Source: an uncultured Candidatus Saccharibacteria bacterium
Lineage (GTDB): Bacteria; Patescibacteriota; Minisyncoccia; Phycocordibacterales; Phycocordibacteraceae
NCBI GenBank assembly: GCA_964646315.1
Contig: CAZYDN010000001.1
Span: 4,650 to 60,238, forward strand
Reading direction: 5' to 3'
Length of the DNA: 55,589 nt
Shown here: positions 1 to 55,589 of the stretch, piece by piece
Position numbering within the stretch: position 1 is the first letter of the stretch
Layout: every line of letters starts with the position of its first letter
Position numbers and translations under genes: made by a program
The notes under the pieces: generated by a model
The model's database searches: none
What the model saw: only the letters and a program-made list of their open reading frames with translations
What the model was told of the DNA's origin: nothing

Positions 1-13
1 GTGTAAAGCTAGT

Positions 14-559
14 CTACTTGCTCTTTTTCAAAGCTTCAAGGTCGCGCAGTACTCTCCCCACATCTCGGGTGAGTTGCTCAAGTGTTTCCTCCTGAGTTGC
101 TTTTTTCTTTTCGGCCTTTGGAGTTGATGGAGTTGCTTCTTCGTCATCATCCTCATTGAGTTCTTCCACATCCTCCTGAATCTCATCAATGTCCTCGCTA
201 ATTTCTTCGATATCTTCCTGAATGTCTTCCACGTCTTCACCGAGCTCCTCGAGGTCCTCGCTGATTTCCTCAATGTCTTCTTCCACTTCCTTAAGACTTG
301 CTGTGTGGCGATTCACCGTGATTTGAATAAACAGTGCCAAGTAAATTGCTTCAAGAGACACAATAGTGGTGAGTACCAGAAGCATAAGTTCCCAAGCTAT
401 GAATCCGAGCGCAGCAATCGCAAAAAAGAATACGAATACAATCGTATGAATGAATAGAGAATATACCGAGCCAATAGCGGCTACGATATTCTCAATGGGA
501 GTGGGGGCCAACACTGGCTTTGGTGCTTTTGGCGCTTTGGGTGCTTTGTCGCGGGTCAT
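14..559 (-). CDS. DUF1003-family membrane protein with acidic C-terminal repeats
   Basis: 181-aa ORF with two TM helices followed by SLEAIYLALFIQITVNRH, which resembles the DUF1003 signature. The C-terminus is a run of EEDIEEISEDLEEL-type E/D-rich repeats. Confidence 0.65.
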   Translation of the reverse strand: MTRDKAPKAPKAPKPVLAPTPIENIVAAIGSVYSLFIHTIVFVFFFAIAALGFIAWELMLLVLTTIVSLEAIYLALFIQITVNRHTASLKEVEEDIEEISEDLEELGEDVEDIQEDIEEISEDIDEIQEDVEELNEDDDEEATPSTPKAEKKKATQEETLEQLTRDVGRVLRDLEALKKSK

Positions 560-676
560 GCTCCTCGCACCCTACCACTGGCGGGCTTCGTATGTCCACT
601 TAAGTTATGCACTTTCCACAGCACTGTACGTTCTATGTGCGTTCACAGTAGTCACGCAAAAGGATAGAATATAGAG

Positions 677-1741
677 GTGGCTCAATTCTCCCTTAAGCCG
701 CTTATGCCTCATCCGAGGACGAGCTCAAGACAAAAAACTGCGAGTGGCTCGCAGACTTCTTCTATTGCTACCATTGGCGTAGTGAGTCTTGCTATCGCTG
801 TAGCTCTTTTTTCACTACCCACAGCCATCGCAGTCGACGTTAAATTTTCTCGTAACGAACCCTCCAAGCCCGCCTTCCCCGTAACCGTTGATCCTCGCAG
901 CAAAACCATAACCGAGAATCCAGAAGTAGAAGCCATGCTCGACGAGCATAATTCCACCCTTCAAGCGTCGGCTATTACTGCTGGAGGTCTTATTACGGAG
1001 CTCGCTTCCTTTATTTCTTCGCTTCCTGTGTATCACATGCTTGCAGGAGCTGCGGGCACCGGCATTGTGACTATTCGCCCTGGGTACCGAGAGGAAGAAG
1101 TGGCAAACATGTTTGCACGTGAGCTTGGTTGGAATGCAAATCAAAAGGCCGTCTTCCTTCGACAGCTCAAAGTTGCCGAGCCCATGATGAGTGAGGGTCA
1201 ATTTGTTCCTGGTGCGTATGCGGTAGGTGGGCTTATGGTTCCAGGAGACGTCCAGCTCATGCTCCATGAGCGTTACAACCAAGAAATTCTTGCGAGATAT
1301 AGCACTTCCACAGAGAGGCTCGTACCCGTAGAGGATGCGCTCACTATTGCGTCGATGCTCGAAAAAGAGACGAACGATCCCACCGAAATGCGCCTTATTT
1401 CCGGTATTATCTGGAACCGTTTGTGGATAGGAATGAACCTACAGATTGATGCCACCTTGCAATATGCAAAGGCAAACAGCAGCAAGTCTGTAACTTCGTG
1501 GTGGCCTCCTGTAGTACCTAAGGACAAATACATAAAATCTCCGTACAACACGTACCAGAATAAGGGTCTTCCACCCGGGCCCATTGCAAACCCTTCCACC
1601 GCAGCCGTGCTTGCTGCACTCAATCCAAAGAAGACCGACTGTATCTTTTATTTCCATGACAGCCGTGGCGGATTTCACTGCGCTCCTACCTACAAAGAAC
1701 ACGTCTCAATGCTGAAGCAGTATTACGGCCAGGGTAAGTAA
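677..1741 (+). CDS. mltG: endolytic murein transglycosylase MltG (YceG-like)
   Basis: 354-aa ORF with an N-terminal TM anchor. The C-terminal half has the YceG hallmarks IWNRLWIGMNLQIDATLQYA and YNTYQNKGLPPGPIANP. The start could also be the in-frame ATG at 704. Confidence 0.85.
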   Translation: MAQFSLKPLMPHPRTSSRQKTASGSQTSSIATIGVVSLAIAVALFSLPTAIAVDVKFSRNEPSKPAFPVTVDPRSKTITENPEVEAMLDEHNSTLQASAITAGGLITELASFISSLPVYHMLAGAAGTGIVTIRPGYREEEVANMFARELGWNANQKAVFLRQLKVAEPMMSEGQFVPGAYAVGGLMVPGDVQLMLHERYNQEILARYSTSTERLVPVEDALTIASMLEKETNDPTEMRLISGIIWNRLWIGMNLQIDATLQYAKANSSKSVTSWWPPVVPKDKYIKSPYNTYQNKGLPPGPIANPSTAAVLAALNPKKTDCIFYFHDSRGGFHCAPTYKEHVSMLKQYYGQGK

Positions 1742-1805
1742 ATTTGCGCTAATCTTCCGAATTCCCTATAGTGCAAAAAGCAATTTGTTCTATAAGGAGA
1801 GACGG

Positions 1806-2180
1806 ATGACCGAGCAAGATTCGGAAACTGACACGAAACCTGAAAATCGCATGGCTCAGGAGATGTGTAAGCATCTCGATTCCATGGCGCGATTCACTCA
1901 CCGGTTCGTGACCACTAAAGCTGTGGCCGACTTCCACAGCTTCATGGGTGTCATGGACACCCTTCGGGTTCTGGGACTCACTCCCGAGGAAATCGCCACT
2001 GAGCTTAAAACCACTCCGGCCCGGGTGAGTGGCTGGTCGATGGGTAGGAATCTTCCGCATTCATCAGACTTGCAGTCTACGGCGGAAAGCGCATTTGCTC
2101 TCCTGGAGCGAACCGGGATTCTGTTCATGGGTGCGCGGTATCCTGTACCCAAGGGACTGAAGCTCACTTCGGTTGCGTAA
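1806..2180 (+). CDS. hypothetical protein, possible HTH
   Basis: ATG at 1806 is preceded by AAGGAGA. The ORF is followed by a hairpin terminator. The segment EIATELKTTPARVSGWSMGRNLP looks Xre-like. Confidence 0.45.
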   Translation: MTEQDSETDTKPENRMAQEMCKHLDSMARFTHRFVTTKAVADFHSFMGVMDTLRVLGLTPEEIATELKTTPARVSGWSMGRNLPHSSDLQSTAESAFALLERTGILFMGARYPVPKGLKLTSVA

Positions 2181-2203
2181 CCGGACTCACCGTACTTTTT
2201 ACC

Positions 2204-2231
2204 GACCCCTCGCATACATGTGCGAGGGGTC
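2204..2231 (+). terminator. rho-independent terminator
   Basis: Stem GACCCCTCGCA / TGCGAGGGGTC with a 6-nt loop, followed by TGAATTTTT. Confidence 0.6.
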
Positions 2232-2300
2232 TGAATTTTTCTTGAAGTCTTCATACTTGTGTGCGATATTCAGGAGGTTCAACTTTGAGGGAGATCTTTT

Positions 2301-2444
2301 ATGTCGATTGCACGAGTTCAGCGTCCCTGCGGGAACCCGACGCCCAAGGCGAAGGATAAGAGGACGCCCGGCCAACGCATGGCTGCGGAACGGAAGGCTG
2401 CGCGCCGAACGGCCGCCACCGCCACCGCCAACTCCGGCACCTAG
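2301..2444 (+). CDS. small basic hypothetical protein (47 aa)
   Basis: ATG is preceded by GAGGGAG at good spacing. It sits in a GC-rich patch, and the hairpin GGGCGGCACC-TCAC-GGTGCCGCCC (2479-2502) lies downstream. It is not in the ORF track because it is under 60 aa. Confidence 0.3.
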   Translation: MSIARVQRPCGNPTPKAKDKRTPGQRMAAERKAARRTAATATANSGT

Positions 2445-2532
2445 AACTACCGCTTCTGCAGTAGGACACAGTAACGACGGGCGGCACCTCACGGTGCCGC
2501 CCGAACTATTTCCCCACCAATAGCTACCCTTC

Positions 2533-2937
2533 TTACATCTTGAAAACCTTCGTCGCTATCCAGTATGTAGCTACAGACACCACTGCGGTGAGGATAGTTC
2601 CCCATACAATATCAACAACGGTAATAAGCAGGGACCAGTCACGCGTGGTCGCAAGATTCGTAAGGTCGTACGTCATGTACAAAGAGAATCCGAAAAGCGC
2701 GCCAAGCACGAGAGACTTTTGAAGCGAGCGAGCCTTAAGCGCTGGCTCGAGCACAAAGATAATGAGTCCAATAATAAAGAAGACGTAGAACGCAATGGCT
2801 GCCGGCCAGTTTACCGACTCAGCCAGGAGCGAGCCAAGCATTGAGCGGTAAAACTCCATCGCAAATCCTCCAATCCAGATAATATCGAGCACAAACACTA
2901 TAGGCAGTGCTGTAAAGAATAGTTTTACGTAACGCAT
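2533..2937 (-). CDS. DUF2177-family membrane protein
   Basis: Start taken at MRYVKLFF. Four TM helices and an overall resemblance to DUF2177. It abuts the stop of the tspO-like gene, so an operon is likely. Confidence 0.65.
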   Translation of the reverse strand: MRYVKLFFTALPIVFVLDIIWIGGFAMEFYRSMLGSLLAESVNWPAAIAFYVFFIIGLIIFVLEPALKARSLQKSLVLGALFGFSLYMTYDLTNLATTRDWSLLITVVDIVWGTILTAVVSVATYWIATKVFKM

Positions 2938-2947
2938 GGATACAAGA

Positions 2948-3421
2948 TTATGGGTTAAGAAGCACGATGCCCAGATTGAGCGTAGAGGCATAGGTCACCC
3001 ACACCAAATATGGAGTGAGCAGATACGTAGCAGTCCTTGAGTAGCGCCAGAACCAGAGCATCATGAACGCAATCATTACCCACATGACACCAATAACCGC
3101 GAGCGCGAGCTTCGGGTCCTGCTGACCGAAAAATGCGATTGACCAATACGCATTTATAAATAGGTGGGCAAAGAAAAATACCACAGGGCGCCAGGCACCC
3201 GGCTTCCCTGAAGTCCACACGAGTGCGGCCGCTGTTCCCATAAGTATGTAGAGCAAAGTCCACACCGGCATGAACACCCAATTCGGAGGATTCCATCCTG
3301 GCTTTACGAGAGTTGAATACCAGCCGGTAATACTGTCTACCGTGGGCACAGAGCCCAGAAACCCTGCAAGGAGTGATGCACCGATGCACAGCGCGAATAG
3401 TCCGATAGTGCGAATAGTCAT
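2948..3421 (-). CDS. tspO: TspO/MBR tryptophan-rich sensory protein
   Basis: GWYSTLVKPGWNPPNWVFMPVWTLLYILMG and five TM helices. Start taken at MTIRTIGLF (3421). Confidence 0.8.
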   Translation of the reverse strand: MTIRTIGLFALCIGASLLAGFLGSVPTVDSITGWYSTLVKPGWNPPNWVFMPVWTLLYILMGTAAALVWTSGKPGAWRPVVFFFAHLFINAYWSIAFFGQQDPKLALAVIGVMWVMIAFMMLWFWRYSRTATYLLTPYLVWVTYASTLNLGIVLLNP

Positions 3422-3553
3422 GCTTTTAACAGTAGCATGTGGGTGAATGAGGTATTTGTGAAAGGTGTGAAGCGCACACCAAAAGAAACAGCGGGGAGTA
3501 CCCTTAGCTGAAGGATAATTGGTGACTGCCACCATTTTCTCACCGCGATTGCA

Positions 3554-4561
3554 CTATCCTTTAAGAGCCTCGTACACCTTATCTTTAACTGTCCTGACAT
3601 ACATATCTGCACTCTTAGATATTTCTGAAGAGTATTCTTCCATGCTCATACCTTCGGGAGGAGCGTAATAGCTGTTAGCGTCAGGTATATTGCTCTCACT
3701 CTTTGATTTAACATGGAGGGGTAAGGTTTCTCCCTGCCAGTCCTGAGCATAAAGTCGCGTAGCAAAACGTGAAAAAAGCTCTTGTATTGGGTTATCGTAG
3801 ACAACAATCCGACCCTCTTCCACAAGTGCATTTACTTTCTCAAAGTGCTCTTTCTCTGAGATATCGTGATGTAGACCTTTTACCCCAAGTCCCTGTTCCG
3901 TATTCGGGTCTTTACTTAAAGCAAAATAGTATGCGTCAGCATCTACCTTATTTGCCGCTTCTTGCAGAGCTATTGCACCTTTCCCCGTTGAGAATGTTTC
4001 ATCTACAAAGAACACTTTCTTACCTTTGATTTGTTCAAAATCCTTCTCGATTACATCATCAGCATCTTCTCCCTGTAAGTATAGACCTTTAAGTTCTTGA
4101 TCGTTGTAAAAACGTATAGGCGGAGCTTCCTTCCCCATCGTCTCTGATAGATATTTCAAGAAAGGTGTTCCGAAGATACGCGCACTAAGATCCAAAAAGA
4201 CCACCAAATCTGGCCGTTCTTCTTTTATGCGATTGGCGAGGTTTTGCAAGGAATCCTTTATCATCTCTATCTGTTCAAGGGCCGACTTAAGTTCCTCATC
4301 TCGTATTGCTTGAACTTGTTCTAAAGGAATAGCCGGTATTCCCTTTTTATTCAATAAATCTCGACGGAGTGTCTTTATATCTGGAATTTGGTCAGGCTCA
4401 TTCTTCGGTACATTTTGCTGAGACAAGGCTTGAATCATATCAACCTGCTCCTCTATCCCAGACATAAGTACTTCTTTCTCAGGCTCAGCACTTTCAGCTT
4501 GCTCCAGAACCCTTTTTCTTAAGGCATTTAAATCCGGAAGTTGCGGAGGTTTTTCAGACAT
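3554..4561 (-). CDS. hypothetical protein with phosphoribosyltransferase-like domain
   Basis: 335-aa ORF. KKVFFVDETFSTGKGA resembles a PRPP-binding loop. The N-terminus is coiled-coil-like. Confidence 0.55.
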   Translation of the reverse strand: MSEKPPQLPDLNALRKRVLEQAESAEPEKEVLMSGIEEQVDMIQALSQQNVPKNEPDQIPDIKTLRRDLLNKKGIPAIPLEQVQAIRDEELKSALEQIEMIKDSLQNLANRIKEERPDLVVFLDLSARIFGTPFLKYLSETMGKEAPPIRFYNDQELKGLYLQGEDADDVIEKDFEQIKGKKVFFVDETFSTGKGAIALQEAANKVDADAYYFALSKDPNTEQGLGVKGLHHDISEKEHFEKVNALVEEGRIVVYDNPIQELFSRFATRLYAQDWQGETLPLHVKSKSESNIPDANSYYAPPEGMSMEEYSSEISKSADMYVRTVKDKVYEALKG

Positions 4562-4683
4562 TTAATAATTCTAACCCAGTTTTGAGCGTTGGAGTGTGTC
4601 ATGTTCAGCATACAAGGCTCCTGAACCCTTTTACTTGACCCCTTTTACTCATATACGAATGCTGGCACGTAGTGGGTTCGTCT

Positions 4684-4720
4684 AATGAAATGCGCCCGCA
4701 AGAAGCGGGCGCATTTCATT
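4684..4720 (-). terminator. rho-independent-type hairpin downstream of the giant surface protein gene
   Basis: Perfect 16-bp stem AATGAAATGCGCCCGC / GCGGGCGCATTTCATT with a 5-nt loop, 15 nt beyond the stop at 4735. Confidence 0.7.
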
Positions 4721-4734
4721 AACGGAGACGCGCT

Positions 4735-7700
4735 CTAGTTCCCTGTAATCTGCTTAAGTTTGTCCTGAAGCACCTTGAGCTGAGCAAAAAGGCTTGTCAG
4801 CTGCTGCGCAGAAGTTAGAGCTGGTGTTCCCTCTAGATTCAGAGCTGCAAGCGTAAGCGGACCAACGTATCCCGTTGCAGGAATGCCGTGTGCTGCCTGG
4901 TACAACTTCACCGCTGCAATAGTCATGGGACCATAGAATCCAGTTGGAGCCGTAATCTTTAGGAATCCACCTGTGATGAGAATGCTCTGAAGCTCTGTTA
5001 CGTCTCCCCCTGTTGAGCCAACAGTGATGTCGTCAGAGAAGCTGTAGAGAGACGCACCAAGCACGCGTCCCTGCGGAACTGCGGGTATCGCTGGTGATAC
5101 TCCAGGAACTGCAGGTGTCGCCGGAGTTGCTCTGTTGCTACCTCCTCCACCACTGCTTCGTCGAGCCACTACCTCCACAGTACGAGTCACCTGGATAGCG
5201 GCATTGCTTGAAGAGTCACTCACATTGTAGGTAACGGTGTAGGTCCCCGCCGTATTTGTGTCTACTGGGTTAACGGTCACGATACTTCCCGATAACACTC
5301 CATCCACATCGTCAGTAGCTGTCGCTCCTGCATCCGTGTATGTACTTCCTAAGAAGACCGTCTCTGTCGCGCTTCCAGTCAAGGAGATAACAGGGATAGT
5401 ATTATCAATGACGGTGAAACTCTGACCCACTGATGTGGCTGCATTCCAGTTGGTGTCGCCCACCTGAGTTGCGGTAATACTACAGAGTCCCTTGGTAGTG
5501 AGATGCACACTGTTACCCGTTACCGTACATGCTCCCATTGCTGTGAATGCTACTGATAGTAGTGAGTCAGAACTTGCCGTGACAGTGAAGTCAGCACTAC
5601 CGAAGTTCTTGTTTGTTAATGAACCGAATGTGATGACTTGGTTGGCTTTGTTAATAGTGAGCGTTCCTGTTGCGTACACGAAACTGTAGTTATCGCTTAT
5701 TCCACCAGCCGGGGTGATGTCCCAGAGACCTGCATTTGAACCGGTCACTGCGAGCGTTGAGGCTGTTGGCTGCGTGTCTAGATCATTCTCGTCGTCTCCG
5801 TTCTGGAATGCACCGTACGAGACTGTCAGAGCAGGATTCGCAGCCCCATACGTCTTACTCTTGTTGTCTGCAGTGACCGTGAGTGAGGCAGGTGTAATGC
5901 TCAGGTTCGCAGAGGTGAGAGCAATAGTGTCGTAGTTACTGCCTGCACTGAGTGTGCCTACATTCATGGCGTAGGTCCCTACATTCTCTCCAGCGACGCG
6001 TCCAAGTGCCCCAGAGAAAGAGTCTCCGCTTACAATGTCAGAGGTGTAGCTGAATGCTGAATCAGCCGCTCCATACACCTTGGTGTTTGCTGTCGCTGTT
6101 ACGTTGAGAGGCCGTGCAGTTACGTCTGCGACTCCTGTAGCTGTAGCCGCTACGCTGTAGTTGCCCGCGTCAGCGCCTCCAAGCGCAACTCCAACTGTGG
6201 TCACCGTCTTTCCGCTCCCTACATTCTGAGTGTCGAAGGTGGCTCCGGTGTGGCTAGCAGTTACTGCGTCCCCGAAAAGAAGACCGTTTGGAGTGAGCGT
6301 TGCGGCTGCTGTAGTGTTTCTATCGTACACCTTGTTGCTCGCGTTTACCGTTACCGTTATTGGACGCTTTGTGATTGAGAGGTTTCCGTTTACGTGCGTA
6401 ATTAAGTAGTTGCCGCTAGTTGCTCCGAAAGCCGTAATCGGATGATTATTTACGTCAGTCTGACTGTTTGCAACAATTACCAGTGTTACATCGGTATCGA
6501 GGTCGGTTTCGTCCTCGCCGTCTACAAATCCTGAGTACGTTGCTGCAGCTACTGGATTCGCATCACCATATACCTTGGTCTTGTCGACTGCGGTGATGGT
6601 AAGCGCCTTCTTGGTGATAGTTCCCACGTTTGCAGGAACATATATCACGCTGTAGTTGTCTCCATCGTTACCATCGTTCACCACATCAGTATCTGTAGGA
6701 CTCATTGCAATAGCAGTGCCTACGTCTACAGCGTCATAGGTCTGAGTGAACGTGGCAGTGTCTCCTGCAGCAAGCCCAAGCATGGAAGTAACAGCTGCGT
6801 TCACTACTGAAGTATCAATTCCATCATAGACCTTGCTATTTGCTTGAGCGGTTACAGTAATGGGACGAGCCGTAATACTTGCCGTGGTGCTGTCTGAGTC
6901 GGTTAATGAGTAGTTCGCAGACACTGCATCTGGCACAAGATTGAGTTCAGTTACTGACACTGTCTTTCCCACGCCAACATGTTCGGTATCGAATACTGCG
7001 GTACCCCCATTGATAGTAACGACCTCACCAAGAACAAGACCGGTGGCAACCCGTGCAGTAATCGTTCCAGTAGTCGTGTTGTCGTAGACCTTGTCGGACA
7101 CCGTCACTTCAGCAGTAAGGGGTGCTTTCTCAATCTCGGCTGTAGTAGTTGCTGCAGTCGTGGTGAGATAATAGTTACCTTCCTGTGCACCACCAAGAGT
7201 GATGCCAGTTACGTTTACCAGCTTACCTACACCAACGTCTTTAGTGTCGAAGTTCGCCGCCCCAACCGATGCAGTCACTGTGTCTCCAGAGATAGGAGTA
7301 ACTGAAGCAGTCGCTTCTGCTGAGGCATCTCCGTTGTAGACCTTGTCGTCAGCATTAGCCGTCGGCGTAAGAGGGGCTCTTGTAATACTGCCACTTGAAG
7401 CATTGTACGTAATGGCGTAGTTAGGGTTTGCTGGATTCCCGTTGATTGTGACGAGTGGATTGATAACGATACCGTTATCAACGTTCACTGACGCATAGGT
7501 CTGCGAGTAGACCGCCACGTCTCCAGAAGCAATTGTTCCCGCAAAAAGCGTTGGCAATTCTGGCGAGGTGTTGGTACGGTCATAGACCTTGCCCGCCGTG
7601 GTTGCGTTTACCGTAATGGCTCGTGGAGCAATAGTAAATGACTGAACTACATTAGTAGCAGGAGCGTAGGTGCTATCCCCGCTCTGTGAAGCAGTAATGG

Positions 7701-8880
7701 TGCAGGAACCAGCACCAGAGAAACTAACGGTGATTCCTGTCACAGAACAGTCTCCAGTTACACCAAGAGTGACCGTGAGACCAGAGCTTGCGGTTGGAGC
7801 CAGGATTATTGACGTTGCATCACCATACGTCTGGTCTGCAGGGTCAGCAAAAGTTATGGCCTGAGGTTGTCTTGAGTTCGTCTCAACCAAGTAGTACTGA
7901 TACTGTGCACCTTTAATAACTCTGGTGAATGCTTCGTGATTGATAATCTCTGTACCTGTAGTTCCGTCTTCCCAAAGAGTTGGGAGTCCGTAGGCTTCTG
8001 AGGTATTTGTGAATGTAGCTGCCCCAACATTAAGAGACGGGCTCGCTCCCGAAGTCTCTACACCGCCAAATCCATTGCTCGACACATTAATTGCGCCGGT
8101 CAGTGTAACCGTTGAATTGTTAACCAATATACCTCCGTTGCCCCGGGTAGCAGTTACATTGTTAAGCGTAGCGGTGGTGTTAAAGACCTGAATTGCATAG
8201 GTTCCAACCCACGCTGCTGGCGTAGCCAATCCAGCATTCACGACTAGGTTGTTCACTGTTGCTGCAGCGACAATCGCCACACCGTCGTCATAGGGCACTG
8301 CTGTTTCGAGTCCCGTGAACGACAATGAGTGACCACCACCATTAATGGTGACTGCACGCTCTACTGCCACCGTTTGAGTGATGCCTGCGACGTTCGCAGT
8401 AATATTGATTGTCGTCTTTATGGGGTCTAGCAGGGCTGCGCGTAGCTCACTTTCGGTAGCCACATTTGCTACTGCAGGGTCTGTGACCGTAATGACTACA
8501 GAGTCGGTGACAGTGACAGGACCGTCACCTGTGACGGAAACCGTAAGCGTATGGATTCCAATATCGCCAATTGTAGGAGTCCAAGAAAAACTTCCAGTCG
8601 AGGAATTAATACTTGCAGGAATAACTGTGCTGCCGCCGAATGAATCAGTTACAGAAAATACAGGTGTTGTGACGTTTGCTGTGGACGCCGTAAAGGAGAC
8701 AGAGGTACCAGCATCAACAGACGTGCCTGGGCTAACTGCACCTATTGAGACTGAAGAAGGGTCAACAGCAAGCGCTCCTGAAGGCAACATTAGTCCGCCA
8801 GCAAGAGCGATGATACTAATAAATGTCGCAACAGATGGAGATACCTGCTTTGCGGCGCGTCGGATAAGTGAAGTAAACAT
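4735..8880 (-). CDS. giant secreted surface protein: Ig-like/MBG (YGX-type) repeats plus C-terminal peptidoglycan-binding domain
   Basis: Start taken at MFTSLIRRAAKQ, which has a signal-peptide-like N-terminus. There are at least 8 repeats with K(V/T)Y(D/G)xxxT cores (MBG-like), a DUF5011/HYR-like Ig segment (TYTDAGATATDDVDG), and a C-terminal PG_binding_1-like segment (GGDVTELQSIL...YQAAHGIPATGYVGPLT). Confidence 0.8.
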   Translation of the reverse strand: MFTSLIRRAAKQVSPSVATFISIIALAGGLMLPSGALAVDPSSVSIGAVSPGTSVDAGTSVSFTASTANVTTPVFSVTDSFGGSTVIPASINSSTGSFSWTPTIGDIGIHTLTVSVTGDGPVTVTDSVVITVTDPAVANVATESELRAALLDPIKTTINITANVAGITQTVAVERAVTINGGGHSLSFTGLETAVPYDDGVAIVAAATVNNLVVNAGLATPAAWVGTYAIQVFNTTATLNNVTATRGNGGILVNNSTVTLTGAINVSSNGFGGVETSGASPSLNVGAATFTNTSEAYGLPTLWEDGTTGTEIINHEAFTRVIKGAQYQYYLVETNSRQPQAITFADPADQTYGDATSIILAPTASSGLTVTLGVTGDCSVTGITVSFSGAGSCTITASQSGDSTYAPATNVVQSFTIAPRAITVNATTAGKVYDRTNTSPELPTLFAGTIASGDVAVYSQTYASVNVDNGIVINPLVTINGNPANPNYAITYNASSGSITRAPLTPTANADDKVYNGDASAEATASVTPISGDTVTASVGAANFDTKDVGVGKLVNVTGITLGGAQEGNYYLTTTAATTTAEIEKAPLTAEVTVSDKVYDNTTTGTITARVATGLVLGEVVTINGGTAVFDTEHVGVGKTVSVTELNLVPDAVSANYSLTDSDSTTASITARPITVTAQANSKVYDGIDTSVVNAAVTSMLGLAAGDTATFTQTYDAVDVGTAIAMSPTDTDVVNDGNDGDNYSVIYVPANVGTITKKALTITAVDKTKVYGDANPVAAATYSGFVDGEDETDLDTDVTLVIVANSQTDVNNHPITAFGATSGNYLITHVNGNLSITKRPITVTVNASNKVYDRNTTAAATLTPNGLLFGDAVTASHTGATFDTQNVGSGKTVTTVGVALGGADAGNYSVAATATGVADVTARPLNVTATANTKVYGAADSAFSYTSDIVSGDSFSGALGRVAGENVGTYAMNVGTLSAGSNYDTIALTSANLSITPASLTVTADNKSKTYGAANPALTVSYGAFQNGDDENDLDTQPTASTLAVTGSNAGLWDITPAGGISDNYSFVYATGTLTINKANQVITFGSLTNKNFGSADFTVTASSDSLLSVAFTAMGACTVTGNSVHLTTKGLCSITATQVGDTNWNAATSVGQSFTVIDNTIPVISLTGSATETVFLGSTYTDAGATATDDVDGVLSGSIVTVNPVDTNTAGTYTVTYNVSDSSSNAAIQVTRTVEVVARRSSGGGGSNRATPATPAVPGVSPAIPAVPQGRVLGASLYSFSDDITVGSTGGDVTELQSILITGGFLKITAPTGFYGPMTIAAVKLYQAAHGIPATGYVGPLTLAALNLEGTPALTSAQQLTSLFAQLKVLQDKLKQITGN

Positions 8881-9051
8881 ACGCAACAGTAATATGTGAG
8901 TAGTAAGTGCCCGCCTTACGTGGCATAGCCCCCCAAGGCCAACTAACAATTTAAGTGTGTTCTCATTACCTCTCTTGTCAAGGTGGTTGCCTGCCCCAAT
9001 ATTAAGTGTTGTAACTCAGTAAGGGAAATGGGGTCAGTCACCATTTCTGAG

Positions 9052-9157
9052 TTATCTTTTGAGGGCCTCGTACACCTTTTCTTTAACTGTCCTGACATAC
9101 ATATCTGCACTCTTAGATATTTCTGAAGAATATTCTTCCATGGTCATGCCTTCGGGA
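9052..9157 (-). pseudogene. 3'-terminal remnant of a paralogue of the 3554..4561 gene
   Basis: About 103 nt align to 3554-3659 with 7 mismatches that I count. It would encode ...PEGMTMEEYSSEISKSADMYVRTVKEKVYEALKR*. Homology stops abruptly at about 9157. Confidence 0.65.
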
Positions 9158-9240
9158 CAAGCGATTGATCTGGATGTAAGCTATGCAGTATTGAAATGCG
9201 TCATGTTCATCACAGCAACTCGTCTAAAAGGATTAACAAT

Positions 9241-9672
9241 ATGAAATCAGCGACGGCCATTTGCAAGGGCGGGAAGATTTACCTGCAAGGGTACTCCGAA
9301 ACCACTGTCGGTATTTGGGTCTCTACTGGGCCGGTTTTCGTCAGTGACGCTTCTGATTCGGAAGGGGCTCGTACATCTATCCTAAGTGCGCTGGAACATT
9401 CTTCTCGAGGCGTGCCACATCCACTCCAATCGGAATGGAAAGGAGTACAAGCACCCATGCTCAATGCTGTGGGTGCGAGATCATGGAAGGGGCTTGCAAA
9501 GGATGCCTTTGCAGTAGGTATTGAGGAAGTTGAAGGCACAATTACATTTACCCCTGGCGCAGACTACGAAGATTATGGCGGTCGAGATCTTCCAGAATTG
9601 GCGGTTACAAGTAATTTGTCGGATGACAACCTGGGAGACGCTCTTCTTCGTGCCTTCGAGGCTTGCAGATAG
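9241..9672 (+). CDS. hypothetical protein (143 aa)
   Basis: ATG at 9241 is preceded by AAGGA. I recognise no family with confidence. Confidence 0.5.
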   Translation: MKSATAICKGGKIYLQGYSETTVGIWVSTGPVFVSDASDSEGARTSILSALEHSSRGVPHPLQSEWKGVQAPMLNAVGARSWKGLAKDAFAVGIEEVEGTITFTPGADYEDYGGRDLPELAVTSNLSDDNLGDALLRAFEACR

Positions 9673-9680
9673 ATTGTGAT

Positions 9681-10144
9681 GTACGACCCTACGGAATTAA
9701 AAGTAAGTCTCCGCGCAAGCGGGGACTTACTAATTCGATAAACCCAAGCGGATACGCGAAGACGATTTCGCCTCCCGTCACTAAGTTCGAGGACTCACTA
9801 AGTGCGCCAGGCCGGACTCGCCGACAAGCACTCGCTGCGCTCGTCTTGTATACCGACTCCGTCTTTCGAATCCTCTATAGCCCTACAAAATTATTAAAAC
9901 CCCAATGCTCGCGCATCGGGGTTTTAATTTTGTGGACCCTAGCGGATGTTCGCTTCGCTCTCGCATCGGTCACGTATGACTAAGTATCTTGCTCCAGGCA
10001 TTCGCAACATACTAAGACACGCGACCCCGACTCGGCCACCGGGAGTACCCGGGCTTCGCGGCCTCCGTCTTTCGAATCCGCTAGGCTCCTACAAAAATAT
10101 AAGCGCCCGAAGCTTTCGCTCCGGGCTTCTTATTTTTGTGGACC
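9681..10144. repeat. two tandem ~200-250-bp homologous units bounded by tRNA-Ala 3'-end-like sequences, plus the start of a third
   Basis: GTGGACCCTAGCGGAT (9932-9947) is identical to 13801-13816, the 3' end of tRNA-Ala. The inverted copy TTCGAATCCGCTAGGCTCC (10071-10089) matches the tRNA 3' strand 18/19. More degenerate versions lie at 9681-9697 and 9865-9883. Each unit ends in a plus-strand hairpin plus T-run (9896-9925, 10101-10130). Confidence 0.7.
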
Positions 10145-10467
10145 GGCTCATGCACACGTTCGAGCTCCCTTGTATCCAGACCTCAAGAACCTACTGTCTT
10201 CAATAGCAGGCAAAGACATAAACACGGATGATACTGAACAACTGGCAGCATAGAGTTTTCTTCCGCATACTGCGGAACATATGCAAAAAGATAAATGCGC
10301 TTGCCCACCTGGAGCCCACCTCGTTTACAAATACATGCCAAACGCAACTGATGCAGAACGAGTTGAAGCGAGACGACGACTATACGAGTTCGTACGGGTA
10401 ATGTTACGTATTGCCGTGCGACTTGAGCTTGAGAAGCGGGAAATGACTAAGGTAAGAATCAATTAGC

Positions 10468-10881
10468 CTATTCCAGACCGCATACTCTACGGAGCTCCGC
10501 ATCTCGCTCAGCTATTTCGACTCGTTTGGTATCCAATGTAGCCTTGGCCTTATCATATTCTGCTTGAGCTGCTTCAAGAGCTACATCAGGAACAATTTCA
10601 GGTTCGGGTTCTCCACGAAGCACACGGAGTTCCTTCTCAAGAGCGAGTAGCTCTGGGTGGTTTCGACTCTTGAGCTGCGCCGAACGAAGTTTGGCTTCAG
10701 CGAGTTCTAGATGAACCTCCAGCTGAGCTTCCTCACGACGAAGCGGAAGAATTTCATCCGCACGGCGAGCCTGGTACGTATGTTCGCGCGTCAGAAGTTC
10801 GCTCTGTTGAACCAGATTGCGGTGAACGGTTTCAGCGTCTCTGGTTTCCTTGGTTCGCGGGACTCGCTCGAAGAATTTCAC
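10468..10881 (-). CDS. hypothetical coiled-coil protein
   Basis: 137-aa ORF with a charged heptad-like composition. It has a GTG start and no clear RBS. Confidence 0.4.
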   Translation of the reverse strand: MKFFERVPRTKETRDAETVHRNLVQQSELLTREHTYQARRADEILPLRREEAQLEVHLELAEAKLRSAQLKSRNHPELLALEKELRVLRGEPEPEIVPDVALEAAQAEYDKAKATLDTKRVEIAERDAELRRVCGLE

Positions 10882-11026
10882 TCATATAGTGTACCATCCA
10901 AGCACATAGTCCTATTGAGTGCGTGCGGAGTGCTCAGTAGTCTGAAAGGTGTCGAATAAATAGTCAGCGGCGACACAAAGGCCGCCTTAGCGTATTCGAA
11001 CGATGTGATTAAGAAATCTGCGCATT

Positions 11027-11329
11027 GTGGTAATATTCGCGCATTGTTCATTGGCCCGCCAACCGAAGTCGATGGTGGTTGGCGTGCTGGAGGACAGCGA
11101 AATGGATGAGTTTGAGCAACCCAAGTTCAAGGGTGAGGCGCTATTAGTGTCACGCAGCGAGAACATCGCGCGTGCGCTCGAGGTGGCCTTCAAGAGCTTT
11201 CTACTTTCGGGCGGTGATCCAGTCGGATCTATTGAATTGATTGTGGTGGTAACCGACGGGTTAGGTTCGTCTGGGTCCGGGTCAGCCGGAGAGATTGCTC
11301 TTCATCGGTATCTGGTAGGGGCTAAATAA
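11027..11329 (+). CDS. hypothetical protein
   Basis: ORF followed by a plus-strand terminator. The start is uncertain. Confidence 0.3.
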   Translation: MVIFAHCSLARQPKSMVVGVLEDSEMDEFEQPKFKGEALLVSRSENIARALEVAFKSFLLSGGDPVGSIELIVVVTDGLGSSGSGSAGEIALHRYLVGAK

Positions 11330-11347
11330 TTCAGCTTCCTATCAAAT

Positions 11348-11371
11348 AGGCCTCCGGAAACCCGGGGGCCT
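11348..11371 (+). terminator. rho-independent terminator
   Basis: AGGCCTCCGG-AAAC-CCGGGGGCCT followed by TTTGTTTTT. Confidence 0.6.
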
Positions 11372-11479
11372 TTGTTTTTAGACAATCTGCCACCCTGTAG
11401 ACGGCATCTCTTGATCGTGAAGAGACTATATAAATAGTCAGCGGCGACACAAAGGCCGCCGTGACATATTCGAATTTCA

Positions 11480-11716
11480 GTGTGTGGACCAGCTGGCACT
11501 GAGGTTCGAACAGATCAGGACAAGCTCAGAGAAATGATGGAAGAGATTGGGTGCAAAGTTACGGAGAACCCTCTCCTTCTCAATCTTAACTTCTCTTACA
11601 CACCCCTTACGTTCCCCAAGTCCCCTGAGAATCCAGGTCATGCCGCAATACGACGCATGAACTGGGAGCGGAGGGTGAAGAGGTTGAAGAAGGATTGGTA
11701 TGGGGAGCGCACATGA
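11480..11716 (+). CDS. hypothetical protein
   Basis: 78-aa ORF. Its last ~19 codons are duplicated at 12421-12486. The start is uncertain. Confidence 0.3.
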   Translation: MCGPAGTEVRTDQDKLREMMEEIGCKVTENPLLLNLNFSYTPLTFPKSPENPGHAAIRRMNWERRVKRLKKDWYGERT

Positions 11717-11732
11717 AAGACTTTAGATATAT

Positions 11733-12422
11733 CTAGCGACTTACGTGGTATTTCTCCTCGTACTCTTGAATGATTTTTGTAAGCTTGGACGTATGCATGT
11801 AACACTCAGAAAGAAACAACGGCCTAAAGCCACTCGGCTTACATGCCGATTCATAGTCCCAACTCGCCAGACAAAACGCTCGTGAGAGATTTTCGATGCA
11901 GGAATTGTATCCGAGTTTCATTCGACGACAGTCTGCAGATTCCTGGTTCTGATTTGAGACTGCCACACACTTATCCCGCTCTGCTTGGGCGCTAGGCAGA
12001 TCAGTTAACGCCTTTTGGTATGCTGCAGTGGCTGTTGCTTTCTCTTCCCGCTCACGCGGCAGGTCATGGAGAATATATATCGGTATTGTGATAACAGCAC
12101 CAAGAATAGCCAGGGCGAGCAAAATCTTTGCAATCAGTGGGAAATTTTTCGAGAGCAGCGGCTCTCCAACAATTATGTACATTAGTATGCGGCGCGAGAC
12201 ATCAAGAAATATCAAGAGACCAAGGGCCGTCAGCGCAGAAAAGACGATTGCCTGACTTATCGAACTATATTCGTCCAAGAAGCTAACAGTAGCTGCCGTA
12301 ACAATCAGGACCCACGATACTGCGTATAAAACATACCCCAGCCGAGTAGTAATGTTGCCTACACGAGACCATAGGGCGGCATTTTGCGAGTGTTCTTTGT
12401 TCATACTAGAATTATACGCCAT
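11733..12422 (-). CDS. hypothetical membrane protein
   Basis: Start taken at MAYNSSMNKEH. Several TM helices and a Cys-rich C-terminal domain. Confidence 0.5.
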   Translation of the reverse strand: MAYNSSMNKEHSQNAALWSRVGNITTRLGYVLYAVSWVLIVTAATVSFLDEYSSISQAIVFSALTALGLLIFLDVSRRILMYIIVGEPLLSKNFPLIAKILLALAILGAVITIPIYILHDLPREREEKATATAAYQKALTDLPSAQAERDKCVAVSNQNQESADCRRMKLGYNSCIENLSRAFCLASWDYESACKPSGFRPLFLSECYMHTSKLTKIIQEYEEKYHVSR

Positions 12423-12508
12423 ACGTCGAATCAACTGGGAGCGGAGGGTGAAGAGGTCGAAGAAGGATTGGTATGGTATCCCATAACACCAACGTATAAT
12501 GTTCCTGC

Positions 12509-13735
12509 ATGAACAGCGAGCAATTGCTAGAAAAAATAACCTCCTTCTATCTCCAATCACGAGACTTTAATGGTATTCCGTTGCGCGATCTTGAAAACGA
12601 TGACTTGCCGGCTCTTCGAGAACTGGTTGAAGATCAATTGATAACAGTTGTATTCGGTGACACCGTCCCTAATCCGAGCATTAAATCCCTGCCGGATGAC
12701 CCTCTCGAAGTAGCTCTGGGCCGCCTCGAACGGTACGGTATCCAACAGGCTTGCGCTTATCCCACTGCTAAACACTTAGCCACAGTGGTGAAGCGGTCCG
12801 ATTATGACGGACAGCCCTACCATTTGGCCCTAGCCCTAGGTCGTGCGCAACTCGATCACAAAGCCTTTGACTTGCGAATTCTTGAATACTATCGAAACGA
12901 TCCGCGATATTCCTACGAATGCGATGATGTCTTTGGCCAAATACATGTTCACTCAGATGATAGTGACCTGCCAGAGCGCGACATAGTCTATTTGAGCTTT
13001 GGGTTTTCCTTCGACTCAAATGCAGAGCGATATGTGGCAGCATTCCCTTGGGACCTCTTCAAACTCAGCCCCAAGCAGCAACGACTGTGGCAAGTCCATG
13101 AAATCGATATTCCTACAAAACTTGATTCGGACTATATGATGTCCCAAATATATGGATACTTTCCGAAGAATATTTCTGTCTATCAAGCTTTCACAATGGA
13201 GCTAGCGACCATTAACGAAATGGCGCAAGCGATGGGGAGACCACATCTTTTCCGTAAGGATTTTCGAGAGAACAGGCCCAAAAACTTTGCTTCACTACTG
13301 CGCCCTACTGTTCGAGAATTCAATCAATTCGCACAAACGTTGGACGCGATGATTTCCGACAACATTAAGAAGGATTTTTTTCTATCAGACATTTCATCTG
13401 ATACCAAAATTCCTGTTGGAAGCGGAGAATTCAAAGTTGAGCCCAAAGGAACCCTTCTGATGCTTTCTGAGTGGTTAGCGCTTCGATTTCGTGCACCGGA
13501 CAGAAAACCTCTGCTCGATATGCTTGCGACATTCAAAGAAATTCGCGAGCTACGTAGTAAACCTGCGCATACACCAGTGAACGACGAGTTTTCTAAGGAG
13601 ATTGCAGCTCAGCAGCGCGATCTGATGTCTCGAGCTTATACAGGCATTAGAACTTTGAGACTTATGTTCGCGTGTCACCCCGCAGCTAATAAGGTGAAAG
13701 TTAATGAAGACCTGTACGAAGGTAACATTAGATAG
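12509..13735 (+). CDS. hypothetical protein (408 aa)
   Basis: Long clean ORF with no family I can name. Confidence 0.6.
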   Translation: MNSEQLLEKITSFYLQSRDFNGIPLRDLENDDLPALRELVEDQLITVVFGDTVPNPSIKSLPDDPLEVALGRLERYGIQQACAYPTAKHLATVVKRSDYDGQPYHLALALGRAQLDHKAFDLRILEYYRNDPRYSYECDDVFGQIHVHSDDSDLPERDIVYLSFGFSFDSNAERYVAAFPWDLFKLSPKQQRLWQVHEIDIPTKLDSDYMMSQIYGYFPKNISVYQAFTMELATINEMAQAMGRPHLFRKDFRENRPKNFASLLRPTVREFNQFAQTLDAMISDNIKKDFFLSDISSDTKIPVGSGEFKVEPKGTLLMLSEWLALRFRAPDRKPLLDMLATFKEIRELRSKPAHTPVNDEFSKEIAAQQRDLMSRAYTGIRTLRLMFACHPAANKVKVNEDLYEGNIR

Positions 13736-13801
13736 AAAGCGGACGAGTAAAGTCAAAGCGGCCCAAAGGCCGCCGTGACTATTCTCTAAAACGTGTTCGG
13801 G

Positions 13802-13874
13802 TGGACCCTAGCGGATTCGAACCGCTGACATCTTCATTGCAAATGAAGCGCTCTACCAACTGAGCTAAGGGCCC
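13802..13874 (-). tRNA. tRNA-Ala (anticodon UGC)
   Basis: Hand-folded cloverleaf: acceptor GGGCCCT/AGGGTCC with the G3:U70 Ala identity pair, D arm GCTC-AGTTGGTA-GAGC, anticodon arm CTTCA-TTTGCAA-TGAAG, T arm AGCGG-TTCGAAT-CCGCT, discriminator A. CCA is not fully encoded. Confidence 0.9.
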
Positions 13875-13902
13875 CTTAAGGACTAGAAGACTATACCACA
13901 GC

Positions 13903-14868
13903 CTATTTGTGGAGCGCTAGGTCTGCAAGGTGGGTGAAAAAGTCCGGCAAGGTTACGCCCACAGAAACCAGGGATTTGGGCAAAAGGGACTCCTGCGTGA
14001 GTCCGGGAAGCGTATTGGTTTCCAGGTAATAAATACCCTTTGGAGACACGATAAAGTCGGACCTGGAATAATGCCGTAAACCAAGAGCACCATGCATTAC
14101 GCGTGCCTGACGGATGAGCTCATCGGTCACAGAGCGCTGAAATCGGCCCGGTACAATCTCCCGGGAAGCTCCCGAGTACTTCGCATCATACGAGAAGAAG
14201 TCCTTCTCAGGAGGCAGAATTTCGACCGGTGGAAGGCCATAGAGCGCCTCTCCGCGCAGTCCCTCCACTACTCCTGCCGTGGCTTCGGTGCCCTTAATCA
14301 CCTCTTCTATGAGCACGCCCTCAGCGCCTTCTTCCATGAGTGCACGCACAGCAGCTTCAAGGGGAGCATACCCATGCACAATGGATACTCCAACCGAAGA
14401 ACCCCACTTCACCGGCTTCACAATAACGGGCTGGAGGAAGGTACGATTTACATCGCGTGCAATTGCCGCAATGTCTGAACCCTCTTCCACATATCGATAT
14501 TTGGGAGTGAGGAGTCCTGCCTCGCGTGCGCGCTCCTTGGAAAGCACCTTGTGCATAGCGAGATACGAACCAAAAGAGTCTGCGCCCGCATACGGCACGC
14601 CAAATCGCTCCAACAGTTTCTGTACTTCCCCGTCTTCTCCGTATTCTCCATGGAGTCCTAAAAGCACGACATCTACCCCACGCAACACACGGTCCGGTGT
14701 GGTGGGCATTCCTCGCTCATGCCAAAGGCCCTGCTTGTCTATGTAAATATCACGCGTGGTGAATCTGTCGGTGGGGAGATTAGACAGAATAGTATGACCC
14801 GACTTAAGCGAGACCTCATGCTCGCGAGAAGGACCACCACGGAGAACTGCAACAACGGTGCCACGCAT
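13903..14868 (-). CDS. ddl: D-alanine--D-alanine ligase
   Basis: 321 aa with ATP-grasp features: LHGEYGEDGEVQ, VKPVKWGSSVGVSIV, LETNTLPGLT. Confidence 0.9.
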   Translation of the reverse strand: MRGTVVAVLRGGPSREHEVSLKSGHTILSNLPTDRFTTRDIYIDKQGLWHERGMPTTPDRVLRGVDVVLLGLHGEYGEDGEVQKLLERFGVPYAGADSFGSYLAMHKVLSKERAREAGLLTPKYRYVEEGSDIAAIARDVNRTFLQPVIVKPVKWGSSVGVSIVHGYAPLEAAVRALMEEGAEGVLIEEVIKGTEATAGVVEGLRGEALYGLPPVEILPPEKDFFSYDAKYSGASREIVPGRFQRSVTDELIRQARVMHGALGLRHYSRSDFIVSPKGIYYLETNTLPGLTQESLLPKSLVSVGVTLPDFFTHLADLALHK

Positions 14869-14930
14869 AAAAAGAGTATACCAGCAGAATCTATGAAAGC
14901 GTTTGGTATATAAATTGGAAAGGCCCGGAG

Positions 14931-15334
14931 CAAATGAATTTGCCCCGGGCCCGTAGTTTTTTCTGTTCGTAAGAGTTCCGGATTAAAGATATCCGACGTA
15001 GGGGGAGTGTTCCCGGACTTGCCCAGCCCTTAAAGGGTGAGCTGTCCTTGTGTCTCATTCCCTACGCCTTACTACATTGAAGAATGTTCATGTGCACTCC
15101 CTAACTCGAGTTTCTTTTTTGGAATTTATCCTTGAGTTTCAAGGAAGAAAATTAATAGGCCTTGTTGCCCATTCTCATTCCATCCTTTCTGCTCAGAGCC
15201 TGAGCGTCAGAGGTTTATTACAACCCACGTATGGGAAGCTAACGCGCGAACGCGGACCCTCAAGGGCAGGTATCCCGCTACCGGCGCGAGCGGCCGAGAC
15301 AAGACAATCTGTCTTTCCCGACACCGATGAAAAA
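14931..15334 (-). ncRNA. candidate structured non-coding RNA of unknown class
   Basis: Minus-strand promoter TTGACA (15369-15364), 17-nt spacer, TATTTT (15346-15341). There is no credible ORF. Local hairpins include CGCG-UUCG-CGCG (15253-15264) and CCCA-UACG-UGGG (15234-15245). The terminal hairpin at 14931-14960 is followed by TTTCC. Confidence 0.4.
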
Positions 15335-15385
15335 TACCACCAGTACAAAAACTTGTCAATACCCACTTCGTGTGGCCTGGTAGAA

Positions 15386-16642
15386 CTAGCTTCCCGTGCG
15401 CATAGACCTAGAGCGCGCTTTGCGGTGAGTTGCGAGCGAGAATCTATGAGCTTCGCTATTGGCGAGCACTGCGTCTGCGTCTGTAATACCAGCCCGGAGA
15501 CTCCCTATCACCTCTCGTGGGCGATGCTTCTCGTCTTTCACTACTGCCACTACTGGAATGCCGAGACCCACCTCTTTAAGCACTTCCTCAGCTGCTTTCT
15601 TGTGAACTTTCCCACCGTCTACTACAAAAGCTCGCGGAAGCGGCCACTCATTGTGACCTAGTCTGCGCGTTAGAATTTCCTTGAGCGAAGCAATATCATT
15701 ATTGAGGGTGCGACCACTCTCCCCACGAATACGAAATGTTCTGTATTGTTTCTTATCAGGCATACTCTCTTCCACCACGACCATTACCCCTATCGCGTTC
15801 GTTCCTGAAATATGCGCGGTGTCGTATGCCTCTATGCGCGGCCCCACGTCTTTTCCTTCTCGGTCTTCCCGTATAAGGGACACATCCTGAATATGATCAA
15901 GCGCAAAGAGTTGGCGCTTTATTTGTGAAGCATCTTCAAACCGCTCTTCCTTTGCCGCTTCTTTCATATCGCGGGCTAGTGTGGCGCGTAGGGTCTTTAC
16001 TCTTCCCGAAAGAAAGAGCGAAACATTCCGAATGGAACGCAGGTAGTCGGAATTATCCATATCCCGAGGATAGAGACCTATTTGCCGATTAAACTCCACC
16101 TTGCCCTTGGTATGCCTATTTCCCTCTCCTACAGGCTTTGGCGTATCAAAGAAAGGAAAGATGCGTCGAATAAGTTTGAGACCCTCTCTGAGCTGATATC
16201 CCGAAGGGAACGGACCATGTATAGCCTTGAGTGAAATTCCTCCACTTACCTTGTGTGCAAAATCTATTTCGCCTCCACGAATGGCCAGCACACGAGGTAT
16301 TTCTTCGTTGGTAATGACCGCATACAAAAACGTTTTGTCGTCCTTGCCCATCGCGTTGGCTTTGGGCACATACTCCCGAATAAGCGCGGCTTCACGCACG
16401 AGTGCCTCAAGCACGGTGGGTGTGGTCTCATGACTGAGTCCATCAGCCTGCGTCACCATATCCACGATACGAGGCCCGCGAGTAGCAATGAGATCGTCAT
16501 CAAAATAAGAGCGCACACGGTCACGAAGCGATGTCGCCTTTCCTACATACAGCACAGTCTTGGACTTTCCCTTTCCTTTTGTAAACAAATACACGCCAGG
16601 GCAATCAGGAAGTTTGAATTTCTCTAAATCTACGCGCTCCAT
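15386..16642 (-). CDS. uvrC: excinuclease ABC subunit C, short form
   Basis: GIY-YIG N-terminus (GVYLF...VLYVGKATSLRDRV), a UVR domain (EERFEDASQIKRQL) and an RNase H-like endonuclease domain. At 418 aa it lacks the C-terminal (HhH)2 region. Confidence 0.85.
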   Translation of the reverse strand: MERVDLEKFKLPDCPGVYLFTKGKGKSKTVLYVGKATSLRDRVRSYFDDDLIATRGPRIVDMVTQADGLSHETTPTVLEALVREAALIREYVPKANAMGKDDKTFLYAVITNEEIPRVLAIRGGEIDFAHKVSGGISLKAIHGPFPSGYQLREGLKLIRRIFPFFDTPKPVGEGNRHTKGKVEFNRQIGLYPRDMDNSDYLRSIRNVSLFLSGRVKTLRATLARDMKEAAKEERFEDASQIKRQLFALDHIQDVSLIREDREGKDVGPRIEAYDTAHISGTNAIGVMVVVEESMPDKKQYRTFRIRGESGRTLNNDIASLKEILTRRLGHNEWPLPRAFVVDGGKVHKKAAEEVLKEVGLGIPVVAVVKDEKHRPREVIGSLRAGITDADAVLANSEAHRFSLATHRKARSRSMRTGS

Positions 16643-16719
16643 AATCGAATCCTACCCTGAGACAAGCCCACCCGTAAACCAAGTCCAGGTCCGTCGTAAA
16701 AGACGGACCTGGGGGTACT

Positions 16720-17217
16720 CTACGCGGCCACAAGCACCACACTCGAAGGCTTCACCGATCGCGCTTTGCAAACCCTCCACACATGAGTGGAGGGAGGCAT
16801 TCGCACTGCCAACATATCCCACTGTGCGTAGGAAAGTTCGAATCGCTCGGCCAGTTCTAGAAAGCGATAGTCGAGCGAAATGTCGTTGCACGGGTGCACT
16901 TGCCTGCGATACACGGCGAGCGTGAGTAAGTCGTCACAATCGCCAAACAGCGCAATAAGATTCAACGCTTCCTCGTAAACTGCGAGTCTGCGATGAAGTG
17001 ACGGGAACGTGGCAAAGTATGAGCCGTCTTCCCTTTTTCTACTCGTACCCATGAGTACGCCACAAATATATGGAATGGTGGGTTTCCATCGCACGAGCCT
17101 GTCGGGCTCGCGCCGTATGCCGTATAGGGTCGATTCTGCTGCGTAGATTCCGCCATCGCGATACCAGCGAGGAAGCGAAGTCGTCCACAGCCATGTAGTG
17201 CCATCTTTAATAGGCAT
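16720..17217 (-). CDS. hypothetical protein between uvrA and uvrC
   Basis: 165-aa ORF with an AAAGG-type RBS. It lies in a GC-richer patch. The hairpin CCAGGTCCGTC/GACGGACCTGG (16686-16713) follows the stop. Confidence 0.4.
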   Translation of the reverse strand: MPIKDGTTWLWTTSLPRWYRDGGIYAAESTLYGIRREPDRLVRWKPTIPYICGVLMGTSRKREDGSYFATFPSLHRRLAVYEEALNLIALFGDCDDLLTLAVYRRQVHPCNDISLDYRFLELAERFELSYAQWDMLAVRMPPSTHVWRVCKARSVKPSSVVLVAA

Positions 17218-17284
17218 TCGCTACCTTTCCGACGATATGAGGTACAGAAGCACTCTAAAGTTCTAGTGTAACACGCACAAATGA

Positions 17285-19939
17285 CTACTTTTTCTTCTTT
17301 GCTTTTTTAAGCATCTTTGCTAAGTATTGTCCGGTGTAGGAGGCTTCAACTTCAGAAACTTCTTCGGGAGTTCCCTTTGCAATAACCTTACCTCCGCCCA
17401 CTCCACCTTCAGGACCAAAATCGATAATATGGTCCGCAGACTTAATGATGTCGAGATTGTGTTCAATCACCACCACAGTGTTGCTGCGGCGAACGAGCTC
17501 CTGAAGAATTTCAAGAAGCTTTCGCACATCCTCGTAGTGAAGTCCCACGGTAGGCTCGTCGAGCAAGTACAGCGTCTTCATACTAATAGGGCGATAGAGT
17601 TCGGACGCAATTTTCACACGTTGCGCCTCTCCACCAGAAAGCGTAGTAGCAGACTGGCCAAGCGTGAGGTACTCAAGACCGGTACGCATAAGGGCGTCCA
17701 GACGGTCATGAATCGCAGGAATGTCTTCAAAGAATTTTGCCGCTTCTTCCACGGTCATCTGCAACACATCGTGAATATTTTTATTGCGGAAGGTTACTTC
17801 GAGCGTTTCGCGCATAAAGCGCTTACCCATACACACGTCACAGGTGACGTACACCGTAGGCAGGAAGTGCATTTCTACCGCAATCACGCCGTTGCCCTGA
17901 CAAGACTCACAGCGTCCTCCCGCTACATTGAATGAAAAGCGTCCCGGCTTCCAGCCACGAGCTCGCGCTTCGTTTGTAGCCGCAAACAAATCGCGAATAT
18001 GCGTAAACGCTCCTGTGTAGGTGGCAGGGTTTGAGCGCGGCGTACGGCCAATAGGAGACTGATCAATAAGTACTACACGACCCACGTACTCAGTACCAGT
18101 AATACTCGCTACGTTTTCAAGTTTTGCTTCACGCTTTGCAAAACGCGCCGCTACGTTCTTGTGAAGCACATCGTAGAGGAACGTAGACTTACCAGAACCA
18201 GATACGCCGGTAATACACACCAGCTTTCCAAGCGGGATATCAATGTTTTGGTTCTTAAGATTATGAAGTGAGGCGCCACGGATTTTAATTGAGCCCTTCT
18301 CATTGGTGCGGCGCTCCGCCGGAACCTCAATCTCTGTTTCTCCACGTAAATACGAAAGCGTGAGTGAGCCTGAATCGTTCTTTGGTGCAATAAGCAATTC
18401 ATCAAGCCAGCCAGAGACTACGACATTCCCACCATGTGTTCCTGCCCCGGGACCAATGTCTACAATGTAGTCGGCTGCATAGATAGTGTCTTCGTCGTGC
18501 TCTACCACAAGGATAGTGTTTCCCAATTCCTTTAGGCGAAGAAGCGTTTCGATTAGACGGTCGTTGTCTCGCTGATGGAGTCCAATAGTAGGCTCGTCGA
18601 GCACGTAGAGCGCTCCTACCAGACCAGTACCAAGTTGTGACGCCAAACGAATACGTTGCGCCTCTCCACCTGAAAGCGTTGCCGCAGAGCGGTTTAGCGT
18701 GAGGTAGTCGAGGCCAACGTTCAGCATGAACTCAAGACGGCTCGTGATTTCACGAATAATAGGCGCTGCAATTTCTGCGCGCATTTCTGAAAGCTCAATA
18801 CTGTCCATGAACTCCTTTGCCTCACGTATAGAAAAATTAGTGAAATCCACCACGTGCTTACCCAGCGTCTTATCCTTCTTCCCTTTTATGTAGACACGCA
18901 AAGCTTCAGGGCGAAGACGCTTCCCTTCACAGACCGGGCAGACTTCGTCAGAGAAAAGTGATTTAGTTCCTAGACCATTACACGCGGGACAGGCGCCGTA
19001 CGGACTATTGAACGAGAAGAGTCGTGGCTCCACATCAGGAAAAGGCGTACCGTCTTCCGGACAAATAAACTTTGCTGAAAGTGTTTCGTTGCTTCCGTCG
19101 GCATGGAGAATTTTTACGAGACCGTCGCTTTCTTTGAGCGCGAGCTCCAGCGCCTCAGACAAACGCTCGCGTGCGGCGTCTGGTGAGCGCACAAACTCGC
19201 TCACAAATATCGAGTCCACAACGGCATCAATGTCGTGTCGCTTGTTTCTATCAAGCACGACTTTTTCGCGCAGCGACTTCGCCACTCCATCAATCATCAC
19301 CTTCTCGTACCCCTTACCGAGCAAATCGTAGAGCAATTGGTAGTACTCTCCCTTTCTGCCCACTACCACTGGTGCGTAGATAACCACCTGCGTCCTATCG
19401 AACTCAACACCCATAACCGTCTCAGTCTCACCAGTCTTCTTTGACTTAGAGGTGGTTTTAGCCAGCACACGGTCGAGCACCATACGAATCATCTCTTCTT
19501 TTGAAAGACGAGAGATGGGTACATCGTGATGAATACAGTATGGCTGACCCGCACGCGCATACAGCACGCGCAGGTAGTCGTAAATCTCCGTAACGGTGGC
19601 TACGGTTGAACGCGGATTATTCGAACGACTCTTTTGATCTATAGAAATAGCTGGAGAGAGGCCGGTGATTTCGTCTACGTCCGGCTTCTGCATTTGATTC
19701 AAGAACTGACGCGCGTACGCAGAGAGACTCTCCACATAGCGGCGCTGACCCTCGGCAAAAATAGTATCAAATGCAAGTGAGGACTTGCCTGAGCCCGAAA
19801 GCCCCGTGAGCACGGTCATAACACCACGCGGAATCTCAACCGACACATTCTTTAGGTTGTGGGTACGCGCACCTTTAACACCGATCCAATCGGCGCCTTG
19901 GTGTTGCTCGTGAGAGCTTACTTTCTTTGCTTTAGACAT
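17285..19939 (-). CDS. uvrA: excinuclease ABC subunit A
   Basis: 884 aa with duplicated ABC ATPase modules ([27 protein letters not shown] twice) and zinc-finger Cys clusters. Confidence 0.95.
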
Positions 19940-20032
19940 TGTTTATGGAAATGCCCGATCCTTGGCGGGACCGGTACATTAGCCACTTTAGCACGGAGCG
20001 TATGTGGATACTATGAGGCAGTATTTCGAAGC

Positions 20033-20446
20033 CTATGCCGCTGGAGCAGCTTGGGCTACTTCTTCAGTGATTGCAGGGAGAAGTACTTCAATTTTCGAAA
20101 TGATTTCTTCGATAGCCACTTCTGCTTTTACAAGGTAGTCGTTTGCCCCAAGTGATTTAGCACGCTCAATATCCTTTTGCTGACCTAGGTTTGAAACAAT
20201 GATAACGGGAGTGTCCTTCTCAGGTCCCGCATGCCCTCGGATATTCTCGAGCACTGCAAAGCCGTCCATTGTAGGAAGCATGAGGTCCAGAAGCACCATG
20301 GCTGGCTTGTACTGGTCAAAAAGCGATATTGCTTCATTCCCATCGTTTGCATAAAGAGTTTGATACTTTCCGGCAAGCGTGTGGCCCAGGAGATTTTTAA
20401 GGATAGGATCGTCCTCGACAACGAGAATAAACTTGGTAGCAGTCAT
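20033..20446 (-). CDS. response regulator, receiver domain only
   Basis: 137 aa, CheY-like (ILVVEDD, LLDLMLPTMDG, and a K in the LVKA motif). No output domain. Confidence 0.85.
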   Translation of the reverse strand: MTATKFILVVEDDPILKNLLGHTLAGKYQTLYANDGNEAISLFDQYKPAMVLLDLMLPTMDGFAVLENIRGHAGPEKDTPVIIVSNLGQQKDIERAKSLGANDYLVKAEVAIEEIISKIEVLLPAITEEVAQAAPAA

Positions 20447-20470
20447 ATGTCGTAAGTATACCAGGATTCT

Positions 20471-21565
20471 CTATTGCACAACGGGTAGCGACAAGGTAAA
20501 AGTCGTGCCTGGAGTCTCTGTATTTGAGACGAAAGTCAGGTCTCCGCCATGGTCGGTAGCTATCGTGCGAGCAATATAGAGCCCCAAACCGTTACCGCCG
20601 TTTTGCATCGTGATAGCATTTTGCGCTCGATAGAACCGTTCAAAAATATTGTCTTTGTCCTTGTCTCCAATACCAATACCCGTGTCCCGCACTCGCAAGT
20701 AAACCTGAGCACCCTTTTGCTCACCGGAAATACGAACGGAACCATTCTCAGGAGTGTACCGAATAGCATTCTCGATAAGGTTATTGAGAATCCACTTAAT
20801 GCGCTGTCTATCAGCCTTAACTTGAGGTAAGGTCCCTCCCGTTTTTTCCACATACAGCGTTACCTTCGACTTTTGTGCGAGCGGCATAAAGTCGTTCACC
20901 ACTTCTTCTGCCACACTCTCCAAATCTACGGGAGTAAAAGCATATTTATATTTTCCAGACTCGATAGAAGAAATATCAAGAAGGGTGCCCACAATAGCCA
21001 CAAGCTCGTGACTCTTGTCGGTAGCGCTTTTCACAAGTGCTTTATGCTCCTCACTCATATCACTCTTTTCAAGAGCTTCCAGGGCCCACCGAATACCGGT
21101 GAGTGGCGTGCGCAGCTGGTGCGCAGCGGTAGAAATAAAATCTGACTTTACGCGTGATACTTCCACATCTTTCTTGTGCGCCTCATCTACCCGATCCACG
21201 AATCGTCCAAACACACTCACCAGTTTGCGCAGTTCCGAAGGAGCAGGAGGAAGTGCAGGAAGGGGTAATTTTTCTCCGCGCTCTGCAAACGCATCCATTG
21301 CGTTCACAATACCCTTGAGAGGTTTTGCTACGAGACTTTGGAGTATCCAGTACAAGGAAGCGAGAAGTACCGTGAGCACAGTGAGCGTACCAATAATTTG
21401 TGCGGCAAACAGAGTGTGAATGGCAGCTTCAGACTCAGCCACCAAGTTTATAGGAAATAAAACCGAAAGCTGGTCGTGGAGGAAGAGGAACGAGGGGAGA
21501 ATGACGGCAAACGAAGAGAGTAGAATTACCAACAGCAGGACTGCCAGCAGCATGCGAAGACTCAT
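20471..21565 (-). CDS. sensor histidine kinase
   Basis: TM region, HAMP-like segment, H-box FISTAAHQLRTPL, and HATPase motifs DTGIGI and GGNGLGLYI. Confidence 0.85.
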   Translation of the reverse strand: MSLRMLLAVLLLVILLSSFAVILPSFLFLHDQLSVLFPINLVAESEAAIHTLFAAQIIGTLTVLTVLLASLYWILQSLVAKPLKGIVNAMDAFAERGEKLPLPALPPAPSELRKLVSVFGRFVDRVDEAHKKDVEVSRVKSDFISTAAHQLRTPLTGIRWALEALEKSDMSEEHKALVKSATDKSHELVAIVGTLLDISSIESGKYKYAFTPVDLESVAEEVVNDFMPLAQKSKVTLYVEKTGGTLPQVKADRQRIKWILNNLIENAIRYTPENGSVRISGEQKGAQVYLRVRDTGIGIGDKDKDNIFERFYRAQNAITMQNGGNGLGLYIARTIATDHGGDLTFVSNTETPGTTFTLSLPVVQ

Positions 21566-21587
21566 ATGTTCTTCATGATATCACGAC

Positions 21588-23660
21588 CTACCTTCCCCAT
21601 CGCTTTTTCTGAGTGGGCTTTTTTACTTTAGACACCGGCACCTCCTTACCCTCTAGTCGGTACAGCTCATCACGAAGAATGGCGGCAGTTTCAAAATCGA
21701 GTGCTTCTACCGCCTCTCCCATTTGTGCACGCTTGTTTGCAATAAACGCCTTAGGGTCTTCTTCGTACAGCTTACTATCAAGCACAAGTAGTGAATCCAC
21801 CGTTTTCTGATGCTCAGAGCGCATACTTTCTGCGATGTCGCGAATCTCTTTCTTAATAGTTATAGGAGTAATTCCATGCTCTTTGTTGTATGCCAGCTGG
21901 ATAGTGCGACGACGCTCAGTTTCCCCTATCGCGCGTTCCATGGAGCCTGTCATGACGTCTGCATACAAAATCACCCTGCCAAGCACATTACGTGCAGCGC
22001 GTCCGATGGTTTGAATAAGCGAAGTATCGGAGCGGAGAAATCCTTCCTTGTCGGCATCGAGAATTCCCACCAGCTCTACCTCAGGCAAGTCGAGTCCTTC
22101 ACGAAGAAGGTTAACTCCCACCAGCACGTCAAACATACCCTTGCGGAAGGCGGTGAGGATATCAATACGCTCAATGGTCTTTATATCGCTATGCAGGTAT
22201 TCCGCTTTCATTCCCTTTTCTTTAAGGAACTCTGAAAGGTCTTCTGCCATTTGCTTGGTGAGCGTTGTCGCAAGTACACGCCCCCCACCCTTAATAGTGA
22301 GTTCTGATTCGTATATAAAGTCCGCTATCTGACCCTTGTACGTGTCGGTTCCTGTAATTGGCCGCACAACAAGCTCTGGATCAATAAGACCTGTAGGACG
22401 AATAATCTGCTCTGCAACTTGGCCACCAGGCGGAACGCTTTTCTCCTTTTCATATTTACCCGGAGTCGCAGAAGTGAAAATCACCTGACCGATACGCTCT
22501 TCAAATTCCTCGAAACGGAGTGGTCGGTTGTCGCGCGCAGAAGGTAGACGGAACCCGTACTCAATCAAAATATCTTTGCGAGATTTATCGCCTGCATACA
22601 TGCCGCCTATTTGCGTCACCGTAACGTGTGACTCGTCTATGATAGTGAGGAAATCCGCAGAACCGTCCTTCTTATGAGGGAAATACGAAAGCAGGGTGTG
22701 GGGAGCCTCTCCAGGAGCACGTCCATCAAAGTGTCGTGAGTAGTTCTCAATGCCGTTGGTGTATCCTACCTCGCGAATCATAGCCAAGTCGTGTGTAGTG
22801 CGACGCTTCAAGCGCTCGTGCTCTAGTACTTTTTCTTCACGCTTGAGCTCTGCCAAGCGTTCATCGAGCTCGTGCCTAATGTCCTCTACTGCTCGGTTAC
22901 GGTCGTCTTCGTTGGATACGAAGTGCTTAGCTGGAAATACAAACAATGACTCAGGCTCATTTATTTTTTCACGAGATACCGCGTCTAGGCATTCAATGCG
23001 ACTGATATGGTCCTCATCAAATCCAATGCGGTAGAGTGCGCGCTCGTTTACCGGCATAAGCTCCACCATATTCCCTACCGCGCGAAGCTGGCCGGGTGAG
23101 AGATCTGCGGTAGTGCGCGTGAAGTGAATACCGATGAGTTTGCGGATAAGAGACGCTCGGTCTTCCTTAGCACCTACCTCAAGCCGCACATGGACTTTTT
23201 CGTATTGCTCAGGTGAACCAAGACCATAAATAGCAGAGACGGACGCCACAATAACGACGTCCTTACGTGTAAGGAGTGCTTGTGTAGCTGCGTGGCGCAG
23301 TCTATCAATCTCAGCGTTAATCTGCGCTTCTTTCTCAATATAGGTATCGGATCCTGCCATATAGGCTTCTGGCTGGTAATAGTCGTAGTAGGAAACAAAG
23401 TAGTGCACCGCATTTTCTGGAAAGAATTCCTTATATTCCTGCGCAAGCTGTGCCGCGAGCGTCTTGTTGTGAGCGAGCACAAGCGTGGGCTTGTCGAAAT
23501 TTGCAATAACGTTTGCGGCAGTGAACGTTTTACCCGAACCCGTAACCCCAAGCAGTGTTTGATGCTTGAGTCCTTTTTTGAGGCCGTCAGTGAGCTTGGC
23601 TATGGCTGCCGGCTGGTCACCTGCTGCGGGGAATGGTGTATGAAGCTTGAAATTCGCCAT
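21588..23660 (-). CDS. uvrB: excinuclease ABC subunit B
   Basis: 690 aa with GVTGSGKT, DESH, helicase motifs and a C-terminal UVR domain (FETAAILRDEL). Confidence 0.95.
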   Translation of the reverse strand: MANFKLHTPFPAAGDQPAAIAKLTDGLKKGLKHQTLLGVTGSGKTFTAANVIANFDKPTLVLAHNKTLAAQLAQEYKEFFPENAVHYFVSYYDYYQPEAYMAGSDTYIEKEAQINAEIDRLRHAATQALLTRKDVVIVASVSAIYGLGSPEQYEKVHVRLEVGAKEDRASLIRKLIGIHFTRTTADLSPGQLRAVGNMVELMPVNERALYRIGFDEDHISRIECLDAVSREKINEPESLFVFPAKHFVSNEDDRNRAVEDIRHELDERLAELKREEKVLEHERLKRRTTHDLAMIREVGYTNGIENYSRHFDGRAPGEAPHTLLSYFPHKKDGSADFLTIIDESHVTVTQIGGMYAGDKSRKDILIEYGFRLPSARDNRPLRFEEFEERIGQVIFTSATPGKYEKEKSVPPGGQVAEQIIRPTGLIDPELVVRPITGTDTYKGQIADFIYESELTIKGGGRVLATTLTKQMAEDLSEFLKEKGMKAEYLHSDIKTIERIDILTAFRKGMFDVLVGVNLLREGLDLPEVELVGILDADKEGFLRSDTSLIQTIGRAARNVLGRVILYADVMTGSMERAIGETERRRTIQLAYNKEHGITPITIKKEIRDIAESMRSEHQKTVDSLLVLDSKLYEEDPKAFIANKRAQMGEAVEALDFETAAILRDELYRLEGKEVPVSKVKKPTQKKRWGR

Positions 23661-23737
23661 ATATAGGAAGACGATACCATATTTGGCATGAAGACTATTC
23701 AGGTGTATACCATTTCAGGAACGGTAAGGAGGTACCG

Positions 23738-24127
23738 ATGCTTTATATTGATTATCGCAAAACCTTCGGGCGAGCTCCCAATTTGAAAGCTCTCTGGGAA
23801 AGGATGCTGAAATTTTCGACTGAAGAACATTGCAATGTTGTTCTCATAAGCGCCAAACCATTTTTAATCAACCACTATGGGACCGTTTCAGAAGAGTCCG
23901 TGGGAGACCTTGGATTGGTCCATCCTCTGCAAGCTCAAGAGGAGGAGGCGCTCTGGCCGGAACTTATTCTGGTTGAGAGACTCGTTCGTGAGGGGACATT
24001 GAGCGAGGAGCAAATCATCGCAATTGATGCTCGCAGTATTGGTCTCCTGAAAATTATTGATAAGGTTTCCGAGATATACGACTCGGAGATTTCAAGTGAA
24101 CTGCTGAAACGTAAGCTTCTAAATTAA
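23738..24127 (+). CDS. hypothetical protein
   Basis: Strong RBS AAGGAGG 6 nt before the ATG, and a terminator right after the stop. Confidence 0.55.
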   Translation: MLYIDYRKTFGRAPNLKALWERMLKFSTEEHCNVVLISAKPFLINHYGTVSEESVGDLGLVHPLQAQEEEALWPELILVERLVREGTLSEEQIIAIDARSIGLLKIIDKVSEIYDSEISSELLKRKLLN

Positions 24128-24154
24128 GGGGTCGATTCTTTTAGAATCGACCCC
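24128..24154. terminator. bidirectional terminator between convergent genes
   Basis: GGGGTCGATTCT-TTT-AGAATCGACCCC, a perfect 12-bp stem. Confidence 0.7.
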
Positions 24155-24164
24155 TCCTGCATTC

Positions 24165-25400
24165 CTACCCGTAATACTCGCGCACAAACTCTGCTCGATA
24201 CTCTGCAAATCGCCCTTCCTCAATTGCTTCGCGAGCGCCGTCCACTAAACGTGTAAGGAACGCCAGGTTATGGAGGGACGCAATAATTTGCCCAAGCATT
24301 TCTCCACTGCGAAGTTGGTGTGCCAAGTACGCCATAGTAAATGTTTCGCTTCCGTTTGCGGGTGTTCCTGGAAGGGACAACTCACCAAGCGTAGTGAAAT
24401 CATTCTTCCACTTCTCATTCATTACGTTTACGATACCGCTTTTTGTATATAGCACCCCATGACGGCCATGACGTGTAGGCGACACACAATCGAACGTATC
24501 AACTCCATAGGAAATACCAAGAAGCAGGTCCCCTGGTTCGCCCACCCCAAGCCCATGACGTGGTAATGTCTCCGGTAACTCTTCGAGAGCTTCAAGGGTG
24601 AGGGTGAGCATACTCTCACCAAATTTCTTACTAAACGAACCGCCAAGACCAAATCCATCAAACCCCATCTCAGCTATGGCTTTAGTACTCTCCCGTCTCA
24701 AGTCTTCAAACTGTCCTCCTTGGGCGATGCCGTAAATGGCCTGCGCTCGATTTGCTTCGATGTTCTGACGGTGTGCCTTGAGACTTCGCTCGGCCCATCT
24801 GTGGGTCCGATACATTGCTTCTTTTTGGTACTCATAGGGAGCGTTTGGAGAGGTGCATTCATCAAACGCAAAGAAGATATCTGCTCCGAGCTTGTGTTGA
24901 ATCTCTACAGAACGCTCCGGCGTGAAGCGATGCACAGAGCCATCTATGTGTGAGGTGAACGTAACCCCTTCCTCGTCGATGATGGCAAGCTGCCCGTGCT
25001 GGCTTTGCACGTCTTCGTCAAACATAGTAACGCCCTGATCGGTGGCGTTTTTTTCTTCTTCAGAAACGGTTATGAAATTCTTTCCAAATCCAGCGCCAAG
25101 TGAAAATACTTGGAACCCGCCCGAGTCAGAAATAGTAGGACCACTCCACCCCATAAATTTTCCGAGTCCTCCCGCTTGCGCAACGAGCTCTTCGCCCGGC
25201 TGCAGATATAGGTGATAGGTATTGGCGAGCACCACCTGAGACCCGAGCGTCGCAAGCTGGGTAGGAAGAACCCCTTTGACACCGGCCTTTGTGCCCACCG
25301 GCACAAAGGCCGGTGTCCGAATGTCTCCGTGAGGCGTAGACAAAACACCGGTTCTTGCCTTCCCCTCACGGGCCAAAATACTGAAACTAAGCGGGCGCAT
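24165..25400 (-). CDS. tgt: queuine tRNA-ribosyltransferase
   Basis: TPAFVPVGT, LANTYHL and DCVSPTRHGRHG motifs. Start taken at MRPLSFS. Confidence 0.9.
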   Translation of the reverse strand: MRPLSFSILAREGKARTGVLSTPHGDIRTPAFVPVGTKAGVKGVLPTQLATLGSQVVLANTYHLYLQPGEELVAQAGGLGKFMGWSGPTISDSGGFQVFSLGAGFGKNFITVSEEEKNATDQGVTMFDEDVQSQHGQLAIIDEEGVTFTSHIDGSVHRFTPERSVEIQHKLGADIFFAFDECTSPNAPYEYQKEAMYRTHRWAERSLKAHRQNIEANRAQAIYGIAQGGQFEDLRRESTKAIAEMGFDGFGLGGSFSKKFGESMLTLTLEALEELPETLPRHGLGVGEPGDLLLGISYGVDTFDCVSPTRHGRHGVLYTKSGIVNVMNEKWKNDFTTLGELSLPGTPANGSETFTMAYLAHQLRSGEMLGQIIASLHNLAFLTRLVDGAREAIEEGRFAEYRAEFVREYYG

Positions 25401-25563
25401 ATACAAACCACCGTAGGCGGAAAGGGCCAAATTAGCAAGTGTTTAGGGCTTTCCGGCAATATTGACAAATAATAATTAAAGGTATATACTATATATCAGT
25501 TACAACTGCTCTTTCCAGTCTATCGGAATAGCAGCGAATTCAATCTCTTTGGGAGTTACCCTC

Positions 25564-26235
25564 ATGAAATTCGTTTCGCGTCTGTTGAGGGTTTCGGCCC
25601 TCTCCGCTACGATGCTCACGCTCGCAGCGTGCGCTTCGACCAACACCACCATGAAGCAAGTCGCTTCGCAGCCGCTGCCTCCTCTGGAGACCTCGGCTGA
25701 AGCGGCCACCTTCAAGTGGCAGCCCAGCATCGGCTTCGGATACCAAATCCACAACGGCTTCGACAGTCGCCATGTCCTCCGGGAAGATGGCAATCCCACC
25801 TACACGGAATCCTCGGCCGTCGCCCAAATCGCTGGGCGGTGCGCCAAGGGCATCCAGGACAACCTGAAAGGGATTGCCTGGGTCCAACTGAAGGAGACGG
25901 TGAAGAGCACGACGGCGCAAACCGCAGGCTCAGCCGTCGGCGCGCTCATCGGGTTCGCCAGTCCTTCCATGGACACGATTCGGCAAGTTGCCGGACTCAC
26001 CGGTGGCACGGCTGCTGGCGGCGCCATCTACGGCTCCGACCTGCAACTCCGGATCATCATTGAGTCCGGGTACGCGACCTGCGTGATGGAGCGCGTCAAG
26101 AAGGAGCCGTCGCTCCTCGGACGCGTCACCGTCTTCCCGCTGCCGCTGCTGAAGTACGCTGCGCCGACGCCTCTGGCGCCCGGCGTGCCGGAACCGAACC
26201 GCGTCGACATGGACGAACAGTCCGGCGTCCAATAG
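25564..26235 (+). CDS. lipoprotein, hypothetical, in a compositionally atypical high-GC segment
   Basis: MKFVSRLLRVSALSATMLTLAAC is a signal peptide plus lipobox. GC-rich third codon positions are visible by eye. Many spurious overlapping ORFs on both strands are typical of high-GC DNA. Confidence 0.6.
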   Translation: MKFVSRLLRVSALSATMLTLAACASTNTTMKQVASQPLPPLETSAEAATFKWQPSIGFGYQIHNGFDSRHVLREDGNPTYTESSAVAQIAGRCAKGIQDNLKGIAWVQLKETVKSTTAQTAGSAVGALIGFASPSMDTIRQVAGLTGGTAAGGAIYGSDLQLRIIIESGYATCVMERVKKEPSLLGRVTVFPLPLLKYAAPTPLAPGVPEPNRVDMDEQSGVQ

Positions 26236-26264
26236 ACTAAACAACTTGGCCTAGTGCCAAAAAA

Positions 26265-26296
26265 CATCGCGCGCGCTCCCTAGGGAACGCGCGCGA
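26265..26296. terminator. bidirectional terminator
   Basis: ATCGCGCGCG...CGCGCGCGAT stem with an inner TCCC/GGGA pairing, flanked by an A-run upstream and a T-run downstream. It lies between convergent genes. Confidence 0.75.
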
Positions 26297-26321
26297 TATC
26301 TTTTTATACTTTCAAGAGAAA

Positions 26322-26870
26322 CTATTTTACGTCCAGAAGCTCAACTTCGAAGATGAGTGTTGCGTTTGGTGGAATTACACCGCCCGCGCCCTGACTACCG
26401 TATCCCATGGAAGGTGGAATAATGAGCTGACGCTTTCCGCCAACCTTCATACCAGCAACCCCTTCGTCCCATCCGCGAATTACCTGACCCGCGCCAAGCT
26501 GGAAGGTGAACGGCTGACCATGACTCTTAGAAGAATCGAAAACCGTTCCGTCTGGGAGCATACCCACATAGTGAACCGTCACTGACGTGCCTGCAGTAGC
26601 CACTGCACCCGTACCAACCACCTCGTCGGTTGCAGTAAGAGTTGTAGGAAGCTCAGTTGGTAGTGGAGCTCCTTGAGGAGCGGCGTCGTTCGGATTCATA
26701 GAAGTTGGTGCAGTTGAATTAGTCGGTAATGTAGTGGTAGCAAATTGAGGATCACCCTCAGTTGCCGTCTTTGGGGAAATAAACGCAAGAATGTTTCCTC
26801 CAAAGAATAGGAGTCCAACCGCAACAATGACGGCAAGTGCGATTGCGACTCCGGTGCCAGTGACTTTCAT
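26322..26870 (-). CDS. FKBP-type peptidyl-prolyl cis-trans isomerase, membrane-anchored/secreted
   Basis: VHYVGMLPDGTVFDSS, GAGQVIRGWDEG, IPPNATLIFEVELLDV. Confidence 0.85.
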   Translation of the reverse strand: MKVTGTGVAIALAVIVAVGLLFFGGNILAFISPKTATEGDPQFATTTLPTNSTAPTSMNPNDAAPQGAPLPTELPTTLTATDEVVGTGAVATAGTSVTVHYVGMLPDGTVFDSSKSHGQPFTFQLGAGQVIRGWDEGVAGMKVGGKRQLIIPPSMGYGSQGAGGVIPPNATLIFEVELLDVK

Positions 26871-26900
26871 AGGCGATTGTAAGAGTAAGCTTTTATACGG

Positions 26901-27218
26901 TTAGTCGATGTCCGACACTGCCAGTATATCATCTGACAGGGTCTCTACAGCCTCCTGCACGGCGGTCTCTGCTCCTGGTACGCGGTTGAGTAAAAACGAC
27001 TGGAGCTCCTCCTCGTCCACATTCTTTTCCAAGAGCACTGAGAACTCCTCGCGAGTTGCCTCGTCCATATTTTCAATCATGCGCACCAATGAACTTTTAA
27101 AGATGAGTGAGTTTAGATCAAGCAACAACTCTTCTTGCTCTTTCATTGGCAGTGCTGAAATATCAAGCGCCGCTACTAATTTCTCAAACCTTGTAGTGTC
27201 AGTCATACTTACGTGCAT
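26901..27218 (-). CDS. small acidic hypothetical protein (DUF5663-like)
   Basis: 105 aa. The pattern LPMKEQEELLLDLNSLIFKSSLVRMIENMDEATREEF resembles DUF5663 proteins common in CPR genomes. The family assignment is from memory. Confidence 0.5.
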   Translation of the reverse strand: MHVSMTDTTRFEKLVAALDISALPMKEQEELLLDLNSLIFKSSLVRMIENMDEATREEFSVLLEKNVDEEELQSFLLNRVPGAETAVQEAVETLSDDILAVSDID

Positions 27219-30073
27219 TAAGAGACGGCTTGGTAATCTGCGTCCTTAGGAAGAGACGGCATAGTAAACTCAGGACTTAGCGAGACTCCTTCTCCATACG
27301 GAGCTACTTGAGGGAGAGAACCGTCCGGTGGAGCGAACACCATACGAACCGCTAGATACGGATTGCCAAGCGCATCAAAATCGCGCGCCACAAAGTACAC
27401 ATGGGTATCAGCTCCTGGAATTTTTGAAAGTCGGAGTGACTCTTCATAGGCACGTGAGAAACTATCCTCCGTATCTATGCCATGAGCAAACTTCAAGCCA
27501 TGATTTAAGAGCAGTTGTGGCTTGTTGAGATCTACGCCATGCGGGTTCAAAACAGAGGCAGCTCCTGGCTCTGCAAAAGCGTGAGAAGTACTTGATTCAG
27601 GTACCGCATGGACTACCGGGGCCGCTTCTGTTGGTGCTTGAGGAACTGCCTCTGGAGCATGCGTCTCAGGAGAAAGTGTCGTTTCAGGAGTAGCTGGTGA
27701 GGCAACCGCGGACGACTCTACTGAGCTGAGATCTTGAGGATGTTCAGAAAGATGAGGCGCCCCGAAAGGTCGCAGGACTTCATGATCCGGTTGATGCGTA
27801 CTTGCTATAACTTCTTCATGACTAACCGGCTCACTTGGATGTGCTGTTTGAAGACGATTAAGCATTGCTTCTCTATTGTCGGGCGCAGACACTGCGGAGG
27901 TGCTGTGTGTGTCGGGATGTGTTGCTGCTATAGATGTTCGCGTATGGGTCTCGAAGTGTCCTTCTTGCTCCGCAGCAGTGAGGTGATGAGGTGTACCAGA
28001 ACCTTGATGAAGCAATTCGACTGATTGTGATCCGTCCGCGTGAGGGGTGAATACAAGATTGCCCTTCGCATCAAATCCCAAGCTATCACCAGCCTTCATT
28101 ACATACGAGCCATTCTCTCCATTTATAAATCCAAACTCACGAGAAAGTTCGTCTCCACTATGAGCGTTCAAGATGTGACGAATACCAGGAGGCACAGAAG
28201 CTGCATTTGGATCTGGGTAGATTTCTTTGTAATGGTCGCGAAGCTCCACAAATAATTTATCCATTCCCTGCCCTGGCTCAATGGTTACTGAGTATGGTTC
28301 AGGGTGAGCAATGACCGGCTCTACGGTCTGCACAGGATTGTGCTCAGGTGTAGACGGTGCGGTTTCTACGGTAATATGCTCCTTTACTCCACTTGCAGTT
28401 GTATGCGAATGATCAGCAATTGAATCTGTAGATGTTTCGCTTGTTGCTCCTGAAGCGTGGTGGCCAAGGAAGAATCCCAGACCTACAGACGTAAGCATGC
28501 GAGCAACACGTCCCTGTCGTGCAATATTCTCCTTTACAACCAAAGCTTTCCTGCGCTCTTGCGAAAGGTGCTCCAAATTCTCTACTGAATCCAGATCTCC
28601 AAGACCCTCCTTCTTAGTCAGGAGTTCTGAAGCCTTTCTCTCAGTTCCTGCAATTTTGTGCCCGAACTGAATACCATAATCAGCCAATGCGCCCGCGGCT
28701 CCTGCGATACTTGCAATCGGCGCAACTCCATTCAGCCACTTTCGCACTTCTGGTTGCTTTACTTTCTCTGCCCAATAGCGCAAACCTGCTGAAGCTCCAA
28801 CCATACCAAGTGCGGCGAGTCCGATAGGACTTCCCGCAAGCACCGCAGTACCACCCAGGAGCACGGCGGAAGTACCGAAAATTCTGAGCGCCGACGGTAC
28901 TTTCTTATACCGTTCAAACATCAATTCCAGTGACTTCTTATCACGGGTTGAAAATCCTTCTGTCCTGACGGCTAGCTCCTCTTCTTCTTGTCCAGTAACC
29001 ACAGATTTAAGAGTAACCATCCGCTCATAGCGCTTTTGAATATCATGCTTCTCAGGATCATACGTCCCTTTAGCTTCCTGTTTTGCTTTCAAACGCTCCA
29101 ACATCGCTTCACGAGTTGCCGGCTTCTCTTTGAGACGAACCTCTATTGCTGCTCGCTGCGTAGCAGCATGCAGAGCGCGCTCATACACCCACGCATGACG
29201 CAGCTCTTTTAAAGCCTTAGGAGTGAGTAATTTATCTCCTACGAGACTTTCAGCAACAATTCCACCAAAGCCACGATTCTTTTGGTACGTTTTGAGCGCA
29301 TCGAAATATGCCTGTCTTGCAAGGCTTGATTTCTCTCCTTGCTCATCCATTTTTTTGGCTGACTCCTCTATAATTGCAGACCTAAGACGCCTCTTTCTCT
29401 CAAGAGGGGTGGCATCCGACGGTAAAGAACTGTCGGCACTAACTTGGGAGGGAGACTTCATTGGAGTAGTCCTGGCCTCTGCGCGCAATCTAGCCTCTTC
29501 CGTAGCCACTGCATCAGCATGCTCACGGAACACAGACTCACGAGCAACGAGACCCTTACTCGCATCAGTCGTGTTTAGTTCAAGAACAACACCCGCTTCT
29601 ATTTCGGCTTCGGGCGCAGGCTCTGCCCTATGCGCATCAGGGATTTTAGGTCGCTCTTGTTGGGCAATTGCTTCTGCATGTAAAGACAGAGCAGACACAC
29701 CTACTCGTTCTTCATCTGGCTTTTTTTTGATACCGCTCCCTAAATGAAAATCCGAGGGCTTGCCATTCTGCACCTCAATTTGCTCGCTCAAACTATAGTG
29801 GTCCTGACTCCACGCAGAAGAAGTGTTGATGTTCAAGGACGCAGACATTGAATCCGCTTCCTTTAGAGTAGCTTTGGCCTTCGTGTGTTCTTCTGCAATT
29901 GAAGTGCCCTCAGTGCTTGCTGGAGATTTTTTTACAGCATCACGAGCACGAGCCGCTTCTTGTGCAAGTGTTAGAGCGGGATTCTCGTGATCGGTATAGT
30001 CCACTCGAGAAGTTACCTTCTTCTTGTCTGGTGGCCATCCTCCTCCCGGTATTCCATTCTTTGGCATAAGCAA
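27218..30073 (-). CDS. large hypothetical membrane protein (951 aa)
   Basis: Long ORF with central TM helices (SALRIFGTSAVLLGGTAVLAGSPIGLAALGMVGASAGL...). The C-terminal half is low-complexity and His/Pro/Ser-rich. Its stop is 4 nt from the upstream ATPase gene. Confidence 0.6.
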   Translation of the reverse strand: MLMPKNGIPGGGWPPDKKKVTSRVDYTDHENPALTLAQEAARARDAVKKSPASTEGTSIAEEHTKAKATLKEADSMSASLNINTSSAWSQDHYSLSEQIEVQNGKPSDFHLGSGIKKKPDEERVGVSALSLHAEAIAQQERPKIPDAHRAEPAPEAEIEAGVVLELNTTDASKGLVARESVFREHADAVATEEARLRAEARTTPMKSPSQVSADSSLPSDATPLERKRRLRSAIIEESAKKMDEQGEKSSLARQAYFDALKTYQKNRGFGGIVAESLVGDKLLTPKALKELRHAWVYERALHAATQRAAIEVRLKEKPATREAMLERLKAKQEAKGTYDPEKHDIQKRYERMVTLKSVVTGQEEEELAVRTEGFSTRDKKSLELMFERYKKVPSALRIFGTSAVLLGGTAVLAGSPIGLAALGMVGASAGLRYWAEKVKQPEVRKWLNGVAPIASIAGAAGALADYGIQFGHKIAGTERKASELLTKKEGLGDLDSVENLEHLSQERRKALVVKENIARQGRVARMLTSVGLGFFLGHHASGATSETSTDSIADHSHTTASGVKEHITVETAPSTPEHNPVQTVEPVIAHPEPYSVTIEPGQGMDKLFVELRDHYKEIYPDPNAASVPPGIRHILNAHSGDELSREFGFINGENGSYVMKAGDSLGFDAKGNLVFTPHADGSQSVELLHQGSGTPHHLTAAEQEGHFETHTRTSIAATHPDTHSTSAVSAPDNREAMLNRLQTAHPSEPVSHEEVIASTHQPDHEVLRPFGAPHLSEHPQDLSSVESSAVASPATPETTLSPETHAPEAVPQAPTEAAPVVHAVPESSTSHAFAEPGAASVLNPHGVDLNKPQLLLNHGLKFAHGIDTEDSFSRAYEESLRLSKIPGADTHVYFVARDFDALGNPYLAVRMVFAPPDGSLPQVAPYGEGVSLSPEFTMPSLPKDADYQAVS

Positions 30074-30077
30074 ATAA

Positions 30078-32819
30078 TTACGATAAATAACGCGCTCTAA
30101 TACTTCCTTCTACGGTACCACGATCCCGGCCGTACGTGAGGAACGAAAGTTGACGAAGGTCCTCTACTTGGTCGAGTGTGCCAGGTGAAAGATCGAGTGT
30201 CTTCATGTTGAATGGTTTTTGCGGAACACCTCCCGCAAGCAAACGCACATAGGCATTACGGTTTTCGATATTTACAAAGTCGAGTGCAGTAAACACAGGC
30301 GCAAATTGCTTAGCAAAGAACTCTCCATCTTCTTCTCCCACACGGAACACTGCCATCGAGCCCACGTTGCCAAATACAGCACTACGGATTTTCTCGTCAA
30401 CCTGCGCTAGGAACTGGTGTGCAATAGTGAGCGAGAGTTTGTATTTGCGCGCTTCAGACAAAATACTCGGAATGGAATCCGTCGTTATATTCTGGAATTC
30501 GTCGATATACATATAGAACGGCGCAAAGTTTGCTCCCGGCGTGTCTGCACGTGAAAGTGCCGCCATAAATATTTTGCCAACCAAAATAAGTCCAAGCAGG
30601 TTGGCATTTCGCTCTCCCAGTCTTCCCTTTGATAAATTCACCAAAAGAATCTTTTTGTTATCCATGATGTCGCGGAAGTTGAACGACGAGTGCTGCTGCC
30701 CAATGATTGGCCGCATGAAATCGTTTGCCGTGAAGTCATCAAACTTGTTGGTAATATACGGGACGATATTTTGTAGTGAAGCTTCTCCTTCCGCCTTCGT
30801 CGCAATTTCGTTCCAGAACTGATTGACGATTGGATTATTACTTCTCGAGAGCTTGAGGTTTCTGAACTCCGCATTTGAGAGCACTCGCCCAATATCCATG
30901 AGCGTTGAGCCGGATTCCGGGTCTTCCATCACCAGGAGCGCCGCGTTGCGGAAGTACTGCTCGAATGCTGGCCCCATACTCTCCGGAACGTCTCCATAGA
31001 GTCTACGGAAAATCGCAAGAAGCTCGTTTACAATAAACGTCTTTTGCTCGGGGTGTGCGGGATCGTATTCAAGAAGATTGAGTCCGAAGGGGCGATCGAG
31101 ATACGCCGGATCAAAATAGATAACGTCTTCGTAGCGTTCCGGAGGAATACTCGCGAGTACGTCGATGATGTCGTTGCCGTGCGGATCAATAAAGCACACA
31201 CCATTGCCCGCTTTTATATCTGCCTCGATAAGCGTTTTAAGAAAACCTGTTTTACCTGTTCCTGTCTGTCCAATAACGTAGAGGTGGCGAAGACGGTCTT
31301 CCAAAGAAATACGCACTTCAGTTGTTTGGCCACGATACGTGTTAGTGCCAATAAGCATGCCGTCTCTGGGTAGTCCGATAGGAGCTGCTCCGCCTGACGA
31401 GCGGGATTGCTTTAGATGCGGGGACGATGCAATACCTTCTGGCGGGAAGTGATAGAGCGTGGTGAGCTCACGCAGTGAGAGCGGCATACTACCTATTTTT
31501 TCATACAGACGGAAGGTAAAGTCCTTGAAAAAACGCTTGAGAGCACCCTTGCCTGGACGGCGGAATTCTATGCGGTTACCTTTGGTATTTTCAAACTGAT
31601 GAAAAGGAGCTTCGAGCTCCGAAAGAAGTTGCTCTGCTCGGTGAGCGTCCATGGAAGAAGCCACGATACGAATGTTCGTAGATACAATAGGAGCGGCGGT
31701 TTTCTTTTCTACCTGCTCAATAGCAGTCTCATCTGTAGGCTGACGCTCATCATGTCGCTTGGCGGTAGAAAATAGCCCCACAGCTTCTCGCGCAAAGTCC
31801 CCCACGAATGTCTCAGGCAGGGTAAACGCCCGTGAACGATGCTCTCCTTTTCGTAGCTCATGAAGTACCCGTCGGTAGTAGTTCATGTAATGGTTACCCT
31901 GTGGCTTAAATACAATTTGGAGAGATGCTCCCTCATCTTCCGGAGCAATTTTTGCAAAGGCGTTCAACAATGAATTGAGTGGATCGTAGTCAAAGTCTTG
32001 ATAATCCTTTAGCGGGAGCATGGGCTTATCTTTGAGTGTGGCAGTAGCTCCAACTGCACTCCCTCCATCTACAAACACATTGTAGTCGTTTGGTTGCACC
32101 GTGAGCACAGCATCAGGAAAGATTGCATGGAGCTGCTTTTCAAACAGATCTGCTCTTGAGTTTGGTACCGAAGCGTAGAACATAAGATGCGAGCGATCCA
32201 CAGGCACCGAAAGCTCGAGCGTCATGTACGACGGCTCTCCCGAACGCACAGATTCGATGGAAAGCATGCCGGAATAAAACTGCTCCATAGCAGATACCAA
32301 TTCTCGCAAAGGGCGGTTTCGGTTTTGCTCCCCTTCTCCCTTATGCTCAGGAAGTGAAATCTCGTAGAGCGTCATGTGGAGCGCCTTCCATTCGGGCTGA
32401 TTCTCTGACATTCCCTGAATAGGCATGCCCGCAAGTAAATACTGCACTAAAAAGCGATGGAAATCGTCGTCGAGGTGCGGACTCGCCACCTTGTCCAAGA
32501 CCGCAAACGCATTCCGAATACCTTTTTCCTCCATGATGCCCTGAAGTTCACTCATGGTTTCGTCAGTACTCGTCGGGTCCAAATTGAGGGAAAGTTTTGC
32601 CGCGGTATCGTGGGCCTCTGTATGACTAATTGCATACTCTTTTGCAAAAGCATGATCGGGTGTGACATGGCGATGCTGCACAATACTGTCGCGTGCAATC
32701 TCGGTGATTGGTCGTTCTTGCTTAAGGGATGCGAGCTCTGCTTCCTTCGCCGCTATTTGGGCGCGCAGAAAAGCCAACTCGTCTTCCGGTGACGCTATGG
32801 GTGTACGGGGGCCCTCCAT
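30078..32819 (-). CDS. VirD4/TraD/HerA-like P-loop ATPase (type IV secretion coupling-protein-like)
   Basis: 913 aa with Walker A GQTGTGKTGF and a Walker B-like YMYIDEFQNI. The C-terminal region is TraD/TraG-like. Confidence 0.7.
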   Translation of the reverse strand: MEGPRTPIASPEDELAFLRAQIAAKEAELASLKQERPITEIARDSIVQHRHVTPDHAFAKEYAISHTEAHDTAAKLSLNLDPTSTDETMSELQGIMEEKGIRNAFAVLDKVASPHLDDDFHRFLVQYLLAGMPIQGMSENQPEWKALHMTLYEISLPEHKGEGEQNRNRPLRELVSAMEQFYSGMLSIESVRSGEPSYMTLELSVPVDRSHLMFYASVPNSRADLFEKQLHAIFPDAVLTVQPNDYNVFVDGGSAVGATATLKDKPMLPLKDYQDFDYDPLNSLLNAFAKIAPEDEGASLQIVFKPQGNHYMNYYRRVLHELRKGEHRSRAFTLPETFVGDFAREAVGLFSTAKRHDERQPTDETAIEQVEKKTAAPIVSTNIRIVASSMDAHRAEQLLSELEAPFHQFENTKGNRIEFRRPGKGALKRFFKDFTFRLYEKIGSMPLSLRELTTLYHFPPEGIASSPHLKQSRSSGGAAPIGLPRDGMLIGTNTYRGQTTEVRISLEDRLRHLYVIGQTGTGKTGFLKTLIEADIKAGNGVCFIDPHGNDIIDVLASIPPERYEDVIYFDPAYLDRPFGLNLLEYDPAHPEQKTFIVNELLAIFRRLYGDVPESMGPAFEQYFRNAALLVMEDPESGSTLMDIGRVLSNAEFRNLKLSRSNNPIVNQFWNEIATKAEGEASLQNIVPYITNKFDDFTANDFMRPIIGQQHSSFNFRDIMDNKKILLVNLSKGRLGERNANLLGLILVGKIFMAALSRADTPGANFAPFYMYIDEFQNITTDSIPSILSEARKYKLSLTIAHQFLAQVDEKIRSAVFGNVGSMAVFRVGEEDGEFFAKQFAPVFTALDFVNIENRNAYVRLLAGGVPQKPFNMKTLDLSPGTLDQVEDLRQLSFLTYGRDRGTVEGSIRARYLS

Positions 32820-32921
32820 AGTCCTTATTATACGTCATGAGTCCTGAAACAGGGGATGCTTACCTTGAATAAGAAAAGAGTCGGCAAACATGCCGACTCT
32901 TTTCTACTCTTTAGTGCCCCA

Positions 32922-33257
32922 TTAGGACTTTCGAATAATGAAATGGAAGAACCCATTCACCAGCGAAAGCACGAGAGCAAATAGTAGCGCTATCCAGAAA
33001 CCTCCAAGGGAGAAATCTGGGATAAGGAGATCTGCAAGCATCACCAGAAGCGCATTAATGACGAGTGAGAACAGTCCCAAGGTAAGGATAGTTACTGGGA
33101 GCGTCAAAATAGTAATAATGGGTTTCAAGAAGATGTTGAAGACGCCAAGCACAACCGCAAGTACAATAGCGCCCAAAAGAGTCACATGTACTCCCGGCAC
33201 CAGGTACGCAGCAATGAGAATAGCGACAACAGAAACAATCCAATGAATAATGGTCAT
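32922..33257 (-). CDS. phage holin family 4 (YvlD-like) membrane protein
   Basis: 111 aa with four TM helices. ILTLPVTILTLGLFSLVINALLVMLADLL matches the Phage_holin_4_2 pattern. Confidence 0.65.
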   Translation of the reverse strand: MTIIHWIVSVVAILIAAYLVPGVHVTLLGAIVLAVVLGVFNIFLKPIITILTLPVTILTLGLFSLVINALLVMLADLLIPDFSLGGFWIALLFALVLSLVNGFFHFIIRKS

Positions 33258-33309
33258 GCGTAATACAAGCTATGAATAAGGTCGTCTCTCCCGAAATAGT
33301 ACCGGGTAA

Positions 33310-33996
33310 CTATGGACGAACAAAGGTGAAGGATTGAATAACTCGATCAAGATCTTCGTATGCCTTGTCTAAGGTAGCATCGGATATGTCACTGCTGCTT
33401 GGCGCATCCTCTCGGTAGCTTGAGCCCACGGCAATTTTTTCGAGCGCAATACACTGTCCGTCATGCATAGTGCGGTACGATACGCCTTTTACGTATTGCT
33501 GCATACCGGCGTTTTGGAAGGCAAATGCTTTCCAAGTCACGCCACCAATTTCAGCGTCAGGGAGCACTGTTTCCCCTTGGTCGGGAGTAATTTTCAAACA
33601 CTGAGCAATTTCTCGCTTGTCGGAACTTGCAGACACTCGGACGAGAGCGGAAAAGTAACGAGGATAGGTATTCTCACTTTTTGTGGAATACATTACAAAG
33701 GAAACAATAGGCGTACCAGTCGCGTTAGGAACCGCATTTGCTCTCCACGTAGGCGCTAGATGGTAATAGGAAGAGGAGAAATTATTTTCAACTATTGTGG
33801 ATTCCGGGTACTGAACAACGAAACCAAACGTGCCATTAGTATAAATTGCATCTCCCGCTTGGACGGTTCCTGTTGAGGTTGCAGTGTTAGTTAATGGAGC
33901 AATGGCTGCTTGCCTAGAATGAACCAGGTACCATGCAACTCCCCCAGCAATAGCAAAAAGACCCAAAATGAAAGCAAGTATGGCAAGACGATTCAT
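33310..33996 (-). CDS. hypothetical secreted/anchored protein
   Basis: 228 aa with an N-terminal TM or signal helix. Confidence 0.55.
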   Translation of the reverse strand: MNRLAILAFILGLFAIAGGVAWYLVHSRQAAIAPLTNTATSTGTVQAGDAIYTNGTFGFVVQYPESTIVENNFSSSYYHLAPTWRANAVPNATGTPIVSFVMYSTKSENTYPRYFSALVRVSASSDKREIAQCLKITPDQGETVLPDAEIGGVTWKAFAFQNAGMQQYVKGVSYRTMHDGQCIALEKIAVGSSYREDAPSSSDISDATLDKAYEDLDRVIQSFTFVRP

Positions 33997-34062
33997 AGTA
34001 TGTAGTATACCGGGAGTAGGTAATCCTCACAGCATCTATGAGACGTACAACAGTGATTTTTC

Positions 34063-35631
34063 TTACAGAACCTTTCGTAACTGCCGCTCTACATAGTCTC
34101 GCGGAAGCACGGAGAGAAACCATCCGGCCTTCGGTCCCGAATCGCGATTAAGAAACACTCGATACAACGCAGAAAATAACTCGCGGGGAGCGATAGGCGC
34201 TTCGGTTTTGAGCTCATGGAGGCGCTGATGGAGCGCTTCGCCGTCACGCGCAGCTTCTGCGACATAGTCTGCCAAGAGTGAGAGAGCGTGTTTCTGCTCA
34301 TCTGTAAGTACTAGTCCCTCTGGCACACTCTCCTGCAAACGATACAAATACTGCTCCGGTGCGTACGTTGAAAGCCAGTAGAGTGCGTATGTCTCACGCT
34401 CCTCAAGGAGGCGCACTTCCTCAGACGTAAGACTGCTTCCCTTTATTTTTTCTGCTTCCTCGAGTGTTTGTATGTGTGGCATTTGTGCCATAAAAGCCAC
34501 CTGAGAAAAGCGCAGTTGCCACGGCGCGTCTGTTCCTGCTCGCTCGCTTGGAAGTTTGGTATAGGCATAAAGACGGGTGAAATCGTCAGCGACACCTGAA
34601 CGAACCAGCTCGCCCAAGTCGTCGTGCCAATCATAGAGACGCGGAACAGACTCCCCTTCTGGATCTACATCCACCTGTTGATTTATATCTTTACCAATGA
34701 GCGCCAAACGAAACACTTGTGGCGGAAGCAGGTCGCTCATATCTTTTGCAGAAGAACCCCGTCCTTTTGACGAAGACATTTTCTTTCCTCCTACGAGGAA
34801 AAATTCGTAGGGAATATCAAAGGGAGGTTCGTAGTTGTAGAGCTCCCGCGCAATATGCGCTGCCGTATCACGGGAACCACCCTTAGTGCAGTGATCCTTC
34901 CCCGCTCCTTCAACATCAACCTGCTGCACTACCCACTTAGCAGCCCAGTCCACCTTCCAAAAAAGCTTTACTGCTCCCTTCCACGGCGCTACGCGCCCCA
35001 CGTGTCCACATGGCACAGTTTCGTCTGGCCCTTTGTCGCAGGTGTAGCCCACCGTCTCTCCATCAAAGTCATATGCACGCGTGGTCATCATTTTTCCACA
35101 CTTCTCACATACCACTGATATAGGGAGCCACGACTCATCCTTTACTGATCCTGAAACTTCTTTCAAGATACGCCGCACATCGCTCGCATGAGTGAGCGCA
35201 ATACGGATACACTCGTCCATCTGGCCAGATTGGTAGAGTTCGGTCGCGCGGTAGTAGTTGGGAGTGAATCCAGCCTTCTGATGCACGCCAATAAATTCAG
35301 CCGCAAAATATTCTGCATAGTTGTCATACCCCTCCTCAGGCGACGGTACGGTGTAGAGAGGCTTTCCAAGATGCTCCGTATAACGAGCCGCATCCAGGTA
35401 TCCCGGAATACTATCGAACGGGTCAAAATCGTTGAGCTCGTAACGATATTCGTTTTGCACTCCTAGCTCAGACAAAGCTTCTGATACGAGCCCGTGTATA
35501 GCAACTCCTCGCATTGAACCCACATGCACGCGGCCAGACATAGTTTTCTCGTCACGTATTAAAAAAGACGTACCGTTGCGCGGAGTTCGGGTACTTTGTA
35601 TTTCTTTGGCTTTGCTGTCTGCCCAAAACAT
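34063..35631 (-). CDS. lysS: lysine--tRNA ligase, class I
   Basis: 522 aa with HIGH-like HVGSMRG and KMSKS-like KMSSSKG. The architecture is class I LysRS, not the usual bacterial class II. Confidence 0.85.
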   Translation of the reverse strand: MFWADSKAKEIQSTRTPRNGTSFLIRDEKTMSGRVHVGSMRGVAIHGLVSEALSELGVQNEYRYELNDFDPFDSIPGYLDAARYTEHLGKPLYTVPSPEEGYDNYAEYFAAEFIGVHQKAGFTPNYYRATELYQSGQMDECIRIALTHASDVRRILKEVSGSVKDESWLPISVVCEKCGKMMTTRAYDFDGETVGYTCDKGPDETVPCGHVGRVAPWKGAVKLFWKVDWAAKWVVQQVDVEGAGKDHCTKGGSRDTAAHIARELYNYEPPFDIPYEFFLVGGKKMSSSKGRGSSAKDMSDLLPPQVFRLALIGKDINQQVDVDPEGESVPRLYDWHDDLGELVRSGVADDFTRLYAYTKLPSERAGTDAPWQLRFSQVAFMAQMPHIQTLEEAEKIKGSSLTSEEVRLLEERETYALYWLSTYAPEQYLYRLQESVPEGLVLTDEQKHALSLLADYVAEAARDGEALHQRLHELKTEAPIAPRELFSALYRVFLNRDSGPKAGWFLSVLPRDYVERQLRKVL

Positions 35632-35680
35632 GTTGCCATCCTACCACGAGCAGGCAAAGTGCCTACCGTAGGACGCCAGC

Positions 35681-36748
35681 CTATCGCAGGTCGATATTCT
35701 GAACGCCGGGAGCGGTCACGGGGGCAATGGCCTCACTCGTAGAGGTAGCCTCGAGCGGCACGGATGGCTTTTCTGTGTTGCGATAATTCAAAATTCTTGA
35801 GAAGAAACTCTTACCAAGCGCAGGAGTAGTCGACGCGGTAGAGGAAGCGGTAGTGGTAGCTGCCTTAGAAGCGCTGGTGACCGAGGCTCCAGCCAAGAGC
35901 GTACGAGGCGCCGTATTCTGAACGGTCACAGTGCTAGTTGTTTCGGTTTTAGTATCAAGGGCGATGGTCTCCTGCGGAGAGACAATAGTTACCTCAACAC
36001 GATCACGTCCCTCGTTTAAGAAAGCAATTTTGCGGACCACGACACTTTGGAAATCAGACGAGGGTTCGGGTTGAGGCTCTTCTGTGGGAGCGGACAACGT
36101 AGCCATCATCGCGTCACCCTTCATCATACGAGTAGATGCAGCTGGGCTAGATGGTTCACTTGCGAGCGCAAGCGTGTCCTTTGGCACGTACGCGTTTAGA
36201 CCGAGCACGAGTTCAGAACGAATAGCGAGTGAAGCGGAAACGTCTCCGGAGGTTTCAAGCTTGTCTGCTTCCGCTACGGCCATGTCTGCTTCCTGTGAAA
36301 ATCGATTCGAGAGATCGTCAGCAACAGCATCGGTGAGCGTACCGCGCTTTTGCAGAATCTCTGCTTCTTCAACTCGGCGCACCGCAAGCTTCGCATGAAG
36401 TCGTGCCTGCGCCTCGTCTGAACCTGCAAATGCTGCAAGCACAGGCTCATTAACATGAACCTTTACCGCATAGAGTGGGTCACCTGGAGCCGCCTTTTCT
36501 GCAGCAAACGTCGCCGTACCACTACCGGCCACAAGTATAAGTGTGGCAAAAGCACCAGCCATAAGCGGTCGTGAACGCAGGAAAAAAGTACTCAAAAAGG
36601 AGAGACTATGGAATTGAGCACTCGCTGAGGCAGGCATAGTATGAACGTCTACGTATGCCATGAGCTCATTGCGCAGGTGCACTCGAGCAGACCGCGTGAG
36701 GCGGAGTCCCTTTAAGCCCTGTATGAAATCTTTTTCGTTGTTAATCAT
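35681..36748 (-). CDS. membrane-anchored protein co-transcribed with ECF sigma (anti-sigma/DUF5667-like)
   Basis: The start ATG overlaps the sigma gene stop (ATGATTAA). One TM helix, then a helical domain and a Ser/Thr/Ala-rich tail. Confidence 0.55.
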   Translation of the reverse strand: MINNEKDFIQGLKGLRLTRSARVHLRNELMAYVDVHTMPASASAQFHSLSFLSTFFLRSRPLMAGAFATLILVAGSGTATFAAEKAAPGDPLYAVKVHVNEPVLAAFAGSDEAQARLHAKLAVRRVEEAEILQKRGTLTDAVADDLSNRFSQEADMAVAEADKLETSGDVSASLAIRSELVLGLNAYVPKDTLALASEPSSPAASTRMMKGDAMMATLSAPTEEPQPEPSSDFQSVVVRKIAFLNEGRDRVEVTIVSPQETIALDTKTETTSTVTVQNTAPRTLLAGASVTSASKAATTTASSTASTTPALGKSFFSRILNYRNTEKPSVPLEATSTSEAIAPVTAPGVQNIDLR

Positions 36749-37247
36749 ATGCGTGTAGTTGTTCACGAACCCGGGCAAGAGCACGACTAATGCGAACTGA
36801 GATAGCGTTTGGTGTCTCACCCCTAAGTGCGGCAATCTCGCTCGGCGAGAAGCCTTCCACAAAGCGAAGCAAGAGCGCCTCACGCGACGGTTCGTCGAGC
36901 GTATGAATCACCTTCAACACTTCTTGTGTTTGAGCATGTTCAAGAATCGGTACGTCGTCGGTACCTCTCGCTTCGAACCCTTCATCAGTAAGAGCATCCA
37001 GTGAGGATTCCTTCTTTTTGCGATACCAGTCAATAATGAGATTTCGAGCAATGGTATAGAGGAGGGCGCGATCGTTTTGAAGGACCGTTCCTGCTCTCAA
37101 AGCCTGCCAAAATCGCATGAAGACCTCCTGGGTAATGTCATTTGCTCGCTCTCGATCGCTTACTTTCACGAGGGCAAAGCGGAATATGGCATCCGCATGG
37201 GTATCGTAGATTTGAAGGAAGTAGTCTTTTGCCTCGTCTTGGTCCAT
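36741..37247 (-). CDS. ECF-type RNA polymerase sigma-70 family factor
   Basis: Region 2 (DITQEVFMRFW) and region 4 (EIAALRGETPNAISVRISRA). Start taken at MDQDEAKDYF. Confidence 0.8.
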   Translation of the reverse strand: MDQDEAKDYFLQIYDTHADAIFRFALVKVSDRERANDITQEVFMRFWQALRAGTVLQNDRALLYTIARNLIIDWYRKKKESSLDALTDEGFEARGTDDVPILEHAQTQEVLKVIHTLDEPSREALLLRFVEGFSPSEIAALRGETPNAISVRISRALARVREQLHAYD

Positions 37248-37411
37248 ATGGTATGACGTACCACCCATACCTATTCTTTCTGCCCTGGGGCGCAAATAGA
37301 TGTGTGCAGTCTCTCTATCGTGCCACAGGAGAGCTATGGATGCCATGTGTAGAGTACGAACAGCGCGCTCCTTGCGGAGCGCGCTGTTTTTACTTACGTA
37401 CCCAACGTGGG

Positions 37412-37903
37412 TTAGCGAGACTTCTTAGTTGCCTTCTTTACGGCCGTAACAGCCTTCTTCACTACCTTCTTTACCTCTTTCTTTGCAACCTTAGGATGCG
37501 TAGCGGTCTTCACTGCCTTTTTAACAGCAGCTGATGGCTCCATCTCCTTCTGAAGCATCGTCCAGTTCTTCTTGAGTTCGCGAACAGCTAATTCTACGTC
37601 AGTATCAGCCACACCCTTCATGCCGCGGTATGCACTCGCTGCCTGTTCAATAGCAGCAGCGACGGTCTTAGCGTCAACCTTCTCAAGTTTTTTCATCTGC
37701 TTCATCGCGTCACGCTTGAGTCCTTTTGCCCAGACACTTGCTGCATGACGATGCTTGCTTGCGTTCTTCGTACCATAGAAATAGTATCCAGCTGCGCCAG
37801 CTGCTGCGATGGTTGCGAGTACGCCTGCGCCAATCTCAGCGGCCTCAAGCGCGCTCATCCCCTTCTTTTTGCTTGCTACCTTTTTTGTGGTCTTCGTTGC
37901 CAT
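37412..37903 (-). CDS. Lys/Ala-rich hypothetical protein with one TM helix
   Basis: 163-aa ORF. The terminator hairpin CAGCGCGCTCC-GCAA-GGAGCGCGCTG (37363-37388) lies downstream. Confidence 0.5.
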   Translation of the reverse strand: MATKTTKKVASKKKGMSALEAAEIGAGVLATIAAAGAAGYYFYGTKNASKHRHAASVWAKGLKRDAMKQMKKLEKVDAKTVAAAIEQAASAYRGMKGVADTDVELAVRELKKNWTMLQKEMEPSAAVKKAVKTATHPKVAKKEVKKVVKKAVTAVKKATKKSR

Positions 37904-37924
37904 GGAAATTGTAATAATTGATTG

Positions 37925-38200
37925 TTATGACCGCTTCGCGCGGGTTTTGCGTTTCTTCATGCCGCTCAGAAACCCGAACAGATGACCGATGCGCAGACCT
38001 TCCATTTGTACGCGTTCGCGCACACCTGCAAAGTCTTCCCGAAGCTGCTCGCCCTCCTCACGCACGAGCGCAGTCACGTCGTCTATCTTTTTCAGTATCG
38101 AGAGCACGCGGAGGAGGACGAGTGTCAAAATGATACTCACCACAATTACGGCAACTGTCGTCACCGCGAAGAAAATATCCATTTTGAGAAACGTATCCAT
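37925..38200 (-). CDS. small membrane protein, hypothetical
   Basis: 91 aa with an N-terminal TM helix and a charged helical tail. Confidence 0.5.
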   Translation of the reverse strand: MDTFLKMDIFFAVTTVAVIVVSIILTLVLLRVLSILKKIDDVTALVREEGEQLREDFAGVRERVQMEGLRIGHLFGFLSGMKKRKTRAKRS

Positions 38201-38324
38201 CCGTACATCTATCCTAGCCTGCTACTTTCTACGCGCAAGCCCTCCTGTGTATACTGCGACACATTTTGTTTCAGAGTAGCCATGAAGGAACTATGTGGAG
38301 ACAGGTACATTGTTACAAAAATAG

Positions 38325-38819
38325 TTACGGGTTTGAAGAACAGCCCGGGTAGAGAAGTCCCGGTCCTGAGTACGGCACTTGGTCCGATACGTTTCCACTC
38401 GACCCTGCGCAAAACATGCGACCGCTCGGATAGCGAACCTCTATCGAGTAGCTTGTTGCTCCGCCCGATACCAAAAATGCTTGATCGTAGCTGCTTCCAA
38501 GGATACTCACAATGCTGTTACATATAGAAAGAGCCTGCGCTGCATAAGGACCCGCAAATCCTCGAGTAGCACAGGGAGTTTGTCCATTTACGGTGCCGCC
38601 CCCTACCCATCCGCGCGCGAGGTTTGCATAACTATTGTTCTGAAGCATCTCCAGTTCCAGTAAATGCCGGTACTCAATGGCATGGGATTTCAGCGCAGCC
38701 TCCTGCGCCTTACTACGGGCGCTGTTCAGAGAAGCCATAATAACCGAAGACAAAAGTGCAATGATGGCAATTACCACCAGAAGCTCTATTAACGTAAATC
38801 CTCTACTGTTCGCCTCCAT
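38325..38819 (-). CDS. type IV pilin-like / pseudopilin protein
   Basis: Prepilin N-terminal motif RGFTLIELLVVIAIIALLSSV. Start taken at MEANSRG. Confidence 0.75.
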   Translation of the reverse strand: MEANSRGFTLIELLVVIAIIALLSSVIMASLNSARSKAQEAALKSHAIEYRHLLELEMLQNNSYANLARGWVGGGTVNGQTPCATRGFAGPYAAQALSICNSIVSILGSSYDQAFLVSGGATSYSIEVRYPSGRMFCAGSSGNVSDQVPYSGPGLLYPGCSSNP

Positions 38820-38844
38820 TACCACACAGTACCACTCACTCTTC

Positions 38845-39087
38845 CTAAATAATTCCACTAGGCACTTTTACAAAACGTGAACCCTTGTACCCAAGTTCCG
38901 GTTTATCAACTTCCTCCATAAACATTGCGAGCGGGCGCACAAACAAGAGAGGGATATCCGCCTCGTAGAGGCGTTTGTATACCACCATAAGTTCCTCGGT
39001 CTCGGTGTGGAGTGCGGTTCCGAGTACCTCATACAATTTTTCCGAATCCTTGAAGTGGTGGTAGATACCTGGCTCTGGTTGGTTCAT
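38845..39087 (-). CDS. DUF1653-family protein
   Basis: 80 aa. GIYHHFKDSEKLYEVLGTALHTETEELMVVYKRLY matches the DUF1653 pattern. Confidence 0.65.
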   Translation of the reverse strand: MNQPEPGIYHHFKDSEKLYEVLGTALHTETEELMVVYKRLYEADIPLLFVRPLAMFMEEVDKPELGYKGSRFVKVPSGII

Positions 39088-39158
39088 GGCGCCAGTATAC
39101 CAACACGCATGAGGCTTTTTCGTATTATGTACAATTTATGCAACATGTGATATAATAT

Positions 39159-40127
39159 ATGTTCATGTCATCTTCTCGCCGAAAGCCCGGCTTCGTACTC
39201 AAGAAAGCTCCTGTGGAGAAAAAGCCAACACGCGCTGTGCGACACGCTGCCTCTGCACGCCGCACTACGCAGGAGAAGAGCTCGGTGCCTGCGACCACCA
39301 CAGCCGGTACAGCATATCGCGCAAAGCCCGCTCCTCGTGGTGGCCGCAAGAATATGGACCGCGCAGTTAGAGAAGCTCCCGTACGCGCTCGTGGTCCACG
39401 TCCCATTCCAAACGAAGCGCTCTACCCTATGCGTATTAATAAGTACTTGGCGCAACAAGGTCACGCCACCCGTCGCGAGGCTGATACGCTCGTGGAGAAG
39501 AAGGCCGTACTCATCAATGGACGCATCGCTCAAGTGGGAGACAAAATTGAAGAGGGCGACGTAGTTGAAGTACGTCGCAATGTACGACCCGGACGCTACA
39601 CCTATTTAGCTTTTAATAAACCTGTAGATGTCGATACACATAAAGAGGCAACGGGTAGCGAGAACATTCTTGACTCCCTTCCTCCTGAGGTGAAGCAGCT
39701 CAAACTCTTCCCTATTGGCAGACTCGATAAGGCGTCGCACGGACTCATCATTCTCACCAACGACGGACGCATTACGGATCGTCTTTTGAATCCTGACCAC
39801 GCTCACGAAAAAACATACGAAGTACGCACCAAGCTTCCTTTGCGTGCAACCTTTAAAGAAAACATGGAAGGCGGCGTGCTTATCGAGGGATACATGACTC
39901 GTCCTGCCAAAGTAAATATTCTCGGAGAGAAGGCATTTCGCATTACCCTGACCGAAGGCAAATCTCACCAGATTCGTCGCATGGTGTCAGCGCTCCATAA
40001 CGAAGTATCAGACCTTCGTCGTATGAGTATTATGAATATCAAAATTGGCGCACTTAAGGGTGGCGCTTTCCGCCCTATCGAAGGCGAAGAACTTTCAGAA
40101 TTCCTCCACGCACTGGGTCTTGCGTAA
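39159..40127 (+). CDS. RsuA/RluB-family pseudouridine synthase with basic N-terminal extension
   Basis: S4 domain (MRINKYLAQQGHATRREADTL), catalytic GRLDKASHGLIILTNDG, and HQIRRM. Confidence 0.85.
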   Translation: MFMSSSRRKPGFVLKKAPVEKKPTRAVRHAASARRTTQEKSSVPATTTAGTAYRAKPAPRGGRKNMDRAVREAPVRARGPRPIPNEALYPMRINKYLAQQGHATRREADTLVEKKAVLINGRIAQVGDKIEEGDVVEVRRNVRPGRYTYLAFNKPVDVDTHKEATGSENILDSLPPEVKQLKLFPIGRLDKASHGLIILTNDGRITDRLLNPDHAHEKTYEVRTKLPLRATFKENMEGGVLIEGYMTRPAKVNILGEKAFRITLTEGKSHQIRRMVSALHNEVSDLRRMSIMNIKIGALKGGAFRPIEGEELSEFLHALGLA

Positions 40128-40135
40128 TCCCCATA

Positions 40136-40165
40136 TTGACGGGTGAACCCTGGTTCACCTACTAT
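40136..40165 (+). promoter_or_regulatory. lexA promoter with embedded SOS (LexA) box
   Basis: TTGACG (40136-40141), 18-nt spacer, TACTAT (40160-40165). The whole spacer is the perfect palindrome GGTGAACC-CT-GGTTCACC, which contains GAAC-N4-GTTC (40145-40156). The ATG at 40172 implies a leaderless or near-leaderless mRNA. Confidence 0.65.
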
Positions 40166-40171
40166 GAAGAG

Positions 40172-40741
40172 ATGGATTACCACTCACGCAAACGCGCTGT
40201 TATAGGATTTTGGCAACAACATCGCCGCATGCCCGGCTATCAGGAATTCATGAAATTACTGGGCGTGAAGTCCAAGAATTCCGTGTACCGTTTTGTAGGC
40301 AAACTCGTCGAGGACGGTGTACTAGAAAAAGACCTTCAGGGCAGAATCACTCCTGGTCGCGAGCTTCGTGGCGTTCCCTTGCTTGGCGTAGTGGAAGCTG
40401 GGTTCCCTACTCCCGCAGAAGAAGAAATGCTCGATGTGATGGATTTCGATGAATACCTCACCCCAAACAAGGAATCGAGTTACGTTCTCAAGGTGAAGGG
40501 CGACTCCATGATTGAAGCTGGCATACACCCGGGAGACTTGGTCATAGTAGAGCGCAAGCCGACCTACAAAGTCGGGCAAATTGTCATCGCTTCTATCGAG
40601 GGCGAATACACCATGAAGTATTTGCGAAAGAAGAACGACAAATACTATTTGGAACCGGCAAATAGTGAATACAAACCCATCTACCCAAAAGGCAATCTAA
40701 ATATTGAAGCTGTTGTTACGGCAATCGTTCGAAAATACTAA
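40172..40741 (+). CDS. lexA: LexA repressor
   Basis: Winged-helix N-terminus and an S24 peptidase C-terminus (VKGDSMIEAGI...IVIASIEGEYTMKYL). Start moved to MDYHSRKR because the operator occupies the upstream part of the ORF. Confidence 0.85.
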   Translation: MDYHSRKRAVIGFWQQHRRMPGYQEFMKLLGVKSKNSVYRFVGKLVEDGVLEKDLQGRITPGRELRGVPLLGVVEAGFPTPAEEEMLDVMDFDEYLTPNKESSYVLKVKGDSMIEAGIHPGDLVIVERKPTYKVGQIVIASIEGEYTMKYLRKKNDKYYLEPANSEYKPIYPKGNLNIEAVVTAIVRKY

Positions 40742-40757
40742 TAGGAACATCCATATT

Positions 40758-42035
40758 ATGAATGTTCCTAATCAGCGACAAAATTTTATATTACACGTAG
40801 ATGGAGACGCATTCTTCGCCATGTGCGAAGTTTCCAGGCGACCCGACCTGCGGGGGAAACCGGTGGTCACCGGGCGTGAACGTGGCATCGTAACTGCCGC
40901 CACCTACGAAGCCAAAGCGCTGGGTATCAGCAGGGCGACTCCCATACATGTTGTGCGAAGCCACTTCCCCCAGGTTACCGTTCTTCCTTCGGACTACGAA
41001 CTCTACGCCACTATTTCAAAGCGAATGTACGCGATTACAAGACGCCACGCACCTCTGGTAGAAGAATATGGTGTGGATGAATGCTTTGCAGACCTCTCTC
41101 ATGTAGCTGATCCCCTAGCATGTGCACGAGCGATAAAAGAAGATTTGCAACGAGAGCTCAATATGACTTTCTCTCTTGGCATGGGCCCTACAAAAGTGCT
41201 CGCGAAGCTCGCATCAAAGCACGAAAAGCCAAACGGATTCTGCGTCGTAACTGCCGAGAACCGCGAGACGCTTCTGCGTAACACGCCTGCCGCATATGTG
41301 TGGGGTATCGGCCCGCAGAGTGTAAAGAAGCTTGTTGGCATGGGTATTCATTCTTCGCTTGAATTTGTGCAATCAGACCGCGCGCGTATAGAACGCATTT
41401 TTACCAAACCCATGATTGAGGTATGGGAGGAGTTACGAGGAAACAGTGTACTTCCCGTAGATTACATAAACGCTACGGATCAAAAATCGGTACAGCGCAC
41501 TCGCACGTTTACCCCACCTACCCGCGACCCCCGTCATCTTTTCTCTGAACTCTCACAACACACAGAACATGGATGCAGAAAAATACGCAGGCTAGGACTA
41601 GTGGCCGACAGTATGAGTTTCTTTTTGAAGACACAGGACTTTCGCTACCAGGGTGGTGAAATTCGTTTGCTAGTTTCTACAAGCTCTCCGGGAGATATTC
41701 TTCCCCTTTTACGCTCTGCATTTTTGAAAGTATATAAAAAAAACATTCTGTATCGAGCCACAGGTATTACGCTGCACAATCTTCACGCTCCAAGTAGTGT
41801 GCAGCAAGATTTGTTTGATACCGAACACAAAGGAGAAAAGAACGAGCGGCTCATGATTGCCATGGATAGACTCGAGCATAAGTATGGCGATCATACGCTC
41901 TATCTGGGCACCAGTGCGCGCAGTATTATGCAGGACCGTCTGCAGCCCGCACCCTCACCCATTCACACCGAAGCTCTCATACACACAGACAAAGGATTGA
42001 AACGTTTTCCCATTCCCTATTTAGGGTCGGTGTAA
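40758..42035 (+). CDS. dinB: DNA polymerase IV
   Basis: ILHVDGDAFFAMCE and VDECFADLS, with Y-family polymerase architecture. It starts 17 nt after the lexA stop. Confidence 0.9.
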   Translation: MNVPNQRQNFILHVDGDAFFAMCEVSRRPDLRGKPVVTGRERGIVTAATYEAKALGISRATPIHVVRSHFPQVTVLPSDYELYATISKRMYAITRRHAPLVEEYGVDECFADLSHVADPLACARAIKEDLQRELNMTFSLGMGPTKVLAKLASKHEKPNGFCVVTAENRETLLRNTPAAYVWGIGPQSVKKLVGMGIHSSLEFVQSDRARIERIFTKPMIEVWEELRGNSVLPVDYINATDQKSVQRTRTFTPPTRDPRHLFSELSQHTEHGCRKIRRLGLVADSMSFFLKTQDFRYQGGEIRLLVSTSSPGDILPLLRSAFLKVYKKNILYRATGITLHNLHAPSSVQQDLFDTEHKGEKNERLMIAMDRLEHKYGDHTLYLGTSARSIMQDRLQPAPSPIHTEALIHTDKGLKRFPIPYLGSV

Positions 42036-42277
42036 ATTAGCTTGAGCTTTTCGTCTCGGGACAGTTGCTTGAGCGTGTACTCGCGCCTGGTAGCCTCGGT
42101 TCGGTCTACGCACGTTTCGGTATATACAAGCACTACCGGGCGTTTTGCACGCGTGTATTTTGCCCCCTTAGGAGAATCATTATGTTCTTTAATTCGTCGC
42201 TCTACATCCGTCGTCACTCCACTGTAGAGTGTTCCGTCTGCGCATTCCACCATGTAGACGTACCACTCTTTTGGCAT
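42017..42277 (-). CDS. GIY-YIG nuclease family protein
   Basis: WYVYMVECADGTLYSGVTTDVERRIKEHN. Confidence 0.8.
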   Translation of the reverse strand: MPKEWYVYMVECADGTLYSGVTTDVERRIKEHNDSPKGAKYTRAKRPVVLVYTETCVDRTEATRREYTLKQLSRDEKLKLIYTDPK

Positions 42278-42280
42278 GAA

Positions 42281-43771
42281 TTACTTTTTACCTAAGTCGA
42301 GAACATTGTCGATGCGTATTTGCTCCACAAATTCAGGAACGTGAGATACCAAAATCATAGCGCCTTCGTATTCGTCGAGCGCCTTCGCAATCACCGGAAG
42401 GTGGCGGAAGTTTATGTGGTTGGTTGGCTCGTCGAGTATTAAAAGTCCTGGACGCATGAGCACCAAACGAGCAAATGCCACGAGGCCTTTCTGTCCTTCA
42501 GAAAGGGAGCCAATTTTCTTGTTCATGTGCTCAGCCGTAATAATGAAGCTCGCCGCTACCTTGCGCATCGCTTCTTCCTCAGGCTTATCCATAATGGCAA
42601 GCAACTCCTCTCGAACGGTTCGTTCAAAATTGAGCGTGGTGAAATCCTGACGGTAGTACCCTACCCGGACTCCCTTAGCAATCTGCGCACCCTCGGCTTC
42701 TCCAGAAGCAAGGCGTTCAAGGAGTGTTGTCTTTCCGATACCGTTTGGACCCTTAAGCTGTAAGTGCTGCTTTTTCTTGAGTACGATATCTGCCTTGTGC
42801 GTCACCGGCACATGCTTTTTAGGATCGATGGTGGTGTACGAAGTAATGGTGAGAAGTTCTCCAATAATTTCAGGCTGAGCAGGAATCACAAAGTTACGGA
42901 TGGTCTTATCCTCTTTGCGCACATCCACTTTGTCTTCCTCCATTTCCTCAATTGCGGTACGCATTTTCTTTGCGACTACACGCATCTTGCCTCCTTTCTG
43001 TGCAAAGAAGTTAGCCTTGTCTTTGTTGTCTTGAATCTGCTTCTCAAGCTGCGCGTTCTTTCGATTCTCGCGCTCAATACGAGCCTGAATTTCTTTAAGA
43101 AGGTCATAGTAGTTACCCACGTACTGCTCAATCCTGCGTGTGTGCACATCAAGGTAGAGCACGCCTTCGGTAAAGGAGTTGAGGAATTCTGCATCATGGG
43201 AAATAACCATCACACTCTTCTCGTACTTTTTCAAGAACGACGTAAGGTGCTCTATACCTGCAGTGTCGAGGTTGTTGGTAGGCTCGTCGAGTAGAAGCAG
43301 GTCGGGGTCCTGAATAAGTGCGGATGCAAGAAGCAAGCGCGCCTGCTGGCCACCAGAGAATGACTTTATGATGCGATCGTGAGGAGCGTGAAGGTTTACT
43401 ACTTCGAGCACCGCTTCAATCTTTGGGTCGATATCATAGACCTTTTCCGAAAATCGCTTCTCAAAAAATTCTCGTATGGTGAGCTCACGATCTTCCTGAG
43501 CTACAACCTGTGAGGAAATTGCGATAGAGAGCCCGCGCGGAATCTGTATCTTTCCGTCTTCCGGCTTAAGCTCGCCCATGATGAGCTTAAAGAGCGTCGA
43601 CTTTCCGGCGCCGTTTTGCCCCATGAGCGTTACCTTCATTCCGCGACGGAGATTGAAATTTACCGAGTCGAGGATAGGGTGATTGTGACCGAATCCAAAG
43701 GACACGTTCTCGAATCGGACCAGAGCCTCTTTTGGAGGCCCTCCTTGTTCTGTACTTAGTTTGCTAGCCAC
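42281..43771 (-). CDS. ABC-F family ATPase
   Basis: Two ABC cassettes (GQNGAGKST, GPNGIGKTT, LSGGQQ, LSEGQK) with a charged linker. GTG start. Confidence 0.85.
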   Translation of the reverse strand: MASKLSTEQGGPPKEALVRFENVSFGFGHNHPILDSVNFNLRRGMKVTLMGQNGAGKSTLFKLIMGELKPEDGKIQIPRGLSIAISSQVVAQEDRELTIREFFEKRFSEKVYDIDPKIEAVLEVVNLHAPHDRIIKSFSGGQQARLLLASALIQDPDLLLLDEPTNNLDTAGIEHLTSFLKKYEKSVMVISHDAEFLNSFTEGVLYLDVHTRRIEQYVGNYYDLLKEIQARIERENRKNAQLEKQIQDNKDKANFFAQKGGKMRVVAKKMRTAIEEMEEDKVDVRKEDKTIRNFVIPAQPEIIGELLTITSYTTIDPKKHVPVTHKADIVLKKKQHLQLKGPNGIGKTTLLERLASGEAEGAQIAKGVRVGYYRQDFTTLNFERTVREELLAIMDKPEEEAMRKVAASFIITAEHMNKKIGSLSEGQKGLVAFARLVLMRPGLLILDEPTNHINFRHLPVIAKALDEYEGAMILVSHVPEFVEQIRIDNVLDLGKK

Positions 43772-43861
43772 GTTTCCTGCACTCTACCACATTTATAGGT
43801 TGTTGGTAAGCCCTTATAAGAGCAGCCCCGCGTATTACCGCGGGGCTGAAGTTCCTCTCAC

Positions 43862-44329
43862 TTACATGGAGGGAATGTAGAGCAGGCACAGAGTGCCGGG
43901 GCCCCACGGCGCTTCGTCTCCCTGGTAGGGTGCGCGCGCGAAGCCGGTATCGGTACGGACCGCCACCATTGGCGCGCCACCCACTGGATAAACGACAATG
44001 CGCTCAAAGGCGAATTTGTGTTCGTGGGTGTCCTTGTGAACCCATTCCAAACACTGAAAGAAACGGGCTGCTTCCACCTGTACTTCCACCCCGAAGTCGT
44101 TGCGTACCTGTTTCTCAGTCTCGCTTCGCGTGAGGCCAGAAACATCCACGAGCTGGAACGTGCCACCGAGCCAGCCGATTTCCGCCACGACCGAAGAGTC
44201 TTCAAAACCCGTAATCGCTGGGAACAGTTTCGGGTCTGGCGGAATATGAGGCGCCGGAATCCGAAGGGGTGGCAAGTGACAGTACGAGACAATTCGCAGT
44301 CGCTTCTTTTCAAGAACTGGTGTCATCAA
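43862..44329 (-). CDS. hypothetical protein
   Basis: ATGATG is preceded by AGGAGA. I prefer it over the overlapping Arg/Ser-rich frame 43858..44313. A terminator hairpin lies at 43827-43848. Confidence 0.45.
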   Translation of the reverse strand: MMTPVLEKKRLRIVSYCHLPPLRIPAPHIPPDPKLFPAITGFEDSSVVAEIGWLGGTFQLVDVSGLTRSETEKQVRNDFGVEVQVEAARFFQCLEWVHKDTHEHKFAFERIVVYPVGGAPMVAVRTDTGFARAPYQGDEAPWGPGTLCLLYIPSM

Positions 44330-44401
44330 ACTTCTCCTGATTATGAGACGGTTTTCACTATGCGTGAGTACTCTAAGAATGGCAAGTAGTACGGGCGATT
44401 A

Positions 44402-45160
44402 TTACAAAAAGTCTTTAAGCTCCTTTGCATTATCAAGCGCGTAGCCGTGGAAATCATTATTGAAGTATACGTAGACTCGCTTAGTTTTCTTTGCAGCTTT
44501 TTCTATAAACATCGCCCATTCTTTAAGCTGTTCAGTAGAATACTTAGAAGCAAACAGTTTCTCGGGGCCGTGCATACGTACATACGCTATGTCCGCGGTT
44601 ATCTCCTGAACACCCGGATACCGAGAGGACTGGGCAGCTACTAGAGCGACGTTATGCTTCCTCAGAAGTGCATACAACTCTTTTGTGAACCAATACTTAT
44701 TTCTAAACTCAATGGCGATGTCGGGAGGATACTGAAGCTTACGCGCATGTGTTGTGAAGAATATGAGGAATGTATCGAGCTTCTCAAGATCGAACCTAAA
44801 GCTCGGCGGTAGCTGAATAACTATCGCTCCGAGTTTTTCCCCGAGTATCTGCGTTGATTCAAGTATATATATGACTTTCTCTTCCGCTTCCTTTGTTCGC
44901 TCTAGCCGCGCTATATGAGTGATAGCCTTATTAAGCTTTAGGGAAAACTTGAAACCCTCCGGTGTCATGCGCGACCAGGTCTTGTAGGTTGTTTCCTTAC
45001 TGATGCGATAGAAGGAGGAGTTATTCTCCACCGTATCGAAATGCTCTGAGAAGAATTTGAGCTCGTTGTACCCTTTCACCTCTTCAGGATAGAAGAGACC
45101 GATCCAGTGGTTGTAGTGCCAGCCCGAAGTGCCTATGTATATCTGCGCTGGCTTTTTCAT
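44402..45160 (-). CDS. DUF72-family protein
   Basis: IYIGTSGWHYNHWIGLFYP and VENNSSFY are typical of DUF72. Confidence 0.8.
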   Translation of the reverse strand: MKKPAQIYIGTSGWHYNHWIGLFYPEEVKGYNELKFFSEHFDTVENNSSFYRISKETTYKTWSRMTPEGFKFSLKLNKAITHIARLERTKEAEEKVIYILESTQILGEKLGAIVIQLPPSFRFDLEKLDTFLIFFTTHARKLQYPPDIAIEFRNKYWFTKELYALLRKHNVALVAAQSSRYPGVQEITADIAYVRMHGPEKLFASKYSTEQLKEWAMFIEKAAKKTKRVYVYFNNDFHGYALDNAKELKDFL

Positions 45161-45222
45161 TTACGACAGTTAACACTACCTATCATGAGCAAATGATTAA
45201 TGCCCTGATAATATTTTGGGAT

Positions 45223-45618
45223 CTACGTGATTGCTAGCCAGCGTTTAATGAAGCTTTTGAGTGCAGATTCACGCTCTTCAATATCCTTAATGCTCTTGAA
45301 TGTTGCGTACCCACGAATATCCGAGACCCACTCGAGGATTTGTGCGGCGTCTTCTATAATCGGTGCTCCCTTCTTATCCTCCTTGCGTAGTGCACCCATA
45401 TGAAAGACAAGCTTTACCCGACCCTCCTTATTCGCAACATTGAATGTAATTCGATCTTCTCCAGCAAATGCGTAATTCGGAGCGTTCCATTTGATACTTT
45501 CAACGAGTCGAGAATTGGCGGCAAGAATAATTCGGCGCAGAGATTCAATTTGAATTTTCTTTCCCTTTGGTTGGTCATTTAAAAATTCCTCGACGGTCTT
45601 ATACTTTTTCATACTCAT
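45223..45618 (-). CDS. DUF1801 (YdhG-like) domain protein
   Basis: VESIKWNAPNYAFAGEDRITF pattern. Its 5' region runs straight into motif copy 1. Confidence 0.65.
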   Translation of the reverse strand: MSMKKYKTVEEFLNDQPKGKKIQIESLRRIILAANSRLVESIKWNAPNYAFAGEDRITFNVANKEGRVKLVFHMGALRKEDKKGAPIIEDAAQILEWVSDIRGYATFKSIKDIEERESALKSFIKRWLAIT

Positions 45619-45650
45619 AGTGTAGCAAGGATGTTTTCACAGACTGATAT

Positions 45651-45678
45651 TGCAGGCAATCCGGGACGATGTTGGAAC
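45651..45678 (+). repeat. array motif copy 1 (left arm divergent)
   Basis: TGCAGGCAATCCGGGACGATGTTGGAAC. Confidence 0.85.
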
Positions 45679-45722
45679 CGTCCTAGTAGGAACTCGGTTT
45701 TCATGAACCCTTATAAAAAAGG

Positions 45723-45749
45723 TGGGCGCCGCAGATTGTGCGGCGCCCA
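45723..45749 (-). terminator. rho-independent terminator of the lipoprotein cassette
   Basis: TGGGCGCCGCA / TGCGGCGCCCA stem. On the minus strand it is followed by TTTTTT. Confidence 0.75.
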
Positions 45750-45766
45750 TTCGAAGAGATAATGCG

Positions 45767-46252
45767 TTACAGGGTACGACTGAAGCGGTAAGTCCGCCAC
45801 GCGCGGTCGTATGTGTCGCCGTCCTCAGGACACAGCACGCTCGTGAAATTACTCCACCGTAGCGTATCCGTTTCCTCGGTTGTTAACCTGAGTTCAGTAT
45901 CGCTTCCCCACCAAGGTTCGAGCGTGTAGCTCTTGTACCGACGGGAACTTTTTCCGAAGCGCTCGAATTCAGTGCTTTTGATGCGGTAGAACTCGCCGTC
46001 CTTACTGCGCAGCAGGACGACCCCTTCGTCGACATACTGGCAGCTATAGATCGCGCCTTGATAGTTTATGCCGATCCTAATCTTAAATTTATCAATGGCA
46101 TCGCGCTCTTTGGCATCAGCCACCTGTATTCGCGGCAATTTGCTATCGAGCAAATCAGCTCCCGACGGTGGAGCAGGAGATTTCGGACCAGGGTCGTCGT
46201 TGCAGGCTGCAGCCATGAGCGACAGAATAGCAATTGCGGTTACCTTGCGCAT
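45767..46252 (-). CDS. hypothetical lipoprotein
   Basis: MRKVTAIAILSLMAAAC is a signal peptide plus Cys. RBS AAGGAAA. It has its own promoter, TTGACA (46313-46308), 16-nt spacer, TATTAT (46291-46286). Confidence 0.6.
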   Translation of the reverse strand: MRKVTAIAILSLMAAACNDDPGPKSPAPPSGADLLDSKLPRIQVADAKERDAIDKFKIRIGINYQGAIYSCQYVDEGVVLLRSKDGEFYRIKSTEFERFGKSSRRYKSYTLEPWWGSDTELRLTTEETDTLRWSNFTSVLCPEDGDTYDRAWRTYRFSRTL

Positions 46253-46378
46253 GAATCGGTTTCCTTGTTTTCAAATCTATATACCATAATAGCATGTTAT
46301 ATAAGATTGTCAATCGACAAACATATTGACCCGTTTACGAATTACTCGTTGGCCATTTCGTATTCGTATACTCTATTA

Positions 46379-46403
46379 GCTGGCCGCGGGACGATGTTGG
46401 AAC
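46379..46403 (+). repeat. array motif copy 2
   Basis: GCTGGCCGCGGGACGATGTTGGAAC. Confidence 0.85.
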
Positions 46404-46478
46404 TGTCATGAATAATGTAAACCCACCGCCAAACAGTAGACAGAGGATTTCCATCTTAGTTCGACAGTGGGTTGGGTA

Positions 46479-46862
46479 TTAGCCGTTGGCTCGCATGTCC
46501 TCGACGGCGATCACTTCCAATTGGTCCACCAGCTTGATACGGTTTTCGGGGAGCAGGTACCCGAGTTGCACTTTTTCGCCGACCGATTGGATGACGGCGA
46601 TGACCTGCTCGATGACGAGCTTGGGATCGAAGGCGTAGCCGACACCAGTCTCGAGCGAATAGGTGCTCACCATGATTTCCCGATCGATGCCGGGAATCTC
46701 GGCGATTCCCTCGCAGATCTTCTTGCCGATTTCGGTAAGAGTGTCAGGGACATAGTCAGTCCTGAAGAAGCTCCGTGAGAGACGCGTGCGAAGACGCACA
46801 TCTAGATGAACCCTGAAACCGTTTCCGGTGCCTGAGGCTTTCTCGAACAGAATCGTAGCCAT
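46479..46862 (-). CDS. hypothetical protein (127 aa)
   Basis: RBS AGGAGA 6 nt before the ATG. A TTGACA-type promoter lies on the minus strand around 46935-46975. Confidence 0.55.
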   Translation of the reverse strand: MATILFEKASGTGNGFRVHLDVRLRTRLSRSFFRTDYVPDTLTEIGKKICEGIAEIPGIDREIMVSTYSLETGVGYAFDPKLVIEQVIAVIQSVGEKVQLGYLLPENRIKLVDQLEVIAVEDMRANG

Positions 46863-47088
46863 GAGTATCTCCTGGTTGACCCGCAGAAAGCGAGTATGAA
46901 AACAACAATTTCAATATTAATTTAACACTTATAATACGATATTGTCAATAGTAAATTGACTCTACGGAATAGAGCGACAACCCAGGCTAAATGGGGTCAG
47001 GACCCATTCTTTGGCCTGCCTACACCTCGTAGCTAAATGGCTACATGAGTCCTGCCCCCATTTATCATAAAGAGGTATTGAAAATATA

Positions 47089-47115
47089 GCTGGCAGTCTG
47101 GGACGATGTTGGAAC
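47089..47115 (+). repeat. array motif copy 3 (consensus)
   Basis: GCTGGCAGTCTGGGACGATGTTGGAAC, identical to copies 5 and 9. Confidence 0.95.
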
Positions 47116-47124
47116 TTTTTATAC

Positions 47125-47153
47125 TTGACTTAATATAGGTTTAGATTTATAAT
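47125..47153 (+). promoter_or_regulatory. sigma-70-type promoter of the 39-aa peptide cassette
   Basis: TTGACT, 17-nt spacer, TATAAT. Confidence 0.6.
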
Positions 47154-47181
47154 AAATGTACAGATCTTTAAGGAGCCGCCA

Positions 47182-47301
47182 ATGAATTGGTTAGCCTTTA
47201 TAATCGGCTTTTTGCTTGGATTTCCGATTAACCTAAGCATTGGCCTCTTGTGGGGAGTTGTCGCCGGTATGCTTCTGTTTCCTCCGAAAAAGAAGAACTG
47301 A
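47182..47301 (+). CDS. 39-aa hydrophobic membrane peptide
   Basis: RBS AAGGAG. MNWLAFIIGFLLGFPINLSIGLLWGVVAGMLLFPPKKKN. Not in the ORF track because it is under 60 aa. Confidence 0.5.
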   Translation: MNWLAFIIGFLLGFPINLSIGLLWGVVAGMLLFPPKKKN

Positions 47302-47367
47302 CATACCGGGGTAATCTCGCAGACGAGAGCGCACGACCTTTGGGTACGGCGCTCTTACTAATTTGAG

Positions 47368-47393
47368 TTGGCTGCGTGGGACGATGTTGGAAC
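47368..47393 (+). repeat. array motif copy 4
   Basis: TTGGCTGCGTGGGACGATGTTGGAAC. Confidence 0.85.
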
Positions 47394-47625
47394 TTTTGTA
47401 TATAAACGATGAGGGCCGGAACATTGTCCCGGCCCTCCGCCAACATCATATATGCCCTTAGGCACAGACCGAGCTAGTCATGATGCGGCGAACTCGGCTG
47501 CTCTAGTGGCCCTTACGCATAAGCCCTCCCTTCGTTAAAGGAAACGATTGGATCGGGTTTAGAATGTATCCGGTCCGTTTATAAGAGTGCCCTAGGGAGA
47601 AAGGTAAGTCAAAGATCATAATTTA

Positions 47626-47654
47626 TTGCTGGCAGTCTGGGACGATGTTGGAAC
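47626..47654 (+). repeat. array motif copy 5 (consensus)
   Basis: TTGCTGGCAGTCTGGGACGATGTTGGAAC. Confidence 0.95.
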
Positions 47655-47705
47655 CCTTATGCAATCTATGCTAGTTTCTGTCTAGACCAGAAATGGAGAG
47701 AATAG

Positions 47706-48215
47706 ATGAGATGGATTGGAATTAGTGGAGGTTGGCGAACAGCCAATGAAGTCGTCGAACGAGATGTCCGTGCCATGGTTCAGGGTATTCTCAATCGTGG
47801 CGACGGTATCGTCTCAGGAGGTGCCTTGAACGTGGACTACATTGCCACAGATGAAGCCCTGAAGCTGAATCCCGAAGCGACCCGTATCAAGGTGTTCCTC
47901 CCCGTTACGCTTGAGCGGTACTCTGCCCATTACAGGAACAGAGCCGAAGAAGGTGTCATTACACATGCGCAGGCCGAGATACTCATCGAGCAACTCACGC
48001 GCCTCAGAACGGCAAACGCATATGCGCTAATCGAGCATCCGACAAACACTGTCTGCAATGAGACTACCTACTATGAGCGGAACATGGAAGTTATCAATGC
48101 TTCTGACGAGCTCTACGCGTTTTGGATCAATCGTACTTCCGGTACGAAAGATGCTATTGAAAAGGCGAAGTCTCAAGGCAAGCCTGTTTCGATATTCAAC
48201 TATGAAGTCCCTTGA
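47706..48215 (+). CDS. SLOG/DprA-like Rossmann-fold protein (DUF2493-like), hypothetical
   Basis: 169 aa. IVSGGALNVDYIATDEAL resembles the GGAxGxD nucleotide-binding loop of the DprA/LOG/SLOG superfamily. RBS GGAGAG. Confidence 0.5.
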   Translation: MRWIGISGGWRTANEVVERDVRAMVQGILNRGDGIVSGGALNVDYIATDEALKLNPEATRIKVFLPVTLERYSAHYRNRAEEGVITHAQAEILIEQLTRLRTANAYALIEHPTNTVCNETTYYERNMEVINASDELYAFWINRTSGTKDAIEKAKSQGKPVSIFNYEVP

Positions 48216-48250
48216 GGGTCGCGGAGAGATTCGCGGCCTTTTCTTTTATA

Positions 48251-48274
48251 TTGCTGGCAGAGTAGGTATCGAAC
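48251..48274 (+). repeat. array motif copy 6, left half only
   Basis: TTGCTGGCAG is followed by the unrelated AGTAGGTATCGAAC. It directly abuts the stop of the flavoprotein gene. Confidence 0.6.
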
Positions 48275-49522
48275 TTACGCGTTCTTGCCCGCAATGTACC
48301 CGGTAGTCCAACAAAGCTGGAGCGAGTACCCTCCAGACGGACGAGTGATGTCGAGCAAATCTCCGGTGACCAAAAGATTTGAAATTTTTGTAGACCGCAT
48401 TGTGCGCATATCAATTTCTGCGAGAGTGACTCCCCCGTCTGCAACCACCGCTCTACTGAAGCCCATGAGCCCCGAGATAGTTGCCGGAAGCCCCTTAAAC
48501 AAATCCACAAGCACGCGGCGCTGCTCCTTGGTGACGCTGTGCACTTTGGTGTCCGGGTCTATCTCTGGAACTAATCCTAGAAGCACTTCTACGCAACTAG
48601 AAGGAATGAGGCTCGGGAGCGCATTACGAAGAAGTTTATTCTTGTTGCTATCAAAAAGAGCTACGAGCTCTTGATCGAGAATTCCAATGTCCTTTGTAGG
48701 AAATAAATCGATTGCAGCAGTTACTGTGCCCGCGTGGAGCAGGTCCGCTACATCTCCTGCACTGTTTAAAATAGTCGGTCCAGAAAGACCAAAGTGAGTA
48801 AGAAGGATATTTCCCTTCTTAGAGAAACTACGCACGCCATCTTGAAAGAACGTAATTTTTGCGTTTTCAAATGTCGTACCTTTTAACTTGTGAATCCACT
48901 TCTCCTTTGCAGCAAGTGGCACAATAGTGGGTGTAGGAGAGAGCACTGTGTGTCCAAGCTCAGAAAGCCAATTAAATCCGTCTCCCGTAGAGCCGGTCTC
49001 TGGGTGTGACACGCCTCCGGTAGCGAAAATGTAGGAATCAGCTGAAAATTCAAATCCTTGAGCCACAATTGAAGTAATTGCTCCAGCTTCTGTTTTAATG
49101 CGAGCAATTTCTGTATTAAGTCTCACCTCCACATTCCCCTTACGCAAATAGTCTTCAAGCGCAGCCACTACACTTGGTGCATGCTGTGACTTTGGAAATG
49201 CGCGATTAAGCTTCTCCACAACAATAGGCACGCCGATGCGTTCAAAAAAGGCCACCGACTCCTGCATACCGAACTCGGAAAATGCAGAAAAGAGAAAAGG
49301 TGCCGCTTCTCCGTAGTGTGACAGAAGTGCGCGCTCATTTTCCTGTGCGTTCAAAATATTGCAGCGTCCTCCACCTGAAATGGCGAGCTTCGCACCAAGC
49401 ACATCGTTCTTCTCAAGCAGAAGCACACGCTTCCCCGCCTCTGCAGCTATACCCGCAGCCATCATGCCCGAGGCTCCGCCGCCTACTACAATGACGTCGT
49501 GCGTATGTAGACTCTTAGCCAT
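48275..49522 (-). CDS. NAD(FAD)-utilising dehydrogenase, HI0933/BaiN family flavoprotein
   Basis: VIVVGGGASGMMAAG and LAISGGGRCN. Confidence 0.85.
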   Translation of the reverse strand: MAKSLHTHDVIVVGGGASGMMAAGIAAEAGKRVLLLEKNDVLGAKLAISGGGRCNILNAQENERALLSHYGEAAPFLFSAFSEFGMQESVAFFERIGVPIVVEKLNRAFPKSQHAPSVVAALEDYLRKGNVEVRLNTEIARIKTEAGAITSIVAQGFEFSADSYIFATGGVSHPETGSTGDGFNWLSELGHTVLSPTPTIVPLAAKEKWIHKLKGTTFENAKITFFQDGVRSFSKKGNILLTHFGLSGPTILNSAGDVADLLHAGTVTAAIDLFPTKDIGILDQELVALFDSNKNKLLRNALPSLIPSSCVEVLLGLVPEIDPDTKVHSVTKEQRRVLVDLFKGLPATISGLMGFSRAVVADGGVTLAEIDMRTMRSTKISNLLVTGDLLDITRPSGGYSLQLCWTTGYIAGKNA

Positions 49523-50399
49523 GAGTAACTTCCGAAGTGTTTGCTACGTGTTCTTTGCACTCGAGGGAGCAATAGGTACCAGACTCTTCTTGACAATCAC
49601 TGCAGGCGAGGAAATGAAGGTGGCAAAAATTATTAGCGCAGTTTACGTATTCCTCCGTAGCTGCTCCACAGTGCTTACAGCGCCCCACAATTTCACGGTC
49701 TCCACCAAAGTTCATGGTGAGACGTTTATCAAACGTATAAAGCGAGCCAAGGAAGTCCTTTCCAGGATACTTCTCCATATACGCATGCATGCCGTTCTCC
49801 AGCTGGTACACATCGTTAAATCCGTTCTCAAGAAGAAAGGCAGACATCTTTTCGCAGCGAATACCTCCCGTGCAGACAGTGAGCACCGTTTTGTCTTTGA
49901 GCTCTTCGAGCTTTGGCAGTGCGAGTGGCAAGTCACGAGAGTTCTCAAGACCTGGATTTATAGAATCTTTGAAGTGTCCGGCCTGGTACTCGTAGTCGTT
50001 GCGCATATCTACAACCACAAAGTCTTTTCCTTCCTCGTACCAATTGCGAAGCTCTTCTGGCTTTAAGTGGGTGGCAGTGCGTACGCGAGGATCCACATTC
50101 TTAGGAAAACGAGTACCCACAATTTCGTCTCGCACTTTTACATACAATTTAGAAAACGCAGCTCCGGTGCCTTCGCTACGCTTTATGTTCATATCTGAGA
50201 AACGCGGGTGTTCAAGCAAGCTAGACGCGAAGAGTTCTGTATTTTCTACAGTCCCTTCTACGGTGCCGTTTATTCCCTCTTCTGCTACCAATATGCGGCC
50301 AAGGAGGCCGTGCTTTGTGGCAAGAGCACGAATACTATGCATAAGGGCAACAGGGTCCTCTATGGTGACGTATTTATAGAAAAGCAGTACTTGCGGCAT
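49515..50399 (-). CDS. trhO: rhodanese-domain protein of the UPF0176/TrhO family
   Basis: LLFYKYVTIEDP N-terminus, a rhodanese domain with CTGGIRCE, and a C-terminal Cys cluster. Confidence 0.75.
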   Translation of the reverse strand: MPQVLLFYKYVTIEDPVALMHSIRALATKHGLLGRILVAEEGINGTVEGTVENTELFASSLLEHPRFSDMNIKRSEGTGAAFSKLYVKVRDEIVGTRFPKNVDPRVRTATHLKPEELRNWYEEGKDFVVVDMRNDYEYQAGHFKDSINPGLENSRDLPLALPKLEELKDKTVLTVCTGGIRCEKMSAFLLENGFNDVYQLENGMHAYMEKYPGKDFLGSLYTFDKRLTMNFGGDREIVGRCKHCGAATEEYVNCANNFCHLHFLACSDCQEESGTYCSLECKEHVANTSEVTHG

Positions 50400-50441
50400 G
50401 ATTTTTGCATTTTACCAGGTTCGTGGCGTCCTGTCAGTTTG

Positions 50442-50984
50442 CTACTTCGAAGGCAAGGTTAATGAATATTCACCAATATGAATCCATTCAGATACTTCAC
50501 CTTCGGTTTTATATAGATGTATACGATCTACTAGAAATGTCTCGCCTGGAGGCAGCGAAAGTGCCTGCGCAGTTTTTTGCTTGCGGTCATACGGGTAATT
50601 CCCATACAGCAAACTTACGTGTGGAATATACGCTCTCTCATCCTCAGTACCAAAAATCTGGTTCGCACTTTTATGTGCTCGCACTATCTCTTCACACTCT
50701 GCATGAACATACAGGGCTCTAAAATAAGCATCTTCAAGACCAAAATTTCCAAGAGTAATGGAAAACGGAGCGATCTGTTCTGCTAGGAGTTTTGCCTTCT
50801 CTACAAGAAGCGCTTCTTCCTCTGAGGCAATGCGAGCAAGTAGTGTGACATGGGGAGTGAATAATGGACCTCCGTACTCTTCCGCAAGCTGCTCAATAAC
50901 GGTACTAAGCTTTTGACGGAGGACACCTTCAGGCTCTAGAAAAAGATGGTATCCGGCAGTGCTACTACTGTGGGGATCGAACAT
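50442..50984 (-). CDS. 2H phosphoesterase / 2'-5' RNA ligase family protein
   Basis: Two HxT/S motifs, PHVTLLA and PHVSLLY. Confidence 0.75.
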   Translation of the reverse strand: MFDPHSSSTAGYHLFLEPEGVLRQKLSTVIEQLAEEYGGPLFTPHVTLLARIASEEEALLVEKAKLLAEQIAPFSITLGNFGLEDAYFRALYVHAECEEIVRAHKSANQIFGTEDERAYIPHVSLLYGNYPYDRKQKTAQALSLPPGETFLVDRIHLYKTEGEVSEWIHIGEYSLTLPSK

Positions 50985-51057
50985 TTCAGCATAGTATCAC
51001 GCACACCAGGTAGACTCATTTCTCCTTCGCTTCTTGGCAATAACTTATGTGAAAAGG

Positions 51058-51684
51058 TTAATCCTGAATGTGTAGCCCAAAAACTCCTGAGAGATAGAGC
51101 GCTTGTCCTGTTGATACGGTTACATTCTCGATACTCGTTTTATCTATTTTTATATCTTCTAGATTGGATCCGGGGAACTGCACGTCCATGAGTTTTCCAG
51201 ATACAAATTGAGCACTTTCCAAATTACAGTTCCGAAACTCTACATTTTCGAGCGTTGCACCGAGAAAATCACACCCAACCATTTCGCATGAATAAAAAAG
51301 AACATCCTTCAATTTACTAAATCTAAAGTTGGCTCCATCGAGCTTCGAGGAAGCAAAATGCACATCTTGCATATCGGACTCTGCAAGGGTCACCGCCTGG
51401 AATCGGGTGGACTTTACTAGCACACGATTAAGACTCGCCTCGTACACCGCCGCCCCGGTGAACGTGCACTTTTCCAAAATTGTGTCCGTTATATTCGCCT
51501 CGGCTACATTGGCTCCAGTAAAATTACTATTTTCTACAACGCATTCTTCGAACGTAACTTTCTCTAACTTCGCGTCCTCCAGAAGCGCGCCCACCACTAG
51601 CGCACCTTCCATATATATCTCTGCTCCAGGACTCACTTGTGTATGCGTGAGCTTTTCTCGTTTTACGTCCGGCTTGCGTACCAT
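51058..51684 (-). CDS. pentapeptide-repeat protein
   Basis: Continuous A(D/N)LxX-type pentapeptide repeats. Confidence 0.8.
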   Translation of the reverse strand: MVRKPDVKREKLTHTQVSPGAEIYMEGALVVGALLEDAKLEKVTFEECVVENSNFTGANVAEANITDTILEKCTFTGAAVYEASLNRVLVKSTRFQAVTLAESDMQDVHFASSKLDGANFRFSKLKDVLFYSCEMVGCDFLGATLENVEFRNCNLESAQFVSGKLMDVQFPGSNLEDIKIDKTSIENVTVSTGQALYLSGVFGLHIQD

Positions 51685-51693
51685 ACGGTGATT

Positions 51694-51948
51694 CTATCCT
51701 ACCTCGCGATGAGGACATCCTGCCCAGCAACACGGACGACGCATACCACCATTGAGCTTGGATATCGCTTTCTCAATACGAATACTTCTTGTCTCAGCCT
51801 TCTTGCCCGACGTTACCCAGCAAATCCATTCACTACGCGCGAGTGGTGTGATGTCTTCCCACACGGTGCGCGCTTTCACGGAAGCAGACAGCGCTTCACG
51901 CAAGTCCTTTGGCAGAGAGTGCATCGAGCCGGAGGCCAGGTTCTTCAT
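51694..51948 (-). CDS. YdeI/OmpD-associated family protein
   Basis: PKDLREAL...WEDITPLARSEWICWV...KAETRSIRIEKAISKL pattern. Confidence 0.6.
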   Translation of the reverse strand: MKNLASGSMHSLPKDLREALSASVKARTVWEDITPLARSEWICWVTSGKKAETRSIRIEKAISKLNGGMRRPCCWAGCPHREVG

Positions 51949-51970
51949 ATGGTAATTATATCAAAATATA

Positions 51971-51992
51971 GCTACCAGAAATCAGTTGGAAC
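51971..51992 (+). repeat. array motif copy, right half intact and left half degenerate
   Basis: GCTACCAGAAATCAGTTGGAAC followed by CTTTTAT, as in other copies. Confidence 0.6.
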
Positions 51993-52023
51993 CTTTTATG
52001 TTCACAGATAGTTATCCTAGTAT

Positions 52024-52281
52024 ATGTCACCTAAACACATTTCTTTTACTGCGCTTGGAACGTTTATTATTCTTCTTATCCCTTACCTATTTAAATGGCC
52101 ATGGACGGTCAGTGATTTTGTTGTCGCGGGGTCCATCATTTTTGTGGCAGGAATTAGTCTTAGCCTTATTTGGCAAAAGGCAGGAAAACATCGCCTTGGG
52201 GGAGTTATTGCACTAGTACTACTCTTCGTGTGGCTCTGGGCAGAGCTTGCTGTTGGTGTTTTTACTAACTGGGGAAGTTAG
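52024..52281 (+). CDS. 85-aa membrane protein, hypothetical
   Basis: Three hydrophobic helices and no SD. The ATG lies 9 nt after TAGTTA, so the mRNA may be leaderless. Confidence 0.5.
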   Translation: MSPKHISFTALGTFIILLIPYLFKWPWTVSDFVVAGSIIFVAGISLSLIWQKAGKHRLGGVIALVLLFVWLWAELAVGVFTNWGS

Positions 52282-52306
52282 AAACTATCAAGATTAGATG
52301 TGGCCC

Positions 52307-53077
52307 TTAGGATTTCTTAAAACCTTCAAACGCCTTTAGCACCTCGAGCGGAAGGGCGAACACTACCGTGTTCGATTGATCTGAAGAAATATCATTTATC
52401 GATTGGAGCGTTCGTAGATGAAGTGCTCCCGGAACAGCCGAGAGGATGCTTGCCGCCTGAGCAACCTTTTCGGCAGCCGCAAGTTCTCCCTCAGAGTTGA
52501 TAATAACGGCGCGCTTCTCGCGCTCAGCCTCTGCCTGCTTCGCAATGGTGCGCTCCATTTCGGGAGGAAGACTCACATCTTTCAGTTCAACGTTCTGAAC
52601 TTTTAGACCCCATGCATCAGTTTCAAGATCTACTATCTCGCGAATGCGCTCCGCAATTCTATCCCTTCCTGAAAGAAGTTCGTCCAAAGTAACTTCGCCC
52701 ACAATATTACGCATAGTTGTTTGAGCGTACTGCGAAATTGCATAGCGGAAATCCTCTACCTCTATAATTACTTTTTCGGCATCAGATACTTTGTAATAAA
52801 TAACAGCATTAACACGCACTGAAACGTTGTCGCGCGTAATTGCATTTTGGTCGGGCACATCAACAGCTTTGGTACGCATGTCGACCTTTTGAAAGGCCTG
52901 AAATATCGGGATAACTATTCTCCATCCGGGTTCCAAAATTCCAGAGAACCGACCCATAGTAAAAAGTACCCCGCGCTCGTACTGGTTAATTTGTCGGATA
53001 ACAAGAAACAGAACTGCGATTGCAGCAACTACAAGAATAAGAAGAAATAGAGGGTCCATATGTAAGTATCGTATCAT
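52307..53077 (-). CDS. SPFH/band 7 (stomatin-like) protein
   Basis: N-terminal TM helix plus an SPFH core (VDMRTKAVDVPDQNAITRDNVSVRVNAVIYYKV). The start could be 53059. Confidence 0.85.
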   Translation of the reverse strand: MIRYLHMDPLFLLILVVAAIAVLFLVIRQINQYERGVLFTMGRFSGILEPGWRIVIPIFQAFQKVDMRTKAVDVPDQNAITRDNVSVRVNAVIYYKVSDAEKVIIEVEDFRYAISQYAQTTMRNIVGEVTLDELLSGRDRIAERIREIVDLETDAWGLKVQNVELKDVSLPPEMERTIAKQAEAEREKRAVIINSEGELAAAEKVAQAASILSAVPGALHLRTLQSINDISSDQSNTVVFALPLEVLKAFEGFKKS

Positions 53078-53186
53078 TTTTCTGAATGAGAAAATGGTTA
53101 ATGAATTGGCCTTCCTGCAATTCTAAACGACCCCCTGCTAATTCCACACGTAACTAATAGGAATTACGTAATGTTATAGGAAGTAT

Positions 53187-53486
53187 ATGAAATGGAATCC
53201 TCTGATAAATGCCGTATTCGCTGTGCTTTATATAGGTACTGTAGTTCTCTTTATGCATTATATTGAGTCACTACGTCACAATACTCCAGACACCTTCCTA
53301 GATGGTATTGGCGCAATTTCTCTGTTTGTATTTTCCGCAGCAATTATGGCTTTCCTGTTTTTTTATCAGCCTATCGTAAGACTCATAGAGAATAAGAAGA
53401 CCGAAGCGGTATCGTACTTTCTCAAAACGCTTGGCATATTTGGCTTTGTAACGCTCGTGATACTTGTCTTAGTAAGTATTCAATAG
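53187..53486 (+). CDS. 99-aa membrane protein, hypothetical
   Basis: RBS AGGAAG and three TM helices. Confidence 0.55.
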   Translation: MKWNPLINAVFAVLYIGTVVLFMHYIESLRHNTPDTFLDGIGAISLFVFSAAIMAFLFFYQPIVRLIENKKTEAVSYFLKTLGIFGFVTLVILVLVSIQ

Positions 53487-53518
53487 ATACTCGCAGCTGG
53501 GATAAAGTGTAAACGTCT

Positions 53519-53701
53519 TCAATTCCCTTCTTTCAACGCTCTGCGTATCAAGGATTCTGCGATTCGCAGTGCAGCAATTCTGTTTTCAATAAGTGTCAGA
53601 TGACCCCGGGTTAAATTCACCTTCGCCTTCTCACTCTTACTAATCAAAGAGTTAATCCTCTCAAGTGCACCCTCTAGTTCTTCTTTAGAAAAATCTATCA
53701 T
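53519..53701 (-). CDS. 60-aa helical hypothetical protein
   Basis: ORF only, with a weak RBS. Confidence 0.35.
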   Translation of the reverse strand: MIDFSKEELEGALERINSLISKSEKAKVNLTRGHLTLIENRIAALRIAESLIRRALKEGN

Positions 53702-53791
53702 GCCTGAATTCTACACTGTTGGAGCACCGCCATCTGAGATGACTTTGGAATATTCCGAATAATGGAAAAAGCGACCACGTGAGTGATCGCC

Positions 53792-54016
53792 TTATTCTAA
53801 TAATTCGACTTCCTTCCGTCGAACTAATTTATCGATACCAACAAGTCGATATGCCGGAGTCAGAGATAAGGGGTCCTCGAATTTAGATTCTACCGTCACC
53901 GTAGCGCCGATAAGATTACAAACGCATCCCCTATTCTCTCCGTGTTCACGGGCTTCGCAGACAAGCACCGATACCAACTTCCCAATGATCTTGTCATCGT
54001 ATGTCCATGTGGTCAT
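53792..54016 (-). CDS. 74-aa hypothetical protein
   Basis: RBS GGAGG 5 nt before the ATG of MTTWTYDD. A minus-strand terminator hairpin lies at 53773-53792. Confidence 0.5.
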   Translation of the reverse strand: MTTWTYDDKIIGKLVSVLVCEAREHGENRGCVCNLIGATVTVESKFEDPLSLTPAYRLVGIDKLVRRKEVELLE

Positions 54017-54080
54017 AGGAACCTCCAATCTCAGTTGAGGATGCCAGGAACGAATTGTTAAATCAAGTTAACAATCTAAG

Positions 54081-54093
54081 GCGATGTTGGAAC
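54081..54093 (+). repeat. array motif copy, right half only
   Basis: GCGATGTTGGAAC. The sequence to its left is unrelated to the motif's left arm. Confidence 0.7.
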
Positions 54094-54146
54094 CTTTCAG
54101 TAATACATGGTAATTTCCGTCCAGAGCAACCTTAAGGAGTTCCAAG

Positions 54147-54308
54147 ATGGGTCAAACCATTGAGATTTGGAGGGCCTGTGGCATCGGGTTCTTTGTCGCC
54201 ATATTCACTTTCACTATTGGAGCAGTGATTGGGAAAGGGATTGGCTGGAACCAATGCGGTCGGCTTCTCCGTCCCAGCCTGTTCCCGCCCCGAAAGCGAA
54301 ACCACTAA
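54147..54308 (+). CDS. 53-aa membrane peptide
   Basis: RBS AAGGAG. MGQTIEIWRACGIGFFVAIFTFTIGAVIGKGIGWNQCGRLLRPSLFPPRKRNH. The terminator follows immediately. Confidence 0.5.
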   Translation: MGQTIEIWRACGIGFFVAIFTFTIGAVIGKGIGWNQCGRLLRPSLFPPRKRNH

Positions 54309-54340
54309 CACCCAACGAGATCACCTGACCTCGTTGGGTG
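54309..54340 (+). terminator. hairpin terminator
   Basis: CACCCAACGAG / CTCGTTGGGTG 11-bp stem followed by TTCTC. Confidence 0.6.
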
Positions 54341-54353
54341 TTCTCACTATATG

Positions 54354-54380
54354 GCTGGCAGTTTGGAACGATGTTGGAAC
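54354..54380 (+). repeat. array motif copy 8
   Basis: GCTGGCAGTTTGGAACGATGTTGGAAC. Confidence 0.9.
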
Positions 54381-54450
54381 CAGGCTACGATTGACAATAC
54401 AATTTTGTAAGGTTACATCTATATACAGAATTAAACATACGGAGCTTCAG

Positions 54451-54702
54451 ATGAGCGAACGTAAGCCCTTTAAGAAGGTGCGCGAGGATGGCTGGATCGG
54501 TGGCGTGTGCGGAGGTATTGCGTATGCCTTCGGCATACCGACACTCTGGTTACGCATAATAGTAATCATTGTGCTCTTCTGCTTCACTAACCCCTTCTTC
54601 GACTATCTAGGTCAGTTTGTCTTCTGGTTCTATCTCCTAGCTTGGATCTTTGGACCAGATTGGGACACTGACCCCGAAGACTATAAAGAACGGACGGCTT
54701 AA
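54451..54702 (+). CDS. PspC-domain membrane protein (83 aa)
   Basis: REDGWIGGVCGGIAYAFGIPTLWLRIIVIIV is a PspC-domain signature. RBS ACGGAG. The track ORF 54229..54702 is an artefactual upstream extension across motif copy 8. Confidence 0.7.
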   Translation: MSERKPFKKVREDGWIGGVCGGIAYAFGIPTLWLRIIVIIVLFCFTNPFFDYLGQFVFWFYLLAWIFGPDWDTDPEDYKERTA

Positions 54703-54706
54703 TATG

Positions 54707-54735
54707 CCCACCGGCGGAATTCCCGCTCAGGTGGG
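54707..54735 (+). terminator. rho-independent terminator
   Basis: CCCACC...GGTGGG with an inner GGCGG/CCGC pairing, followed by TTTTCTGTTTT. Confidence 0.7.
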
Positions 54736-54752
54736 TTTTCTGTTTTATAAAA

Positions 54753-54781
54753 TTGCTGGCAGTCTGGGACGATGTTGGAAC
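54753..54781 (+). repeat. array motif copy 9 (consensus)
   Basis: TTGCTGGCAGTCTGGGACGATGTTGGAAC. Confidence 0.95.
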
Positions 54782-54827
54782 CTGTATTTTGACGTGATAC
54801 CCTCTATATAGAGAAGGGAGACACCTT

Positions 54828-54995
54828 ATGAGTAAGTCAGTTCAGATTGTCGGCGGACCCGATTGGAAAAATGAAGTCCAGCGGCGTATCGCTGAAGGTC
54901 GCAAAAGACTCAGGACCTTTATGAGTTCTGAGTTCGAAAGCTACACAAGACGCGTGCTGGGTGATCGGTACAATGAACTCGTCGGAAATCCGTAA
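54828..54995 (+). CDS. 55-aa basic hypothetical protein
   Basis: RBS AAGGGAG. MSKSVQIVGGPDWKNEVQRRIAEGRKRLRTF... The terminator follows. Confidence 0.5.
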   Translation: MSKSVQIVGGPDWKNEVQRRIAEGRKRLRTFMSSEFESYTRRVLGDRYNELVGNP

Positions 54996-55006
54996 CCCTA
55001 GCCGTC

Positions 55007-55034
55007 GAAACCGTCCTCGTATGAGGGCGGTTTC
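55007..55034 (+). terminator. rho-independent terminator
   Basis: GAAACCGTCCTC-GTAT-GAGGGCGGTTTC followed by ATTCTTTATT. Confidence 0.7.
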
Positions 55035-55042
55035 ATTCTTTA

Positions 55043-55071
55043 TTGCTGACAGTTTGGAACGATGTTGGAAC
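55043..55071 (+). repeat. array motif copy 10
   Basis: TTGCTGACAGTTTGGAACGATGTTGGAAC. Confidence 0.9.
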
Positions 55072-55125
55072 CTTTTATATAAAAAACCGCCCATATACCG
55101 GGGCGGCGTCGGTTCCTCACAGCCC

Positions 55126-55434
55126 TCATCGAGCTAACGGGATGCTGAAGTAATACCAGGCTCTCACTAAGGTAATCGAGCTGGTTCCTGTATCCCCCGT
55201 AGATTTGGAGAAAAAGGATTCAAAATATGTTCCCTGATCAACAGCGTATTCAAGCAAAGTGATCATCTGTTCGAGATCACCAAGCTCAACACGTAGAGCT
55301 TCTTGAACATGCACCTGCCTGACGAGGATCGGCTTGCAGCCGCGAAGGATGAAGCTAGTCGGTAATGCAGTAACATCAAGACGACGTGCCTTTTCCTTTG
55401 CGAGCCGTTCTTTTTCGGCATACCACGCATCCAT
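55126..55434 (-). CDS. 102-aa hypothetical protein
   Basis: Start taken at MDAWYAEKE, with RBS AAAGGA. A minus-strand terminator (55087-55106 plus T-run) lies downstream. Its own promoter is TTGACG, 16-nt spacer, TATTGT, on the minus strand around 55462-55489. Confidence 0.5.
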   Translation of the reverse strand: MDAWYAEKERLAKEKARRLDVTALPTSFILRGCKPILVRQVHVQEALRVELGDLEQMITLLEYAVDQGTYFESFFSKSTGDTGTSSITLVRAWYYFSIPLAR

Positions 55435-55496
55435 TATGGTTCCTTTCTGTTCGTTTCTGCACTGACAATACAACTCTAGCTTCGCACGTCAAATAA

Positions 55497-55523
55497 GCTG
55501 GTAGTCTGGAACTATATTGGAAC
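55497..55523 (+). repeat. array motif copy 11 (diverged)
   Basis: GCTGGTAGTCTGGAACTATATTGGAAC. Confidence 0.8.
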
Positions 55524-55570
55524 CTTTTGTAGGTCATGATACGGTGGCCTCAGATAAGAAAGGATATCTC

Positions 55571-55589
55571 ATGTCCAATGAATCACGCC
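55571..55589 (+). CDS. start of a further cassette gene, truncated by the window edge
   Basis: ATG is preceded by AAAGGA and lies 47 nt after motif copy 11. Confidence 0.3.

Follow-up and report, generated by a model that had tools for sequence, protein, structure and literature searches.

The window, the whole 55,589-nt stretch of DNA analysed here, carries a motif, TTGCTGGCAGTCTGGGACGATGTTGGAAC, of 29–35 nt that is asymmetric, unstructured and intergenic, and that occurs in 10 clear plus-strand copies and 3 decayed ones. These copies and the small genes between them are arranged as follows:

45223–45612, minus strand: DUF1801 gene; a TGcTACACT −10 lies on the reverse side of copy 1, 6 nt before the ATG
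45650–45678, plus strand: motif copy 1, 3 mismatches, left edge of array A
45767–46252, minus strand: cassette gene of 161 aa, lipoprotein-like N-terminus, no Pfam hit
46313–46286, minus strand: canonical promoter-like TTGACA-16-TATTAT of the 161-aa gene, whose terminator is at 45749–45723
46375–46403, plus strand: motif copy 2, 3′ 16 nt exact, 5′ half diverged, 1-nt indel
46479–46862, minus strand: cassette gene of 127 aa, no Pfam hit, own promoter at 46948–46919
47087–47115, plus strand: motif copy 3, 1 mismatch
47182–47301, plus strand: membrane peptide gene of 39 aa after copy 3, near-consensus promoter TTGACT-17-TATAAT at 47125–47153
47365–47393, plus strand: motif copy 4, diverged 5′ half
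47400–47610, minus strand: cassette with no convincing ORF, strong minus-strand fold (z = −3.0), terminator at 47437–47411
47626–47654, plus strand: motif copy 5, exact
47626–47687, plus strand: copy 5 with its forward promoter module, −35 TTGGAA, 17-nt spacer, extended −10 TGcTAGTTT (47669–47677)
47706–48215, plus strand: cassette gene of 169 aa, SLOG/DprA-like (YoqJ-like), terminator at 48214–48241
48251–48277, plus strand: decayed copy TTGCTGGCAGAGTAGGTATCGAACTTA, right edge of array A
48275–49522, minus strand: HI0933-like gene, its 3′ end abutted by the decayed copy 48251–48277
~51968–51997, plus strand: relic copy TAGCTACCAGAAATCAGTTGGAACCTTTT, internally shortened, before a small membrane-protein gene (52024–52281)
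~53719–53753, plus strand: decayed copy M′, orthologous to the 5′ part of the single copy in the related strain L122, true left edge of array B
53792–54028, minus strand: cassette gene of 74–78 aa within the 332-nt cassette 53751–54082
54065–54093, plus strand: motif copy 6, 3′ half and forward module TGgTAATTT orthologous to the L122 copy, 5′ half unrelated
54147–54308, plus strand: membrane gene of 53 aa after copy 6, terminator at 54307–54342
54352–54380, plus strand: motif copy 7, clear copy in array B
54451–54702, plus strand: PspC-domain gene after copy 7 and TTGGAA-18-TACAAT (54374–54403), terminator at 54722–54735
54753–54781, plus strand: motif copy 8, exact
54828–54995, plus strand: gene of 55 aa after copy 8 and TGaTACCCT, terminator at 55007–55034
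55043–55071, plus strand: motif copy 9, clear copy in array B
55126–55434, minus strand: cassette gene of 102 aa; the terminator 55107–55086 follows copy 9
55495–55523, plus strand: motif copy 10, diverged core AACTATATTGGAAC
From 55572, plus strand: gene running off the window after copy 10 and TGaTACGGT, called as 133 or 151 aa in other assemblies

Searching with the 29-mer at up to 3 mismatches returned 6 hits against 0.00 expected from shuffles, while all 9 hits to the 14-mer core (up to 1 mismatch) lie on the plus strand within 45.6–47.7 kb or 54.0–55.1 kb, the same core search finding no copy in the remaining 45 kb. The conserved block extends to 35 nt, the motif plus CTTTnT, with sharp logo edges. 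The original prediction of at least 12 co-oriented copies of about 28 bp is thus borne out, as is the identity over 27 nt of three of them (47087, 47626 and 54753); its coordinates are shifted by no more than 0–4 nt. What it had called a half copy at 48251 is a genuine decayed copy, as it is conserved at locus L059, and its degenerate copy near 51971 is the shortened relic. A third relic, at ~53719–53753, comes in addition to those it listed and was identified through orthology with L122.

The supposed single continuous array is in fact two: array A spans 45650–48277 and array B runs from 53719 to ~1.1 kb beyond the window end, with 5.4 kb of ordinary genes and the single relic copy in between (48.3–53.7 kb). 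Array B does leave the window at its right edge, beyond which two further cassettes precede a DnaJ-domain gene. The proposed layout of one small gene per interval holds, with terminators in most plus-strand cassettes and 9–18 nt upstream of several motif copies. Each of the three clear minus-strand genes has its own promoter-like site and ribosome-binding site, and a terminator accompanies two of them as well, those at 45767–46252 and 55126–55434. The cassette at 47400–47610 may specify a non-coding RNA, transcribed from a promoter on the reverse side of copy 5.

The genome scan that had been suggested with the prediction matched a 27-nt pattern in 81 stretches of 40 assemblies, where 0.03 chance matches were calculated for the collection; the resulting copy set is skewed to well-conserved cores because the pattern required them, and most genomes were viewed as 8-kb pieces around the motif. 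Every matched assembly with a group name in its title belongs to Patescibacteria, and the copies at these loci are likewise clustered, intergenic and co-oriented. Arrays sit at several conserved chromosomal hotspots, and most of their genes are singletons or encode small accessory enzymes, the content including Nudix, HAD, toxin–antitoxin parts and many orphans; Nudix, HAD and histidine phosphatase are among the few families that recur downstream of the motif. One identical consensus is shared by about 25 species whose housekeeping genes are merely 65–75% identical. Such identity is hard to reconcile with remnants of a MITE or insertion-sequence family, an origin that a short, multicopy, intergenic repeat might call to mind but that we regard as barely credible: the motif has neither terminal inverted repeats nor target-site duplications, its 35-nt edges are sharp, no transposase was found among the 30 window ORFs scanned or in the protein families that recur near the arrays, and viral contigs (0 matches) as well as phage and plasmid records lack it.

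Orientation sets the motif apart from its genes. Within their 8-kb loci, 246 of 247 copies lie on the same strand as the other copies, whereas array genes point in both directions (49 forward, 52 reverse), in keeping with the predicted constancy of the motif and variability of the genes. Together with the whole-cassette differences between relatives described below, this uniformity agrees with the role of cassette boundary first assigned to the motif. Motif direction matches flanking-gene direction at 61 of 81 loci and GC skew at 63 of 82, and for the most part stays the same over contigs several hundred kb long. This tracking, and the asymmetry and lack of structure of the site, could point to a polar chromosome signal tied to the direction of replication (a fork barrier or strand-orienting site, for example) that accumulates in permissive intergenic gaps; the core ATGTTGGAAC also resembles the E. 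coli Ter core, ATGTTGTAAC, a 10-mer likeness that may be chance. We nonetheless consider this highly improbable, as ten copies in 10 kb at one-gene intervals, with several clusters per genome, are unlike Ter or KOPS, flanking-gene direction contradicts the motif in about a quarter of loci, and neither the tight −10 spacing nor the breakpoints in the motif would be explained.

Both sides of the motif carry promoter signals at set distances. On the forward side, an extended −10 serving genes that have a ribosome-binding site follows TTGGAA after 17–18 nt, and on the reverse side the extended −10 typically lies at 6–8 nt, with an ATG peak at +18/19. Of 238 copies, 47 have TGnTAnnnT 16–17 nt downstream of GGAAC (0 at control offsets) and 48 have an extended −10 within 4–12 nt on the reverse side (5 at control offsets), while 112 show no −10 at the canonical spacing on either flank. 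Ordinary promoters of the clade are of the leaderless type and have an extended −10 but lack a −35. From this fixed spacing we infer that TTGGAA at the motif 3′ end probably serves as the −35 for outward-reading genes with a ribosome-binding site, and that the extended −10 6–8 nt beyond the 5′ end would drive leaderless genes reading the opposite way; the motif is therefore predicted to be the core of a compact bidirectional promoter. Conservation reaches about the predicted transcription start in the forward module of copy 5, and the 62-nt module, kept to that point, lies ahead of unrelated singletons in over 15 genomes. The early view that the motif is not simply a promoter for each gene thus stands as regards its boundary role, but not as regards independence from promoters.

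These spacings would also suit a purely regulatory site, the operator and promoter of a large accessory or stress-gene regulon at which ordinary gene gain and loss happen to end. The internal direct repeats CTGGGAC-N4-TTGGAAC, with an 11-bp period, resemble the boxes bound by OmpR/PhoB-type response regulators, the recurrence of Nudix, HAD and histidine phosphatase genes downstream would fit a regulon, and so would a cassette order unchanged in same-strain assemblies from other samples. We judge this reading unlikely, because motif orientation ignores gene direction whereas a regulator's site should turn together with its gene, because the downstream genes are almost all unrelated singletons, and because about 47 bits far exceed what an operator needs in a ~1-Mb genome. 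Moreover, a promoter role is impossible for the 27 copies flanked by the ends of convergent genes, and their cores are conserved equally well, which argues for a function beyond the promoter.

The test proposed with the original prediction, whether orthologous loci differ by whole cassettes with breakpoints in the motif, gave a positive answer, related genomes and one strain differing by whole cassettes at or inside it. L122 lacks the 332-nt window cassette 53751–54082, with the breakpoint inside a motif, and its homology to the window ends at base 54781, the end of copy 8, directly followed there by other cassettes. Block 47622–48277 is 87.7% identical to L059, whose neighbouring genes differ; homology between L008 and L076 covers exactly one cassette, starting and stopping at motif edges, with different surroundings; where L043 carries a single gene, L063 carries an array of four motifs; and CAMTWI, JAUPKX and JALHML differ upstream of one shared motif. 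Homology ends between loci are fourfold enriched within 10 nt of the motif, and motif and breakpoints coincide to the base, which further weakens the purely regulatory reading. Comparison thus shows the direct copies to be the sites where whole one-gene cassettes are gained, lost and swapped between strains, genomes and chromosomal hotspots. Assemblies at least 99.6% identical, from several other samples, keep the window gene order, and therefore turnover is not rapid; the departures are two contigs of one metagenome assembly, the diverged lineage L122 and the sole near-identical variant (99.9%), L112, whose junction copy has one base changed and which may reflect chimeric assembly at the repeat.

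Could a site-specific, integron-like system account for this turnover? An unlinked recombinase would recognize the double-stranded 29-nt site, excise circles and insert them at resident copies, which would make all repeats within arrays direct, and the promoter halves would be an added feature that lets a cassette be expressed in either orientation. Conservation of all 29 positions across about 25 species, also where genes converge, strictly direct copies beside randomly oriented genes, breakpoints inside the motif (the hybrid copy of L122 and the window, the junction copy of L112), the occurrence of one cassette with both flanking motifs in different hotspots (L008/L076), the several conserved hotspots and a content like that of chromosomal integrons all speak for it. 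We hold it to be possible but doubtful. As originally stated, no recombinase was found in the window (30 ORFs scanned), nor in the recurrent families of the 81 loci or in the ~2 kb past the array end, beyond the right edge where a search had been advised. Structure checks agree with the prediction in finding neither attC-like inverted repeats nor the dyad symmetry normal in tyrosine or serine recombinase core sites, and the precise −10 spacing on both sides is unexpected of a pure recombination site. A fixed crossover point is unsupported, as only two breakpoints can be placed within the motif.

We favour, with confidence and doubt about evenly balanced, the reading that a compact bidirectional promoter/operator module, with the motif as its conserved core, punctuates hypervariable arrays of small accessory genes, with turnover by recombination between modules. 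The module, in the window usually preceded by the upstream gene's terminator, is that of one clade of Patescibacteria, and a conserved sequence-specific DNA-binding protein probably occupies the motif, which would explain why all 29 nt are retained even between convergent genes. Shuffling would most likely proceed by recombination between repeated modules, the module itself providing homology for incoming DNA or excised circles, with no part for a dedicated integrase adjoining the array. Counting against this promoter/operator reading, 29 nt is short for RecA-type recombination, 112 of the 238 copies lack a canonically spaced −10, and an unlinked recombinase may lie outside the 8-kb pieces in which most genomes were viewed; since homologous recombination alone leaves the cross-species identity unexplained, a second, separate constraint is needed, for which we propose the binding protein. 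Integron-like consequences would thereby arise from a mobile regulatory cassette.

Its closest parallel is the promoter-early stem-loop (PeSL), a mobile regulatory cassette of the hyperplastic regions of T4-type phages (Arbiol et al. 2010, PMC2839356; Comeau et al. 2014, PMC4122927). In both systems a short conserved promoter and terminator module lies between small, mostly orphan, non-essential genes, insertions, deletions and replacements between relatives are bounded by the modules, and no dedicated recombinase stands beside the array. In contrast to the phage elements, the motif resides in cellular Patescibacteria chromosomes, its 29-nt core is identical across many species well beyond the −35/−10 hexamers, it is predicted to be bidirectional and is strictly co-oriented, and it is kept even where no terminator accompanies it or where genes converge.

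The likeness to integrons and dif modules noted at the outset holds for the layout, but membership of either family was rejected on their defining features. Chromosomal integrons and CALINs, which are integrase-less arrays, share small variable one-gene cassettes split by a co-oriented site, gain and loss at that site, and an abundance of orphan genes, toxin–antitoxin parts and small enzymes. In their attC the structure is conserved and the sequence varies, whereas the motif has a conserved sequence and no structure; the motif arrays lack IntI, attI and Pc, their genes face both ways equally with promoters of their own, and promoter signals are carried by the motif itself. The XerC/XerD-moved pdif modules of Acinetobacter plasmids resemble the arrays in a ~28-bp site bounding small gene modules with no recombinase gene inside. 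Unlike pdif sites, the motif has no XerC–spacer–XerD dyad architecture, its copies are all direct where pdif copies alternate, and its arrays are chromosomal and promoter-coupled. A literature search found no description of the motif sequence, in line with the original statement that no such element was known, and a promoter-bearing repeat that bounds gene cassettes appears to be undescribed.

At the level of the promoter, the motif recalls those in which a regulator site replaces the −35, such as Pho boxes and mycobacterial PafBC/RecA-NDp, where a long conserved site lies directly upstream of the −10. These have no canonical −35 on that side and the mycobacterial example is often leaderless, features in which the motif is alike. 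Sites of that kind mark out regulons of conserved genes and turn with the gene they serve; the motif, in contrast, holds its orientation, flanks unrelated singletons and marks recombination breakpoints.

The repeat that the original prediction had proposed is real: the 29-mer TTGCTGGCAGTCTGGGACGATGTTGGAAC has six plus-strand matches in the window at three or fewer mismatches, against 0.00 expected from shuffles, and its 14-nt core has nine matches at one mismatch or fewer, 9/9 on the plus strand and confined to 45.6–47.7 and 54.0–55.1 kb. Reading the sequence, we recognize ten clear copies of this motif, numbered 1–10 in window order (45650, 46375, 47087, 47365, 47626, 54065, 54352, 54753, 55043 and 55495), and three decayed ones: 48251–48277, which is kept in L059, a locus of another genome; ~51968; and ~53719–53753, here called M′. 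What did not survive is the notion of a single continuous array. Because 48.3–53.7 kb is taken up by ordinary genes (HI0933-like, Band 7 and others) and the window's first 45 kb contains no copy, there are two arrays, A (45650–48277) and B, which starts at 53719 and runs on downstream of the window edge for two further cassettes (intervals between copies, usually with one small gene), followed by a DnaJ-domain gene.

Across genomes the motif is sharply bounded. A 27-nt degenerate pattern, for which 0.03 chance matches were calculated in the 596 Gb scanned (one genome per species, 185,579 species), matched 81 stretches in 40 assemblies, whose group-naming titles all name Patescibacteria lineages (Parcubacteria, Paceibacterota and similar), a few titles reading only "uncultured bacterium". 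The same pattern had 0 matches in viral contigs, and a 101-nt query had none in phage and plasmid records. Together, the 81 loci and the window carry 247 copies, which share one strand within each locus with one exception (246/247); their median spacing is 549 nt with a gene in each interval, and only 4 overlap a called gene, gene-geometry counts being approximate throughout as the calls come from an imperfect codon-usage and ribosome-binding-site scorer. Aligned as a logo, 240 non-redundant copies give a conserved block of 35 nt with sharp edges, made up of the 29-mer and a following CTTTnT, and on average there is no conservation outside it. An identical consensus is shared by ~25 species with housekeeping genes just 65–75% identical in DNA, and conservation of all 29 nt across species speaks for recognition of the site by a conserved protein, which would be either a regulator or a recombinase. 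Near the hotspots where arrays recur, the same 29-nt signal is found in 5–10% of sampled intergenic gaps. One genome (locus L011, CAYGLK assembly) carries a genome-wide variant, its seven-copy consensus reading TTAGAAC where TTGGAAC is found elsewhere; this coordinated change suggests co-evolution with a binding protein, or homogenization of copies inside the genome.

In our reading, the motif forms the center of a bidirectional promoter/operator module and at the same time serves as the point at which hypervariable cassette arrays recombine. On the forward side, the extended −10 element TGnTAnnnT lies at offset 16–17 after GGAAC in 47/238 copies and in 0 at control offsets, which makes TTGGAA the predicted −35 with a 17–18-nt spacer; the forward gene starts 46–70 nt downstream, with a ribosome-binding site. 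Conservation extends to 62 nt, as far as the predicted transcription start, in ~33 copies drawn from more than 15 genomes, and these copies are followed by unrelated singleton genes; this type includes the window copies at 47626, 54065, 54753 and 55495, and copy 54352 reads TTGGAA-18-TACAAT. On the reverse side, past ...CCAGCAA, an extended −10 occurs at offset 6–8 (or 10–12) and ATG codons peak at +18/19, and the genes there are predicted to have leaderless transcripts. Leaderless promoters with an extended −10 and no −35 are ordinary in the clade, where 170 housekeeping genes have them. In the window only copy 1 is used on its reverse side, serving a DUF1801 gene at greater distance. Among housekeeping genes of the 81 loci and the window, ~40% have TGnTAnnnT starting 12–15 nt before the ATG, the −35 signal is entirely absent and a Shine–Dalgarno-like sequence precedes just ~25%. 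The usual promoter of the clade seems to be leaderless and −35-less.

Terminators lie 9–18 nt upstream of copies 54352, 54753 and 55043 and of relic 48251, and from these signals the window unit is a predicted terminator–promoter composite. Outside the window, many copies abut stop codons and the hairpin is absent. In one genome, a 77-nt terminator-plus-motif unit is duplicated on one contig at 87% identity (L026 6472–6548, L036 1210–1285), which fits the composite unit, rather than the 29-mer alone, being copied. Because the −10 elements are of the ordinary extended −10 type and, compared by eye, order or spacing does not fit, we reject sigma-54 (−24/−12) and ECF-type (GGAAC-N16-17-CGT/TCTGA) promoters.

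Promoter function does not account for every feature of the motif. A −10 is found at neither canonical place in 112/238 copies, and 27 copies lie between convergent gene ends, several with both stop codons within 0–5 nt; the 18-nt core is kept in these 27 as well as elsewhere, a comparison biased by the search itself, which required a good core. Motif direction agrees with the flanking long genes in 61/81 loci and with GC skew in 63/82. As array genes face both ways (49 forward, 52 reverse) but motif direction is uniform, orientation must be set by something besides the adjacent gene. Arrays occupy conserved hotspots, one downstream of FtsQ-Dus-dnaX in 18 loci and another beside the HI0933-like gene, the window included, where the distance from ABC-F to HI0933 is ~380 nt in the nearest relative versus 4.5 kb in the window, with array A within. 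A metagenome scan for close relatives at the HI0933 hotspot returned few loci, mostly without the motif.

Between relatives, whole cassettes are gained, lost or exchanged with the motif at their borders, as the original prediction of a cassette boundary would have it. In three genomes of 85–91% identity (CAMTWI, JAUPKX and JALHML), gene B and its motif are common and the sequence upstream of the motif is wholly different, with gene A directly there in one genome and at least five additional cassettes in another. Similarly, a single gene in L043 corresponds in position to a four-motif, 2.1-kb array in locus L063. L008 and L076 share a 74-aa cassette at 86% identity in unrelated contexts, the homology spanning exactly from the motif's outer edge to the next motif's outer edge, and the housekeeping proteins of these two are just 69–72% identical. 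Locus L122, 86–93% identical to the window, lacks exactly the cassette 53751–54082, and its single motif copy is orthologous to M′ on the left and to copy 6 on the right, placing the breakpoint inside the motif; past copy 8, homology ends at the last base of GGAAC and other cassettes follow. Compared with random positions, the ends of homology between loci are four times more frequent within 10 nt of a motif.

Two further comparisons call for a narrower reading. Window 47622–48277, a SLOG cassette, matches L059 at 87.7% identity with different neighbors; we do not claim horizontal transfer, as an 88% match may merely reflect close kinship, and take the sequences to indicate only the same cassette beside different neighbors. 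The SLOG family is widespread at 55–68% identity, and in three other genomes it stands in ordinary contexts with no motif. Locus L112, from one and the same metagenome assembly as L122, is 99.9% identical to window 45544–47658, breaks 4 nt past copy 5 and enters the dnaX hotspot, a junction that would reflect either recombination between arrays or a chimeric assembly. Same-strand assemblies (≥99.6% identity) from several other samples keep the window order, so turnover is not fast. Logan short-read contigs end or begin exactly at motif copies (window 47626; loci L082–L085, L103 and L120); as the repeat breaks short-read assemblies, arrays are likely under-represented, under-assembled or mis-joined in metagenome-assembled genomes. 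One contig, L110, has a mirror-image duplication, with the same genes inverted around ~5.1 kb, which is probably an assembly artefact unrelated to the motif.

The array genes themselves are small and mostly singletons (887 proteins of the loci form 619 clusters), and just 4 of the 101 genes flanked by motif copies at both ends are shared with another genome. The minority with Pfam matches (HAD, Nudix, histidine phosphatase, methyltransferase, Zeta, HicB) are diverse small enzymes and toxin–antitoxin parts. Array genes are equipped with −10 elements of their own; those in the window carry complete promoters and terminators. Consistent with the original prediction, which saw no recombinase in the window, the 30 window ORFs contain no recombinase domain, nor does the ~2 kb past the array end, where the DnaJ-domain gene lies; none occurs among the recurrent protein families of the 81 loci, and no regulator gene was found under its own motif copy. 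We give even chances to the reading in which a regulator is combined with homologous exchange. Alternatively, though we think this unlikely, the arrays could be a chromosomal cassette-acquisition system of a Patescibacteria clade, parallel to integrons but differently built, with an unlinked recombinase or DNA-binding enzyme and several conserved hotspots; the site would then be a 29-nt double-stranded, asymmetric, unstructured recombination sequence, with promoter signals in each half allowing a cassette to be expressed in either orientation. The breakpoint inside the motif in L122 is compatible with such a system, and the recombinase searches count against it.

Two cassettes stand apart in content. 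The one at 47400–47610 on the minus strand has no convincing ORF, folds at −76.6 kcal/mol (z = −3.0) and has a terminator at 47437–47411; it may encode a small non-coding RNA, and has neither an Rfam match nor a homologue among the loci. Between copies 3468–3496 and 3323–3351 of L112 (reverse complement) lies a ~116-nt mini-cassette with a near-consensus TTGACA-17-TATAAT promoter, ~70 nt, a GC-rich hairpin terminator and nothing else, which may be a small-RNA cassette.

Comparison places the motif outside integrons, dif modules, MITEs or insertion sequences, and CRISPR arrays. In integrons, imperfect inverted repeats (R''-L''...L'-R') let single-stranded attC fold into a hairpin, the crossover core is GTTRRRY, and most cassettes have no promoter and point the same way as the site. 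The motif was predicted to lack attC-like or dyad structure, and it does: the folding energy is 0 to −0.3 kcal/mol for both strands, shuffles being at least as good in 181/200 and 200/200 cases, and no copy is crossed by an inverted repeat. Its GTTGGAA-C has A rather than a pyrimidine as seventh base, no adjacent integrase, attI or common promoter is present at the arrays examined, and, unlike integron cassettes, array genes own promoters and face both ways. Integron membership fails on these grounds, though the consequences, whole-cassette differences bounded by the site, are integron-like. The dif/pdif sites of Xer systems are 28 bp long, with two 11-bp arms forming an imperfect dyad around a 6-bp spacer, and sites flanking dif modules alternate in orientation; in contrast, motif arm TTGCTGGCAGT agrees with the reverse complement of CGATGTTGGAAC at 4/11 positions, no palindrome was reported, and the uniform strand of the copies excludes alternation. 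MITEs and insertion sequences have terminal inverted repeats, target-site duplications and an autonomous relative that encodes a transposase; these features are not those of the motif, which also has no phage or plasmid match. CRISPR arrays combine 28–37-nt repeats with ~30–40-nt non-coding spacers and nearby cas genes, which the 549-nt spacing, the gene in each interval and the absence of cas genes from the Pfam matches exclude. A DNA uptake sequence would be genome-wide on both strands, unlike the motif copies, which cluster and keep to one strand. Reading frames inconsistent among copies speak against a coding sequence or leader peptide, and an RNA element is disfavored by the missing fold, the lack of an Rfam match at E up to 1, and the motif's position outside the transcript in cassettes with promoter and terminator.

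To our knowledge, Patescibacteria have tiny genomes with few recognized mobile elements and few regulators, and it is still a question how they gain and try out new genes. Our literature searches found the motif sequence in no paper of the library searched, and nothing relevant on promoters or integrons of this group. Among described elements, the nearest is the promoter-early stem-loop (PeSL) regulatory cassette known from T4-type phages, which joins a sigma-70-type promoter to a stem-loop terminator and in which recombination between copies yields mini-circles (PMC2839356; PMC4122927). Like PeSL, the motif is found in hypervariable regions of small orphan genes and bounds indels between relatives. 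Its promoter signals are strong, and terminators precede several window copies, with no hairpin at many copies outside the window. PeSL reside in T4-type phage genomes, whereas the motif lies in loci with cellular housekeeping genes (dnaX, uvrABC, tRNA synthetases) and has no viral or phage match. As read from sequence, this 29-nt signal would express small accessory genes both ways and mark gene swaps between strains and species. If the promoter/operator reading holds, it offers a searchable handle on gene flux, with a simple pattern finding the variable gene pool in any assembly, and a predicted strong portable promoter for organisms without a characterized one, and it extends the idea of a mobile regulatory cassette from T4-type phages to cellular chromosomes; should a dedicated enzyme exist, the arrays would represent a new class of site-specific cassette system.

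The GGAC-N7-GAAC within the motif recalls what we take to be the alphaproteobacterial LexA direct-repeat box. We reject a LexA box, as no copy lies near, or at the promoters of, the window's DNA-damage genes, a set compact for so small a genome:

40136–40741: LexA-like protein (Peptidase_S24, 201 aa), then a Y-family polymerase (IMS), the pair spanning 40136–42035
15386–16642: UvrC, near the LexA-like/IMS pair
17285–19939: UvrA, likewise
21588–23660: UvrB, likewise

Other genes of the window are listed here:

20033–21565: histidine kinase and stand-alone receiver protein (137 aa, without a DNA-binding domain), between uvrA and uvrB
4735–8949: surface protein of 1404 aa, with five YDG, three MBG, Ig-like and peptidoglycan-binding domains
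27218–32819: HerA/TraG-like ATPase (913 aa), then a 951-aa protein without a Pfam match

The last pair may belong to a secretion, conjugation or pilus-like apparatus.

Follow-up and report, generated by a model that had tools for sequence, protein, structure and literature searches.

In integrons the cassette site, attC, consists of imperfect inverted repeats (R''-L''/L'-R') of 57-141 bp that form single-stranded hairpins; its structure is conserved while its sequence is variable. The gene for the tyrosine integrase, intI, adjoins the array and the attI site, and the cassette ORFs are mostly co-oriented and promoterless. A dif-type site is 28 bp long, two inverted 11-bp arms around a 6-bp spacer. 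CRISPR arrays have repeats of 28-37 nt, spacers of ~30-40 nt, and cas genes. The genomes of candidate-phyla-radiation bacteria are very small, and the gain and loss of accessory genes in this group is poorly understood. To our knowledge, the mobile elements so far recognised there are few.

The window analysed here, a stretch of 55,589 nt, carries two arrays of small gene cassettes, A and B (Table 1). Arrays of such tiny mobile cassettes occur lineage-wide across the Paceibacterota, which are candidate-phyla-radiation bacteria. Cassettes of ~0.5 kb in the same orientation are spaced by a motif, TTGCTGGCAGTCTGGGACGATGTTGGAAC(CTTTT), that is 29-36 nt long, unstructured, and a recombination site. 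In total we count ~150 motif loci, gathered via perfect copies, and nearly all are labelled Patescibacteria, Parcubacteria or Paceibacterota. An exact 22-mer of the motif is found at 65 genome loci and 90 metagenome loci, and the genome records with names are almost all MAGs of these same three labels. All of these data are MAGs or metagenome contigs, where misjoins at repeats are possible. Within the window the 16-mer GGGACGATGTTGGAAC has 10 matches with up to 3 mismatches where 0.33 are expected; all 10 are on the + strand and none comes before 45650. Across 425 motif copies the left arm agrees with the consensus at 0.69-0.95, and the centre and right arm at 0.87-0.99. Since the centre and right arm are the best kept, copies that retain only the right arm are expected from ordinary decay. 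The conserved stretch is only ~36 nt, with no signal in the flanks. We looked for a hairpin on both strands of the motif, and it folds no better than shuffled sequence (z +1.2 to +1.4). An inverted-repeat search reported no pair that involves the motif, and by direct reading the left arm agrees with the reverse complement of the right arm at 4 of 11 positions. Copies within arrays are all in direct orientation, 157-2819 nt apart. We rejected a CRISPR array on the basis of this spacing, the ORFs that fill the intervals, and the lack of cas among the recurrent flank genes, which are housekeeping genes. A search of viral contigs did not find the motif. Rfam has no family match in the array, and its only gathering-score match in the window is a tRNA at 13802-13874.

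Table 1. Features of the window in order of position.
Feature	Position	Strand	Remarks
Distal junction of array A	45650..45678	+	TTGCAGGCAATCCGGGACGATGTTGGAAC; backbone flank, shared segment and cassette arm
Array A, five cassettes	45654..48244	+	missing as a single block from L167
Motif copy 2, array A	46376..46403	+	family D2; left arm and centre decayed, 1 base shorter
Motif copy 3, array A	47087..47115	+	perfect core
Motif copy 4, array A	47365..47393	+	variant GGCTGCGTGGGAC, also in L008
Motif copy 5, array A	47626..47654	+	perfect
Anchor of array A	48251..48274	+	TTGCTGGCAGAGTAGGTATCGAAC; matches anchor consensus at 22/24
Backbone block, five genes	48275..51948	-	flavoprotein to YdeI
HI0933-like flavoprotein	48275-49522	-	
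TrhO/UPF0176-rhodanese	49515-50399	-	
2H phosphoesterase	50442-50984	-	
Pentapeptide protein	51058-51684	-	
YdeI/OmdA	51694-51948	-	
Isolated decayed motif copy	51970..51992	+	AGCTACCAG-AAATCA-GTTGGAAC; both arms present, centre 5 nt short
Decayed motif copy	53714..53751	+	9-10 nt insertion between left arm and centre
Decayed whole motif copy	54065..54093	+	19/25 core positions (54069-54093); six mismatches, all transitions
Motif copy, array B	54352..54380	+	
Motif copy, array B	54753..54781	+	perfect
Motif copy, array B	55043..55071	+	
Motif copy, array B	55495..55523	+	array continues beyond the window

Where at least 1.7 kb of downstream sequence is available, 57 of 74 arrays terminate at an anchor, TTGCTGG[C/G]AGACTAGGGATCGAAC, which represents the tRNA-Gln(UUG) 3' end in reverse complement. 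ARAGORN finds 12 full tRNA-Gln(UUG) genes among the anchors. Another 77 are pseudo-anchors, copies of ~24 nt without a tRNA gene, and such 24-nt copies are scattered over dozens of backbone positions. The only segment common to anchor and motif is (A)TTGCTGG[C/G]AG. Read in the + orientation of the window, an anchor is this shared segment followed by the tRNA arm ACTAGGGATCGAAC, and a cassette site is the shared segment followed by the cassette arm TCTGGGACGATGTTGGAAC. The repeated unit has only the last 11-19 nt in common with the tRNA; the motif adds a conserved 19-nt arm that is not tRNA. At its position 8 the shared segment has G in 11 of the 12 real tRNA anchors and C in 56 of the 77 pseudo-anchors and 357 of the 425 motifs. 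Exchange to the left of position 8 could account for this pattern, as could selection that keeps the tRNA functional.

The anchor of array A abuts the stop codon of the flavoprotein gene. The initial annotation saw an intact left arm at 48251, after which the sequence diverges. The arm is indeed intact: 48251-48260 is an exact TTGCTGGCAG, and the motif is left thereafter. What follows is not plain divergence, because 48261-48274 (AGTAGGTATCGAAC) and the arm together make a 24-nt copy of the tRNA-Gln 3' end. It can be divided into the reverse complement of the trailer, the discriminator, the 3' strand of the acceptor, the 3' strand of the T stem, and the T loop. A full tRNA-Gln(UUG) occupies the equivalent array position in 12 loci. 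This left-arm-only copy is a genuine recombination junction, of attL/attR type.

The empty site is found in L167, a MAG that has an identical DUF72 protein and a left flank 99.8% identical to the window. L167 matches the window through 45653 and resumes at 48245, and exactly what lies between is missing. Its DUF1801 and flavoprotein genes have an empty anchor between them, gattgatATTGCTTGCAGAGTAGGTATCGAACttacg. Together with the two junctions in the window this gives a quartet of the attB/attL/attR/attP type. Since L167 lacks exactly this interval and has an empty anchor, the inserted entity is the cassette array, and the reciprocal partner of 48251 is the motif at 45650 rather than 51971. So the original reading of 48251 as an attL/attR-like junction was right and its choice of 51971 as the partner was wrong. 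The proposed strand exchange in the central TCTGGGAC has to move as well; given how little anchor and motif share, exchange must occur within the left arm or where that arm meets the centre. A relative in which the block is free of flanking cassettes had been suggested as a check, and L167 is such a relative: the block there is contiguous with 44402-45160 and DUF1801. A second suggested check was whether the equivalent position has an uninterrupted full motif; in L167 it has the uninterrupted anchor instead. In L030 the anchor and flavoprotein gene come 540 nt after ABC-F, and a search for a motif copy between ABC-F and the anchor detected none.

The five cassettes of array A hold a 161-aa lipoprotein-like ORF, a 127-aa ORF, a small membrane peptide, no ORF, and a 169-aa DprA-like ORF. 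The DprA-like cassette is also in L057, at 88% nt identity, beside a different anchor and backbone. In L008 the cassette to the right of the GGCTGCGTGGGAC site is the same as in the window and the left neighbour differs. Logan contigs break at the fifth copy because its 31-mer is repeated at 54752.

Cassettes have a median size of ~0.5 kb, most of them 200-800 nt, with one ORF filling 70-79%. They usually carry a single gene and no recombinase gene. Clustering of 410 cassettes gives 306 clusters, of which 245 are singletons, and the recurrent cargo families include NUDIX, HAD and GNAT. The longest ORF is found on both strands relative to the motif (220 vs 170). There are terminator-like hairpins inside cassettes, and the motif comes after one cassette's terminator and before the next cassette starts; for longest ORFs on the opposite strand, the medians are 8 nt from stop to motif and 27 nt from start to next motif. 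Among independent site pairs, 9 have the left flank alone in common and 16 the right flank alone, and the homology stops at the motif edges. The same cassette is seen with different neighbours and at different anchors. A 78-aa-ORF cassette is an indel between the window and L008, and any exchange point to the right of the left arm would fit it. Wastewater and sludge metagenomes contain the joint 45202>48260 (118 nt on the shorter side, depth 8.4 vs 14.5 for the array form), the joint 53718>55055, which removes four cassettes, and a variant in which the PspC cassette left of 54753 has an anchor directly after it (loose end 54748; runs X1, X2, X5). Occupied and empty forms are present together in the same wastewater populations. 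These comparisons establish the reassortment of cassettes at the motif, along with the anatomy of the site, its empty and occupied forms, and its conservation across genomes.

We believe the best explanation, and a probable one, is that these are small cassettes that use the motif as their attachment site and insert serially at tRNA-Gln(UUG) 3'-end anchors. Cassettes would insert one after another at the tRNA 3' end or at a 24-nt copy of it. Exchange in the shared segment or at its edge would give the incoming cassette a full motif at its left end, and the same exchange would regenerate the anchor at the right end. Because the anchor would be remade at the right end, the newest cassette should adjoin it and older sites should decay farther off. 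The two copies nearest the anchor average 1.1-1.2 mismatches and the third and fourth 2.6-3.3, and mismatches rise with copy rank from the anchor (Spearman rho 0.30, p = 3e-5). A site-specific recombinase would presumably act in trans, probably a tyrosine recombinase, and the only candidate we see is an Xer-type enzyme. It is a weak candidate. Seed searches over ~1 Mb of array-bearing loci, with three approximate probe sequences (tyrosine, serine and IS200-type), found only three Xer-type genes, which are orthologous and share a single array position, at its distal end. When Xer loci are picked irrespective of the motif, an array adjoins 1 of 4. The protein is highly conserved in array genomes, with the best 120 matches mostly 77-100% identical. 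A Pfam scan of 10 larger ORFs in the window found no recombinase, and inside ~160 arrays no integrase genes or recognisable integrase fragments were found.

The 3.7 kb block is chromosomal backbone, not a piece excised by crossover, and it has the anchor of array A on its left and the decayed, distal end of array B on its right. Its five minus-strand genes are of an ordinary kind and were correctly named from the start. The initial annotation had the block placed or rearranged by a crossover in TCTGGGAC, with 48251 reciprocal to 51971 and 54081. It is easy to see why: 48251 has the left arm only, the other two keep the right arm best, and there is indeed an array on either side of the block. 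Genomes vary in the genes between ABC-F and tRNA-Gln, so recombination at the sites could in principle shift backbone. We consider this explanation very improbable, however. L167 gives a different partner for 48251, and the sequence after its arm is tRNA-like rather than randomly diverged. The anchor is kept next to the flavoprotein gene in L021, L027 and L030, with 20 of 24 nt retained, despite flavoproteins that are only 59-61% identical; in several genomes the flavoprotein is upstream of arrays. Decay that is random across the arms had been named as a finding that would refute the proposal; decay over the 425 copies is not random, and the right arm is the most conserved part. Nor are the right-hand copies half sites. 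The right arm of 51971 is good, as claimed (GTTGGAACCTTTTAT at 51985-51999), but its left arm is retained too: AGCTACCAG with its AT-rich leader agrees with the copy at 47081 at 14 of 16 positions (family D3). Strains differ to the right of this copy, where L167 has no motif, and the variation right of YdeI in L167 involves none. Likewise the copy at 54081 keeps its right arm (GCGATGTTGGAAC at 54081-54093), but as part of a decayed whole copy from 54069. The stretch 52282-54080 was called motif-free but contains a degenerate copy at 53714-53751, recognised via its better-kept orthologue in L008. That copy opens array B proper, after a membrane protein (53187-53486) which flanks arrays in other genomes too. 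Two further copies of array B lie past the last one in the window in L007.

Two other explanations must be weighed against serial insertion. The arrays could be the scars of larger integrase-bearing elements, phage-like or tycheposon-like, that entered repeatedly at tRNA-Gln and later lost most of their DNA, leaving cargo between attachment-site repeats that is not itself mobile. There is well-documented precedent for elements that integrate at tRNA 3' ends, accrete in tandem and leave partial-tRNA repeats (PMC4383910; tycheposon preprint 10.1101/2020.12.28.424599), and the pseudo-anchors do resemble displaced tRNA 3' fragments. We still think it unlikely. Cassette sizes are narrow, mostly 200-800 nt with one ORF filling 70-79%, and the idea fits poorly with ~160 arrays in which no integrase remains were found, with viral contigs in which the motif was not found, and with one cassette having different neighbours and anchors and homology that stops at the motif. 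Slightly less likely again is a motif that works mainly as a regulatory or RNA signal, for insulation, processing or termination, with cassettes turned over by homologous recombination after DNA uptake. The position of the motif between a terminator and the next start, with its short median distances to stop and start, is what such a signal would have, and 30-nt repeats could support RecA-dependent exchange between strains. But gene orientation relative to the motif is mixed, Rfam matches nothing in the array, the left arm of the motif is common with a tRNA 3' end, and arrays terminate at tRNA-Gln. The first insertion at an anchor would also have only ~11 nt of homology, too little for ordinary homologous recombination.

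Serial insertion at tRNA-Gln anchors provides a concrete, testable mechanism for accessory gene variation in these bacteria. The motif and anchor together are a sequence signature for finding such regions in any Paceibacterota genome, and they extend the solutions to cassette capture beyond the attC hairpins of integrons. It is possible, though we hold the idea only tentatively, that the Paceibacterota have a dedicated gene-capture system analogous to integrons but of different build, with an unstructured site of 29-36 bp conserved in sequence, many attI-like pads per genome that mimic the tRNA-Gln 3' end, and one recombinase in trans for all of them, possibly the single conserved Xer-type enzyme. 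If true, this would be a main source of strain-level variation in gene content in these reduced genomes.

The Xer modules of Acinetobacter plasmids (pdif) and the IMEX at dif are similar in that short sites of ~28-30 bp bound small modules without a recombinase, which would need a host enzyme in trans, here a candidate only. They differ because our site has no 11-6-11 dyad symmetry and its copies are direct, not alternating. The islands at tRNA genes (Islander-type, Prochlorococcus tycheposons, cis-mobilizable accretion) target the 3' part of a tRNA and keep the gene intact, as may be so for the 12 arrays here that end at a full tRNA-Gln(UUG) gene. They separate inserts with direct repeats related to the tRNA 3' end, a relation that is partial here, and newcomers displace older inserts away from the tRNA, as would happen here too. 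However, the units here are ~0.5 kb and lack an integrase, the repeat is only ~11-19 nt of tRNA plus the conserved 19-nt non-tRNA arm, and most anchors are scattered 24-nt copies rather than tRNA genes. Integrons, including the sedentary chromosomal ones and CALINs, agree with these arrays in several respects: same-orientation arrays of small, mostly single-gene cassettes with a recurring site, very diverse cargo that is mostly singletons, the same cassette across species and neighbours, and one fixed primary site with the newest cassette beside it, as the 57 of 74 arrays, the decay gradient and L167 indicate here. Unlike attC, the site here is 29-36 nt, conserved in sequence, and free of inverted repeats or a hairpin, and no intI lies beside the arrays. 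The cassette genes here are on both strands, often with their own terminators, a tRNA-Gln 3' end or its 24-nt copy serves as primary site, and each genome has many arrays.

The site that separates the cassettes, TTGCTGGCAGTCTGGGACGATGTTGGAAC, belongs to a widespread, apparently undescribed cassette system of the Paceibacterota. A search of the window finds it on the plus strand only and exclusively after 45650, and its 16-mer core gives 10 matches where 0.33 would be expected by chance. The exact 22-mer CAGTYTGGRACGATGTTGGAAC occurs in 65 stretches of species-representative genomes, labelled nearly all as Patescibacteria, Parcubacteria or Paceibacterota and often with several loci per genome, and in another 90 metagenome stretches; a search of viral contigs found no copy of the motif. 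At these loci the arrays hold 1 to 13 copies in the same orientation, with a median cassette length of ~505 nt. The cargo is varied: 410 cassettes fall into 306 clusters with 245 singletons, the recurrent families are NUDIX, HAD, serine hydrolase, nucleoside deoxyribosyltransferase-like, formyltransferase and GNAT, and the longest ORF of a cassette can lie on either strand (220 versus 170).

Several familiar kinds of repeat have to be weighed against this reading. The motif ends in GTTGGAAC, as a CRISPR-like repeat might, but the spacing of the copies and the ORFs between them exclude that. Direct reading of the sequence also argues against a sigma-70, sigma-54 or ECF promoter, since the hexamer spacing is unfit and the entire 29 nt, spacer included, is conserved. 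In an alignment of 197 distinct copies conservation runs from TTGC to GGAACCTTTTnT with nothing outside; this confinement to ~36 nt excludes an attC hairpin, as does folding, which on both strands is no better than for shuffled sequence. A dif-like dyad is absent. The motif is a compact, sequence-defined site and not an attC-type hairpin.

What was inserted at 48251 is best seen in L167, a metagenome-assembled locus whose DUF72 protein is identical to ours. It is 99.8% identical to the window over 38402-45653 and resumes at 48245, with 94.9% identity there. Its join reads gattgat-ATTGCTTGCAG-AGTAGGTATCGAAC-ttacg; the window junctions read gactgat-ATTGCAGGCAA-TCCGGGACGATGTTGGAAC at 45640 and ttttat-ATTGCTGGCAG-AGTAGGTATCGAAC-ttacg at 48240, and they enclose array A, five cassettes in 2.6 kb. 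Adding the consensus cassette site to these three sequences completes an attB/attL/attR/attP-type quartet. The initial annotation took the 3.7 kb gene block to be the inserted entity and 51971 to be the partner of the half-site at 48251. It was right that 48251 is a recombination junction, but its pairing of sites, its inserted entity and its location of the exchange all have to be given up: the quartet surrounds array A, so the partner is the motif at 45650, and what was inserted is array A (45654-48244, missing from L167). With identity changing across it (45653/48245), the anchor is also a border between segments whose histories differ in the window and L167.

Other forms are seen in wastewater and sludge contigs. 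In one form, which coexists with the array form, 45202 is joined to 48260 (shorter side 118 nt, depth 8.4 versus 14.5 for the array form), so that both DUF1801 and array A are missing. The joint 53718>55055 is array B minus four cassettes, and in one form the PspC cassette is followed directly by an anchor. We discarded joints with 41 nt or less on one side (47664>54707, 47668>47089, 45679>54754 and 47118>47625) as artefacts that k-mer overlap produces in Logan contigs at a repeated 31-mer. At the 45202 break, ATGCCCTGATAATATTTTGGGATC (window 45203-45222) may be a very decayed motif, in which case DUF1801 would be array A's oldest cassette.

The anchors are 3' ends of tRNA-Gln. A search with the arm alone shows that, where the sequence extends far enough downstream, most arrays have a copy of just the left arm beyond their last full motif, at a median distance of 470 nt and continuing as ACTAGGGATCGAAC. 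The resulting 24-mer, TTGCTGG[C/G]AGACTAGGGATCGAAC, is a tRNA 3' end in reverse complement, made up of 4 trailer bases, the discriminator, the 3' strands of the acceptor and T stems, and the T loop. ARAGORN predicts a complete tRNA-Gln(UUG) gene at the anchor position in 12 loci; in 77 other cases the 24-nt fragment stands alone in unrelated backbone. An anchor terminates 57 of the 74 arrays that are followed by 1.7 kb or more of sequence. Window 48251-48274 (TTGCTGGCAGAGTAGGTATCGAAC) agrees with the anchor consensus at 22 of 24 positions, so the half-motif there, whose exact left arm TTGCTGGCAG at 48251-48260 was correctly annotated, is not a motif minus its right part; it is the junction of the motif-shared segment and a tRNA-like arm. 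At Rfam gathering score the window holds a tRNA at 13802-13874 and no other match. At L008:2252-2330 an array contains a truncated tRNA-Gln without its 5' end, of which about the 3' half (T arm, anticodon stem-loop) is left; another motif and cassette come directly after it. It may represent an intermediate in the separation of anchors from the gene.

Where does the exchange occur? The initial annotation put it inside the centre, TCTGGGAC, a view we cannot share because anchor and motif have only (A)TTGCTGG[C/G]AG in common. In the quartet the cassette arm adjoins the backbone flank, and the tRNA arm adjoins the AT-rich end of the cassette. Since the common part is limited to that segment, these joins place the exchange in (A)TTGCTGG[C/G]AG or at its right border and not in TCTGGGAC. 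The most variable motif positions, 8, 9 and 12 (consensus frequency 0.84, 0.71 and 0.87), fall exactly at the border of the shared segment. Position 8 is G, which pairs with the tRNA 5' strand, in 11 of 12 real tRNA anchors, and C in 56 of 77 pseudo-anchors and 357 of 425 motifs; this bias means either exchange to the left of position 8 or selection for an intact tRNA. Site pairs that share one flank bound the exchange to positions -4 to +26 of the 25-nt core, the motif being too conserved for a tighter limit. In all copies conservation is highest in the right arm, so right-arm-only copies are what ordinary decay leaves and say nothing about crossover.

The cassettes themselves reassort. A comparison of 454 sites gives 9 independent pairs with only the left flank in common and 16 with only the right, and homology in these pairs ends at the motif edges. 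The DprA-like cassette 47655-48250 has an 88%-identical counterpart in L057, beside a different anchor and backbone. In L008, the cassette following 47365 has another left neighbour, the cassette with the 78-aa ORF (53752-54064) is missing, and different cassettes come after the PspC cassette. Motif decay increases with distance from the anchor (Spearman rho 0.30, p = 3e-5), mean mismatches to consensus being 1.1-1.2 at ranks 0-1 and 2.6-3.3 at ranks 2-3. The decayed copies in the window are the first of array A (45650, 46376), the first of array B (53714, 54065) and the isolated one at 51970. This gradient fits insertion at the anchor: new cassettes would enter there and displace older ones away from it. 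Within array A, an inverted repeat at 46988-47064, with 20-nt arms (TAAATGGGGTCAGGACCCAT / ATGAGTCCTGCCCCCATTTA), 90% complementarity and a 37-nt loop, occupies the non-coding cassette end before motif 47087. The cassette 47394-47625 (~230 nt) has no convincing ORF, but at least its first ~80 nt, as far as the L008 contig reaches, are 99% conserved there; it might encode a small RNA or peptide.

The initial annotation named the left arm and the five genes that follow it correctly, but three details of its half-motif observations have to be revised. The copy at 51970-51992 was said to have a degenerate left arm; in fact AGCTACCAG and its AT-rich leader match the 47081 copy at 14 of 16 positions, and it is the centre that is 5 nt short. 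It is an isolated relic at a strain-variable spot, where L167 has a different 1.2 kb insert free of the motif. The supposed right-arm-only site at 54081 is a copy at 54069-54093 that agrees with the core at 19 of 25 positions. All 6 of its differences from consensus are transitions, 5 of them G>A on the plus strand. Nor is 52282-54080 motif-free: a decayed copy at 53714-53751 is recognised via its orthologue in a related strain. The membrane protein at 53187-53486 is the distal array flank in four other loci (L014, L117, L129 and L151); therefore array B proper starts at 53714. A 99.6%-identical strain (L001:1-176) departs wholly from the window at 53697-53701, the start codon of a 60-aa minus-strand ORF, which makes this a further strain-variable junction near the decayed site 53714.

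The gene block has a different standing. In the window and three other loci (L021, L027 and L030) the flavoprotein stop codon adjoins the anchor, and in L030 no motif copy was detected in the 540 nt between ABC-F and the anchor, in further support of an empty form. At the flavoprotein anchor 20 of 24 nt are kept even though protein identity is only 59-61%, which suggests that the anchor is under constraint. Given the synteny and the kept junction, the block is thus old backbone, or possibly an island of great age, with a displaced tRNA-Gln-like anchor on one side and the true tRNA-Gln array on the other. Upstream of ABC-F, at 40136-42277, genes for Peptidase_S24 (LexA/UmuD-like; assigned from precomputed Pfam hits on L167), DinB-type polymerase IV and GIY-YIG lie together in an SOS-like arrangement. 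Between ABC-F and DUF72, a minus-strand ORF of 154-155 aa (43862-44329) is a gene call in several assemblies and has no Pfam match.

Features of the window and of compared loci (L-numbers)
Feature	Location	Strand	Arrangement
HI0933-like flavoprotein	48275-49522	-	
TrhO-type UPF0176/rhodanese protein	49515-50399	-	
2H phosphoesterase	50442-50984	-	
Pentapeptide-repeat protein	51058-51684	-	
YdeI/OmdA	51694-51948	-	
Good motif copies	45650, 46376, 47087, 47365, 47626, 54065, 54352, 54753, 55043, 55495	+	
Synteny	L021, L027		anchor, flavoprotein, one motif cassette, full tRNA-Gln
Synteny	L030		GIY-YIG, ABC-F, anchor, flavoprotein, array
Synteny	L035		GIY-YIG, ABC-F, flavoprotein, YdeI, one cassette, tRNA-Gln
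Synteny	L062		ABC-F, five cassettes, tRNA-Gln; without flavoprotein block
Xer-type gene	L019:4195-5190, L108:5431-6507, L118:4768-5628		array begins at or near stop codon
Xer-type gene	L174:3557-4909		motif, cassette and anchor upstream, ending 37 nt before start codon

Pfam finds no recombinase among 10 larger ORFs of the window. A phmmer search of ~1 Mb of loci, seeded with probe sequences for tyrosine, serine and IS200-type enzymes, gave three matches only, all Xer-type tyrosine recombinases (PF00589 and PF02899). The three genes are orthologous, and each borders, or is close to, the distal first motif at one and the same array position. Conservation of the protein in this group is high, the best 120 matches being mostly 77-100% identical. 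When Xer loci were picked regardless of the motif, one of four (L174) had a neighbouring array, not a significant result; the other three have variable genes downstream but no motif. We therefore infer that a putative recombinase acts in trans.

We found no description of this cassette system in the literature searched on integrons, cassettes, tRNA and recombinases of Patescibacteria and Parcubacteria. It resembles an integron in having a primary site, cassette arrays and a diverse cargo pool, but it fails the defining tests, with no adjacent intI gene and no attC structure. Unlike dif sites, the motif has no dif-like symmetry. It is also like tandem accretion at tRNA genes, known from Islander-type islands and tycheposons (PMC4383910; 10.1101/2020.12.28.424599), but the units here are tiny and carry no integrase, and most anchors are tRNA mimics.
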